64,000 nucleotides of DNA from Anolis carolinensis (taxonomy: Eukaryota): the NCBI RefSeq assembly GCF_035594765.1, contig NC_085843.1, positions 25,187,955-25,251,954 of the forward strand. Direction: 5' to 3'. The position numbers were made by a program, and so were the translations under genes. Positions 1 through 64,000 of this stretch are shown in pieces; positions within the stretch are counted from its first letter, which is position 1, and every line of letters begins with the position of its first letter. The notes below the pieces were generated by a model, which worked only from the letters and a program-made list of their open reading frames with translations, was not told where the DNA came from and ran no database searches.

Positions 1-544
1 AAGTAATTTTATACTCAGTGTTTTCAATAATTGTGTGCGTGAAACAATGTTTGTGTACACTGAACTATCAGAAAGCCAAGGTTTCACCACCTTAGCATTA
101 AGTGCACAATTTTGCATTTTGGAGTATTTAGGAATTCCGAATAAGGGGTATTAAACCTGTATTAAGGTGGAAAGAAGTACGCACAACCCAATCGTTTTTC
201 TCTAGCATTTTTTCAAAATTAAGGGGAATTTAGAATTGCTAGTACTGTAAAAGACTATGTCCTTCATTTTTTATTGGAATATTTCTTTCCTAAGGGCATG
301 AATTAGGCACTTTGTATAATATAAATATTCAGCAGCCTTATGATATCATTAGAATCCCCACAGGGTTACAAGAATCATTATATAATCTAGATGGCTCACA
401 GTCCTCTGAATTTGCCAGTTTCAATAAATAAAATATTCATATCCAGAGGAGGAAACAACAGGTTTAGAACTCGATTCCAAGAGAAGTTAAATATCCACCT
501 TTCTAACCGTTTTCTGCTGATAGGCAAAGCTCTTTTTTATTCAA

Positions 545-546
545 GT

Positions 547-597
<51 letters not shown>
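545..597. repeat. Compound (GT)n(GA)n microsatellite
   Basis: Directly visible. Confidence 0.95.
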
Positions 598-602
<5 letters not shown>

Positions 603-919
603 CAATGTTTGTTATGTAAAGGGTTTTTAATGCATAGGTTCTGTGTCTTTTTGTCGAGCTGCTTTCAAATTGATTTAAATTCAGTTCTCTGTTAATATTT
701 TGTTTATGTGGTTTTACTATAACAATGCTGTTTATAATGTGGCCTGGGTTTTTTTCTCAGTCTTCTTGTGAGCTATTTTTGAGATTGGTTAGAGATTGTT
801 TTTATTCTATCACAACTGCTATGTTGTTTATAATTGTTGTTGTTTTATTCTGTTTTATGATACTGTATATGTATTTTAATGGGATTATATTCTATGATGT
901 TGACCAGGCACGTCCCCAT

Positions 920-989
920 CATGTAAGCCGTTCTGAGTCACCTTGGGGAGATGGAAGTGGGGTACAAAAATAAAGTAGTAGTAGTAGTA

Positions 990-1035
<46 letters not shown>
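920..1035 (+). mobile_element. L2 LINE 3' end with (TAG)n(TTA)n tail
   Basis: tgtaagccgttctgagtcacc...ggggagat...aataaa plus a trinucleotide tail. The same terminus is seen at 41090-41200 and, on the minus strand, at 11351-11450 and 55782-55860. Confidence 0.65.
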
Positions 1036-1036
<1 letters not shown>

Positions 1037-1717
1037 GAATCCTAGATTTGAGAGCATAATTGGCTATAAATGGAATAAAAGAGAAATATATGGAATGGCA
1101 GGCAAAATTATTGCTTCCCTTTTTTCCAAGAGACAAAAAAACATTCTGAAGGTGGTTTTCCAAATAAAATTCAGATCAACTGAATTTATATTACAGCTAG
1201 TTGTTTACAAGATCCCCGAACAAAATTATGATTAATCTAGTTCAATGGCTTTTATTAAAGTTCTTTGTTGGCTTTTTTTAAAAAAAGAGTGTTTGAGTTT
1301 CCTTTTAATTTTGGATATTTAAAGGAATGTTTTAAAACTGTTTTAGTTGTGCCTGAAAGGCTGAGATAACTTCTTGGAAGGAAGTGGAAATATGGTATAA
1401 GAATAAAATGATAAAATAATGCAGGCAAAAATCATATTATCCCAGTCTGGCCACTCAAATATCAACAGAATATGAAGATGAAAAACAACAGAAAAGAGCA
1501 GGAAGAGAAACTTAAGCAGCAAAATCTAAAAGCCTTAGAACAGGTATAGTCTGTTGCAGTTGCTGGGGGGAAGCAGCTAATCTCTGGCTCCCTGTCCTTC
1601 CCATGAGTCTGGGGGAAAACAACATTTTCAGCCAGCCAGTTCTTAATTGAAAAAGATGACAAAAAGATGATGCTTTTACTTTTGCTGCCATTTTGTATAA
1701 TAATAATAACAACAACA

Positions 1718-2090
1718 CAGCTTGAGTATCCCTTAGCCAAAATGCTGGGGATCAAAAGCGTTTTGGATTTTTCAAAACCTGTATTTACATATACATAATC
1801 TAATATACTCTAAAATACAATACTGGCTGAGATAGTGACATCTTTGCTTTCTGATGGTTCAGTGTCACAAACTTTGTTTCACACACACAATTATTTAAAA
1901 TATTATATATACATTTACTTTTAGGCTTCGTGTATAAGATGTACATGAAATATAAATGAACTTTGTGTTAGACTTGGGTTCTATCTCCAAGATATTTCAT
2001 TATGTATTCAAATATTCAAAAATAAAAGGCAAAATATGAAACACTTCTAATTCCAAGCATTTTGTGTAGTGTAGGGGATATTCAACCTTT
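1718..2090. mobile_element. Tc1/mariner (Tigger-like) non-autonomous element
   Basis: Ends cagcttgagtatccctta... and ...ggggatattcaacc form degenerate TIRs. Related copies at 1-161 and 24212-24440. Confidence 0.6.
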
Positions 2091-4090
2091 GCAAAGTAAT
2101 TGAAAAATTATTGGCATCAGTCAGAGTGAGATCCCTATGTTACATATCAGACAGACCCTTTTGTGGAGGCTGCACAACATATTTCAGCGGTCTCTCTGAA
2201 TATTTTCATAGTATATCGTGTAGATATGTTAATTTGACCTATGTTTTGTTATGATATGATATTTCTCATCCAGATTTTGTTTATAACAACTGTTAGTCAT
2301 ATACAATAAATATTTGACTAAAGTTGTTCCTATAATTTGGAATTCAGCTTGCAGCCATGACTAGAGTCTCTAATTTACTCGAAACTCAGGTACATTTGAT
2401 AGGGAGGAGGATACTTTCATGAAACTGCCTCCTTATTTACATGTCATGGTTTGAAGGAAACCATCATTACATCTATAGTGGACAAACGGAGACTTTTGCT
2501 TGTAATAGTGGCTATTGTATATTTATTTTTGAGATCTCTTATTTCTTTTTCTTTTTTTCAGAAATTCTGATCAGGATGCTACAACTGAGTTGGGCTCACT
2601 ATGCAAGCAAAAGAAAGTGATGAAATTCTGAGGTTGGAAGCAATTCCCATTGAAATTATGAGTAGAGGCTGATAGGTCAATGCCAAGAGAACTGTGAATC
2701 TATGTTTGTAGTTTAGTGATGCCCAGGACCTCTCTGGCTGAGCAATTTTAAGGCCCTCCCCTAAACTAGCCAGAATTCTGCAGGAGACAGCCAAAGGATT
2801 TCAGACAAAAAAAGGAATTTCCCTAGTCTTTCAGCTCTAGTGTGATACTGACCTCAATAACTGATAAAAAAATTTGTTGTGAATCTTCACTTTTTAACAG
2901 TTTGTTCTATTACTTGGATCACACACTCCAGTTAATCTTGTCCAATGAACATCATGGTAGTCCTCGTTTTATCAAATCAGCCAAATATGACCTACATAAG
3001 AGTATATGCCATTTGTCAAGGCATGAAAATGTTATGTTCCTCACAGAGAGCTTTTGTTTCCATTGCAATGGGACTGAGAAAGAAAGGGAAGAACAACTCT
3101 GCTTATTGGGTTATAAATTCACTTGCTAAAAATGCACATGCAAAAGGCCAAGGGTCTCCCATGAGGTTTGCAAACAGTGACAATCTCGTCACACAGCTTT
3201 CGACACACTATAAAGGGTGAGAACCACAAAGCAAAATGCAAACTTGTTCTGGTTTCTTGCACGTTCCTAGAAAGCACTTACTGAACAGTCCACCAGAATT
3301 TTCTCCCCCTAGAGAAATTGGAGATGAGGGAATATGCAGTCTACTGGGATTTGTTCCTATTTGCTCTTGTGTAGGCATTGGCAGACATTGTAACAGATGT
3401 CATGCCTTCAATTGAGTCATACCATTTTTATACTTGCTCTTCCTGTCACGGAAGACTCTGGAGAATCATCCCAATGCATGTACAGGTAAAGTTAAGAGTT
3501 ATGAAAAAATGAAAGTTTGCTTCTAGATGGGGAATGAGAACGCTCGTTATCATGTGTACATACTTGCATGGTCTTTGATATATTCATTGGGACACTTCTT
3601 ACACTCCTTCCACCTCCTGAGGCATGTCTAAGAGATGGTTTTCTGAGTGTACACTTCCATCCTCTGGAACTTCTCACCTTGGGGAAAGGTACTCCTCTGA
3701 GTTGTCCTTCAAATGCCATCAAAAGCATTTTAATCAAAAATGCCTTTGGCAACTGATTTTGTTTGCCGTGGAACAGGCCTTTTTGCACACTACTTGGATT
3801 TTATCTGTAGAGTCAAATATTCTGTCCAAAGAAACACTTTAACCAGATGCAATGGAAATGACACCAGGTGGGGGTTACTATAATCAAATGCTGCTTCCCA
3901 GATGTGCCTACTGAAAGATACACAATTTTTGTCTAGAATGAAATTTTTGGCTGATCCAACAGGCTATTCTTACATACATAACATGTTATTTCACAATTAT
4001 GGTGCTAGTTGTGGAATGGAACTTCATGAAAGGGAACTTATAAAATGTCTGCAGGTAAATAAGAGTACGTGGCATGAATATATACAGTAC

Positions 4091-4212
4091 CGAGTATGTT
4101 TGCTGTACACTGGAGAATTCCTGAGACATCTTCAGTTTCGTCATTGCCAGAGTGGTCTGTATAGGAGCATCGGTCAGAGATATTGTGGAAGTTCTTTTCA
4201 GCATCCCTGTAA
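4091..4212 (-). CDS. GUCY1A2: GUCY1A2 coding exon 3
   Basis: ctttccag|T TAC AGG... encodes YRDAEKNFHNISDRCSYTDHSGNDETEDVSGILQCTANIL(G). Donor G|gtactg; 122 bp; continues the frame from exon 2. Confidence 0.95.
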
Positions 4213-4859
4213 CTGGAAAGAAACATAAAACAGCAGGACTAAGATCACATATAGCATAAAGAATTATGTATCTAGAAAGCCATCTAGAAGAATCAAAATG
4301 CCTTCAAGAGGAATCCTGGCACATTTCTCTCGAAGTGTCAAAACAGATTTGGAATTATTCACTAATCTTGGCTGTCCAAACAGCTTCATGGCAAAGTTGG
4401 TCACCAAAATTTACTTATAAACATATCAGGCATTAGATTAGAGAACAAATCCTCCTATTGCTATTACCTGAGAGCTGTTTGAAGGGCAGGAAGCTATACT
4501 TAAGGAGAAAATATCAGTTTGTCCAGTAGGTTACTTCGGGACTTTGGAATCAGTGGCAGTTAATGGTTCCATGTCAGTAGGATAGTAAATACACACTGAG
4601 TTTTGATCCAAACTTTTAAAAAAACTACCCAAACTACTGTCAAAAAAAGATTAAGCATACATTTGAAAATAAACCCTGAAGTGCATTTACTGCCCCTATG
4701 ATAAGGAAGCCACAAGTTGTAATTGTTTACAACAGGACAAAGATCAGCAAATATTTCTAAAGAATGCAAGAATAATAACATAATTACAAACTCCTGGAGT
4801 TGGAAAAGAGGACAAGATCCCCATATTCCAACCCACTGCAGTGCATGAATACACAACTA

Positions 4860-5385
4860 AAGCAATCCTGATAATGTCCATTCAGATTTTGTTTAAAGAC
4901 TGTCAAAGACAGAGTCCACCATCTTTCAGGGCAGTCCATTCCACTGCCAAACAATGCTTTCAAATGTTTACATTGAACAGTTTTCTTGTCACCTGAATCC
5001 TTTGTATCATCGTCTAGTCCCCAGAGTAGCAGAAGGCAAGATCACTCCACCTTTTACATCAGTGGTTCTCAACCTGTGGGGCCTCAGCTGTTTTGGCCTT
5101 CAACTCCCAGAAATCCTAACAGCTGGTAAACTGGGTGGGATTTCTGGGAGTTGAAGGCCAAAATACCTGGGGACCCACAGGTTAAGAACCCTTTGTCCTA
5201 CATGATACTTTATAAATTTAAAGATGGCTATCACAGTTTAATTCCCAGTCTTCTCTTCTCCAAACATACCCAGTTCCTCAAGTCATTATTCATAAGGCTT
5301 GGTTTTCAGACCTTTGACTATTATGGTTGCCCTTCTATGAAACATTCCAGTCAATATCTCTCAAGTGTAGTGCAGTGCACATAAC
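4860..5385 (-). mobile_element. CR1 LINE 3' fragment interrupted by a hAT MITE
   Basis: Reverse complement resembles the CR1 ORF2 C-terminus (ggtctgaaaaccaagccttatgaa...ctgggtatgtttggagaagagaagactg). Confidence 0.7.
5060..5195. mobile_element. hAT MITE (CAGTGGTTCTCAAC family), degenerate copy
   Basis: Same ~134-bp palindromic element as at 6438 and other loci. Confidence 0.85.
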
Positions 5386-5554
5386 CCCCACCCCTCCAAC
5401 TCCCCCAACCCCTAACCCTGTATCCTTCTGAAATATACCTGCATAATATCAGGAAACTGGGGGGGGGGGGATATACTATAAATTGTCAGGGGCATGAATG
5501 AATTCCGTCTCATTCTCCACGGAAAGAGCCACACTGTCAACTGACATATAAACA

Positions 5555-5888
5555 AAGGTAAAAGTAAAGGTTTTCCCCTGACAGTAAGTAAAGTCATGCC
5601 CGCCTCTGGGGGTTGGTGCTCATCTCCACTTCTAAGCCGAAGAGCCGACGTTGTCTGTAGACACCTCCAAGGTCATGTGGCTGGCATGACTGCATAGAGT
5701 GCTGTTGCCTTCCTGCCAAGGCAGTACCTATTGATCTACTCACATTTGCATGTTTTTGAACTGCTAGGTTGGCAGAAGCTGGGGCTAACAGCAGGCGCTC
5801 ACTCTGCTCCCCGGATTCAAACCTGCAACCTTTTGGTCCGCAAGTTCAGCAGCTCAGTGCTTTAACACACTGCACCACTGGGGGCTCC
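5555..5888 (-). mobile_element. Sauria SINE, full length
   Basis: tRNA-like head GGAGCCCCCAGTGGTGCAG, (ACCTTT)n tail, 13-bp TSD TGACATATAAACA (5542-5554, 5889-5901). Confidence 0.92.
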
Positions 5889-6437
5889 TGACATATAAAC
5901 ATATTGCACTTAAATGAAAAACCCCTATATTGTATCTGAATTTTGCTTCCTTTTTACAGTTTCTCCCTCCTCTCTCTCTAGGCCCGACTGCTATCAGGAT
6001 TCTGGAAACTAGCAGGTTCTTGACAGGTTGTCTCAAGAGATTTCAGAAATGCATTTTTCTTTTTTATTTACAAACTTGTACACATGGAAACAATCTTCTG
6101 AAGATGCAGAAATGGCAATCATATTTTGAGGAATGCGAGCAATGAAATACAGCCAAATTTGTATACATCTCTTGATTGCTCAGGATAATAAATTCCCAAG
6201 AAGACGATGAAAAGGGATTTACAAACTAGGGTATTGGGAAGAAAATGGTAAATGAGTTTCAATACTGTAAAGAAGATCTGGGAAATATGCTGTATGAGGT
6301 CTCCCATCCATGTTTTCCACCTCCTTCCACTGTGGTTGTTTAGCCACTGTTCCTGTCATGGTGGCTGTGAAAACAGAGGCCAAGATAGCACATGCTGCCT
6401 ATGTGCTTGGTGTTCATGTATAGACAAGTATCTAGAC

Positions 6438-6569
6438 CAGTGGTTCTCAACCTGTATGTCCCCAGATGTTTTGGCCAACTCCCAGAAATCCTAACAGCTG
6501 GTAAACTGGTTGGGATTTCTGGGAGTTGTAGGCCAAAACACCTGGGGATCCACAGGTTGAGAACCACTA
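6438..6569. mobile_element. hAT MITE
   Basis: TIR CAGTGGTTCTCAACCTG; 8-bp TSD ATCTAGAC. Confidence 0.9.
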
Positions 6570-7349
6570 ATCTAGACGGTTCCCTGTGATTACTGGCCAG
6601 AGGAAGTTGAGACCACAGGGAAATTTTCACAGGATTTTTCTATGAGGCAAAACATTTACACTAAGTTTGTAGCTTATTTGGCGCACTCGGTTGTTATTTC
6701 TCTTTGCTTAGCCATTCTGCTTTAATATTCGGGGCGGGGGGGTTGAATTCAAAATTGCATGTCATTCTTCTTTTACACTTTCTCTGTAGCTGAAAGTTTG
6801 AGGATATTGCTGTGGACAGAGGCTTCACAGCTTGGCTATTGGGTCATCTGGTTCAGCCTAAGGCTATACAAACCTATAGCTTGTGAATGAAGCCTCCATC
6901 AGTGATAGCCCAGTCTATTTTACTGCTTGAGGCAAAAGAGAAAGCACCACCACTCTATCTCACCACATCAAGGGGCATAGCATCCAAAGCCTCCTGAAAT
7001 ATTCTGGCACTTTTCTTATTTTGAGTAACTAAAGTAAAGAAAAACAGAACTATACATTTAGTGCCTTTTCATAACACCTCTCTTTTGTCTGAGATCATAG
7101 CCTTGCTCGGTCTAACAGCAGGCTCAGCTTGGCCTCGGTCCACAGCTGGACTCAATAGAGAATCATCATCATTATAATCACTGGTGGCTGAATATGATTG
7201 TTGAATAAGAAAGCTCTCAACTTCCTAGAAGGGACCTTTTTGCTCTGCTAAATGAGAAAGAAGAGAAGGACAAAGATTCCTAAATGCAATTAAAACATGC
7301 ATTGACAATGACACCACATTGAGGATGAGGCAAGCATGTAATTGAGCAT

Positions 7350-9230
7350 GGCATGAAAGGCAAACACCATCAGGGGTATTTTATAGTACTGGAACTCCAC
7401 AACTGATATGCTTTCTCCATAGAGGGGACCCTGAGCTGGAAGGCAAATACTGTTCAAGGCACAGAACACCAGGGAAAATGCTCAGGTAGCACAATGCATC
7501 ACACCCACTGACTATCAGATGCTCTCTCTAACCCATATAAGAACTAATGATGCAGGCAGACAAGGCAAATAGAGCACCAAAGACTTATGCAGTTCTGAGT
7601 GGGAAATAGAAGAAACTGGAGGTAGATTTTTCAGCACTTTTCTGAAACTGATAACAAAATCTTCACAGATGTATTATGTGAATTGTTTATGGCTATCCTG
7701 GCACCTGTTAGAACTCTTGTCTCTGCAAGAAATGGAATGGCTGATATGTTTTTGACATGTCCTGCTGACAACGGCATAGCACAGATGCTGGAAGAAGAAA
7801 CAAGGTTATCTGCTGTTATAGACTTAAACAAGACCAACGGGCAAAAATTGATTCATAGGGCATAAATGATGGGAAGGTTGTGGAAAATTTGCCATGTCAC
7901 ATAATTTTTTTAACATATTTGGTTGTAAATCCTAGATTTCAGGAAAGTTGATTTGAAAGAGCATAGAGAAATGGTTACCACAGCTAGAAATTAAAAAGAA
8001 GAAAAGGATTCAAGAAGGATGAGAGATTTGGGAAACTGAAATAATCATGAAACAATTGCAAAATATTCCAGTAAGAAGGAAAAATGGAAAACATCTAAAG
8101 AGGCAAGTGTGACTGCAGAAGGATATCGGATCATTTAAAAGGAATGTCTCAAGGAGAAAGAAGAAGAGACATCAAAGAGATAATAAAAGATGGTAACAGC
8201 AAAATAGCTGCAACTTGAAAGAAAGACTTCTGTGGAATTCATTGTCCTTACCTGGAACAATAGGAAGCATCCTCTCCACAAGGATGATTAAATATTAATA
8301 GATAATTAACAGGTGATTAACAGGGATTTTTTTTCTATCTTGATTGTCATCTGCAAGGGAATTAGTAGTAAAGGAGGTGAGGAAAACAAGTATTGCAAGA
8401 AGGGACTTTCCTTCCCAGGAATAACTAAAGAGATGGTTGGAGAAGACTTAGCTGGTTTAGATGAATGTATATTCCCAGTTCCAAATGAGCTTTAAACCAA
8501 CCTGGTTGCTAAAAGGTCATTGTCTAAAATCTGTTCAAAATGCTTAGAGAACAGCAATCTTCCTGAAGACTGGGCAAATGTTCTTGTCTTCCAAAGTGAA
8601 GAATTTGGAAGACAATTTCAAAATTACAGACTCATTAGTCTAATGGCAAATTTCTAAATCAACTTAAGTAGCTGGCTTGAAATAGCCTACAAAAATATAT
8701 ATCTATTACTGAAAATTGGCATAGATTTATCAAGAGTAGTTTGTCCAAACCAACCATATTTTCATTTTGAGAGTTTAGTTGATTATGGTGATGTCACAGA
8801 CAGTGTTGTATATTTCAATTTGTGAAAAAGTTCCCACAGACAACATGTATCTTTGTAGATAAGATGGCAAATATGGATGATACTACCGGGGTTTTTTTTT
8901 AATCCACAGCTGGCTGAGTAGTCATTAAATGGCTCAATTTTGACTTGGAAGGAGATATCAAACAGAGTGCCACAGGGCTTCCATCTGGGTCCTGTGCTTT
9001 TCAACATTTTAATAAATAACGTGAACAAAGAAACAGAGCAGGTGCTTATCAAATTTGCAAGCAACATGAAGGTGGGAGAAATAGCTAATACCATGAAAGA
9101 TACATCTAAATTTAATCATGGAATACAGAAAGAATGAGGATTCAGATTTCAATACCTTGGAATGCTGGGCTGAAACTAGCAGGCGGAAATTCAACTGAGA
9201 TAATTGTAAAGTCTCCAGGGCAATACAAAA
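7350..9230 (+). mobile_element. Old, decayed CR1 LINE ORF2 (endonuclease to RT)
   Basis: Remnant peptides FLTCPADNGIAQMLEEETRLSAVIDL (endonuclease), EMVGEDLAGLDECIFPVPNEL, and WKEISNRVPQGFHLGPVLFNILIN...LIKFASNMKVG (RT). Many stops and frameshifts. Confidence 0.8.
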
Positions 9231-9609
9231 AAAATTGCAATATAGTGTTCCCTCACTACTTCGCGGTTCACTTTTCGCGGATTCACTGTTTTACGGTTTT
9301 TCAATAAACTCTAAAAGACTATTATAAATCATAAAAAAATACAATTTACAGCCTAAGGAAGGGAGGAAGGAGAAGCCAAAGAGAGAGAAAAGGAGCCCAA
9401 GTGGCAACAGGAGGAGGAGGAGGTGATTTATTAACACACAATTGGTTGATAAAGACTTAAATGCGAAGGATTTAGGCATTGTAAGATCAACCTGTGCCAG
9501 CAACATGTGCCTCTAGTGGGCATTTAGAAGCAATTAGCAGACATTGTTGCAAAATTGTAATTTTTCGCAATTTTTTTAAAAATGCAAAAAAAATAATTTT
9601 CCGACACCT

Positions 9610-9785
9610 AAAGTACCAGACTCCATCTGACCTTGGAAACTAAGCAAAGTTAGCCCTGGTTAGCTCTGGATGGGAGGAAGGAACTGGCAAAACCACCTCT
9701 GAAGATTCTTTGTCTAAGAGAATCCTATAAATCCATGAGATTGTTGTAAGTTTACAGATGACTTGATGGCACATGGACACACACA
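9610..9785 (+). mobile_element. 5S rRNA-derived SINE (SINE3) with RTE-like tail, decayed
   Basis: ccagactccatctgaccttggaaactaagcaaagttagccctggttagctctggatgggag resembles the 5S internal region. Similar copies on the minus strand near 51390-51545 and 54440-54620. Confidence 0.6.
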
Positions 9786-9811
9786 GGGTTTAGGACTAGA
9801 TAGCCCTTGAA

Positions 9812-9862
<51 letters not shown>

Positions 9863-9865
<3 letters not shown>

Positions 9866-11242
9866 TGAGAAAACTGCAACAACTAAGTTCTGGGAAGAAC
9901 TTTGGGAGAATAATAAGAACCACAACAAAAACGCTGGGTGGATAAAGGAGTATGAAGGAAAATTCTCACAGAACAAAATGGAACAGATGGAAATAACAAC
10001 TGAAATTATCAGCAAACAAGTGCAAAAAGTCAAGAACTGGACATCGCCTGGTAGTGATCAACTGCATGGATTTTGGCTCAAATATCTGATTAGTCTACAT
10101 GGAAAAATGGCCCAACAATTCAATGAGATGCTGCAAAAAGTATCAGTGAATGGTTAACAACTGGGTGAACATACCTGATACAAAAGGATTCAGCAAAAGG
10201 AGCAGCACCAGGAAACTACAGGCCAATAACGTGTCTGCCCACTACGTTTAAACTACTGACTGGCATCACAGCTGACTGAATTCAAGACTATCTTGAAGAA
10301 AAAACATCTTGCCAGATGAACAGAAAGGCAACAAACGGAAAAGCAGGGGCACAAAAGACCAATTATTAATTGACAAAATGATTCTGGAGAACTGTAAAAG
10401 AGGAAAACCTAATCTTCACATGACATGGATTGACTACAAAAAGGCCTTTGATTCACTCCCACACAGCTGGATCATCAAGTGCCTAGACGCCATTGGGATT
10501 TGTAAACACGTTGGCACTTTTATTGAAAACCTGATTGGAAATGAAAACTACGGACTTGTCAACATCAGAAGAGGAATTTTCCAGAGAGACTCATTGTCCC
10601 CATTGCTTTTCATTGTTGCCATGATCCCTCTGTCAACAATCTTACAAAAAAACAAGTCTCGGCTATCAAACATCTAAGAAATCTCACAAAATTTCACATC
10701 TGATGTACATGGATGACCTGAAGCTGTATGGGAAAACTGAAACAGAAATCCAGTCTCTGACTAACACTGTCCGAATTTTTAGTGCTGATATCAGCATGGA
10801 GTTTGGTTTGGACAAATGTTCGACAGTGGCATTGAAGAAGGGAAAAATCATTGAAAGCAAGGGCACAAATATGCCTAATGGCCAAACAATAAATTGACAC
10901 CAGCCAGAGGCCTATAAATATTTGGGCATATTACAGCTGGACAACATCAAGCATGAACATGTGAAAACTGTAGTCAGCAAAGAATACTCACAAAGGTTCA
11001 TAAAAATTCTCAAAAGCAAGCTCAATGGAGGCAATACCCATCAAGGCCATAAACACCTGGGTCATACCTGTCATAAGATATACAGCTGGTATCATAAACT
11101 GGATGTGGGCGGAACTGGACAATTTGGACAGAAAAATAAGAAAAATCATGACCATTATCATTCACTGCATCCTTGCAGTGAATGATAATGACAGGTATGG
11201 CCCACTGAAGAAAGATAATAACAATACTACTACTACTACTAC

Positions 11243-11277
<35 letters not shown>

Positions 11278-11349
11278 TATGGGAAGTGTTCAACTTGTGA
11301 TTTGGTGATACAAAATCCAGCATATCTATCTTGTTTGCTGTGCCATACA

Positions 11350-11350
<1 letters not shown>
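9863..11350 (+). mobile_element. R4/Dong-like non-LTR retrotransposon, 5'-truncated and internally deleted, within (TAA)n
   Basis: RT motifs [83 protein letters not shown] with frameshifts. Flanked by (TAA)n runs. Confidence 0.85.
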
Positions 11351-11401
<51 letters not shown>

Positions 11402-12328
11402 TTGTACCCCACTTTTCTCCCAGGATTGGGACCCAAGGCAGCTCACAGTCTTAAAAACTATGTAACTTAAAATCTGACATGATATAATTGTTAAAATAGA
11501 ACTAAATATTACAACTATTAAAACAAATATTGAAACAAATAAAATTTTGTTAAAAACAATTCCTGGGTATCTTTTCTGACTTTATGATTCTTTGGTTCTA
11601 ATCTAAGAAAAAGGAAAGGGGAAAGAGGAGATAAGACATTATCTCTGCCCAACAGTGCTGGTGCTTCATCCAACTACAAATCCCAGAATTCCAATGCGGT
11701 TAAAGTGGCATAAAATGGCACTAATTATACAGTGTAGATGCACCCAAAGACATACAGACATAGATAATTTCTTCAGAATTCAAGGTCTAGGTATCCATAT
11801 TTTAAAAGTGCAGTTCTGTTTAAACAGGGTTTCTGCTCCCCTTTCATCCACATGTGATCCACACTTTACATCCATCTCTTTGCAAGGATGCACAGGTAAA
11901 TCCCCAAAGAGCAGCATCTATTTCTCTTACTTCAGCCCTGCAGACATGCCAGCGCTATCAATGCCAAAGAAAGCATTCAGAGTTTGACTTGACAAAAATG
12001 TTACAGAACACATAAAGGTAAATTCCTAAGACTCAGAGAGTTTCAGAAGCCTGAAATGAATTTTAAGTACATACTTCTGACTTGACATAAACAGTATGCC
12101 AAAGCTACCACGGTGTCTGAATAATTACAGAAAAGTTGAGGGCACAATCTAGCATTTACCAATGTTACTTAATCAGTGTGGCCCTGGGAGATGATACATC
12201 TATATCATATGCTAATAGTGGTTGAGGTAGTGGTCAGAATCCTATGGCTCTCTGGGTGTTCTTAAACTGCAATTCCCAACAGCCTTAGCTTGTGAGGAAT
12301 GCTGGGAGCAGCAGTTCAACATCTAGAT

Positions 12329-12463
12329 CAGTGGTTCTCAACTTGTGAGTCCCCAAGTGTTTTAGCCTACAACTCCCAGAAATCCCAGCTAGTTTACCAT
12401 CTGTTAGGATTTCTGGGAGTTGAAGGCCAAAACATCTGGGGACCCACAGGTTGAGAACCACTG
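12329..12463. mobile_element. hAT MITE
   Basis: Same TIRs; TSD ATCTAGAT/ATCTAGAG. Confidence 0.9.
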
Positions 12464-13759
12464 ATCTAGAGGGACATAAGGGAATTATGACTGAGGTGAA
12501 GCCACATGATTGTTGGGTTTGAAGCATTGATTCTCATTTGATGCTGCTATTTGTCCAGTTTTTAAAGCAAAGACAGTTGTATGTGCCTTTAAGTCGCCTG
12601 TAAACTCATAGTGACCTAATGAATTTCAAACAGTTTCTTTAAGCAAGGAATACTCAGAAGTCTAACCAAAAATGAACAGAGTGGTACTGTTACTTCCCTT
12701 GATTTGAACACTAACCAAGTTAGTGTAACCTAGAGTTGCATTGCCTTTTCTGGCTGCCATTTCACACTGTTAATTCATGTTTAGTTTGTGGTCTATTAAG
12801 ACACCTAAATAGAGAATTGAAAGCAAAAGAACCCCATTTCTTTCCATGGGTCTGTTCTTAGTAGGACTGATGTTTTACTTAGCTCACTAGATATTGTTCA
12901 CTGATCAAATGACTTGTTTCATACTTAATCAAATTTTGCCAATGTTTTAAACAAACTAAGACAGCTGAATTTTTAAAAATTGCAGTGATATTTTTATGCT
13001 AGTATAAAAGCAGGATATAAAATAAATAAACAGATTGTAAGCATAATTGTGCATTTAAGTTGTATATTCTATAAACCACAATGAAAACAGAAAATTTTCA
13101 GGGAATACCAATAAAAATGACCGAGTGGGATATTTCTCTTTATGCTTCCCTTTGTTTCAACCTCCTGTTTTAACCATTTTTTAATGTAATCAAATGCTAG
13201 TCTTGTAGAAAAGCATTTAGCAGAACAAGATAAGACGCAAAACCACAACTGCATACTCTCTTCATTAAGATCTAAGGTAATACATGATGAACACAATACA
13301 AAAGCAGTCAGACTGAGATCTGAAATCACTGCTACAGTTATACAAAAGGAACTGACCTATTAATAAATAAACCATTACATGACTCATTCTACACGAAGGT
13401 CACAGGACTGTATCTATTCAGTGCTAAAAATATCAATCTTGAAGCCAGGTAAAGAAATTCCTCTCTTGTTTTGTTTGTGTGTTGTTATTTTTTTAATGAA
13501 AGATTAATTGCATTCTTAACATAAATTAAGTACTTTATCCAAAAATAGTTATTTCTTTACTTATTGGCTAATTTTCCAAGTACCAAAGAACTGTAGAATA
13601 TGCAATGGACAGAATCCAATCATTAAAAAAACACAATTGCAGATGAATACAATTCACCAGCCTACATAAATATTACCCGATACAGCCCTCAAATAATTAA
13701 AAAAAAATATAAACCTACACAATAAGTCCTTTCGATATCATGTCATTGAATGCATGCTG

Positions 13760-13915
13760 CAATCTGTATGACTTTGAGCAAATCAGACTCTCTCAGCCTC
13801 AGAGAAAGGCAACGGTAAACATCTTTTGAGCAAATCTTTCCATGAAAACCCTGTGATAGGTTCGGCTTAGGGTTGCCATAGGTCAAATATGACTTGAAGG
13901 CACACAGCCACAGCA
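13760..13915 (+). mobile_element. Squamate SINE 3' part with Bov-B-like tail
   Basis: ...gaaaaccctgtgataggttc...gggttgccataggtc...gacttgaaggcacaca. Many degenerate relatives (about 22070-22240, 35290-35460, 42000-42190, 50630-50730, 59280-59480). Confidence 0.55.
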
Positions 13916-14161
13916 AGGCAAGGTAACCTACTTTGTAATAGCTTTGAAAAATCAGAAAGCAGCCCAAGCTATCTGAGTCAACCCAAATGTACTCCTTGTT
14001 AAGTTTTAAATACCTTCTTCTTCCCATCCATGCAACACCTTCCCCCTCAACACTTTTCCTTTCTGGTTGTAGTGGTGGAAACAAACTTCAGCATGTCAGG
14101 CTGCAAATCATTCTGGAATCATAGTTTTCTCAAGAATCAAAGTAATTAGAGTAGGTCTTAG

Positions 14162-15019
14162 TGTGATGTCTCATGGGCCTTGTAGTCCCGTTCCTAGTGT
14201 TATTATGGCAGACGAGGAGGAAAACATGGGATTTCCACCAGTTCAGCTTGAATCGGAGCCTCTCCACCTGGAGGATGTTTGTCCTCAGGAAGTTAACCAA
14301 ACAAGCCTTGGGCAGAATTCTCCCCCGTTTTCCCGAAAGGACAATTATAATAGAGATAGAGGAGTCAGGGAGGCAAATCGCTGGAGTCTCAGAATCGCTG
14401 CCAAACAATTAGCTGATTAGGTCTGCTTCCCTTGGGAAATTCTAAGGAGTCATGCATCTGGACAGAGTTGGGTTTCGCTTCTTGTTCTCCAGGGAAAGTG
14501 TTCTGTTGGCGGGAAAACAAGACCCTATATAGGGGTTTTGCCGCAAGGGGAACCTTGCGGAGTCAATTGATCAGCTTGAGAGAGAGATCGTGTGTGGACT
14601 ACGTATTCCTTGTTCCCTGCTTCCCGGATCTAGTTTCAAGTCTTGCCTTGTCTCACGTTTTGCCACGGACCTTGTTTCATGCTTCAAGTTGCCACGTTTC
14701 AAGTCTTTGATCCAGCCAAGAATCAAGCTTAAGTTCCAGCCTTGTTGTCAAGCTTCAATGGACTATAAGACCTTGTCATCTCCCCACACTTCTGCTTGGC
14801 AAAGTGTGTGTTTCGGTTAATGGATTATAACTTTGAACTCTAATATCTTATATTGGACATTATTTTCCTGGACTATAATTGGCCTTTCCTGAAAGGTCTG
14901 CTTCTGAACTTTATTCTTCACTTGTTTTTATTGACTTTATATATTTCTATAATAAAGATATTAGATAGATTCTGGCCTCTGTGTAAGGTTATTGGTGCTC
15001 TGCAGCCTGGGTCCTGACA
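14162..15019 (+). repeat. 5' LTR
   Basis: Starts TGTGATG and ends TGACA. TATATA at 14526, AATAAA at 14951. Four visible differences from the 3' LTR. Confidence 0.97.
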
Positions 15020-15031
15020 GTTTGAATCCGC
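15020..15031 (+). other. Primer-binding site, self-priming type (not tRNA)
   Basis: GTTTGAATCCGC lacks the TGG expected of a tRNA PBS and is complementary (9/10) to GCGGAGTCAA at 14557-14566, about 30 nt downstream of the LTR TATA. Confidence 0.75.
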
Positions 15032-15062
15032 CACCTTAAGCACCAAACAACCTAAGGCCAGA

Positions 15063-16049
15063 ATGTCTACAGGAACCGGAGCGGAGGCTCAACCGGCCAG
15101 TTACACCATTTCCCAAGAAGAATTCAATAGAATCCGTGATACTCTCCGAACGCAGGAGGGTGAAATAATGGGCTTGAAGGAACGCGGAGTGCGTCTTCCT
15201 GCCCTAGCGCTACCAACCAAGTTTTCCGGAGAAGCTTCCAAGGTTCATGTTTTCCGTCGCCAGTGTCAGGCGTACTTAGAAGCCCGCCAAGCCGAATTTG
15301 CCCAAGAAGATGTCAAAGTGGCGTGGATCTACAGTCTCCTAGATGGGCCTGCAGCCAATTGGGTGACGGCGCTGTTTGATGCGGGTTCCACGCACCTAAG
15401 CTCTGCGCAAACTTTCCTGAACCACCTTAGAAAGACCTGGGGGATCGAAGACGACGAGGAGGCGGCCGGCCATAAACTCCGGCGTCTCTTCCAAGGGGAC
15501 AGGCCGTTGTCCCGGTACATAGCCGAGTTCCGGGTGCTGGCTCAGAACACCGGCTGGAACGATATAGCCCTTAGAGGACAGTTTCGCGAGGGCCTCAACT
15601 TCGAGATGCAGGAAGAGATCTCTAAGGTGGATCCTCCAGGGACTCTTGAGAGACTCATCAGCCAGTGTCTACGTGCCGAAGCCCTGATAGCCAACAAAAA
15701 ACAGTGGCTCCGAGGCCAGAGTGGGAGAGCCGGAGTGAAACCCCCCGCTTCTGCCAGCGTTCAGCCACGTCCAGCATGGAGAGTTCCACCGCCAGCCCCA
15801 AACCCCGTGGGTAGCGAGGAGGAGCCGATGCAGTTGGGCAATGTCCGCCCCAGACTGGATGTTGCCGAAAAGGCCCGCCGCCAACTTTTGAATTTGTGTT
15901 GGTACTGCGGGAATGGGGGCCACTTCGCCAGAGAATGTCCAGCCAAAAGAAAGCCCGCCGCCCGCCTGGCGGCGGCGTCCTCCGTGGAGCCAGAAACGGC
16001 CGAGGCGGCTGGAGCCAAGCCGGCGGGGGAAGCCAGCGACCGGGCGTAG
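15063..16049 (+). CDS. gag: Gag (PEG10/RTL-like capsid plus CCHC zinc knuckle)
   Basis: Intact 328-aa ORF with an LPTKFSGE...FRRQC capsid motif, LFQGDRPLSRYIAEFR, EPMQLG and a CWYCGNGGHFAREC knuckle. Confidence 0.95.
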   Translation: MSTGTGAEAQPASYTISQEEFNRIRDTLRTQEGEIMGLKERGVRLPALALPTKFSGEASKVHVFRRQCQAYLEARQAEFAQEDVKVAWIYSLLDGPAANWVTALFDAGSTHLSSAQTFLNHLRKTWGIEDDEEAAGHKLRRLFQGDRPLSRYIAEFRVLAQNTGWNDIALRGQFREGLNFEMQEEISKVDPPGTLERLISQCLRAEALIANKKQWLRGQSGRAGVKPPASASVQPRPAWRVPPPAPNPVGSEEEPMQLGNVRPRLDVAEKARRQLLNLCWYCGNGGHFARECPAKRKPAARLAAASSVEPETAEAAGAKPAGEASDRA

Positions 16050-19000
16050 AGAGGCTCGCCAACCCGGTCAAAAACCCCACTCAAGAGCCGCAAACCGGGG
16101 TCCTATTTCTCCTGGTGGTCACGCTGTGGTCAGCGAAAAAAGGACCCGTCATGATCCATGCCATGATAGATTCAGGGGCAACAAACAACTTCATCGATAG
16201 AGAGTATGCCGACTCTCTGGGATTACAATATCATGATTTCAAGAATGCCCGGGTGGTGCAGGCCATAGATGGCCGTCCCCTAAAGACAGGTCCAGTAAGC
16301 CAATGGACTGAACCCACCAGGATGTGGATAAGGGAACACATGGAAGAAATTTCTTTCTTCGTTACCGAGGTTCCCCACTTCCCTGTGATTTTGGGGATTC
16401 CATGGCTGACACTCCACGACCCAAACATCTCCTGGTCCAACAGAGAACTACAGTTTGCCTCAAGATATTGCCAAAACCATTGTCTAGTAGCCAAGGTCTG
16501 TCATGCCACGGACGCTGAGCCCATCATCACCTTGCCCAAGAAATATTCGGACTTTTGGGATGTTTTCAATAAAAAGGAAGCCGAGAAACTACCCCCACAT
16601 AGACCCTACGACTGTGCCATCGACTTGGTGGAGGGGGCCCCGATTCCGCGAGGACACCTCTACTCCCTGACTGAACCAGAGCAAGAAGCTCTCAGGGAGT
16701 TTATAGAGTCAAACCTTCGCAAGGGGTTCATCATACCCTCTCAATCCCCAGCTGCTTCCCCAGTGATGTTTGTGAAAAAGAAGTCAGGGGACCTACGCTT
16801 GGTTGTGGACTATAGAGCATTGAACAATATCACGAAGCGGAATCACTACCCCCTGCCTTTGATCTCAGACCTATTAGACCGGCTCCGAGGGGCCAAGGTT
16901 TACACCAAGCTGGATCTCCGGGGGGCTTATAATCTAGTTCGCATCAGAGAAGGGGACGAATGGAAAACCGCCTTCCAGACCAAATTCGGATTATTTGAGT
17001 CCCTAGTCATGAATTACGGATTATCTGGAGCTCCCGCAACATTCCAGCATTTTGTCAACGATATCTTCCAGGATTATCTAGATCGGTTCTTGATCATATA
17101 TTTGGACGATTTTTTGGTGATTTCTAGATCACAATCGGAACACGAGCAACACGTCAGAATGGTGCTACAACGATTGCGGGATCATGGACTATATGCCAAG
17201 TTAGAAAAATGCACCTTTGATCTGCAAGAAGTAGACTTCCTGGGATACCGCGTCTCGCCACTAGGGCTCTCCATGGACCCGGCAAAGGTTTCAGCAGTAT
17301 TGGAATGGCGGGCGCCAACCAACAAGAAGGAAGTGCAGCGCTTCTTGGGGTTTGCAAACTACTACCGCAAATTCGTCCCAGACTTCGCTCGCTGGTCGGA
17401 CCCAATCACCAGCTGCATCCGTGGGAAACAGCCTTTCCGCTGGACGGAGCAAGCAGAGAAAGGGTTCCAGCAACTAAAGAAGTTATTCATGACCCAGCCA
17501 ATTCTACAGCACCCTGATTCTAAAACCCCTTTTGTTGTGCAGGCTGACGCCTCTGATGTGGCAACTGGGGCTATACTCATGCAACCAATGGGAGGACATC
17601 TTCATCCTTGTGCCTATTACTCCCGTCAACTAACAGCCCCAGAGAGAAATTACACTATTTGGGAGAAAGAACTTTTGGCCATAAAGGCAGCCTTTGAAAA
17701 TTGGAGACATTGGTTAGAAGGGGCCAAATTTCCCATTGAGGTTCATACTGATCATCGAAATTTGGAACACCTAAGGACCGCACGAAAGCTAAATCAAAGG
17801 CAGCAGCGCTGGGCTTTATTCTTTGAACGTTTTGACTTCCAGATCCATTATGTAACCCCGGCTCAGACCAAGCAGGCAGATGCTCTATCACGGAAACCAG
17901 AGTATGCTGCAGGATGCAGAGAGATCTCCGAATCTCGATTGCTGCAGCCCGAAAACTTTGCCACGCTCACAGTGGGAAACACCAAATCCACTTCAATTAA
18001 ACCAACTCCCTCTAACCCAGAACCCCTTTGCGCTCAAGAAATTAGAGCCAGTCAGCAGGCAGATGCCTGGGCTCAAGAACAGATTCGCCAAGGACTATGT
18101 TTCCCTTTCTCACTTAAGGATGGGCTACTATGCTACAGGAATCATGTTTACATCCCTCCAGGTCCAGGCAGAGAAAAGGCACTTCATCTGTGTCATGACT
18201 GCAAGCCAGCAGGGCATTTTGGACTTTTTAAAACCATGCACTTGATCCTACGAGATTTCTGGTGGCCCAAGATCCGCAAGGATGTGGAGAAATATGTCAA
18301 TACCTGCCCGGTATGTCAGCGTTCCAAGACAAGAAGGGAGAAGCCGTCAGGGCTACTGCATCCCCTTCCTACTCCATCTCGCCCATGGGAGATAATTTCC
18401 GCGGATTTTATCACTGACCTACCACCCTCCCTTGGATTTACCACGATACTAGTAGTGGTGGACCTTTTTACCAAGTTAGCCCATTTCATTCCCTGCGATG
18501 GTCTCCCCACAGCCAAAGAGACTGCAGATTTATTCCTCCAACATGTTTTCCGACTACACGGATTGCCCAAGAGTTTAGTCACTGACCGTGGATCTCGTTT
18601 CTGGAAAGCACTACAGAAACTATTGGGCATAGACTCTCGTTTATCTTCAGCTCACCATCCCCAAACGGATGGGCAAACTGAGCGCACCAATGCCACTTTG
18701 GAACAATACTTTCGCTGTTATGTAAACTACCAACAGGACAATTGGGCTTCCCTATTACCTCTATCGGAGTTTGCTTACAACAATGGTGTCCAGGCTTCAA
18801 CTAAAGAAACCCCGTTCTTTGCAAACTACGGCTTCCATCCACGTTTCTTCCCTTCTGTCATTGAAACTTCAGAAGTCCCTGCAGCGGAGGACTGGCTGCA
18901 AGAACTCACAGCGGTGCAACAACTCTTGCACCAACAACTGGATCAAGCCAAGGAGGACTATAAACGCCACGCTGACAGCCATCGCCAGCCGGGCCCTGAG

Positions 19001-19489
19001 ATCAAGGTAGGAGATCGGGTTCTGTTGTCCACTCGCTTTTTGCCCTCCCACTGTCCTTGCCGGAAGTTAGATGCCCGCTTCATTGGTCCCTACCCAGTGG
19101 TGGCGCAGCTTAACCCCGTGACTTTCAAACTCCAACTTCCGCGCTCCATGCGCATTCATCCGGTGTTTCATCGTTCCCTGCTCCTTCCGGCGGATGGGGT
19201 ATGCCCCGATGTGGACCGGCCGGCCCCCACCCCTGTTTCGGTGGATGGGGAGGAGGAATTCGAGTTTCGGGACATTTTGGATTCTCGCTTCCATCGCCGC
19301 CGCCTCCAGTATCTCATTGACTGGGTGGGTTTTGGCCCCGAAGAACGCTCTTGGGAAGACGCTTCCACGGTCCATGCCCCCGACTTAGTTCGCCGCTTCC
19401 ATCAGGCCTACCCTGCCAAGCCGCGGCCCCGCGACTCAAGGAGAGGGGCCTTGTTGGAGAGGGGCCTTGAGGGGGGGGGGATAGTGTGA
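16025..19489 (+). CDS. pol: Pol (protease, RT, RNase H, integrase, chromodomain) in the -1 frame relative to gag
   Basis: The open frame 15896-19489 contains AMIDSGAT (aspartic protease), YLDD (RT), QADAS (RNase H), HHCC plus DDE plus GPY (integrase) and EEEFEFRDILDSR...YLIDWVGFGPEERSWE (chromodomain). Start placed at the inferred frameshift site. Confidence 0.93.
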   Translation, partial: GGSQRPGVERLANPVKNPTQEPQTGVLFLLVVTLWSAKKGPVMIHAMIDSGATNNFIDREYADSLGLQYHDFKNARVVQAIDGRPLKTGPVSQWTEPTRMWIREHMEEISFFVTEVPHFPVILGIPWLTLHDPNISWSNRELQFASRYCQNHCLVAKVCHATDAEPIITLPKKYSDFWDVFNKKEAEKLPPHRPYDCAIDLVEGAPIPRGHLYSLTEPEQEALREFIESNLRKGFIIPSQSPAASPVMFVKKKSGDLRLVVDYRALNNITKRNHYPLPLISDLLDRLRGAKVYTKLDLRGAYNLVRIREGDEWKTAFQTKFGLFESLVMNYGLSGAPATFQHFVNDIFQDYLDRFLIIYLDDFLVISRSQSEHEQHVRMVLQRLRDHGLYAKLEKCTFDLQEVDFLGYRVSPLGLSMDPAKVSAVLEWRAPTNKKEVQRFLGFANYYRKFVPDFARWSDPITSCIRGKQPFRWTEQAEKGFQQLKKLFMTQPILQHPDSKTPFVVQADASDVATGAILMQPMGGHLHPCAYYSRQLTAPERNYTIWEKELLAIKAAFENWRHWLEGAKFPIEVHTDHRNLEHLRTARKLNQRQQRWALFFERFDFQIHYVTPAQTKQADALSRKPEYAAGCREISESRLLQPENFATLTVGNTKSTSIKPTPSNPEPLCAQEIRASQQADAWAQEQIRQGLCFPFSLKDGLLCYRNHVYIPPGPGREKALHLCHDCKPAGHFGLFKTMHLILRDFWWPKIRKDVEKYVNTCPVCQRSKTRREKPSGLLHPLPTPSRPWEIISADFITDLPPSLGFTTILVVVDLFTKLAHFIPCDGLPTAKETADLFLQHVFRLHGLPKSLVTDRGSRFWKALQKLLGIDSRLSSAHHPQTDGQTERTNATLEQYFRCYVNYQQDNWASLLPLSEFAYNNGVQASTKETPFFANYGFHPRFFPSVIETSEVPAAEDWLQELTAVQQLLHQQLDQAKEDYKRHADSHRQPGPEIKVGDRVLLSTRFLPSHCPCRKLDARFIGPYPVVAQLNPVTFKLQLPRSMRIHPVFHRSLLLPADGVCPDVDRPAPTPVSVDGEEEFEFRDILDSRFHRRRLQYLIDWVGFGPEERSWEDASTVHAPDLVRRFHQAYPAKPRPRDSRRGALLERGLEGGGIV
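19469..19484 (+). other. Polypurine tract of the Gypsy element
   Basis: G-rich purine run (GA + G10 + ATAG) immediately 5' of the 3' LTR. Confidence 0.9.
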
Positions 19490-20342
19490 TGTCTCATGGG
19501 CCTTGTAGTCCCGTTCCTAGTGTTATTATGGCAGACGAGGAGGAAAACATGGGATTTCCACCGGTTCAGCTTGAATCGGAGCCTCTCCACCTGGAGGATG
19601 TTTGTCCTCAGGAAGTTAACCAAACAAGCCTTGGGCAGAATTCTCCCCCGTTTTCCCGAAAGGACAATTATAATAGAGATAGAGGAGTCAGGGAGGCAAA
19701 TCGCTGGAGTCTCAGAATTGCTGCCAAACAATTAGCTGATTAGGTCTGCTTCCCTTGGGAAATTCTAAGGAGTCATGCATCTGGACAGAGTTGGGTTTCG
19801 CTTCTTGTTCTCCAGGGAAAGTGTTCTGTTGGCGGGAAAACAAGACCCTATATAGGGGTTTTGCCGCAAGGGGAACCTTGCAGAGTCAATTGATCAGCTT
19901 GAGAGAGAGATCGTGTGTGGACTACGTATTCCTTGTTCCCTGCTTCCCGGATCTAGTTTCAAGTCTTGCCTTGTCTCACGTTTTGCCACGGACCTTGTTT
20001 CATGCTTCAAGTTGCCACGTTTCAAGTCTTTGATCCAGCCAAGAATCAAGCTTAAGTTCCAGCCTTGTTGTCAAGCTTCAATGGACTATAAGACCTTGTC
20101 ATCTCCCCACACTTCTGCTTGGCAAAGTGTGTGTTTCGGTTAATGGATTATAACTTTGAACTCTAATATCTTATATTGGACATTATTTTCCTGGACTATA
20201 ATTGGCCTTTCCTGAAAGGTCTGCTTCTGAACTTTATTCTTCACTTGTTTTTATTGACTTTATATATTTCTATAATAAAGATATTAGATAGATTCTGGCC
20301 TCTGTGAAAGGTTATTGGTGCTCTGCAGCCTGGGTCCTGACA
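19485..20342 (+). repeat. 3' LTR
   Basis: 858-bp direct repeat of 14162-15019. Confidence 0.97.
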
Positions 20343-20471
20343 CTTAGGGAAATACATTTCCCAGGTACTGTTTACAACCTGTCACCAGAAAGAAAGAGTG
20401 AGATAGACCTCTCTCCTTGTCTCTTTCCCCTTGTTCTTTTGATGCTGCCAATGGGAGTATAGTGTCTAGAT

Positions 20472-20604
20472 CAGTGGTTCTCAACCTGGTCCCCAGATGT
20501 TTTTTGCCTTCAACTCCCAGAAATCCTAACAGCTGGTAAATTGGCTGGGATTTCTGGGAGTTGTAGGCCAAAAACATCTGGGGACCCCAGGTTGAGAACC
20601 ACTG
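20472..20604. mobile_element. hAT MITE inserted in CR1
   Basis: TIRs plus a perfect 8-bp TSD GTCTAGAT. Confidence 0.92.
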
Positions 20605-20710
20605 GTCTAGATCAAAGGAAGTAATTGTGCCTCTCTATTCTGTTTTGATTAGATCTCACCTGGAATACTGTGTCGAATTATGGGTACCACAATTCAAGAT
20701 GTATACTGTA

Positions 20711-20971
20711 TTTTTTTTTCATGTCAGGAGCAACCGAAGTTGCTTCTGGAGTGAGAGAATTGGCCGTCTGCAATGACGTTGCCCAGGGGACGCCCAGATG
20801 TTTTGATGTTTTACCATCCTTGTGAGAGGCTTCTCTCATGTCCCCGCATGGAGCTGGAGCTGATAGAGGGAGCTCATCCGCACTCTCCCCAGGTGGGATT
20901 CGAACCTGGCAACTTTCAGGTCAGCAACCCAACCTTCCAGTCACTTAGTCCACTACGCCATCTGGGGGCTC
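20711..20971 (-). mobile_element. Anolis SINE2-like tRNA SINE with poly(A) tail
   Basis: A/B boxes (GGTTCGAATCCC), poly-A tail, TSD TATACTGTA. Confidence 0.85.
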
Positions 20972-21429
20972 TATACTGTATTGATAAACTGGAATGTGTC
21001 CAGAGCAGGGCAACTAAAATTATTAAAGGTCTAGAGACCATGCCCTATGAGAAGCATCTTAAAGAGCTAGTCATGTTTTGCCTGTAGAAAAGAAGGTTAA
21101 AAAGAGATATGACATCCATGTATAAATATTTGTAAGGATGCTATAAGGAAGAAGGAGCAGACTTGTCTTCTGATGCCCTGGAGACTAAGGAAAGGAGGTT
21201 CAACTCTAACATTATGAAGAACTTCCTGAACCATAAGAGCTGTTCAGCATTGGAACTCACTGCCTCAGAGTGTAGTGGAGGCTTTTAAACAGAGGCCGGA
21301 TGACCAACTGTCAGGGGTACTTTGATTGTGCTTTTCCTGCATGGCAGGGAGATGGACTAGATGGCCCATATGGCCTTTTCCAACTCTATGATTCTATGAT
21401 TCTCCCTTAAATTGCTGGTACTGCCACTA

Positions 21430-21766
21430 AGGACCTTATCAGATGGGCTGGGGTAAAGCGGGGGACAGTGGGGGAAATCGTGGGACAGTGGAGGGAACCA
21501 TCAGGCTCTGTACTTTGCTGTCGGGGTTTATGATGTTTCTTCCCATGCAGTTTCCCCATCTGTCCCCGCTTCCTCTTCATTTCCTCTTCCTTCTTCAATG
21601 AGGAGTCAGACAAACACCTGACTCCTCTGAGTTCCACTGCCACAATGCTGATGCAATGGAGCCCCACAGATCCTGCGAGAAATAGCCCTGCATCATGTGA
21701 TGGACTCCATTGGAATCCATTCTGCAGCAGAGAGAAGCAGGGAAGACCTGCATCTGATAAGGTCCT
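21430..21766. mobile_element. MITE with 16-bp perfect TIRs (Harbinger-like)
   Basis: AGGACCTTATCAGATG (21430-21445) and CATCTGATAAGGTCCT (21751-21766). Confidence 0.7.
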
Positions 21767-22247
21767 ATGTGTAACTTCTACACTGTTTGTAGAAGTGAGG
21801 GGAAGCTACAAACTGGGTTACAACTCAATCAAAAGAAATATTTAGCAGTGTAGTAATCACACAGTTCTGTTCCATGCTCCTAAAACCCACACTTTTGAGA
21901 TCAAAATCAAAATCCAATTATTACTCACAAATAGAAATAGATTCCTTGAAAAATTAATCAGTAAGGCAGCACTTATACACATTCCGTTGAACCACTGAGT
22001 CTACTTCATTTGGGACTGACAATAATTCTACTTAGAAGTAGACATTTGGCAATTTTGATGTTGTTCAGTACCTTCAAGTCATTTCTGACTAAGGGCAACC
22101 CTAAAGTGAACCTATCACCGGATTTTACGGGTAATATTTCTTCAGAAAAGGTTTGCCTTTGCTACCTTCTGAATCTGAGAGGGTGGGACCTGCTCAATGG
22201 GTTTTAATGACTGACTTGGGATTTGAGCTGTGTTTTCCATAGTGTTA

Positions 22248-22398
22248 GGGCCCTTCCACACAGCCATATAACCCAGAATATCAAGGTAGAAAATCCCGCA
22301 ATATCTACTTTGAACAGAGTTATCTGAGTCCACACTGCCACATATTCCAGTTCAAAGCAGAAAATGTGGGATTTTATTGAGCTGTGAGGAAGGGGCCA
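22248..22398. mobile_element. Harbinger-like palindromic MITE (GGCCCTTCCACACAG family)
   Basis: TIRs ggcccttccacacagc / gctgtgaggaaggggcc. Relatives at about 27159-27298, 30078-30177, 30724-30875 and 50062-50208. Confidence 0.7.
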
Positions 22399-23390
22399 TA
22401 GTCACAAGCAATTACACCATTCTGGTCCTCTTGATGATATTACTACTTTGAACACAGACTGTTGCATGCCAGAGTGTTTTCAATAAGATGTGGCAAAATC
22501 ATGCATAGGAGAGGGATGGGAAGATAGTTACACTTGCTTTGTTTTGGCGAATGAAAAAAAGAGACTATACTGTGCATAGTATTACTGTTGCCTTCAAGTC
22601 ATTTTTAGACTTAAGTAAATCCGGAACAAACCTAGCAATCAAGTAGGTTCCAAAAGCTCTTTTGCTTCCAAGTTTTCACTTGTTCTCTGAACCACAGCAA
22701 GGTTGGCACCAATCATATTTCCAAGAGGAGATAACTGGGGTGCGACAGCAGAATAGCTTAACTCCTGTGTCATCCCACACTATATGGTTAGGACACAGTG
22801 AAAGGTCTCAAGAAAATTTACAAAATAGATTGTGCCTTGTGCTTTCATAAGGAATGCATAGATAAGCCAGATGCTCTGGATTCTTAGACCCCCTGATCTT
22901 TCCCATTTTGGTTGAAATTTACAAAAGCCATAACTAATGTACATGAAGGATAATGCCTCATGGCTAGCCCTGTCATGAGGCATTATTTTAGCAACTCCCT
23001 ATTGCTTCTTACTGCCAGGCATTTGCCACCGAAACAGACAGCTGATAGCAGAAGGCAGCAGTCTACTTCACCATGACATGTAGAGAATCTGGTGCCTTAC
23101 GCCTTGCTTCACCTGCCTTGCCAGGAGGGCAATCACATGGGGGAAGTGTGGAGTGTGTGACTTTTCCCCAAGGATTGTGCAACATGGGAAGCCTCCCATG
23201 TTGCCAGGGTGACAGCAGCATGCCGGTTCCACCCCTCTACACCCACGGAGCTGGCACAACATCATTTGATGGTAGCCGGCCAGCTTTGTGGGTGACTGGG
23301 GCTAAATCAGCATTTGCCACCAAATCTAGCCCCCTATGATGAGGTCGTAGTCATACATATGCTAGTTTAGGAGAAATTAGGTCTACTTAC

Positions 23391-23452
23391 CCCATAACTT
23401 GATGCTCATAATGCTGCAGTGTCCTCTGGAGTGTCTGCCTTATGGTCTGAGG
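23391..23452 (-). CDS. GUCY1A2: GUCY1A2 coding exon 2
   Basis: ttctgtag|CCT... encodes PQTIRQTLQRTLQHYEHQVMG (human recalled as PQTIQQTLKRTLQYYEHQVIG). Donor GG|gtaagt; 62 bp; phases fit exons 1 and 3. Confidence 0.95.
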
Positions 23453-24629
23453 CTACAGAATAAAGACAGAAATAATAATAAAAATGCTGTCCATAGTTTG
23501 TCTGTCAGCTTTGCTCTCAGCACATCATCAGGATGGAAGATACTATCACTATTATCGCTTAATCTAATGTATATTTTTCCAATTACATACTTTTCACACA
23601 CACTCTCTCTCTCTTCACACAGCTGCTGTGCTTCCCCCAGAGTGATGAGAAGAAAGCTGCCCAGAAGTAGCATGCTGTTTTTATTCCACAAACACATCAA
23701 TATTTCAAGGCTTATTCCTGATATTTCAAGTCCTCCATTAAACAGCAGCCGTTTCCTTAATACCAATTTAACTAAATTCAAAAAGCAATCAAAAGGAAGT
23801 ATAGCATATGCAGAATACGGTAACAGTTAGTAAGGCTAAAATAAATATTACATCTCTTCATCTAACCATCCCTTAACTCCTGACTGCAGCCCCTCAAGAG
23901 AGGTTTTTTGGGGAAAGCCAGGAAAATGTTTGTATTTATGTGGATATGATGGAATATCAGAAATAACATTCTTCAGGTATTCACGAACATGTGTGAAGAC
24001 TGGAAGTAGAGACATAGATGTGGCTGCATACATTAGCTGTTTCCCCAATTTTCCCATGTGTGTCCACTTTGTATCTTCACTCTCTATATGCAGAGATCCT
24101 ACTTATGTTCAGCTGAACATAAATAGGACACCCTGTGAAATTTGGGACCATGATAAAACACGGACACTGATTTCACAGAGTTTCAAATTAATATTCATTT
24201 CAATGTAAGTAAAGGTTAAACATCCCTTATCCAGGATTCCAAAATACTCCAAAATTCAAAAAATGTCCACATCAGTGGCTGAGATAATAACACCTTTGCT
24301 TGATTATGGTTCAAAATAAATACACTTTATTTCATGCACTTTTTTTCAAATATTGTGCAGGTATTCCAAAATCCAAAGAAATCTGAAATCCAAAACACTT
24401 CTTGTCCCAAGTATTTTGGATAAGGGATATTCATTTTGTAGTACATTCAAGTAAGAAAATGAAGGAGCTAAAAATGAGATTAATTTGTGTAGCCTCCCCT
24501 TTCTCTGAGCCTTTACAAATGTTCATAGATACCTGAAGAACTGATGAAACACCCACCCACAATTCCCATTTCATTTTTAGTGGCAATATTGGGAACACAA
24601 CATACTTTGGTAGTTTGAAAGTGGGTTTT

Positions 24630-25348
24630 TATTATTTTATTTATTTATTTAAAACATTTATATTCCACCCTTCTCATTCTGAAGGGGACTCGGGGCGAAA
24701 CACAACATATATACGGCAAACATTCAATGTCGGAACATAAAATAAACCATAAATATACATAAACACTAACATCAGTTATCTTCACACTAAAACTATTATT
24801 TAAAACCATTACAAGTCAGCTGTACCATATCCAGTCAGCAGGGTGAATTTCCTATTGCTGTCATTATTGCACTGCCCCAAAGGCTTGGTCCCACAGCCAT
24901 CTTTCTAAAGGACAGGAGGGAGGGGGCTAATCTAATCTCACCAGGGAGGGAGTTCCATAGCCGAGGTGCAATCACTGAGAAGGCCCTCTCATCCCTGTCA
25001 ATCATTCCTGTGACAATGGCGAGACTGAGAGCAGGGCCTCCTCAGAAAATCTCCATAGTGGTTCATAGAGGGAGATGTGTTTCGACAAGTAAACTGGGCC
25101 GGGGCCGTTTAGGGCTTAATAAGCCAAAGCCAGCACTTTGAATTGTGCTCAGTAGCTAACTGGCAGCCAATGGAGCTGACACAGCATAGGAGATGTGTGC
25201 TCCCTGTATGCTGCCCCAGTTATTAACCTGGCTGCCTCTCATTGGACTATATGAAGCTTCGAAACAGTCTTCAAAGGCAACCCCACATAGAGCGCATTGC
25301 AGCAGTCTATCCTAGAAGTAACGAGAGTGTGAACCACTGTGGCCTGAC
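24630..25348 (-). mobile_element. L2 LINE 3' fragment
   Basis: Minus-strand peptide ATVVHTLVTSRIDCCNALYVGLPLKTVSKLHIVQ (L2 ORF2 C-terminal region) and an L2 terminus with (TAAA)n tail. Confidence 0.85.
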
Positions 25349-25497
25349 TTCCCAAAGGTAACAAAGGTTCAGTAGACCTGCCTTGAAACTTTCTTTGTCT
25401 GAAATAAACCATTCTACAGATTATCCTAAAAAAGACAAAATGGTGGCCATTATTCAACCCAGGATTAAACAAAAATATGGCAGGTTTCTCCCTACAT

Positions 25498-25787
25498 CAG
25501 GCATGTAGCTTGGGGGGGGGGGGGCTTGAGGGGCTTCAGCCCCCCCCCCCCCCCCGAAATTCTCAGGGTGGTCCGCGAGAAGGCCTTACATTTATTATTT
25601 AAACTGTTATGTTTATTCATATCATGATCTGATCACCATGCTCAATAAATCCCATATGCATGGGGGTATTGGGATAACAGTACAAAAGGTTTGCTGAGGT
25701 AGATCCTCTCTCACTCAGACTCAGCCCCCCCCCCCCCCGAACCAGAATCCCAGCCCCTCCCAAAATAAAATCCTGGCTACGGGCCTG
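25498..25787. mobile_element. Non-autonomous hAT element
   Basis: CAGGCATGTAGC...GCTACGGGCCTG ends with a perfect 8-bp TSD CCCTACAT. Confidence 0.85.
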
Positions 25788-27475
25788 CCCTACATGATAA
25801 CCAAAACCACCCCATCTCAATGCCAATATTGAAGTTAGGTTTGCCCCCACAGGCACATACATAAAAGCTTCTAACATCCTAAAAGTTTTCAGCATTCCAT
25901 TGTGCTCTAGTCACTGAGACACAGGGAAAAATCATTGTGACTGAGAAAGGGGCAGAACATTATTTTTCTCTGGGTGGGGTAGCTGCAGAAGGTCTACAGG
26001 CTGCAGGACCCTTAGAGACACATAGATTACTGAAAAATAAAACAGAAAAAACAAACTGGCAAGAAATCTATTTCTGGTCCTTAAAAGTGGTAGTCTTCTG
26101 ATGTTAAAGGGTAGAAAGAGGCCCTGAAAACTATTTAAAAATTAAATGTCACTCCTGAAGTCTCTAGGCAGCAATTCTTCTATTTTTAACAAGAAAAAAA
26201 TCAGTTGATGGATCCTGGAAGTGTTGAGGACCACAAAACATATCCATGGAGAAGTATAAGCAGCCCCAGATCCAGTTGTCCATCCATGATATGACAGATT
26301 GAGTCACATACAGAAATGTACACTTATACCTTGACTTGGAAAAACAGAGGTAAGGAAACAGCATAGCACTGGGATAAACTATTCCTGCTCGCCTCCTTTA
26401 GCCCTTGAGGTAATTTTGGTTTGAAGAAAAAAGTGCCTTCTGAGAATCTCCAATGTATGACCTATGAACCAAAGGCAGCTTCCCCATACCCTCCTGCTTT
26501 CCCCAACTTGAGAATGGTCCAAATGATCTGAAGCACAACAATTATGTGCTCCTTAAACCAGAATAAACTGGGTAATCTCTACCACAATATTATTTGCCGA
26601 ATTTTCTGAAATAGGATAAAATGGCTGAATAGCTTTCTGGAACTCTCAGCTTCATTCTTCCAATATCATCTCAAATCAGATATCTTACTCGACCACCGAG
26701 GAACCAACACAATTTGCAGAGAAAGGAGTCAAAGCTTACGATGCTTTACCAATCTACAAGAAGGGCAAGACTGGAGATGGGTAGAGGGGATATAGCTGGG
26801 GAGGCAGGAGGACACCCCCCCCCCCCCAATAAGAATCTTGCCAATTTTCCTTCAGTCCTGAAATTTCTAGCATTGTAAAGTGTGGCATTGAAAATCGTTC
26901 ATACTTTGAACTCAAGTATTCTCTGTGTTCCCATTCCCATGGGAACTTTGCTCTTTTTCTTTGTATTTCTAAATGTTCAACTGAAGTTTTAAGTTACTGC
27001 AATGCTAGAAATCTGGTGAGTGAAACAACATTTATGGAAGAGGTCAGAATCGTGATTTGGGCGTAATAACTCCACTTTGCAACCAAAGATAGTTACAAGG
27101 CAGGGAGACAAGAACCAACCAGAATAGCTGCTGTCCAGGAGTATCTGTGAGGGACTAAGGGCTCTTCCACACAGCCATATAACCCAGAATATCAAGGCAA
27201 ATAATCTACAATATCTGCTTTGAACTGGATTATCTCAGTCCACACGGCCATATAATGTAGTTCAATGTGGATTCTATACAGCTGTGTGGAAACGGCCAAA
27301 GAAGAACTTGAGGGAAGAAAGACTCTCTGTGATGGGCTCAAAGGAACATAAGAACCTTGTTAAATCAGCAAAAATATTTGTATAGTCAAGCAACCAGTGT
27401 TGAGGGTATACTGCCCATGATCCTTGAGAGCTGGTGTTGTTGAATGCAATCTCTAACCAGCCTCAGGCACTAGAG

Positions 27476-27610
27476 CAGAGGTTCCCAACCTGAGGTCCCC
27501 AGATGTTTTTGGCCTTCTGCTCCCAGAAATCCTAACAGCTGGTAAACTGTCTGGGATATCTGGGAGTTGTAGGCCAAAAACATCTGGGGACCCCAGGTTG
27601 AGAACCACTG
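27476..27610. mobile_element. hAT MITE
   Basis: TIRs; TSD CACTAGAG/CACTAGCG. Confidence 0.88.
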
Positions 27611-27669
27611 CACTAGCGGCAATGATCAGTCATTGGGAGAGCTACATGTTCTCTGGCCTGAGTCTAGAG

Positions 27670-27803
27670 CAGTGTTTTACAAACTTTAGTCTTCTAGATG
27701 TTTTGGAGTTCAGCTCCCAGAATTCCTGACTCTTGGGTCAAGCTTGTTAGAGTTTCTGAGAAATGATGTCCGAGATACTTAGGACCAAAGTTGGGGACCA
27801 CTG
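27670..27803. mobile_element. Older related hAT MITE
   Basis: CAGTG...CACTG ends; TSD GTCTAGAG/GTCTAGAC. Confidence 0.75.
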
Positions 27804-29811
27804 GTCTAGACTAATGAAAGAGAACACAGGAGAGTCAAGAGGATGAACACAGCATGAAACAACTGTAAGCCTCCCTTTCTATATATTGTTTTTCTCTTAT
27901 GGAATTGCATCACCATACAATTTTTCAGAGATGGAACAATATTTAACAACCACTGCATTGCAAGCTGCCCATCCTATACCCTGTGGTGAGTGAGCATCAT
28001 TGTTCTTGGCAATGGCATTAATTGCTCATCGAACGAGTTAATTAAGGGTTTGTGATTTTTCCAGTGCTAATAATTACCTCCTGACTCCCATTTAGCCTGC
28101 AGATTTCCAAGCTTGCATAGTATATTCAGTTTCTAGTTTTGAGTTCTCCTGTCTCCTATCAAGTAGCCTGAAATGGTAGCTATTCACTATGCTTGTGTAT
28201 TGTTTTAATTTTGAAAAGTGTAATCTTTTTAAAAGCATTTTATATTGAGGAGATCAAGGCTGACAACAATGATCCCTTGGTGCATTTCGGAAAGTAAGAA
28301 GTGAATATAAATTGCTCTTAATTAGGGGTATTTCCATAGGCAACCTTGAACTGCTGCATTATTTCGGGACCTGAACACTAATTCAGTCATTTTTCCCCAG
28401 TCCTGTCAATAAGAATAGACAATCACAGTGAAACGCTGCAATAAAAAATATTTATAAAGCTCAGCTTAATTATCCTCAGTGCCACTGTATCCCAAACATA
28501 TGATCCATATAGTGTTCACTATCAGTCCTCAATAGATTGTGTAACTTAAAAGCACATAATAAAAGTACATGCTATCAATTTACTAGTCCTTCTGCATTCA
28601 GATATATAGAGTAGAACACACTTGGAAAACAAAGGAGAAAAAACAGGGTTAAACCTTTTAAAGAATTTTAAAATTCTGCACCAGGCAATTGTGCTCTCAG
28701 CAGGAGTCAAATTTATTTTCCCAGAGAACATTTAAAAATAATCAGGTTCACTATTTTTTTTTTAAAAAAAAAACTCAACAGAAACTCTAATTGTCACCAC
28801 ACACAAGAACTCAGTTTCCTCTCATTTGGAGGTGCAGGTGTTTGAATCCTAAAGGCTTTGTGAAGTACAAATTATCCTCAGGTGCAGCTAAAAAAAAGCT
28901 AAAAGCATAAAGAAAACCCAAACAATTCAGCAGCACTTTAACAGCAATTCTTACTACAAAGAAAGGGATGAAAGAAGAACATTGTGTTCATCCTTGGGAA
29001 TTATACCATCTCTGCTCTGTGAAACCTTGGGTCAATATGACCACTTGTCACTTTTGGCACAATTAGAATTGAACAAAGGGAATCTGGAAACTCTAGAAAA
29101 ACAATATGAACCTAAACTACGCAAAACAGCAGCCGTTCCTCTGAAGCATTTCTTTTGTTTCATGTTGTTTTTGCCAGCATCCACCACTTTTAATCTACTT
29201 ATATCATTATCTTCATTTTATATCACCTGATCAGAGATATTCAGCAGAAAGCTGATAGGAAAATCTTTGATGTTGACAGTGATTCCACTTTTCCTTGTCA
29301 TGGGATCAGAAGCTGTCCTGTCTGAAACAAGTGGAATTTTCCGAGTTGTTCTGATAGCATCTCTTTCATTTGATGTGGCAAGAATAATTATGGATTTCCC
29401 CCTTAAAGGTACCCATAGACTCAAAACTAACCAACACAACACTTAAGAGTGCAACTACACTGTAGAATTAATTCATACTGGCACCACTTTAACTGCCATG
29501 GCTCATTTCTATAGAATCATGGAAGATGTAGTTTTGCAAGGTCTTTAGCCTTCACTGCCAAATAGTAGGCGATGCATTTCTGGTCGGATTACAGTTAGAT
29601 CAAACCACATAAATGTCCTCCATAACAATTTACCAAGTCCTCTAATGTAACTCAGGTAACTTTTGAAAAAAATGTATCCTAGAATTGCCTGGAGAAAGTG
29701 CAAATTCATATAGATACCACTTTTCCCAGGGATCCTACTGTACCTTCATTTTGGGGAGTATCCCCCCATTTTACAAACCAGATCGCTATCTCTGAGACAA
29801 CTGCAAGCCAC

Positions 29812-30045
29812 TGGGCCAGGCTGTGGCGCAGGCTGGAGAGCAAGCCAGCTGCAACCAGCTGCAATGAATCACTCTGACCAGGAGGTCATGAGTTCGAGGC
29901 CCGCTCGGAGCCTATGTTTGTCTTGTCTTTGTTCTATGTTAAAAGGCATTGAATGTTTGCCTATATGTGTAATGTGATCCACCCTGAGTCCCCTTCGGGG
30001 TGAGAAGGGCGGAATATAAATGCTGCAAATAAATAAATAAATAAA
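29812..30045 (+). mobile_element. tRNA-derived SINE with L2-type 3' tail
   Basis: A box TGGCGCAGGCTGG, B box GAGTTCGAGGCC, L2 terminus and (TAAA)n. Confidence 0.75.
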
Positions 30046-30577
30046 TTACAGGGCTCCTCTGGGATCAACCAGGACTATGGCCTCTTCCACACAGCTGAAT
30101 AAAATCCCACATTATCTGCTTTGAACTAGAATATATGGCAGTTTGGACTCAGATATCCCAGTTCAAAGCAGATATTGCTAAAAGAGAAAGCACAATTAAG
30201 GAATTGAGAAGTTAAGGAGAAGTAATTTTTCAATAGTTAGCAGCAGTTGCAAGAACATAAATGTAATATGATGCATATGGCTTAGATCATATACCATTTA
30301 TGGCAAACTCAAATATACTTGGAAACAGCTCACTGCTCAATATATTTCCCTCCTCATATCTATCAGAAATAAAACAAAAGATACAAACTAAAGAGTTAGT
30401 CCTTAAGGGGACCAACCATCACAAATTATGTAGTAATCAGACACTGATAGAGCTTTTCCTAAAATAAGTGGCTTTGTGTTTTAATCTTCACTTTACTCCA
30501 AAATTTCTGGAATTCTGGAATCCCAGTTAAGAGTTTAAAATAGTATATTTCTTTTTGTCATGTTAGTATGACTTATC

Positions 30578-30578
30578 T

Positions 30579-30636
<58 letters not shown>
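30578..30636. repeat. (TCTA)n microsatellite
   Basis: Directly visible. Confidence 0.95.
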
Positions 30637-30637
<1 letters not shown>

Positions 30638-31788
30638 GCTTCATCCTTGGCCCAACAACCATGTTAAAATGCTAAACTTACACTTCAGTCCTATGATTGT
30701 TGATTCTGAATGAAGTTCCTCTGAGGCTCCTTCTACACTACCCTGTATCCCAGGATCTGATCACAGATTATCTGCTTTGAACTGGATTATATGAGTCTCC
30801 ACTGCCAGATAATCTGGGATAAACAGATAATCTGGGATCAGATCCTGGGATATTGGGGCAGTGTGGAAGGGGCCTGAGTTTAACAGGATTTCTTTCAAGG
30901 TAAATTAAAGCTCTATAGAAGAAACTGATACCTGATCCTGGATTGTAGCACAAACTAAGTACATCGTACACAGGTTTGTTTTATGTTTAAATCTGTAACA
31001 TTGCTGAAAATCAGCAAACCTTAAAATATGTGCATACATTTTGTGTTGCTTTTTAGGTTTAATAAATCTGTTGTGCAATTCCAGCCTACTTTTTCCCATC
31101 TATTTTTCACTTTGTAAACATGATGTTCTTTTGAAGCTAGAATAATCTTTTTCACTATCTCTTATATACCGATCTTTGCAAATCTTTCTTTTTTAACTAT
31201 GCAATTTGGATATTTTCACAAGTGCTGATGTGAGCCATCAAACTGTGTGGCTCATCAGAATAGTTTATAGTACTTGGTTATATTATATGTTTTTCCCTTC
31301 CTCCCTCCCTCCCTCCTTCTCTCTCTAGTTCTCCTTCTGATTTTTGGCATTGCTTCAATTCTTTCTTCAGGAACAGTTTTGAGCCTACCACTTCTCAAAT
31401 GGAGCCACAGCATGTGAGCATCATCACTTCTGATCTAAATGTCCTCCTGTAAGTGACCTATATATTGTGATTTTTGGTGAGATGTCACATCATCATTTGA
31501 TATCACATCACTTCTGAGTGACTGGGTCAATGTCATTCAAAACCTTTGCATTTGAGTTAGTTTGAAAAGTTTTATCTGGGGTGTTTGATCTCCAGTAACA
31601 CGGTATTACTTGGTGCTACAATTATAGTAAAATCATAGTAATGTACATAGGAATCAGTCCACAAAGGATTGTAATTAACAAATCCTTCAAACAAAGATTA
31701 CCAAACTTTGAAGACCCCTTTCAACTATAGTGAGTTATAATAAATTCTAGACATTCTTATATTTAAAGACCGAAGTAAAGCCAATCTT

Positions 31789-32042
31789 GGGTTGCTGTGA
31801 GTTTTCCGGGCTTTATGGTCATGTTCCAGAAGCATTGTCTCCTGACGTTTTGCCCACATGTATGGCAGGCATCCTCAGAGGTTGTGAGGTAGATTGGAAA
31901 CTAGCCTAGTGAGGTTTATATATCTGTGGAAGGCCCAGGGTGGGAGAAAGAACTCTTTTCTGCTGGACGAAAGTGTGAACATGGCCATACAGCCCGGAAA
32001 ACTCACAGCAACCCAGTGATTCCGGCCATGAAATCCTTCAAA
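31789..32042. mobile_element. Penelope-like element remnant with inverted terminal arm
   Basis: ~37-bp inverted arms (31788-31824 vs 31978-32014), 12-bp TSD AAAGCCAATCTT, and a hammerhead motif. Confidence 0.8.
31841..31881 (-). ncRNA. Minimal type I hammerhead ribozyme motif (mutated)
   Basis: Minus strand CCU-CUGAGGA-U-GCCUGC-loop-GUGGGC-AAAA-C-GUC-AGG; the GAAA box reads AAAA. Confidence 0.75.
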
Positions 32043-34864
32043 AAAGCCAATCTTACCAAAAGGTTAATCACTGTATATTATGAAGAACTTTAAAACTTTT
32101 ATTTATTTATCTGTAATATGATGGAAGGTTCAAAACTTGCCCTGGGGCTAAATACTATCACAACACCCATCTGGAGCTGCAAAATCATTGTGTTTGCCAT
32201 TTAACTGGTAGATTACATTTAAGTTGGAGGGTCACATATTTATATTGTGCAAGCAAGTGTGACACTCCAAATTGAAGCATTGTGCAATGTGTTTGAAAAA
32301 GAGACTTAAAAGTGGGGAAGGGGGATTAACATGAACAAAACCATTCTGTGTTTGTGTAGTGAAGTATCCCAATGAGTTAATTCTGTTTTCTGATCCCCTA
32401 AATTAAAGCTATGTAGAAGGAGCTGATATCTAGCTGTTTCTTGCTGCATGCTATAGAATCGGTACAGTACTAGGTGCAGGGGGAAATCTTGTTTCTTTTC
32501 AGTGTGTTTCCGCCAATCTCTTCTGCATTTTTATTTTTTCCCTAGTCCATATCCAATTTCAAGACTGTTTGTACTTGTTACTAATATGCAGAAATAACAA
32601 AAAAAAAATCCCTGCCTTATTCTTCTTCCCACTGTGGGGAAATACACAAGCTCATATTGGAAGGTCAAACATACATGAGAAAAGGCAGCCCAGCTCATCT
32701 ATATCTACTCCCCTTGCGAATTTCAAGCTATCGTGAAATATGATCCACTGCATATTTATTTGCAAATTGACTGTCACTACTTCAAGCAAACCAGTTTAGA
32801 TCGTTGGTGACTCACATAATAAAAAAACACATTTATACACTTTCCTACAAGAAGTAGAACCCAAGCATATAATGCCAGAGGTAAGCAAGAAAGCCTGCAC
32901 ACTCCAAATGTGTTTGTGACATTGCCATAGTTAGGATGGGCCACATTTTATCTGGCTACATCTGTCCTGCCTATGTTTGCATTTATTTCCAGGTGCAGTA
33001 TATAGAGTAAAATATATTAACTGGAGATAACAGTATTAGAGGCAATACATCACACCTTTGTTGCTGCTTGCTGTGTTGTGTCTTCAAGGCAAATCCAACT
33101 TCACATCAATGCCTTCAAGTGTGCAAGGTAACCCAACACACTTTTGTAATTGAGAGCGGATTCAAATCCTGGTCTCTTGGAGTCTTTGTTCAACACTCAA
33201 ACCATTGCATTATACTGGCTTACTCCGACTTTTCATTTTACAGCCCACCATCATTGCTCAGGTCATTCCAATTTAAAATTTAGAACATACTCTCAAGCTA
33301 CACAGAGAGAATGCAGCACGCTTGGCAGAGGGACTGAGCTGTTAATTAGGAAGTTCTCCATTCACATCTCACCTCTGCTATGACCTTGCTGACTCACTTC
33401 CCATGTAATACCAAATCATGAGCAAGTCTTGGGCTGGGCTTTTTTTTGTTCCTTCTTCCCTTTGTTGAAGAATGCAAAAATTCCAGAATTATTTTTAAGG
33501 TTGCGGGGGCTCAACATTGGCAGGCAGGTTGCAGTTAATTTTGCCTGCTTGAAGAAGTAAATTACTTTCCCAATCCATTATCATTGAAATGCCCCTAAAT
33601 ATGAAGACTCAGAAGCACAATATGTACTTAGAAGTGCTTTGCATGTATTCAAAGCAGCTTACTCCTAATTAAGTTTGGACAGGATAGATTGCAGGCGCCT
33701 TCATTATTCCTGTGAGGGCTCAACAACAATAGCTGTCATAATATTCCTTGGTGTTTAACTATTTAGTACACTTCTGATTGATAATACTTAAGGAGACCCA
33801 AGAGTCTTACTTTTGCCAGGAACCCCCAACATAGTCTTTGAAGAGGTTAAACCCTCCTCCATTCTGTAGCCTGGCAAAGAATCCAATTATTTATTTCCAA
33901 CATGCCACAAACCATTATTGGCCAGCACAAATCCATCTACTAAATAAGGTTTGACACTTGTCCTTCAAACTAAGATCTCAAAACCATTTTATTTTGGTTT
34001 ATAACACTAAAACTGGATTTAAAAGGAAAGTGTGGACCATACATGGCCAAAGGGGATATAACATACAAATAGGGTTAGTGTGAAATATGAAATAAGCAAC
34101 ATGTGTTCTTGAAGCATATTCATGTTCCCCCAAACAGTGGCCAGAGAGAAGAAAGATATGGCCTTCTAGATATCATTGCAGCAATCAGCATCTACTTTCT
34201 ATAATTTTAAACCTTTATCTGTCATGTAGGAGTGGAAATATTTATTGATCTTAAATTTCTTTCTTAAATAGGAAAAATGTGGTGAGTAGCACCTTAGCGT
34301 GAACTTTCACAGATTTCAATTTACTTCTTTAGATATACTGATGGAATGAATATGAAACCATATTATATCACCAGTTGTTTAGTTATGGGGATCGGATCAG
34401 CACATAATGGGAAAGATGCAATTGCTGACAGTACCATAAGCTTTCAGACAGTTGTGCAAAGTGATACTGGTGTGTCAGGATGGTTCTCAGATTGTTCTGA
34501 GGTGTGAAAGCAATAAATCTGCTTATCCAGACTCAGTTTTCCTGAAGTCAGAAGCTTTGTTGAGGAGGCAATTTCTTTAATATGCTCTGAACTTTCAAAA
34601 GCAGTCTATGAGCTTTTCCATTCTTATTACTGTAGAAATGAGCCACTGCAGAATTTTTCAGTGGTGCTATCATGCTCTGAAACACAACAAAGTGTGTCAC
34701 AACACACTTCAGGCTAAGGGATGCTGGAGAATCAGTTTTCACACACACACCTCCCTCTAAAGATTTCTGCAGCTTTCTGGAATTGCATATTGCCTAGTTC
34801 GGAGCTTTTTTCCCAAAGGGGTAGAAGGTAGAATGGATGAGAATTCAGTTCCACTGCTGCAACC

Positions 34865-35280
34865 ATAGTGGAGTTGTTCTATGTATGGTTGTGAAAGCTG
34901 GATAATGAAAAAAGCTGACAGGGAGAAAACCAACTCATTTGAGATATGCTGGAGAAGAGTTCTATGGAAATAGTGTACTGCTAAAAAATCAAATACAAAT
35001 AAATGGGTCCCAGAGCAAATCCGGCCTGAACTCTCACTTAGAAATCACAATGACTAAAGTGTGGCTGCCATATTTTGGGCATATCATAAGAAGAAATGAC
35101 TCACTAAAAAAAAGACTATAATACTTGGAGGGCAGTAGGAAAAGAGGAAGACTGCATTCCAGATGCTGAGCATCAATCAGTGAAGTCACAGACCTGAGTC
35201 TGTAAAACCTGAGCAGGCGGATAAGGTGAGTTGGAGATCTCGTATTCATAGGTGTAGTGATTTGAGTGTTGGATGAAGAT
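34865..35280 (+). mobile_element. RTE/Bov-B LINE 3' fragment, decayed
   Basis: atgtatggttgtgaaagctggataatg...tttgagatatgctggagaaga (MYGCESW...FEICWRR) and LPYFGHIIRRNDSLKK. Confidence 0.75.
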
Positions 35281-36073
35281 TCTATAAGACCAGGATTTGA
35301 ATTCCTGCCCAAATATGAAAACTCACTGCGTGACACCACTCTCTTGGTCTAAGAGAAAGGCAGTGGCAAGGAAAACCTCCTCTAAATACATCTTGCCATG
35401 AAAAATACATCCTGCTAAAAAAAAAGGTTGCAGTCAACTTGAACACACAAACGACAATAGCAACAACAGGATTCTGGCCGTAGCAATATATAAAATGCAT
35501 CTTACTAGCATGGAAGATATATAATAATGATTTACTGAAAAAAACTTTGTGAATGGCAGAAGTGGCAGTGTACTACTTCAACCTCAATCTGAAAAGTTAT
35601 TTAACACATCAATACTCCTACAAGTGTCTAGGCAAGAGACTGAAATAGTCAAATGAATTATTCCCCTTAAACTGTGTTGTATAGCCAAGTTAATAACAGG
35701 ATATAAATATTCTTCACGAGCCCCACTACCTCTAAAGTTGTCTCCTGTAAGTTGACTTAAAATGTGATCATATGACTGCTAAAATGGAAGGATTAGCTAT
35801 CTTGAAGCAGCAAAATGAACTTAGATCACTTTGAATACATTGCTTGCAAGTTACAAAGAACAAGCCAGCATTTCACTATGTAGCTTAATTGTTTGATGAA
35901 GAGACTAGACAGGTCATAGCTAGGCATGTGCGATTGATTAAAAAAATGTTTCAAAAGTAATTACAAAACTGGGGGCATTGCCGTTTCATTTTTTAGGGTT
36001 TCTAGAGTATTGTTAGTGAAAATTTTGTTACTATAACAAGAGTAATGAAATTTTGTTACTTTTCATTAAAGTA

Positions 36074-36384
36074 CAGTAGAGTCTCACTTATCCAGCAGAA
36101 CCTTGGATAAGCGAATATCTTGGATAATAAGGAGGGATTAAGGAAAAGCCTATTAAACATCAAATTAGTTTATGATTTTACAAATTAAGCACCAAAACAT
36201 CATGTTATACAACAAATTTGACAGAAAAAAAGTAGTTCAATACGCAGTAATGTTATTTTGTAATGACTGTATTTACGAATTTAGCACCAAAATGTCATGA
36301 TATATTGAAAACATTGACTATAAAAATGCCTTGGATAATCCAGAACCTTGGCTAAGCGAGCCTTGGATAAGTGAGACTCTACTG
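36074..36384. mobile_element. Tc1/mariner MITE
   Basis: TIR CAGTAGAGTCTCACTTATCCA with TA TSD. A second copy in the opposite orientation lies at 60403-60744. Confidence 0.9.
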
Positions 36385-38733
36385 TAATTGCAAAGTGGGG
36401 GAACTTCAGGGGCTCCTTTCTCCCTCATATTTACATATATTTGGAGTGAAACGTGCTACAATGGTAGAACACATTTACCATTGTTAACCCACCAAGTTTC
36501 ACCTATCCAAAAATCTTTTGGGAATTTTCAAAGTTTTTATAAATAACATTTTAAAAAAGAAACTACAGGAGCTATCTCCTTGAATTTTCTATACAATGAC
36601 ACAAGATAATAAGGGATCGTTCCCCCCCCACTCCAACTTTCAGAAATATTATATGTCTACTGATTTTAGGGAATTTTTAAAGTGTTGACAAAATTTCTTA
36701 AAATTTTTAAAGCCACAACAGCTATTTTATTGAATGTCTCTCATATTAACCAATAGAAGAAATCAATATCAACCAATTCTACATTTTCATAGAAGCTATG
36801 AAAATAGCTATGTCCAAATAATTCAAAATAATTTCAATTTCCAAGTAGGGTTGCCCCTTTGTGCTGATGTGTCAAATGCAGCAGGCAGCACTGCCCAGCC
36901 ACACTGTGTCCAGTGTCCAGGGCATCGGCAACTATAATATTAGACTTAAAATAATTTCAATTGTCTGTCTGTTACATCATTCCAGGGAGGAGAATCATGT
37001 ACCCTTCCAGATGTTGTTAGACTAAAACTTCCAGCACTTTTTACCAATGACCATCCAATGACTAATGACTAGGGCTGATGGGACTGTTTGTCCAAAAACA
37101 TCTGAAAAGTTGCATAATTTTGACCCCTAGATTATATAAGCCCATGTGCTTGAATACAAAATCATAAATACTATGTTATCTAAAGACACAAAACAAATTG
37201 CAGGAAGGTTTGGGCCCAACCCATCAATCACTTGGGGGTTCTGTGTTTTTGCTCTAAAATGCACACTTATGAGCCAATTTTAACTAAACTTGATATTTAT
37301 ATTTAGGCTTACATCCCGAACTTTGTTCTGTTAGCTCAGGACTGATTGGCACATTTTAGCTTTCCTCAGAAAATGACAGGTTGTGTTCCATTTTGCAAAG
37401 AACGTAGTGTGAAACAAATCACAAACTAAGGACTGTCAATGCTACGAATCAGACTTTGGTTTCTTCAAATCATAAGTGAAATCATCAACATCAATCCAGG
37501 CAACAGAAGGTATATTTCCCAGTTATTTACGAAGGATAAGCTGATTAGAACTGAGCATACCACCTGTTACAATTCAGATGATACTATATGCTTTATACAT
37601 CAACCTCTGCCTCCAGTCATTGAATAAAACTCTCACTTCCAGCTGGAACAACACACATGGAATCATTTCCCTTCTTGGGAAAAATATTGAAAATTCTGGA
37701 CAAATATTTCTAATACAGTAGGATTAAAAACTAGCTTTTTCAGACTATACTTTATATGTGAATATTCTTGTTTTATGATATAAAACCCCCATATGACCTG
37801 ATGCCTGGATTACCATTTTTACAATACACCTTGTTTAAGCCTCAAATATTTCTCAAATATTAGAAATGCAATCTGCAATCCTAAACACGTTCATTTGGCT
37901 TCAAATCCCATCAATCTGGACGGAAGTAAGGTGGAACAGAGAGAGAGAAAAATATTGAGAATACTACTGACAAATCCCAACTAAAGCTGGCCCATTTAAT
38001 CAATGGTGAGTCAACTCTTGTGTAAATTCTATCGATTTATTGGGTTGACTTTAGCTGGGAACCACCAATAGAATTCAAGCCAATTAATTTACTGCTTTTC
38101 TGCCTGACAATTATAGAGAAGCTAGCAGCTTGCTCACCCTGGTTTCTGTCATCCATCATGACTTCTGTCCAAGGTTAAACTAAAATGTGTGCACTTTCAG
38201 CTTTCCATCACTTCAAAAAAGAACTATTCCAGAATAAATCAAAAGTAAAATCTATGCAGTGCTTTTAAGAGACAGAAAAAGCAATTCTAATAAATTCTAT
38301 ACATTCACAGCAAAATATCAGGATAATAACACACATCAGAACAACAACGTCCATTATTGGGTAATGTGAAAACTCTGCACAGTGACAGAAGTATGTGTCT
38401 GTCTTGGGAGGAAATAATTACGCTTGCCCATTTGGGCTCAACTGATTCAAAAGTAGCAAAGGTTGGTAACTTTTTAAAACAGAAATCTGGTGAAGCAATT
38501 CATCTGTTTCAAGGAAATACAACTTGCAGTACCCCCTTTTTGCACATTTTGGGCATCATCTTGAATGCTCTTTTTTGTTTAGTATAAGACAAGAGTTAGC
38601 TCTGAAAGAAGGTCCCACAGATTCAAATGAACAAAGAAAGAATCTGTTTAATTGATTTACCTTCTCCCAAAAATCAGCAGCCTTTCTCCCAAAATAAGGG
38701 CTAGTTTTGCTCTTAGAGTAACATACCATAGAC

Positions 38734-38868
38734 CAGTGGTTCTCAACCTGTGAGTCCCAAGATGTTCTGGGCTTCAACTCCCAGAAATCTTAACAGCTGG
38801 TAAACTGGCTTGGATTTCTGGAAGCTGTAGGCCAAAACACTTGGGGACTCACAGGTTGAGAACCACTG
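38734..38868. mobile_element. hAT MITE
   Basis: TIRs; perfect TSD CCATAGAC. Confidence 0.92.
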
Positions 38869-41163
38869 CCATAGACTCACTACCACCGCCAAAAAGAGCA
38901 GCAGTGTTTTCTTATTCCTACTAGAAGATAACAGTATTTATTCATTTATGTGAGAAAAAGTAAAGTTGGGGAACGGAGGAACATATGTTGAAAGCAGGCT
39001 ATCCCTACCTCCATAGCTCCATTATTTCTTCTGATTGTGACAGAATGGCACTCTATGGAGAAATGGGTTTTACAGAGCAGGGCATGATCTGTCCCAACAT
39101 TAGGTCTTATTTCAGAAAACAGATTCTGTGGCGGGGTACTGGTGAGACACCACAAAGGCAGAAGGTCCTCAGTATTTGCTGAAATTTGGTTCTGGAACTC
39201 ACCATGGAGAACAAAATCCATAGATACTCATACTATGATATATACAATGATGCAATAAAATGGTGTTCTTTACTTTAAAAAGCAAAAAAAAAAATCAAAG
39301 TTCGTGTTTTTGATATTTAAAATAATATTTTAAAGTATGGATGCAGGCAGAATCTGTACTCACATACAGACATTAAATGTGACTTCGCTACAAATATTTC
39401 AGTTTAGCTATTATCTGATTACATTTTTAATATTGAATAAAGCAGAAATTTGGGGGGGGGGGTGATGCTTTCCCCTTTTGCATTTTGTCCACAACTAATT
39501 CTCACCTCAAGCTGTATATGCGGGTATTTCCCAAGGCTATGTCATGTTCTATTCTGAGCATGGCTCTTTATGGAGCTAAAAGAGGCCTGTCTATGCGGAG
39601 TAGGGAAGAATTAAGAGGCTTGGGGTAAAGCTCTCTAAAAGGGATCCCAAGGACCATAAAGACCATTTAATCCAACACCCTGCCCTGAAGGAAAAGCACA
39701 ATCAAAGCACATCCAGCCTCTGCTTAAAAACTCCAGAGAAGGAGACTCATTCAGATTCTGAGGCAGTGTGTTCCACTGTTGAACAGCTCTTACCTACGTT
39801 TGTCTTTTCATCTTTCCTCAGAATGCTAAAGTGGGATAATTGCAGGGGTGCAGATCTTTCCTTTAATGCTCAGGATCATCACAGCTAGTTGGTCGTATCA
39901 TAGAAAAATGTGCTCTGTACACTACTTAAGTGCAATTCACCATCTTCTTTCTGGTACTCTGGTTGTCTTATCAGCAGCATCTTTTGAAATTCAGCATATG
40001 CCTCTTGTGTTTCTTCTATCTCACTCACCAAAACTCACTCAGGAATCAAAACCAAGAACTAAGATGAAGGAGATTTCTGAAGGTATTTTTTTTAATGAGC
40101 AAGAGTCATGATAAGGCAGCTTCTAATTTCTACAATGATTAAAATACTTAAGACCAGCTTTTGAAGGGGTTGCATATCTTCACAACTGTTAGAAAAGGCT
40201 AAAATTATACATTTACGGGACCTGTTAACACAAAAACATGAGCAAACTGCAGCACATAAGATGTCAATTCCCTGGGTAATATTTAAAAACTCAGCATCAA
40301 TGAGCGCAGAAGAGATAAATGGGGAAACACTCCCGCTCTATCAAACTGTCTCCCTCTCCAAAAAGGTTTTTTTGGTATAATGTGAAAAGGCTTGCTTGGA
40401 TTCAGCTACATATGTCTAAGAGTCATAAGCGGAGTTCGCAGGAGTACTAGAGGCACCTTAGAACTAGGAAAATTCAAATAAGAGCTGTACAAATAAAAAA
40501 TGAGAGCAGAGGTAGGCTGTGTCCAGGAACAATCTTAACTGCATGGAAGTTCAGAAATAAATGAAATTGACTGTGAACTGAAAGAAAGGGGGATTGTTGA
40601 AGTTAATATGAATACTAGAATGAGAGGTAAAGGGAAAATAGGCAGAGATTATAAGATACAGAAGGGAGCAGCATGAACAAGATTCACGGGGGAACTCAAC
40701 AGGTGATAAATGAAAAATATTTCAAGCTGGGGCAGCGGGTTCGATTGTAATGGTTATTTTAAATTCTCCCTTAAATCTTGAGTAGAACGTAAAAGAAAGG
40801 CAGAAGGGGAAGGCAGTTTACTTGTACAGGTTAAAACAATGGTGAGCACCTTAAGTTTGCAATAAAGAGGAGATGAATAATTTTCAGTTGAGCATGAAGA
40901 AGTGGATTTGTAGAGGTTAAAATAAAGTGTATTGTCACACAGAAATCTGTCATCTAGATGCGGCACAGCAAGACCAAAAAGAAAGATGGGACTTGACTGC
41001 GACTGCTATTTTAACTGAATTTGCTGTGTTTTGTTTACAATTTATTATTTGTTGTGTTAATTTATTGTATGTTGATTTGTATTTATTTTGGAAACTGCCC
41101 TGAGTCCCTTTGGGGAGATAGAGTGGTATATAAATAAAGTTGTTGCTGTTGTTGTTGTTGTTG

Positions 41164-41201
<38 letters not shown>

Positions 41202-41952
41202 ACAACAAAAGGATGGTTGTTAGTTTCCAGGGCGGAATTTGCTGAAGACACATCCGATGATCACAATATGTTGGGAAGTTCTTTTAACATCTCACAAAAT
41301 AAAAAGCAGCTCATTGAGTGTGAGCAAAAATCTAACGGAATAGGCAAAATTATGCCCTCTAGATTGAATGAAGGCTTCCAAAAGCAACCACTCTAGCTTG
41401 AGCATACGGGAGTTATAGTATAAACATTTGGAAGGAACTATGTTGTCTATCTCCTTTTCATGTCCTGCAATCTGTTCCTTTCAGAGGTCAACCAGATGTG
41501 ATATGAAAACAATAACTTGGGGAAAATACAGTTTTGATTTTTAAATCCTATAATGCCCCATGCTAGTGAAAGAATTCTAGAAGATTTAGACCAGAAAAAT
41601 AACTTTGATCTGAGATAAGGACTATAGTGCAATTTGCTGTTCACTCAAGAAACAAATATTCCATGGCATGGACATTCCAGGGTGATTGCTCCTCTGGGTT
41701 AATTCGGAATGTGTAGTATGGTGGCACTTCCCTATTTACCCAAACTATTTTAGATACTTCCAGATGAACCAAAATTGCAAGAAGTCATATCTGCATAAGA
41801 CACCAAACTCGAGTGGTAGCTAATACCCCAGAGTAGGCTCAGAATTCAAACTGAAATATCAATAATTCAAAACTATTAGATAAATGGGACAAAATGAATG
41901 TCAATACAAATAAATGTAATGTACAGAACATGTTTAACAGAAAAAAATGAAA

Positions 41953-41984
<32 letters not shown>

Positions 41985-42199
41985 AAGCTAGTGTGGAACA
42001 GTGACTTGAACACTAGATTATGACACTGGAGAATCCCCACGCAGCTGTGAAAATCTACTGGGTAACCTTGGATGAGTCACAGTCTCTAAGTCCCAGAAGA
42101 AGGCAAAAACAATCTCTTTCTGAACAAATCTTGCCAAGAAGACCATCTAAGAGTCACCATAAGCCAGAAATGACATGAAGGTACAACAACAATCACAGA

Positions 42200-44960
42200 A
42201 AAGGTGGCACCTACTCTGAAAACAGTACATGTGCAAAGGATTTGGCATTATATTTAGACCACAAGTTGAACATGAGTCAATGGCGTGATTGTAGTAGGTG
42301 AAAAAGCCAGTGAAATTCTGTCCTGCATCACCAAGAGCAAAGTATAGTATAATATTTCAAGAGAAATGGTAGTGCCACTCAATTCTGATTTAAAAAGACT
42401 TCACCTAGAATACTGTATCCTATTCCGGTACCCAGTTCAAAAAAGATATTGACAATCTGGAAAATCTATAGAAAAGAGCAGCCAAGAAGATCTGGACACC
42501 ATACCTTATGAGGAACTGCATGGCAAAATGGGTATGTTTTGTTGGGAGAAGGTAAAGAGATGACATGATAGCCATCATCAAATATTTTAATCAATGTCAG
42601 GTAGAAAAGAAAGTATGTTTGTTTTGTACTACGCCTAGACTAGAACACAAACCAGTGGGTTCACATTACAAGGAAAGAGGTCTCCTCATAAACACGAAGA
42701 ATAACGTATTAGAAAGTATTCAAGGATAGAGTGAATGGACTGGCTAAGAAAGCAGTAGTCTCAGCCTTTTTGGAGATCTCAGAATAGAGATTGAGTGGCC
42801 AATTGTTGCTGTTGCTTCAGTTGTCTATTGCTGTATGGTACACAGTTGGCTAGATAGCGTTTGTGGTCTATTTTAAACCTTTGAGTCTGATCTCTAGCAC
42901 TGTATCTCAAACTACGTGATGCAGCTATTCTATTATTTTAACCTAAGAAATAAGACAAAGGTCTAAAGAATCAGTAGGGGGAAAATGGACACAATAAGCA
43001 GAAGGGCAACCAAAATGATCATATGTTTGGAAGCCAAACCCTATAAAGAGAGGCTTAAGGAGCTAGATATGTTTAGCTTGGAGAAGGCTGAGAGGGGACA
43101 TGATAGCTATGTTTCAATATTTGAAAGGATGTCACATTGAGGAGGGGGAAAGCTTGTCTCTTGCTACTCTAGAGACCAAGACACGGAGTAGTAGGTTCCA
43201 ATTGCAGGAAAAAAAGATTCCCCCTAAACCTTAGGAAGAAATTCCTAACAATGAGTGTAGCTCAGCAGTGGTGGAATTTCTTTCTCTAGGGGGTTTTAAG
43301 CAGACACGGAATGGTAATCTGTCAGGAGTGCTTTCACTGTGTTCTTTGAAGGACAGGGAGTTAGACTGAATGGCCCTTGTGATCTCTTCCAAATCCATGA
43401 TTCTAAGAATCTCTCTACTTGCAGAAAGGTTATATAACCAGACCACAGTTCCCTTCATTCACACACACACACATATACACTCGGGAGGAGCAAACAGGTG
43501 TGGAACCACAGGGCTACAGGTGGATGAGAAAGGATGTTGGGACCCACAGCAACATTCCTTAGAGGAGGTCTGGCAACCTGCAGGATGAAGCAGGGAGATC
43601 TCATGTCTTATTTGAGGATTTATTCTCAAATAAGGGGACTTCAGATGCCTGGGGAGACTCTGTTCTTTCAGAATAGAAATAGGATGAACAGAATAATTCA
43701 GTGGGGATGGAATCAGAGAGAGAGGACCAAAGAATAATCCTTGTATCTCATCTAAAGGGGCACAAAAGGCCAGGGGAAAAGTGAGAGGGAGAGCAGAGAC
43801 CAAACTGGCGAAGATTAACCTTACAATTGGGTTCAAGAGCCACATTTAAACAGTTATAGTAACAAGTTTAAATATTTGAAAGTGTGTCACATCGAGGAGG
43901 GGGGATGCTTCTTTCCTACTGCTCCAGGCATGGAGCAAGGGTTTCAAATTTTGGGAACAGAGATTAGGAAAAACTTCCTGATGGTAAGAAATAGTGGGCA
44001 ATGGAATATGCTGTCTGGAAGCGATGGAGTCTCACTCTCTGAAGACTTTTAAGTAGAGACTGGGTGGCCATCTGTTGCCACTGCCAGTTCTTTGACTGTC
44101 TATTCCTGCATGGCAGGCAGTTGGACGAAGTGGTCCTCAGGGTCCCTTCCAACTCCAGGATTCTGTGATTCTAAGATTAACCTTTGAAGAGCCCAATTTG
44201 TGTGTGTGTGTGCAAAGGCTATGTGAGAAGGGCACTCAGAGTTTCACACCTTAACCTGGGAACTTTTGAACCCCAGTTCTTTAAAAAATATTTAAATTCT
44301 GGGCACCGCAATTGAAGGGATATGTTGACAAGCTGGAATGTGTCCAGAGGAGGGTGACTAAAATGATCAAGGGTCTGGAAAATAAGCCCTATGAGGAGCG
44401 GCTTCAAGAGCTGGGCATGTTTAGTCTGCAGAAGAAAAGGCTGAGAGGAGACATGATGCGGGTCAGGTATAAATATGTGAGGGGGAGTCATAGGGAGGAG
44501 AGAGCAGGCTTGTTTTCTGCTGCCCTGGAGACTAGGATGTGAAGCAACAGCTTCAAACTACAGGAAAGGAGTTTCCACCTGAAGACCTTTCTAACTGTGA
44601 GAGGTGTTAGGCAGTGGAACTCTCTGCCCCAGAGTGTGGTGGAGGCTCCTTCTTTTTAAGCAGAGGCTGGATGGCCATCTGTTGGGGGTGCTTTGAAGGT
44701 GATTTTCCTGCTTCTTGGCAAGGGGTTGGACTGAATGGCTCATGAAGTCTCTTCCAACTCTATGATTCTATGATTCCTGACGGTAAGAACTATTGGGCAA
44801 TGGAATATGCTGCTTGGAAGTGGTGGCATCTCCTTCTCTGAAGGCTTTTAAGAAGAGACTGGGTGGCCATCTGTTGCCAGTGCTTTGATTGTCTTTTCCT
44901 GCATGGCAGGGGATTGGACTAAGTGGCCCTGGTGGTCCCTTCTCAGATTCTATGATGCTA
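42200..44960 (+). mobile_element. Cluster of co-oriented CR1 3' fragments (about 42200-42890, 42990-43410, 43860-44175, 44296-44776, 44774-44960)
   Basis: Repeated CR1 ORF2 C-terminus (VDKLECVQRRVTKMIKGLENKPYEERLQELGMFSLQKKRLRGDM) and CR1 tails. Confidence 0.85.
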
Positions 44961-44981
44961 GATTAACCTTCCAATTGAGTA

Positions 44982-45262
44982 AGGTAAAGGTAAATGCTTC
45001 CCCTGATGTTAAGTCCAGTCATATCTGGGGGTTGGTGCTCATCTCCATTTCTAAGCCAAAGAGCCGGCATTGTCTGTAGACACCTCTAAGGTCATGTGGC
45101 CGGCATGACTGCATGGAGCGCCTTTACCTTCCCGCCGGAGCGGTACCTATTGATCTACTCACATTGGCATGTTTTCGAACTGCTAGGTTGGCAGAAGCTG
45201 GAGCTAACAGGTCTGCAAGTTCAGCAGCTCAGTGCTTTAACACACTTCGCCACCGGGACTCC
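44982..45262 (-). mobile_element. Sauria SINE with internal deletion
   Basis: Matches the 5555-5888 copy; TSD AATTG(A/C)GTA. Confidence 0.88.
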
Positions 45263-45399
45263 AATTGCGTACAAGAGCCCAATCTGTTTGTGTGCCTGTG
45301 TGCAAAAGCTCTGCGAGAGGGGCACCCGGAGTTGCACGCCTGAACCTGGGAACTTTCGAACCTCAGCTCTTTAAAAAATATTTATTCTAAGGGCCACCG

Positions 45400-46620
45400 G
45401 TGGAAGCTGAGGAAAGGGAAGCAGAAGCCTGACCGGTGAAGATGAGCCCAATTGGGGGGGAATTGCAAACGCAGTGCGAGAGGGGAGCCGCTTTGGCACG
45501 CCATTCTTGCACAATTGGGGAGTCAGTGGGAAGTAGAGCGTAACGACCCCCCCCCCCTCCGCCCCTCTTTTCGGTGGTGAGTCAACCTCTGAGGCGGCGT
45601 TACGAAACCCCCCTTGCGAACGCGTAACACGCGGGTCGGGCGTCACGTGCGAAGGTGTCGCGGGCGCCTGGCCCTTCCCCTCCTCCTCCTCGGCCCCTCT
45701 CTCTCCCTTCCTTCCTTCCTTCCCCGCTCCCTGCCTGGTTACCGTGGGGGCGGTGAGGCGGCTGATGCTCTCCCCCAGGGAGTCCAGGTTGACCCTCCTC
45801 CGGCGGGGAGCGCGGCGGGAGCCTCCCGAGGCGGGGATGGCCGGGCCCGAGGCCGTGGCTGCTCCGGGGTCCCTCTCGGCTGGCGGGGCGGCGGGCGTGG
45901 CGTCCCCGGAGCGGCTCGGGGGGCTGCGGCTGCCATTCCAGCAGAGCCGGGCCACCGGGCACTCGCTCTCCTCCTCGGGGCTCGTCTCCAGGTAGTCCGA
46001 GCCCAGCGAGCTGAAGGATTCCGAGGAGATCTTGCGCCGGGACATGCTGGCGAGGAGGAGGAGAGGCTGCTGTTTCTGGGGGGAAGGGGGAGCCTCAGGC
46101 GGAAAGCGGGCCAAGAGGCACCGAGGGTCGGCTGAGGGATCCCTTGCGATGGAGACGGAGGAGGAGGAGGGAAGGCATGGCGATCAGAGGCAGCCCCGCA
46201 CTCGCTCTCCCTTCCTCCCTCCCTCCCGTCCTTCCTTCCCTGTCTCCCGGTCTCCCTTCTCTCTCGCCGCCTCCTCCTCCTCCTTCGCTTTTGCTGCCTT
46301 CCTGGCGGCTCCTCCTCCCGCCCTCGCCGGCCTCACGTGGCCACCGCCGGGAAGGTGGCGCTCGCCGGTCTCCCGATTGTGAGGCAAGGACAAGGCAAGG
46401 CGACCAGGGAGCGGGGCCGCGGGGCCCGGGCGGGTGAGCCCAAGAGCAGCCGGGCCCGCCAGGCGGAGCTCTCCAGGGTGCTGAAGCTCAAGGCCAAGCC
46501 AAAGACAGCGCCTCCCGCTGGGAGGACTCTCGCCCTTGGCTTCTATAGCGCAAGCAGGGGCAAAGCCCTCCAGGTATTTTGGACTCCAACGCCCACAATT
46601 CCTAGCAGCCCAAAGTTTGC
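45400..46620. promoter_or_regulatory. CpG island covering the GUCY1A2 promoter, 5' UTR and exon 1
   Basis: Abrupt GC- and CpG-rich block in otherwise AT-rich, CpG-poor DNA, with GC-box-like GGGCGG motifs upstream of exon 1. Boundaries approximate. Confidence 0.9.
45743..46045 (-). CDS. GUCY1A2: GUCY1A2 coding exon 1 (soluble guanylate cyclase subunit alpha-2, N-terminus)
   Basis: Translates MSRRKISSESFSSLGSDYLETSPEEESECPVARLCWNGSRSPP...RRRRVNLDSLGESISRLTAPT, which matches the recalled vertebrate GUCY1A2 N-terminus. ATG context gccagcATG; donor ACG|gtaacc at 45742; 303 bp, phase 0. Confidence 0.96.
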
Positions 46621-46837
46621 CCATGCCTGCTATAGCCAGGTGGCAGCATACAGGGAGCACACAACTCCCATGTTAAGTCAGCTCTACTGGTTGGCAGTTA
46701 GGGTCGCAACCCTGCACAGCCTCTCTTAGTATAAACAGCCACTCACTATGCTCCTCTCAGTCAGTCCAGAGTCAAAGCCTAAGTAGATTCAAACACCAAA
46801 CCATGCAGGGATAATCCAATAGGCATAGTCAATAGGC

Positions 46838-47145
46838 AAAGGTAAAGGTTTCCCCTGACATTAAGTCCAGTCGTGTCTGACTCTGGGGGTTGGTGCTCAT
46901 CTCCATTTCTAAGCCGTTGTCCGTAGACACCTCCAAGGTCATGTGGCCGGCATGACTGCATGGAGCACCGTTACCTTCCCGTCGGAGCGGTACCTATTGA
47001 TCTACTCACATTGGCATGTTTTCGAACTGCTAGGTTGGCAGAAGCTGGAGCTAACAGCGGGCACTCACTTCACTCCCCGGGTTTGAACCTGGGACCTTTC
47101 AGTCTGCAAGCTCAGCAGCTCAGCACTTTAACACACTGAGCCATC
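46838..47145 (-). mobile_element. Sauria SINE between ~210-bp direct repeats
   Basis: Matches the other Sauria SINE copies; flanked by 46631-46835 and 47151-47365. Confidence 0.9.
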
Positions 47146-47717
47146 ATAGGTATAGCCAGGTTAATAACTGGGGCAGCGTACAGGGAGCACACAACTCCCA
47201 TGTTAAGTCAGCTCTACTGGTTGGCAGTTAGAGTCGCAACCCTGCACAGCCTCTCTTAGTATAAACAGCCACTCACTATGCTCCTCTCAGTCAGTCCAGA
47301 GTCAAAGCCAAAGTAGATGCAAACACCAAACCATGCAGGGATAATCCAATAGGCGTAGTCAATAGTCCAGTCCAAAAGTTCTCACCAACACATCCAAACT
47401 ATATGTAATCCAAGGTCCAAAGTCAAGGTTTAACACATGATAAGACACACAAAATCTTCCGACAGAGCTCCAAGCTGTAGCAGGTTCCAAATGTTGCTCC
47501 CAGCACAGACCAGATCTAAACTGCCACTCTTTATGCTCCATAGCACAAGTGCTCTCACCTGTTGGCCCTTCTCTGAGTGAATCTCCGCAGCATGAGTCCT
47601 CAGTTGCAGTCTTTCTGGGATACTTAACTGTGCCTCATTGCTCTCCTGATCCTGAGTTAACTCAGGACTCCCACTTGCCTGAGGCCTTGTACCAGTAGGC
47701 ATAAATATAGTTATACT

Positions 47718-48046
47718 AAAAGGTAAAGGTTACCCCTTGACATTAAATCTAGTCATGTCTGACTCTGGGATTTGGTGCTCATCTCCAATTCTAAGCTGAA
47801 GAGCTGGCATTACCCGTAGATGCCTCTAAGGTCATGTGGCCGGCATGACTGCATGGAGCATCGTTACCTTCCCGCTGTAGCGGCACATATTGATCTACTT
47901 AAATTTGCATGTTTTCAAACTGCTAGTTTGGCAGAATCTGGGGCTAACAGCAGGAGCTCACCCACTCCCCGGATTCAAACCGCCAACTTTTTGGTCAGCA
48001 AACTCAGCAGCTCAGTCACTTAACTTGCTGCACCATCAAGGGCTCC
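47718..48046 (-). mobile_element. Sauria SINE
   Basis: Full-length and more diverged copy. Confidence 0.88.
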
Positions 48047-48065
48047 AGATACAAATATAAATATA

Positions 48066-49005
48066 TCATCAGCTATCCCTTGTGTCTGAATATGATTGCC
48101 TTCCCAGTTTAGGGTCTTGGCGGTGGATCCATAGGTGATTGTAGCATGTACCTTTGTAGTGAGGACATTGTTTTCCAGGTGAAGGCAGTCCCGACGAAGT
48201 TTGGCTTGATGTGCCTTCCTCTTGTCATATTTCTCCCTTTCTCCCTCCATTCATGCTTCTTCAAATTCCACAGCAATGTTGATAACAGCTGACCTCCAGT
48301 TAGAGTGCTTGAGGGCCAGGGCTTCCCAGTTCTCGGTGTCTATGCCACAGTTTTTAAGTTTAGCTTTAAGCCCATCTTTAAATCTCTTTTCCCGTCCACC
48401 AACATTCCTTTTTCCTTTCTTGATTTGAGAGTAGAGTAACTACTTTAGGAGATAGTGATCAGGCATTCAGAAAACATGTCCAGTCCAGCGGAGCTGATGG
48501 CAGAAGATCATCGCTTCAGTCCTGGTGGTATTTGCTTCTTCCAGCACACTGACATTTGTCTGCCTGTTTTCCCAAGAAATTTGCAGGATTTTTCAGCAGC
48601 AACGCTGATAGTATCATTCAAGTCATTGAGTGTGATGTTTGTAGACAGTCCACATTTTGCAGGTGTATAACAGAACTAGCTGTGCCCTGCCACACGTTGC
48701 TGTGGCCCATTGGAATTGCACTGAATAGCTCCAGTTTTTGGGGTTTTTTAGGCCCTGCGGAGGTTCGTGACGTGATATTTTGTGGTTTCAACCTCGAGGC
48801 ATGGATGATGGATTGTGTTGTGAAATTTCGAGGTTGGGGGGTGTTTAGTTTTGTTGTTTTGCTCGGTGCCAGGATTCCATCACTCTTTTATATATATAGA
48901 TTGGGAGGACAATAGCTTTACAATCAAGCATTTTGGTATCCCTATGAGTATCCGATCCTCAAACACTCTCTGCTTCATTCGGAAGAATGCTGCATTCACA
49001 ATGCT
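48066..49005 (-). mobile_element. RTE LINE 3' fragment interrupted by a Helitron
   Basis: The minus strand encodes RTE ORF C-terminal motifs (KAIVLP|ILLYTC across the insertion; KRFKDGLKAKLKNCGIDTENWEALA). Confidence 0.8.
48676..48900 (-). mobile_element. Non-autonomous Helitron
   Basis: Minus strand starts TCTATATAT and ends with a GCCAC-N8-GTGGC hairpin followed by CTAG. Inserted between A and T with no TSD. Confidence 0.85.
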
Positions 49006-52000
49006 CAGATAGTGTTGTATTTCAGTGTTGATGTTGATGTGGAGAGGTGGCTGCTATAAGTGTGCAAACAGGCATACATGTGTGTGTATTAAAAAAATGG
49101 GTCATACCAAACGTGTAAATGCTAGCATACATATATGTGTTTGTTTGTATACACACAAACAGAGGGTCATGCCAAAGATGTATAAGCATAAATATGTGTA
49201 TTTCTGTGTGCACACTTGTCTATCTATGTCAATATATATATAGGTGTGTGTGTGTACACACATATACTCACAAACACATCCACACGCACACATATGCAAA
49301 CCTGGTGGTCCCTTGCTATCTGCTGGGATTGGTTCTGGGACTCACCATGAATACCAAAATGAGCTCTCAAGGGGCAATAGAAGACGCACAAAATGGTGCT
49401 TCCCAGATCTATTTTCACCAAATATCTTAGAAGGATAGATTGGACCAAGTCATCAAATGCTCTTGAGATATCCACTTGAGCACAAAGCAATGCATCCCTG
49501 CCTCTCATCTCATGGACCAGGGAGAATGGTGGAACAGGCTGAGTCTCCGCTTGCCCTGAAATGGTCAGGCAAAACTGGACCAACAACTATGGTTGAACCT
49601 CTATGGTTGAACCACTTTAAGGTTTAGAAGTGTACTAAATAATCATGGCTTTACTATTGCTTTTATGGTACTCAGATTGCTACTAGCTTTTATTGGATTA
49701 TCATGATAGTGATTAATATTTTGATGCAAATTACCTGGTTTGTATTGCTTTGTAAAAACATACCTTCAAGTAGGCAAAATTAATAACAATCTGACCAACA
49801 ATATGGAGCCTTCCCACCCAATTTAAAGACAATTCCACAATCCCATTCACACTAATGGAATGATAGAACTTTGACTTCCAAAATTCCAACCTATGGAATC
49901 CCAGAATTTACAGTTTAGGGAGGATAATTTGGAATGACCAGACACAGTGTTTTAGTGCTTCACCAATCTACACACCCTAGGATTTCATAGAATGGAGCCT
50001 TGGCAGTTAATATAGAACCATAGTGCTATAAAACTGCATTGTGAATGGGCCCCAGGTCTTAGGCCCCTTCTACACTGCCATATAAAATCCAGATTATCTG
50101 CTTTAAAGTGGATTATATGGGCAGTGTAGGCTCATATAATCCATTTCAAAGCAGATAATGTGGATTATCTGATTTGATAATCTGGGTTATATGCAGTGTA
50201 GAAGGGGACGTAGTCAGGTTCTTAGGACAAGTGGACCAGGTATTAGGATATATTTTCACACTATTGTAATTGGGTGGCTAACAAAGTCCCAAACATCTAA
50301 GCAAACAAATATATGCAGGGCATTGCAGCCCTATGGCATCACTTGCATGTGTTCACATTCTTATCTTAAAAATGACAGCAGCTGAGAGGAAATTTGCAGG
50401 TGAAGATAAGCCATCACAGAAAGCCAAGTGCAAGGTCATCAAGAATGTATCTGTTGCTATGCAGTACTGAGAGATTATGGGCAAAAAAACAATATTTCAA
50501 AGGTCTTTGTACATAGAAAATTACTCTGTTATGGGAAAAGCCAATTCCTAGTATTATGGCAAGATTTTTTGGGGGGGGGATTATTGTTGGTGTTTTAAGG
50601 GGAAGGACATGTTATATGGAAACAAATTGTTGTGTGACTTCAAGTAATTTCTGATTTACAGCCACCTAAAGTGAACCCATCATGAGATTTTCTTGGCATG
50701 ATTTGTTTAGAGGTGGTTTGCCATTTGCTTTACAGACATTCTTGTCTTCAACAGTTTCAAACTGGGATGGGAAAATAAGGCAGTTTCCTATATGTTGTGC
50801 AGAATGATTTTTTTTTTCAGATTTACAAATGAAGGAATTCTGAAATTAACTGGAAATTCTTTAAAAATGTCCTGAAACAAAATTATCCTCCATTTGTATC
50901 TCCTAATAGATCTTCAAGGCAAAGAGACACTCATTCAGCTGTCAATGACTGAATGAACAGAGATTCAGTCCAGAAGCTTTTTCACACCATTTACTTTTAG
51001 CACTAAGACTCCAACTGGTAATATTTTATAGAATCCTAAAATTGTAATTTGGGGAGCCACTAAAGCTTTCTGGCTGAGCTTTCTAAATACTCCACCCTAT
51101 ACTACATATTGCAGGCTTACATGGGATGCTCCTACGGCATCAAAGCACTATATTTGGAAAGTGCAAAAGAGCAACCAGATGTCAAAGAACAGAGAACTCA
51201 AAGCCCTGAATCTGGACAAAGGTATTCTCCTATTATTATTTTTAAAAAATCAAGTTCTTCCTCGTGTTTCAGATAAGAAAAAACAAAGCTGAGTGTATTC
51301 TTATTTTTTTAAAAAAACAGCCTGTAGTGAAATTCCCATCCAGCTATTATCTCAAGATTAGAAGTTGTGAATGTGTCCTTAGACAAAGAATACTCAGAAA
51401 TTGCTTGCCGATTCTTTCCTCTGAAATATAGCCTACAGCACTTGGTATTCCTGTGCAGTTTCCTATCCAAGTACTACGGTAAGTAAAGCAGACCATTCTT
51501 AGATTCAAAGATCAGATGGAACCTGTGACTTCAAGGTATTTGTAATGGAGGAAGGGGAGACCTACATTATACCAACTTGTATTTTTTATACATCTATCTT
51601 GGGGGACTAGAATAGTGTTATCCTAGCTCCCCGTCCCCAGTGTAGACATTATTTTGCCCCAAAAGAGATTTAGTCTTGAATCACACCCTCCATTTTAAAG
51701 GGTAACACAGACTTGTTTTAGCTCCCCCTAAAACTTTTGTTTGTTGGTTAAGTGGGCATCCAAGGAAGCCCAAAATAATATGATAATTACAAATTATGGA
51801 ATCATACAAATGGAAAAGACTCAAAGGATCATCTAGTAAAGCAGCTATCAGTGCTGGAATCTAACACTTAATATCACTTCTGGGGCAGCCGACCAGCCAT
51901 TTTAGGGCACAAATGGGGATCAGAAGGGAAAACAATCCTCTAAATATCCTGGCAGGTTTTCTCGGGCATTTTCCCATGGTTTTTTAATCTGACCATCCTT

Positions 52001-55000
52001 CTCTCCCTGCCCTGTATTGATGCTCAGGAAATGAACTGAGCACACAGGCTTGTGCACGCAAAGCATGTGTGCTCTGCCACTAAGCTATGGTCCCTTCCCA
52101 GAATCATCACATTGTATTACACCTGGCAAGCTTGATGGCACACCACCAAGTGACATAAATGGGCCATCAGCACCATCACAGACAGACCGTTTGCATCACT
52201 TCAGGCATGATGCCTTTGAGAGGAGTCACAGCTCCCACGTTCAGCTGTCAGCAGTCAAGTGAGATATATGCTTCTTGACAACTCTGAGATGAATATATCA
52301 ATGGGCTCCATGGGAAAACAGTGTGCTTGATGTGAGATGAGGAGATGCAAAAGTCCTGTCTAAATTGGGTACTTCTGATGGCCTGTTTACACATGCAGCT
52401 CACCACTTGATGTGGCACTAACTGAGTGATGAATGTGCACATATGAATACACCCCAAGCACCCACTTTTCCCATCTATACAGATGACATGAGCGATGTAA
52501 GTGGGTGTGCTGATGGATTTTGGATGAAGCCACCAGTTCTGACAAGTGTGTGCCGGCAAAAATTCCATTCTAGTCACAAACAAAGCAATCACATGTCATA
52601 TTAACAAAGTTTGGGGGTTGCTGGTTAGGGCAAAAAGGTAAGACTAACCATGGAGTTGGGTAGGAAGTTGTATTGGCATTAAGCCAGTATTTGTCTTTAG
52701 TGCTGAACTAGATGGGGATGAACATACATATGCTTAATCCAAACAAGGAAGTATGCAAAGAGATCTTGTTGCACCTTAGAAAATGAAATTGATAGCATAA
52801 GCTTTTGTAGACTTGGGATCTTACCACATTGAGGTCCAGAAGCTAGGGACAACAGGGAGAACTGTGGGGCAGTGTAATGCTTCATGCCCTTACAGTTGGA
52901 GGTCATGGGATCCCTTCTCATGATGTTTCCCCATTGCCCCCGGCTTCCTCTCACATCCTCCCTGGCTTCTCAGTGCTGCCCAATGGATCCCTGCCAGAAG
53001 TAGCCCTGGGTCATTTGATGGCTCCGGGGGACTCTGTTTGGAAACACAGAAATAACTTCATGTGATGAGGTAGTAAGTTTACTTCCTCAGATGCGTGGAA
53101 TAAAATACTTAGGAACAGAAATTTGCAGACAGACTGTGTGTGTGTGAATAGCCACCAAATGCAAAACTTGTGGAAATAGCAATGTGACAAGCTCAGTATT
53201 AACAGTGGTTGTGGAAGGCAAAAAGACAGAAGGGAAGATGTTGCTTAAAGTCAGGATATGTAGATAACTATACAAGTGGCAGAGGGGGTTATGGGAATTT
53301 ACTATGAAGCTATCTGGGAATTAGAAAGGAGATGCAATTAACTGGCCAAGGGGGTGCTCATGAGGCTGGAAAAACATTGTTTCTGTCCAACTAACTGTCA
53401 ATGGACTGAAGTTTATGAATATATTTCAGTTCCACTCTTTCTCAAAAGGCAGGTCACGGAGCAGAGGTTCAGTTTTCCCTGAATGGAGTTATACTTTACC
53501 AAATTCTCAGACTCATAGCGTAGTCATTCTGCTGAACTCAGCAGAAGTTCTGAGCTTAGAGGTCCAGATTTCAAAACTGGCCAAAAGTGCATTTACACCC
53601 AAAGTGCCTGTTCCTGAACATGTTCTATCTGGCTAGAGTGACATGTGACTTAATTTAATCCCATGTAAATCATTTTAGCACTTGCTCTATGTGCCGGCCT
53701 TCAAAAATAGTTCAGGAATTTCTGCAAAACCCAAATATGTCAGCCAGAGTGATGACTGGACACAAAGTCCCATTCCTCCCCACTCTCACTTATTCACCAC
53801 AAATATTGCATTTTTTATACATTCTGTTTCTTGTTTTACAATGTTGAGCTTCCCCTAATTCATACTTCTCACTTTCAATGTTCCTATAATATGAATTGTG
53901 CAGCTTTGGGCTTTCTTTTCACTTTGAACACATCAATGACCAAATGTTCTTTCAGGTTGAGTAGTTGCTCCATTAGCCTCGTGCCACTCATACTTGTCCT
54001 CTGCTCTTTTCTAGTAGTTCATTGAGTGCCTTCCACCTGGGATTCACCTTTTCTAGCACTATCTCTTGTTTCATTTTAGATTCTCTTATCAGAATGTATT
54101 CAATGTAAAAGTCTTCAGGAGTGGTTTATCACTGCCTTCTTCTTGCAGTACTAATAAGTCTTTGCAATGGTGCCACTGCCATTGTTTTTCAAAGATTCTC
54201 TACCAATGTTACCTCCCACTACTGCTGATGCTGCCCAGAAATTGTTTGGCATGTTTAGTGTGGCTCCTCTTCAGAAGCCTCCCTGACATAGAAAATGCTA
54301 TCAACAGCATTTCTATAGTCAGCATGGTCACTTTCATCGCAGAAGCATGCAATCCCATAACTATGGAAAATTAGTGCTCTGATAGTAATTTCTCGTATAC
54401 ACATACCAGATTATATACACATATTATAATCTATACCTTCATGTCACCTGTCAACTTGATTTCTGTTTGGTTTTCTTAAGCAAAAAATATCAAGAATGCC
54501 AGTTCCTTTTTCTGAAATATAGAACCTAGCAATTGGTATTCATTGGTTATGTCCAAGAACTAACCAGAGCTGACCATGCTTCATTTTCAAAATCTGGTTC
54601 CTTAGAGTATTTAAGCCTAAATACCCTAAGACACCTGCCAATTCAAACAAAATATTGGACTGAGATAGATAGACTGGAATTTACATGTGTGCATGATTGT
54701 AGAGCATACCAATGGCTCTACACACTGATACTAATTGATAAGATTCCAGTCATGCAATTGTGCGTTCTTTATGGTATATAACCATTAGAGATGTGCGTGA
54801 AATTTTTTACTTCATTTTGTTCATGCTATCATTTCATTTTGACCGTTCGTGTACACAAAATGAATGCCAACATTTTTGCAGGAAACGAGAGGCGACACGA
54901 TAATAAAAGCCGCACAATCATCGTGCTTCCTTTTGTTTTCATTTCATTTCAGCCCCATAACAATAATCAGGTACTGACAGAGGGCTGCTTTCCCATTACA

Positions 55001-55019
55001 GCTGATGTGTACCAATGGG

Positions 55020-55375
55020 TGTTAATAATAATATTAATATAAATAACACTAGTTACTCTGGTACCCTAAGCTGGGTCTGGGAGAGGTGTGCCTCCCAATT
55101 ACATCCAATGTGTATCAATGGGTCTTGATAATAATATTTATATTAATATTAAGAACAGCAGTTATTCTGGCACCCTAAGCTGAGTCTGGGAGAGCAGTGC
55201 CTCCCAATTACATCCAATGTCTATCGATGGGTCTTCATGATAATATTTATATTAATATTAAGAACAGCAGTTATTCTGGCACCCTAAGCTGAGTCTGGGA
55301 GAGCAGTGCCTCCAAATTACATCCGATGTGTATTGATGGGTCTTGATGATAATAATAATAATATTAATAACAATA
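55020..55375. repeat. 109-bp tandem repeat, about 3 copies
   Basis: CTGG(T/C)ACCCTAAGCTG(G/A)GTCTGGGAGAG recurs at 55058, 55167 and 55276. Confidence 0.9.
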
Positions 55376-55777
55376 GTACTCTGGGGAAGACTCAAATGTT
55401 TTAAAAGTTGGTGGGCTAAAAGGGGTTGAAATCCCTCCATGTGTGGTGATTTTCACCCCTCGAACCCAAAAACCGAGCAGAGGGGGTGAGCCTCGGAAGC
55501 CCTCCCATTGCAGCCAATGGTCCAAAAATTTTCTCTTTTTTGTAAGCCAGACAAAAATTTGTGTTGTATATGCAGCCCATTTTCATTAGCAGGACATGAA
55601 TATGAAAATGAGATGACAGGAATGAAACTACACAAAATGGATTCTATACGAATACACACTACTAATAACCATACATCACTGTGTACCTTCAATGTACTAC
55701 TTTATTTGCTAGGACTACATAAAAAGCCACTAGGCATGCCCCATTGCACAAGAGGATAATAGACAAAGTGGCAGTGA

Positions 55778-55810
<33 letters not shown>

Positions 55811-57173
55811 TTTATTTATATTCTGCCCCCTCTCCCAGAAGAGACTCAGGGTGGCTTACAATAATCCACAGATACAAAAATAATATAGACAATAAACAAG
55901 AACAATAACCAATTATCATTATATAAAATTAAAACATTAATAAATAACAGTTTAAAAGTTAAATAGTTGCATAGTGGCAGTCTTCTATGGAAGTGGCAGA
56001 ATCAGTTAATAGTAGCATAAGAAGAGTATTATAACATAACCATTTAACATGCAATTGCACCTTTTGTGATAATGTGCAACTTGCTTGCCACATTAGATTT
56101 ACTGGAATATTAGAAAAGCCTCTGTTCATTCCCCACTCATAGTAAGACAATAAGATGGCATACTGTGAATCAATTGTGTAATGTTGATATTCAACAGAAA
56201 GGTGGTGCAGTATAACAACAGTATAAGTATGGTGTGTGCAGTGTGTCTCATCCACTATGTGACCTTGCAAGATTCAGCTAATAGTGTAATTTTTTTCTTA
56301 ATTTTCTTCCCCACAATCTGAAAATACACACACATTTTTAAAAATGGCATATGCTATTCATAATTACATAGAACTCTTAGAACCCAGTACATATTATTTT
56401 CTAAAATTCAGTTTATTCCATGCAAAGAAATGGAAGAAAAAGAAAAAGAAAGACAAGGGTCCTCCTAAGCAAAATATAAGTCAGACAGCTAGGTAAAAAT
56501 GTTACCTTCCAAAATAGAAAGGAAGTTGAGCAGTGCTTTGAAAAAGCTTGACACCTCTAAAAACAATGGATAGCAAGCTCTTCAAATCTTCAAACCCTTT
56601 CTTTTAAATTCTGCCCACGCCTTCCTTTTGAAACTGTTAAACAGTTCATAGAGGTTGTACTAACACCATCACATCTCTCATCAAAGGCCCCACAGTTTTA
56701 AAAAGCCTTTGGCTATTGTAATATTTTTAATTAGCATTTCCAGAGCAAAGAAGGGAAAGAGGCCCTTGAAAAGGCATGACATTTTTCCTCTGAAAAACAG
56801 AAGAAAATCACGAATGTCTTGCTGGTGTCCTGTGAAAATCATTCTGGGTTTCTCTAGACAAGGCAGGTGTGTCAGGAGGTTGTTCTATTTGTTGTTTTTA
56901 AAATATCCAAATGACATTTCTGTTGTCCCCAGAATGGCAACTCTTGGCATTAGGCACCGCCTGTTACCCTCCAATTATCTGCTTTTGAATTTGAAAGCAT
57001 ATGGAAACAAAAAAGTATCTTTCTCCTCTTTTCTCTCTTTTTATTTTTTAAGAGTTATAGCTCTAGCATGCATCAGTGAAATGGCATTTTGCAGTGTAAC
57101 ACTAAGAAAATTTATAAACAACCTGAGGCCAAAAAATGTGCCTTTCAACCCACAGGACTATTTTAATCAAAAT

Positions 57174-57440
57174 GGAGCCACGGTGGTGCAATGGCTGAAC
57201 TGCTGACCTGAAGATTGGGTTGCTAACCTGAACATAGTTGGTTCGAATCCGCAAGATGGGGTGAGCTCCCAAATGTGAGCTCTAGCTTGTGGGGATATGA
57301 GAGAAGCCTCTCAGCAGGATGGTAACGCATCTGGGCATCCCCTGGGCAATGTCTTTAGATGGCCAATTCTCTCACAGCAGAAGCAATTTGCAGTATGTTC
57401 TCAAGTTGCTGACATGATTTTAAAAAATCAAAAACAAAAA
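57174..57440 (+). mobile_element. Anolis SINE2-like SINE
   Basis: Same family as 20711-20971; B box GGTTCGAATCC and A-rich tail. Confidence 0.8.
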
Positions 57441-60402
57441 ATGTGCATTGTAAGAATCTTTTGTCTTAATCCAGTTTGGAATAGATCTGTGTCCACACTT
57501 TGCACCAGTTTGGGGATACCTTTGGATCAAAAAGCAGCATGAGCAGAGCACTTGTTTGGTGGAGGGGGAGACATTCATGTGGAACCTGACTCGTAAGTCC
57601 TTCTGGTGTTCTCACTGGCCAGGCAAAAAAGTAGGCAGTAGTCTCCTCCCTTGCTTTTGCTTCCTGTTGACACTAATAGAAGGTGAATTTATTGGTGAGG
57701 TTAGGGGGGGGGGGGTTTCCTCCTAAAATCAATGGGGTATCAGAAGAATGAGGTTAATTTGGCTTCCGTGTCTCCAAGGGGTCCTTGATTGCCCCAAAAC
57801 GTCTGTAAAAGAGATTTGACAAAAGATCCATCCTTTAGAAAGGTTATCTATGGGATGGCAATGTAACGTCTTTGAAGTATTGTTTGGCCCAATGGGCTAG
57901 AAAACCCTTAAAAGGGGGACTGTTCTTACTTGTTTAGTTCAACTACAGATTGAGAGCTCAAAAGGAATGGTAGAAGGCTGTAGGAAAAGTGGAAGACCAC
58001 ATTACAGACTGATAAATTTAATCAAACTATGGCCCTGAGTCTTCAAGACCTGAGCAGACCTGTTGATGATAGGGCCATTGAACTGCATTATATGAATTTA
58101 CACTGACCATATAATGCAGTTTCAAACCACATTAAATGGCAATGTAGATGGGACAGGATGGGATGGTGGTGGCTGTGGTGTGCAGGAACTTGTCACAGTC
58201 CCAGGAAGAAGAAGAAGAAAAGCTGGCATGGACAGCTCCTTTATCAATTTACTTTTGCTTGAATAAACTAGATGCTTAGAGGTGCAGCCTGTTTTGTTTG
58301 CACAATTCTATTTATCCTTCTCCAGTTTTTCCCCCAGAAAAGGTACTGTAATTGCTTCTGTCATAACCCCCCCCCCCCCCCCATGAGTTTCCAAAAGTAC
58401 AGCACTTTGATCCTTGGACATTCCTCTGCCTTGAAATTTTGCCAAACGCTACAATATTCTTAGTATTGTGGCTTCCTAAAACAAAACAGTCCCATAAGGA
58501 ATACTTTTTCTCTCATCTTTATACTTCGGGTCAAAAGGTATTAAGCTAATACACCCGTAGGCACTGACATCAAGATCTTTAAATGTCCAAAGGAATGTTT
58601 TTCAGTGGAATCGAAGGAAACTAAGAAATGGAGGATAGATAATTTATGGGCAAGCTTCTAGCTAAAACCAGGGGCATTAAAAATCTGCCACATCTCTCAT
58701 CTGTGTACATACACTTTTCCTTTCCTACAAAAATAAAGCCCTAAGCAAATTTATCAGAAGAGAAAGCTCCCATGTATTTAGTGATACTTACTTTGAAGTA
58801 AATATGCAGAAGAAAAGACCCTAAGAGACACCCAATTGTGATCACACAACTGTTAAGCTATTATGATGCTGTATTAAAAATTGAGAAATTAAAAGAGAAA
58901 TAAGACTATTTCATGCTTAATAAATTTCTTCTCAGTGTGTGTCTCCTCTTGCTCTATTTCTCTTTGTTCAAACTAGATGAAAAAATTAGCAAGTATTTAG
59001 AGCAGATGCCCCCTCAAGTGGTGAAAGATTACTCTCATAGTATGTGTTCTCAACTATATGCCCCACATTTTGCACACTTGGTTGTGTAAACAAACAGTGA
59101 AACACAGCCTTAATTTGCAAGCCTGAAATATGTATGTCAGTGAAAATCTCATTGTCAGAGGGAAAATACATATATTACAGGGAATACATTCCCTCTTAAA
59201 ATGTAAATTGACACACTCTGTGTCCTGAACATATTTTTGTGTATATGGAGTTAAAAGTTGTAGACCAAATCTACAGAGTTATTGTATGCCTTCAAATAAT
59301 TCCCAACTTCTGATTACCCTAAGGCAACTCTATCATGGGATTCTTTTGATAAGTTCTTCAAAGGTGGTTTGACTTTGTCACTAACTGATGGAGACAAAGG
59401 CTTGTCCAAGGTCTCCTAGTAGGTTTCCATAGATTAAAATTCTGATCTCCATAACCCAACATTCAGACAGCTACACCGCACTGGCTTCTAAGTCTAAGGA
59501 CACTGGATTCAAATGCCATTTAACCTAAAAGGGTAATCTGTGACCTTGGTCCCCTCATCCTCTACTTAAACCTAGCCCATAGGGTTGCAGTGAAAATAAA
59601 AGGAAATTGGGCATATATGTCACCTTAGATAAAAGATAGTCTATAAATATAATAAAAGGTAGTCTGTAAATATAATAAAAAGAAGAAAATAGGGCTATAA
59701 CTGATGTTGAGCCCCACGTAGGACAACAAAAGAAAGCAATCTGACTCAGTAGTTCTCACCTTTCGTATCTCAAGTTCCATCAATTACACTGCCAGGGAAT
59801 CTGGGTCCCATGGGTGTAGAAATAAAAAGCCCACTTTTTCTTTAATGTATTTATATGCTTGTAAGCATTATTTATTACTGTATGTTTACCGTTTACAGTA
59901 TGTTTAAAGAACATGAAAAATGATAGTAGCAGTATGGTACTGTTGGAAGCAAAAAAGAAATAAAAAGAAACACCCTTTAATAATAGATAATTGTACTGAT
60001 ACTGTCGAGCATAAATTTTACCACTTCAGTAGCTTTACCATACAGGAATATAAATTAAAAGCTGGAGTTATATTGTCGTCAATAATATTTACTGTATGAC
60101 TAAAACAGCTGTATCTCATCCAGACTATTTTTGTGCCCCAGTGGTACAGTGAGCAATCTCACATGTATCATTGAACTAGAATGAAGTAGCATACACATCA
60201 ATTTCTAGATGCTCCAAAACACATTGACTGGTATCCTTCTATGGGACTGTAGGGTGGAGTTATGATCTTGTAACTCCACCTTGCATAAGTGAATGAGTGG
60301 ATAAGTGAAACGCTCTGAAACGTTTTACTTTGAACGAAACAAAACCAGATTTTTGTTGTTTTATATGTGATTATTATATTATTGTCAGTTTGTTTTGTAT
60401 TG

Positions 60403-60744
60403 CAGTAGACTCTTGCTTATCCAAAGTTCACTTATCCAACATTCTGGATTATCCAACACCTTGCCTTTTAGTAGTCAGTGTTTTTGTAGTCTATGTTTTC
60501 AATACTTTGCGATATTTTGGTGCTAAATTGGTAAATACAGTAATTACTACATAACGTTATTGTGTATTGAACTGCTTTTTCTGTCCATTTCTTGTAAAAC
60601 ATGATGTTTTGGTGCTTAATTTGTAAAATCATAACTCAATTTGACATTTAATCGGCTTTTCCTTAATCCCTCCTTATTATCTAACATTTTCGCTTATCCA
60701 GCATTCTGTCGGCCCATTTATGTTGGATAAGTGAGACTCTACTG
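60403..60744. mobile_element. Tc1/mariner MITE
   Basis: Inverted copy of the 36074-36384 family. Confidence 0.85.
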
Positions 60745-61949
60745 TATATTGTGTGTCTTTTAAAATCTTTTAAAATTTCTTTAGAAATTGTATTTTGTAG
60801 TTTTGTGATTTTTTAAAAAATTCATCTTTCCCCCATATGTGTACATATGTGGAGTTTGTTTCCAAAAGGTACCAAATTCCAAAAAAAGAGAGAGTTATAG
60901 GTGGTGGCACTTTATTGGCTAGGTACAGATCAAAATTATCAAAATGTATCAAATAATTTCAGTACAAGACTTGAAAAACTGTATTTTATGACAAAATAAT
61001 GCATATCCTCAGTTGTCTACTTCCGAGCCCTCACCCCCTCCCCAATTCCTGTAAGGTTTGTTTGGTTGGATTTGATACGTTTTGTAAACAACTCCACATA
61101 TATGTGTGTTAGATTTTATAGCAGGACTCTTTTTTCTTTGCTTGTTTTATTGTACAATACCACATACATTTGATGATGCTATCTAAATAAATTAGGATGA
61201 TTATGATAAGAGAAATGAGAAGGAGGAGAAAGAGGATGATAATCAAAAAGGAAGGTGAAATATGTGAAATGGAGCACCAAACTGTAACTTCTTTTTTTAA
61301 AAAAAATATTATTTTATTGTGTATATAAAAATAAAACAAACAATAAAAACAGAAACAGAAATGCGTACAAAAATTCAAGCAAACAAACAGTAGCTTTTTG
61401 AGTCATTTTGATATCCAATGTTATGAGGGAGAAGGAACAAGTAATTTATATTTCAGATATTCTCTCGATACAAGGGTTTGTTTGTTTTTTGAAAAACACA
61501 CACATTCAAAACAACTTAAAACATTTACAAAAATGTATTAAATATGCAAATACAATACAATACAAGACATCATTCCTCCAAGGAGAGGACATTACCCAAA
61601 CAAAATGCCTATGTGCCCATATAGTGTACAGCTCCTACCAATGGGGCATAGAAATCTGCTTCAACATATGTCAGTGTTCAGACAGGTTTATATAGGGAGA
61701 GTCCTGGGCCATTTAAATGACAATGCTATATCATGTAGTTCCTATAAGGCAGAAGCACAATCCTCCAAAAGTTGATGAAATGAAACTCCCAGCAGCCTTA
61801 GTCAGCACAACCAATGGTGAGGAATGATGGGAGTTGAAATAAGACAACATTTGAAGGGTCCCCAAATTTCCCATCCTGCCATAAATTGTTCCTGTTAGCT
61901 AGTTCTGCCCATTCCCTCCCCTGATGTTTCTATCCCTTACGTGTCTTTT

Positions 61950-62990
61950 TGACAAGCTGACTTTTTTTAAAAAGCAGGAATGTATCCAGAGGAGGGTGAA
62001 ACAAAATGGTCTGGAAGTTATGCCCTATGAAGAATGTCTTAGGTCCCTGGGTATATTAAGCCTGAAGAAGAGAAGTTTAAATGCCATGTTTAAATATGTA
62101 AAATATACTATAATGAAGGTAGAGCAAGTTTGTTTTCTGGTGCCCCAAAAGCCAAGGACAGGGGTCCCCAAACTAAGGCCAGTGGGCCGGATGCAGCCCT
62201 CCATGGTCATTTACCTGGCCCCTGTCCTAAACTTTAGACTTAGGGTTGACCTAAGTCTACTTGGTCTTTGGAGGTCTCTTTGCTTATCTATGGTCTTATG
62301 AGATCGTCTAGATGGTCTTTGAAGGCCTCGTTGCCTAGCTACGGCCTTATGAGACCATCTAGATGGCTTTTGGAGGTCACTTTCCTTACCTATGGTCTTA
62401 TGAAAACATCTAGATGGTCTTTGAGGCCCCTTTCCTTATCTATGGTCTTCTGATGGCCTGATGAGATCATCTAGATGGCCTTTCCTTACCTATGGTCTTA
62501 TGAGACCATCTAGATGGTCTCTGCAGGTCTCTTTGCTTACCTATGGTCTTATGAGATCATCTAGATCAGGGGTCCCCAAACCAAGGCCCTCCAAAGTCAT
62601 TTCCCTGGCCTCTGTCCTAAACTTTAGACTTAGGGTTGACTTAAGTCTGAAATGACTTGAAGGCACACAACAACAACAATCCTAATTTTGGACTATTTCA
62701 TCATAGTCCGGCCCCCCAACAGTCTGAGGGACTGTGAATCAGCCCGCCACTTAAAAAGTTTGAGGACCCCTGGCCAAGGACATGGAACAATGGATTCAAA
62801 CTACAGGAAGAACTTCCTGATGGTAAGAGCTGTTCAATAGCAGAATACACTGCCTCAAAGTGTGGTGGAGTTGCCTTCTCTGAAAGTTTTTAAACAGAAG
62901 CTGGATGGCTGTTTGTCAGGAGTGTGTATTCCTGCATGACTGAATGAGGTTGGACAGGATGGTCCTTGTAGTCTCTTCAGACTCTATTCT
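61950..62990 (+). mobile_element. CR1 3' fragment with nested composite hAT element
   Basis: QECIQRRVKQNGLEVMPYEECLRSLGILSLKKR; CR1 sequence resumes after 62780. Confidence 0.8.
62159..62772. mobile_element. Composite non-autonomous hAT element carrying a 51-bp minisatellite
   Basis: TIR CAGGGGTCCCCAAACT / AGTTTGAGGACCCCTG, perfect TSD GCCAAGGA, duplicated 5' end at 62567. Confidence 0.85.
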
Positions 62991-63099
62991 TCTTCTTCTA
63001 CTCCCATCCTCTGGCTTCTAATAATCCTGCTTTCCTAGATTCTTCATCTCTAGATTCTTCTGCCATGCCTACTGGTTCCCACTGGCCCAGAGACCAGAG

Positions 63100-64000
63100 A
63101 ATGTCAACCAATAGCAACCAAATGTCATTATAACTGATCCCATACCTGTTTAGCAAGAAAGTTTTCCATTCACCATTATAGATTTTATTGACATTATTAA
63201 CACCAATACTTCTCAAAGGAGATGGTTTTCTTTTTAAAAAATAGTGAATTTATATAGGATGTAATGAAACCCAAGAGCAAACAAATTAAATTTAAAGTCC
63301 AATATAAGTCTTCCTCAGAATGGGAAAGAAATGTTTTCAGAAGCAAATTGTGATTGATAGCTGACTGAACTGCTGTTTTGCAGATCACACGCTGCCATTC
63401 CATCTTTTTTGTAATAATGCTAGACAAACCAACTGCGAAAGATAGCACTTATATTTATGAAAGTGGTGGTAGCAAGCAAAACAGCCAGCATTGTGAAAAG
63501 GAGTGATTTGATCTATGATGCAAGTTATATTTGCCACCAGGTGATATGTTATACACAGTTCTCATGCCATAAAAGAGTCCATACTGTGCATTTGAATTAT
63601 GAATGGGATACCTGGCTATCTCAATTTAGTCTTGATATATAATCTCAAAAAAACATACAGTGCTTTTCATTTCTCCCACTTGGCATCGCTTTTTAAAGAT
63701 AGCATCATATGTCCCCTTCAAGTGATGGCAGCTGAGTGCATTTTATGAGTAAATATGATAAGCAGCAAGGTATCGGAAATGTGAAAAAAATGACTGCTAT
63801 TAGATACATGCTTTTAAAAAGGAATTTGTTTGGACATGGATATGGAAACCATATCATTGAAGTTGTGGCATAAATTTGTTCAGCAAGGACAGACAACATT
63901 CCCCACTTCCAGCCCAGTGAATGCCACCCAATATGAAGTTGTATCAACAACAATTTAGCAGCACCTATAGCAGCTCTCTATGGTGTAACCAGGTTTCAGA
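63100..64000 (-). mobile_element. Possible very old Tx1/L1-like LINE remnant
   Basis: Weak resemblance of SVLAEQIYATTSMIWF...LPSLEGD to the post-RT region of Tx1-type ORF2. Confidence 0.3.

Follow-up and report, generated by a model that had tools for sequence, protein, structure and literature searches.

The window analysed here, a stretch of 64,000 nucleotides from Anolis carolinensis (contig NC_085843.1), contains a retrotransposon with long terminal repeats (LTRs), and the question raised by this locus is which molecule primes its reverse transcription. All mature tRNAs end in CCA, and a primer-binding site (PBS) of the tRNA type therefore needs TGG. A preliminary description of the sequence pointed out that the bases after the 5' LTR lack this signature and proposed that the element primes itself with the 5' end of its own RNA, inside a long duplex formed by U5 and the leader.

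Self-priming is an established mechanism in fission yeast, where RNase H cleavage releases the first 11 bases of Tf1 RNA for use as the primer (PMC7175516), and the PBS at the end of the cDNA is a copy of that primer (PMC11042837). Self-priming and a three-duplex 'pretzel' are described as common to the Tf1/sushi group in fungi and vertebrates (bioRxiv 2022.12.06.519325; PMC6317226; PMC4600332), and the group-wide inference is credited to Butler et al. 2001 (cited via bioRxiv 2022.12.06.519325 and PMC6317226). According to the available text of bioRxiv 2022.12.06.519325 and PMC4600332, experimental self-priming concerns yeast Tf1 only, and that of the vertebrate relatives was inferred from complementarity; the available portion of PMC2864245 holds nothing further on vertebrates. 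The comparisons presented below, between families and between individual copies, argue that the family of this element primes reverse transcription in the manner of Tf1, without a tRNA, a reading to which we give a probability of about 0.82.

The element and its host locus

The element at 14162-20342 is a young Ty3/gypsy chromovirus with a chromodomain, located antisense inside intron 2 of GUCY1A2, between coding exons 2 and 3. It had been labelled an intronic lizard chromovirus, and both parts of the label hold, given that GUCY1A2 exons flank it on both sides on the minus strand and that the Pfam order and the C-terminal chromodomain fit. The features of the locus are the following.

45743-46045, 23390-23452 and 4080-4211, minus strand: coding exons 1 to 3 of GUCY1A2 (tblastn, query lizard GUCY1A2 P0123)
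4212-23389, minus strand: host intron separating coding exons 2 and 3 of GUCY1A2, ends approximate (tblastn)
14157-14161, plus strand: left target-site duplication, 5 bp, same as 20343-20347
14162-15019, plus strand: 5' LTR, 858 bp, TG...CA (LTR comparison)
15063-16049, plus strand: gag, 328 aa, DUF4939/Retrotrans_gag, one CCHC knuckle (ORF and Pfam)
15935-19489, plus strand: pol, in frame -1 relative to gag, with PR, RT, RNase H, IN, SH3 and chromodomain (ORF and Pfam)
19469-19480, plus strand: polypurine tract, 4 nt upstream of the 3' LTR (sequence)
19485-20342, plus strand: 3' LTR, 858 bp, with primer base 3 (19882) unlike the 5' LTR
20343-20347, plus strand: right target-site duplication, same as 14157-14161

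The two LTRs show 4 differences over 858 bp. Pfam recognizes on pol, in order, RVT_1, RT_RNaseH, Integrase_H2C2, SH3_Tf2-1 and Chromo (E 9e-8), with rve and protease matches below their cut-offs, and zf-CCHC in Gag; pol overlaps gag and is read at -1. Green anole supplies the closest named proteins, at 87% for Gag and 94-96% for RT-RNase H. A 328-aa Gag that is 87% identical, P0001, carries the source name 'calmodulin-lysine N-methyltransferase isoform X2', which is either a misannotation or the trace of a host transcript running into an element. Compared with three relatives, the integrase is 4 residues short behind residue 886, and this gap lies two residues past what we take, from the DDE motif, to be the second catalytic Asp.

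No canonical slippery heptamer was found upstream of the gag stop within 16023-16070, an interval in which 44 of 52 copies have a G-run; two complementary, interleaved stretches come after it and might fold into a frameshift pseudoknot. Two MITE-like short elements with long terminal inverted repeats (12322-12470 and 20465-20612) flank the retrotransposon. Within 14100-16300, no Rfam family reaches its gathering score.

The primer and its binding site in this copy

All the strings and pairings named in the preliminary description are present in the sequence, and those that concern priming are listed here.

14526-14531, plus strand: TATA-like box, TATATA, 31 nt upstream of the primer (sequence)
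14557-14566, plus strand: candidate self-primer, predicted transcript nucleotides 1-10 (PBS complement; T/G initiator-like step)
14951-14956, plus strand: AATAAA poly(A) signal, kept in 54 of 56 aligned copies
15020-15021, plus strand: spacer of 2 nt from the LTR end to the PBS, an offset shared by six families
15022-15031, plus strand: PBS proper, with pair 6 (15026) broken in this copy (sequence and copy comparison)

The 12 bases after the LTR (15020-15031) thus include a PBS that pairs at 9 of 10 positions with GCGGAGTCAA at 14557-14566, as had been claimed, the single unpaired position being 14562:15026. No other site in the LTR comes within 2 mismatches of the PBS complement. When 4,300 internal 10-mers were treated as mock PBS, 160 (3.7%) had a complement with at most 1 mismatch anywhere in the LTR and 4 (0.09%) had such a complement 25-36 nt behind the TATA box. 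The first base of TATATA varies across copies (T in 10, A in 17, G in 2 and a gap in 1; n=30). The position of AATAAA at 14951 implies a long R of about 420 nt and a short U5; the copies differ far more from one another in the middle of this long R (14628-14800) than in the primer or at the U5 end.

The broken pair weakens the primer:PBS duplex from -16.7 kcal/mol for a full match to -10.5 kcal/mol in this copy. The variant at 15026 is near-private, with 2 junctions in G000, and the only other junction that has it is L253/L327. A compensated sublineage marked by this variant was considered and ruled out, as L253/L327 is 87% alike and has both LTR primers unchanged. With PBS pair 6 broken and an integrase core short of 4 residues, this copy is probably impaired. 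The proposal of self-priming applies to the family, and it gains support from covariation between six families, mirrored changes, a constant TATA position and the lack of a tRNA match.

Six families with six primers

Five further families (B to F, the family of the present element being A) were obtained by Pfam searches of G000 and are 46-62% identical in RT-RNase H. The six families have six different primers of 10-12 nt and one geometry, in which each family has its own PBS at LTR end +2 and a perfect complement of it inside its own LTR. This complement lies 30-32 nt behind a TATA-like AT-rich box in all six families, the motif having been hand-picked for each, and a pyrimidine-purine step is found at -1/+1 of every predicted start. 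Primer and PBS are about 100 to 730 nt apart. Between sister families, the primers differ at 2 positions (B and D) or 6 positions (E and F), and every change is matched in the PBS.

The number of loci behind these complements differs between families. Family B has an 11-nt complement in 25 of 28 loci (it is lacking in L041, L050 and L052), and the older loci of family C have an 11-nt run in 2 of 7. The complement is 11 nt long in 8 loci of family D, with two more loci unscorable, in 5 loci of family E and in 4 loci of family F, and it reaches 12 nt in the family-E locus L189 through a matched 1-nt extension; the survey of D, E and F covered 27 loci, among them 11 without an LTR pair or refined end and L186, whose LTR is truncated.

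Some features of single families or loci are worth recording. All primers but that of family E end in CAA, and four of the six begin with GC, with a middle that is free to change, and these ends may reflect a preference of RNase H or RT. In L050 (178-1046), a family-A-like LTR (87%) lies upstream of a family-B PBS and gag, and the B primer was not found there; the probable cause is a solo LTR that sits inside a B LTR. In family E (L168-L170, L185, L188 and L189), a single long frame covers about 1,600 aa and the LTRs measure 302 bp, and its leader contains a short palindromic hairpin, with different loop letters in L189, that might be a dimerisation signal.

Linked changes in individual copies of family A

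Within family A, G000 holds at least 4,572 LTR-PBS junctions that pair fully (10/10). Among the 29 closest copies, 26 pair at 10/10, one has a wobble, one is without the primer region and one has a PBS deletion, and in a wider set the common primer is present in 41 of the 43 scorable copies that have the common PBS. Copying of the primer into the PBS should carry a primer change over to the PBS, and mirrored changes of this kind are indeed seen. The two CpG variants of the PBS occur at 41 (G>A) and 53 (C>T) junctions. The 41 copies with the G>A variant, 38 of them scorable, were compared with 70 controls that have the common PBS, and a matching primer change in the 5' LTR was found in 7 of 38 against 2 of 70 (p=0.009). 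For the second variant, 30 of the 53 copies were looked at, 27 were scorable and 2 were matched. Pooling both variants gives 9 of 65 matched and 1 of 65 crossed (p=0.008). These counts are small, and some rows are tandem copies.

Four of the mirrored copies are changed in both LTRs, which are 98.7-100% identical to each other, whereas independent decay would be expected to yield 0.006-0.04 copies changed in both LTRs and the PBS. The mirrored copies represent about five unrelated backgrounds that are 76-87% alike between groups, and three of them (L317, L321 and L324) are 93-98% alike. The other 31 of the 38 scorable G>A copies have no mirrored primer change; this and the about equal frequency of the two CpG changes indicate that most PBS variants are post-insertion decay. 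An excess of wobble-tolerated G>A changes over C>T changes was rejected as a candidate signal (41 and 53 junctions). Taken with the matched changes between families, the linkage in family A provides the covariation between the start of R and the PBS that self-priming predicts among genomic copies.

Two sets of copies in this collection are arranged head to tail, L276-L278 (G000:C3, junctions 5,453 nt apart) and L300-L301 (5,394 nt apart). They resemble the integrase-independent tandem insertions reported for Tf1 (PMC11042837).

A host tRNA as an alternative primer

The LTR match could also be incidental, with a host tRNA, tRNA half or tRNA fragment acting as the primer. The primers of A, B, C, D and F, which end in CAA, are one letter off CCA, and the compared set of 49 distinct host tRNAs (27 anticodons) spans 15 amino acids only, two points that would leave some room for such a primer. 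Against these 49 tRNAs, the best 3'-anchored match of the PBS is 2 nt and the best internal run 6-8 nt, and the PBS has no TGG, as had been reported. Priming by a tRNA would moreover require the TGG that pairs with the universal CCA end, and it would have to accommodate six PBS sequences that each match their own LTR perfectly and individual copies that mirror their PBS changes in the LTR. We regard it as extremely improbable and keep to priming by the element's own RNA.

The U5-leader stem

Three helices between U5 and the leader had been reported around the PBS, and all three are present.

14969-14978, 14986-14990 and 14992-14999, plus strand: 5' arms of the U5-leader stem (sequence, 56-copy alignment)
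15055-15064, 15049-15053 and 15039-15046, plus strand: 3' arms of the stem, in the same order (sequence, 56-copy alignment)

The fold of U5 and leader alone is modestly above chance (z -1.98; 7 of 200 shuffles), and the duplex itself reaches z -2.87 (4 of 200 shuffles). Its conservation was followed in 56 copies of family A picked by a Gag profile. Of 66 loci taken for scoring, 10 are not family-A junctions. Column variation in these copies is 6.6% in the stem, 16.8% in the loop and 9.7% in early gag. In the alignment, 91.8% of the stem cells are paired, and 26 cells are changed on both sides against 9.2±2.0 in shuffles (0 of 500 reach this value), counts that take no account of the relatedness of the copies. 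Changes on both sides affect only 4 stem pairs, a number reached by 206 of 500 shuffles, and the clearest covarying pair is 14972:15061 (C-G in 43 copies, T-A in 12). The ends of the stem are weak: the pair 14986:15053 is kept in 14 of 56 copies and the pair with the A of the gag AUG in 21 of 56. The expected covariation across the stem was hence found in part, as conservation with some double changes in family A, limited to 4 pairs and fading at the stem ends.

A U5-leader helix of 10 bp, made of other letters, is present in family C (p=0.003). In families B, D, E and F, no U5-leader duplex was found clearly above chance, and a long duplex common to all families was discarded as unsupported in these four. 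As to a second duplex, in which bases ahead of the PBS would pair with the LTR, there is no above-chance run in A, and short runs occur in B, D and E.

ViennaRNA assigns the primer:PBS helix a probability of 0.64-1.0 in families B, D, E and F, and of 0 in all six family-A leaders that were folded. The value for family A follows from the pairing of the primer into a loop closed by the U5-leader stem, which makes the whole a pseudoknot that cannot be drawn by the program, so that the stem is preferred. A small U5:PBS hairpin also competes in these family-A folds.

A proposed route for self-priming and the source of the primer

The steps by which family A may prime its reverse transcription can be outlined on the model of Tf1. 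Transcription would start at about 14557, as the spacing of TATA box and initiator suggests, and the pairing between U5 and leader, which is seen in the sequence and partly covaries, would hold the PBS in a loop of 39 nt. The free 5' end would then pair into this loop and produce a pseudoknot similar to the Tf1 'pretzel', provided that both pairings form simultaneously. By analogy with Tf1, RNase H would cut after base 10, and RT would extend the primer across the 2-nt spacer, U5 and R. Finally, plus-strand synthesis would copy the primer and rewrite the PBS, a step whose footprint is statistical; through this rewriting, primer and PBS would stay matched while drifting.

The footprint in the copies would fit a 5'-end primer acting in cis, a primer from a second RNA or one from the 3' R copy alike. 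If the primer came from a co-packaged second RNA or from the 3' R copy, one mutation would reach both LTRs and the PBS in one round, and the 4 triple-changed copies agree with this expectation when set beside the only copy found with both LTRs changed and a common PBS (L328), whose class is at the level expected from chance decay (0.7-4). However, L328 is also the intermediate predicted by the Tf1 route, and several rounds of replication would likewise leave more triple-changed than double-changed copies. The listing behind this contrast comprises 100 of 172 variant LTRs and all 86 of one subclass, and its pattern missed L316. Furthermore, all six families place the primer at TATA +30 to +32, which would be needless for an internal primer. 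A second RNA or the 3' R as the source is in our view quite unlikely, and the 5' end of the RNA acting as in Tf1 is preferred.

Possible further roles of the stem

The stem around the PBS might serve other purposes as well. The preliminary description suggested that the fold switches the RNA between translation and reverse transcription by hiding the gag AUG. The outer helix (14969-14978/15055-15064) does overlap the AUG, and what falls short is the pairing of its A, kept in the minority of copies given above. An alternative helix was obtained in another register.

14957-14961, plus strand: 5' arm of the alternative helix, which would pair the gag AUG (15063-15067) (RNAalifold, no covariation)

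In most leaders of family A the AUG is paired in the predicted folds, and the helix 14957-14961/15063-15067 is kept in 55-56 of 56 copies for each pair, as would be expected if an outer stem hid the AUG and made the RNA leave translation for packaging and reverse transcription. This helix nevertheless shows no compensatory change, and its arms are otherwise constrained, one as the flank of the poly(A) signal and the other as the start codon. The lack of an above-chance long duplex in B, D, E and F also counts against such a switch, and a scanning ribosome must cross about 500 nt of leader anyway. On these folding models, an AUG switch is doubtful.

Another possible function relates to polyadenylation. 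Retroviruses must suppress the poly(A) site of the 5' LTR, and RNA structure contributes to this suppression (PMC3694450). A U5-leader stem that masks the cleavage site and the GU-rich element could block premature polyadenylation in a similar way, and the masking would be confined to the 5' LTR because the leader follows only this LTR. In family A, AATAAA lies about 395 nt past the predicted start, the arms at 14969-14999 span +13 to +43 behind it, where the cleavage site and GU-rich element are expected, and the core of the stem covaries at 14972:15061. On the other hand, no significant stem was found in B and D, whose R is longer, and the stem is already accounted for as a duplex of the Tf1 type. 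Masking of the poly(A) site is also unlikely.

These ideas can be combined into a single switch, specific to the 5' LTR, in which the stem would bury the poly(A) site and the AUG while showing the PBS, with the primer passed between packaged RNAs or from the 3' R. The combination is improbable. If it were true, one mutation would rewrite both LTRs and the PBS together, and thousands of copies would record the base-by-base re-coding of a primer in a vertebrate element.

Relation to known self-priming elements and significance

The sequence features place the element in the Tf1/sushi group, for which self-priming has already been predicted in print. Its RT and RNase H group with elements of lizard, snake, frog and fish, and in an RT-RNase H tree (37 rows, midpoint root), from which named sushi-ichi, Amn and Tf1 sequences are absent, vertebrate elements and a chytrid element are joined with support 98/90, to the exclusion of grass elements. 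Amn-ichi, a member of the vertebrate V-clade, was described from green anole by Piskurek et al. (PMC2774666), and Sushi LTRs have AATAAA near their 3' end (PMC3601003). With the vertebrate members of the group, the present element shares a chromodomain integrase, the -1 overlap of gag and pol, AATAAA near the LTR's 3' end and the lack of a tRNA PBS.

Like Tf1 and Tf2 of S. pombe, where self-priming has been shown, and Tj1, Tosmo1-3 and Tcry1, where self-priming is predicted, the element is a chromovirus whose PBS is complementary to the first bases of its (predicted) RNA. A PBS-adjacent duplex with the LTR and a PBS copied from the primer into cDNA are further likenesses to Tf1-type elements, the copying being suggested here by the mirrored changes. 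In contrast to Tf1, which has a primer of 11 nt, one frame and no CCHC, it has a primer of 10 nt, a CCHC knuckle, and gag and pol in two frames that overlap (-1); of the two flanking duplexes, only one is clear, and the element is known from sequence alone. The tRNA-primed plant chromoviruses and retroviruses also have TG...CA LTRs, a PBS few bases past the LTR, a polypurine tract and U5-leader pairing, but their PBS matches the 3' end of a tRNA (PMC6317226), whereas the PBS described here matches its own LTR.

The mechanism itself is not new. In the open-access literature, no report was found on the primer of a lizard element, nor was a six-family comparison or a copy-level footprint of this kind found in print, and the value of the present case lies mainly in this footprint and in a countably large family. 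Six families with re-coded primers, together with young copies in which a primer change was apparently copied into the PBS, provide stronger indirect evidence for self-priming in a vertebrate. With its at least 4,572 junction copies, the family also offers a census of linked changes by which the priming route can be tested with no more than genome data.
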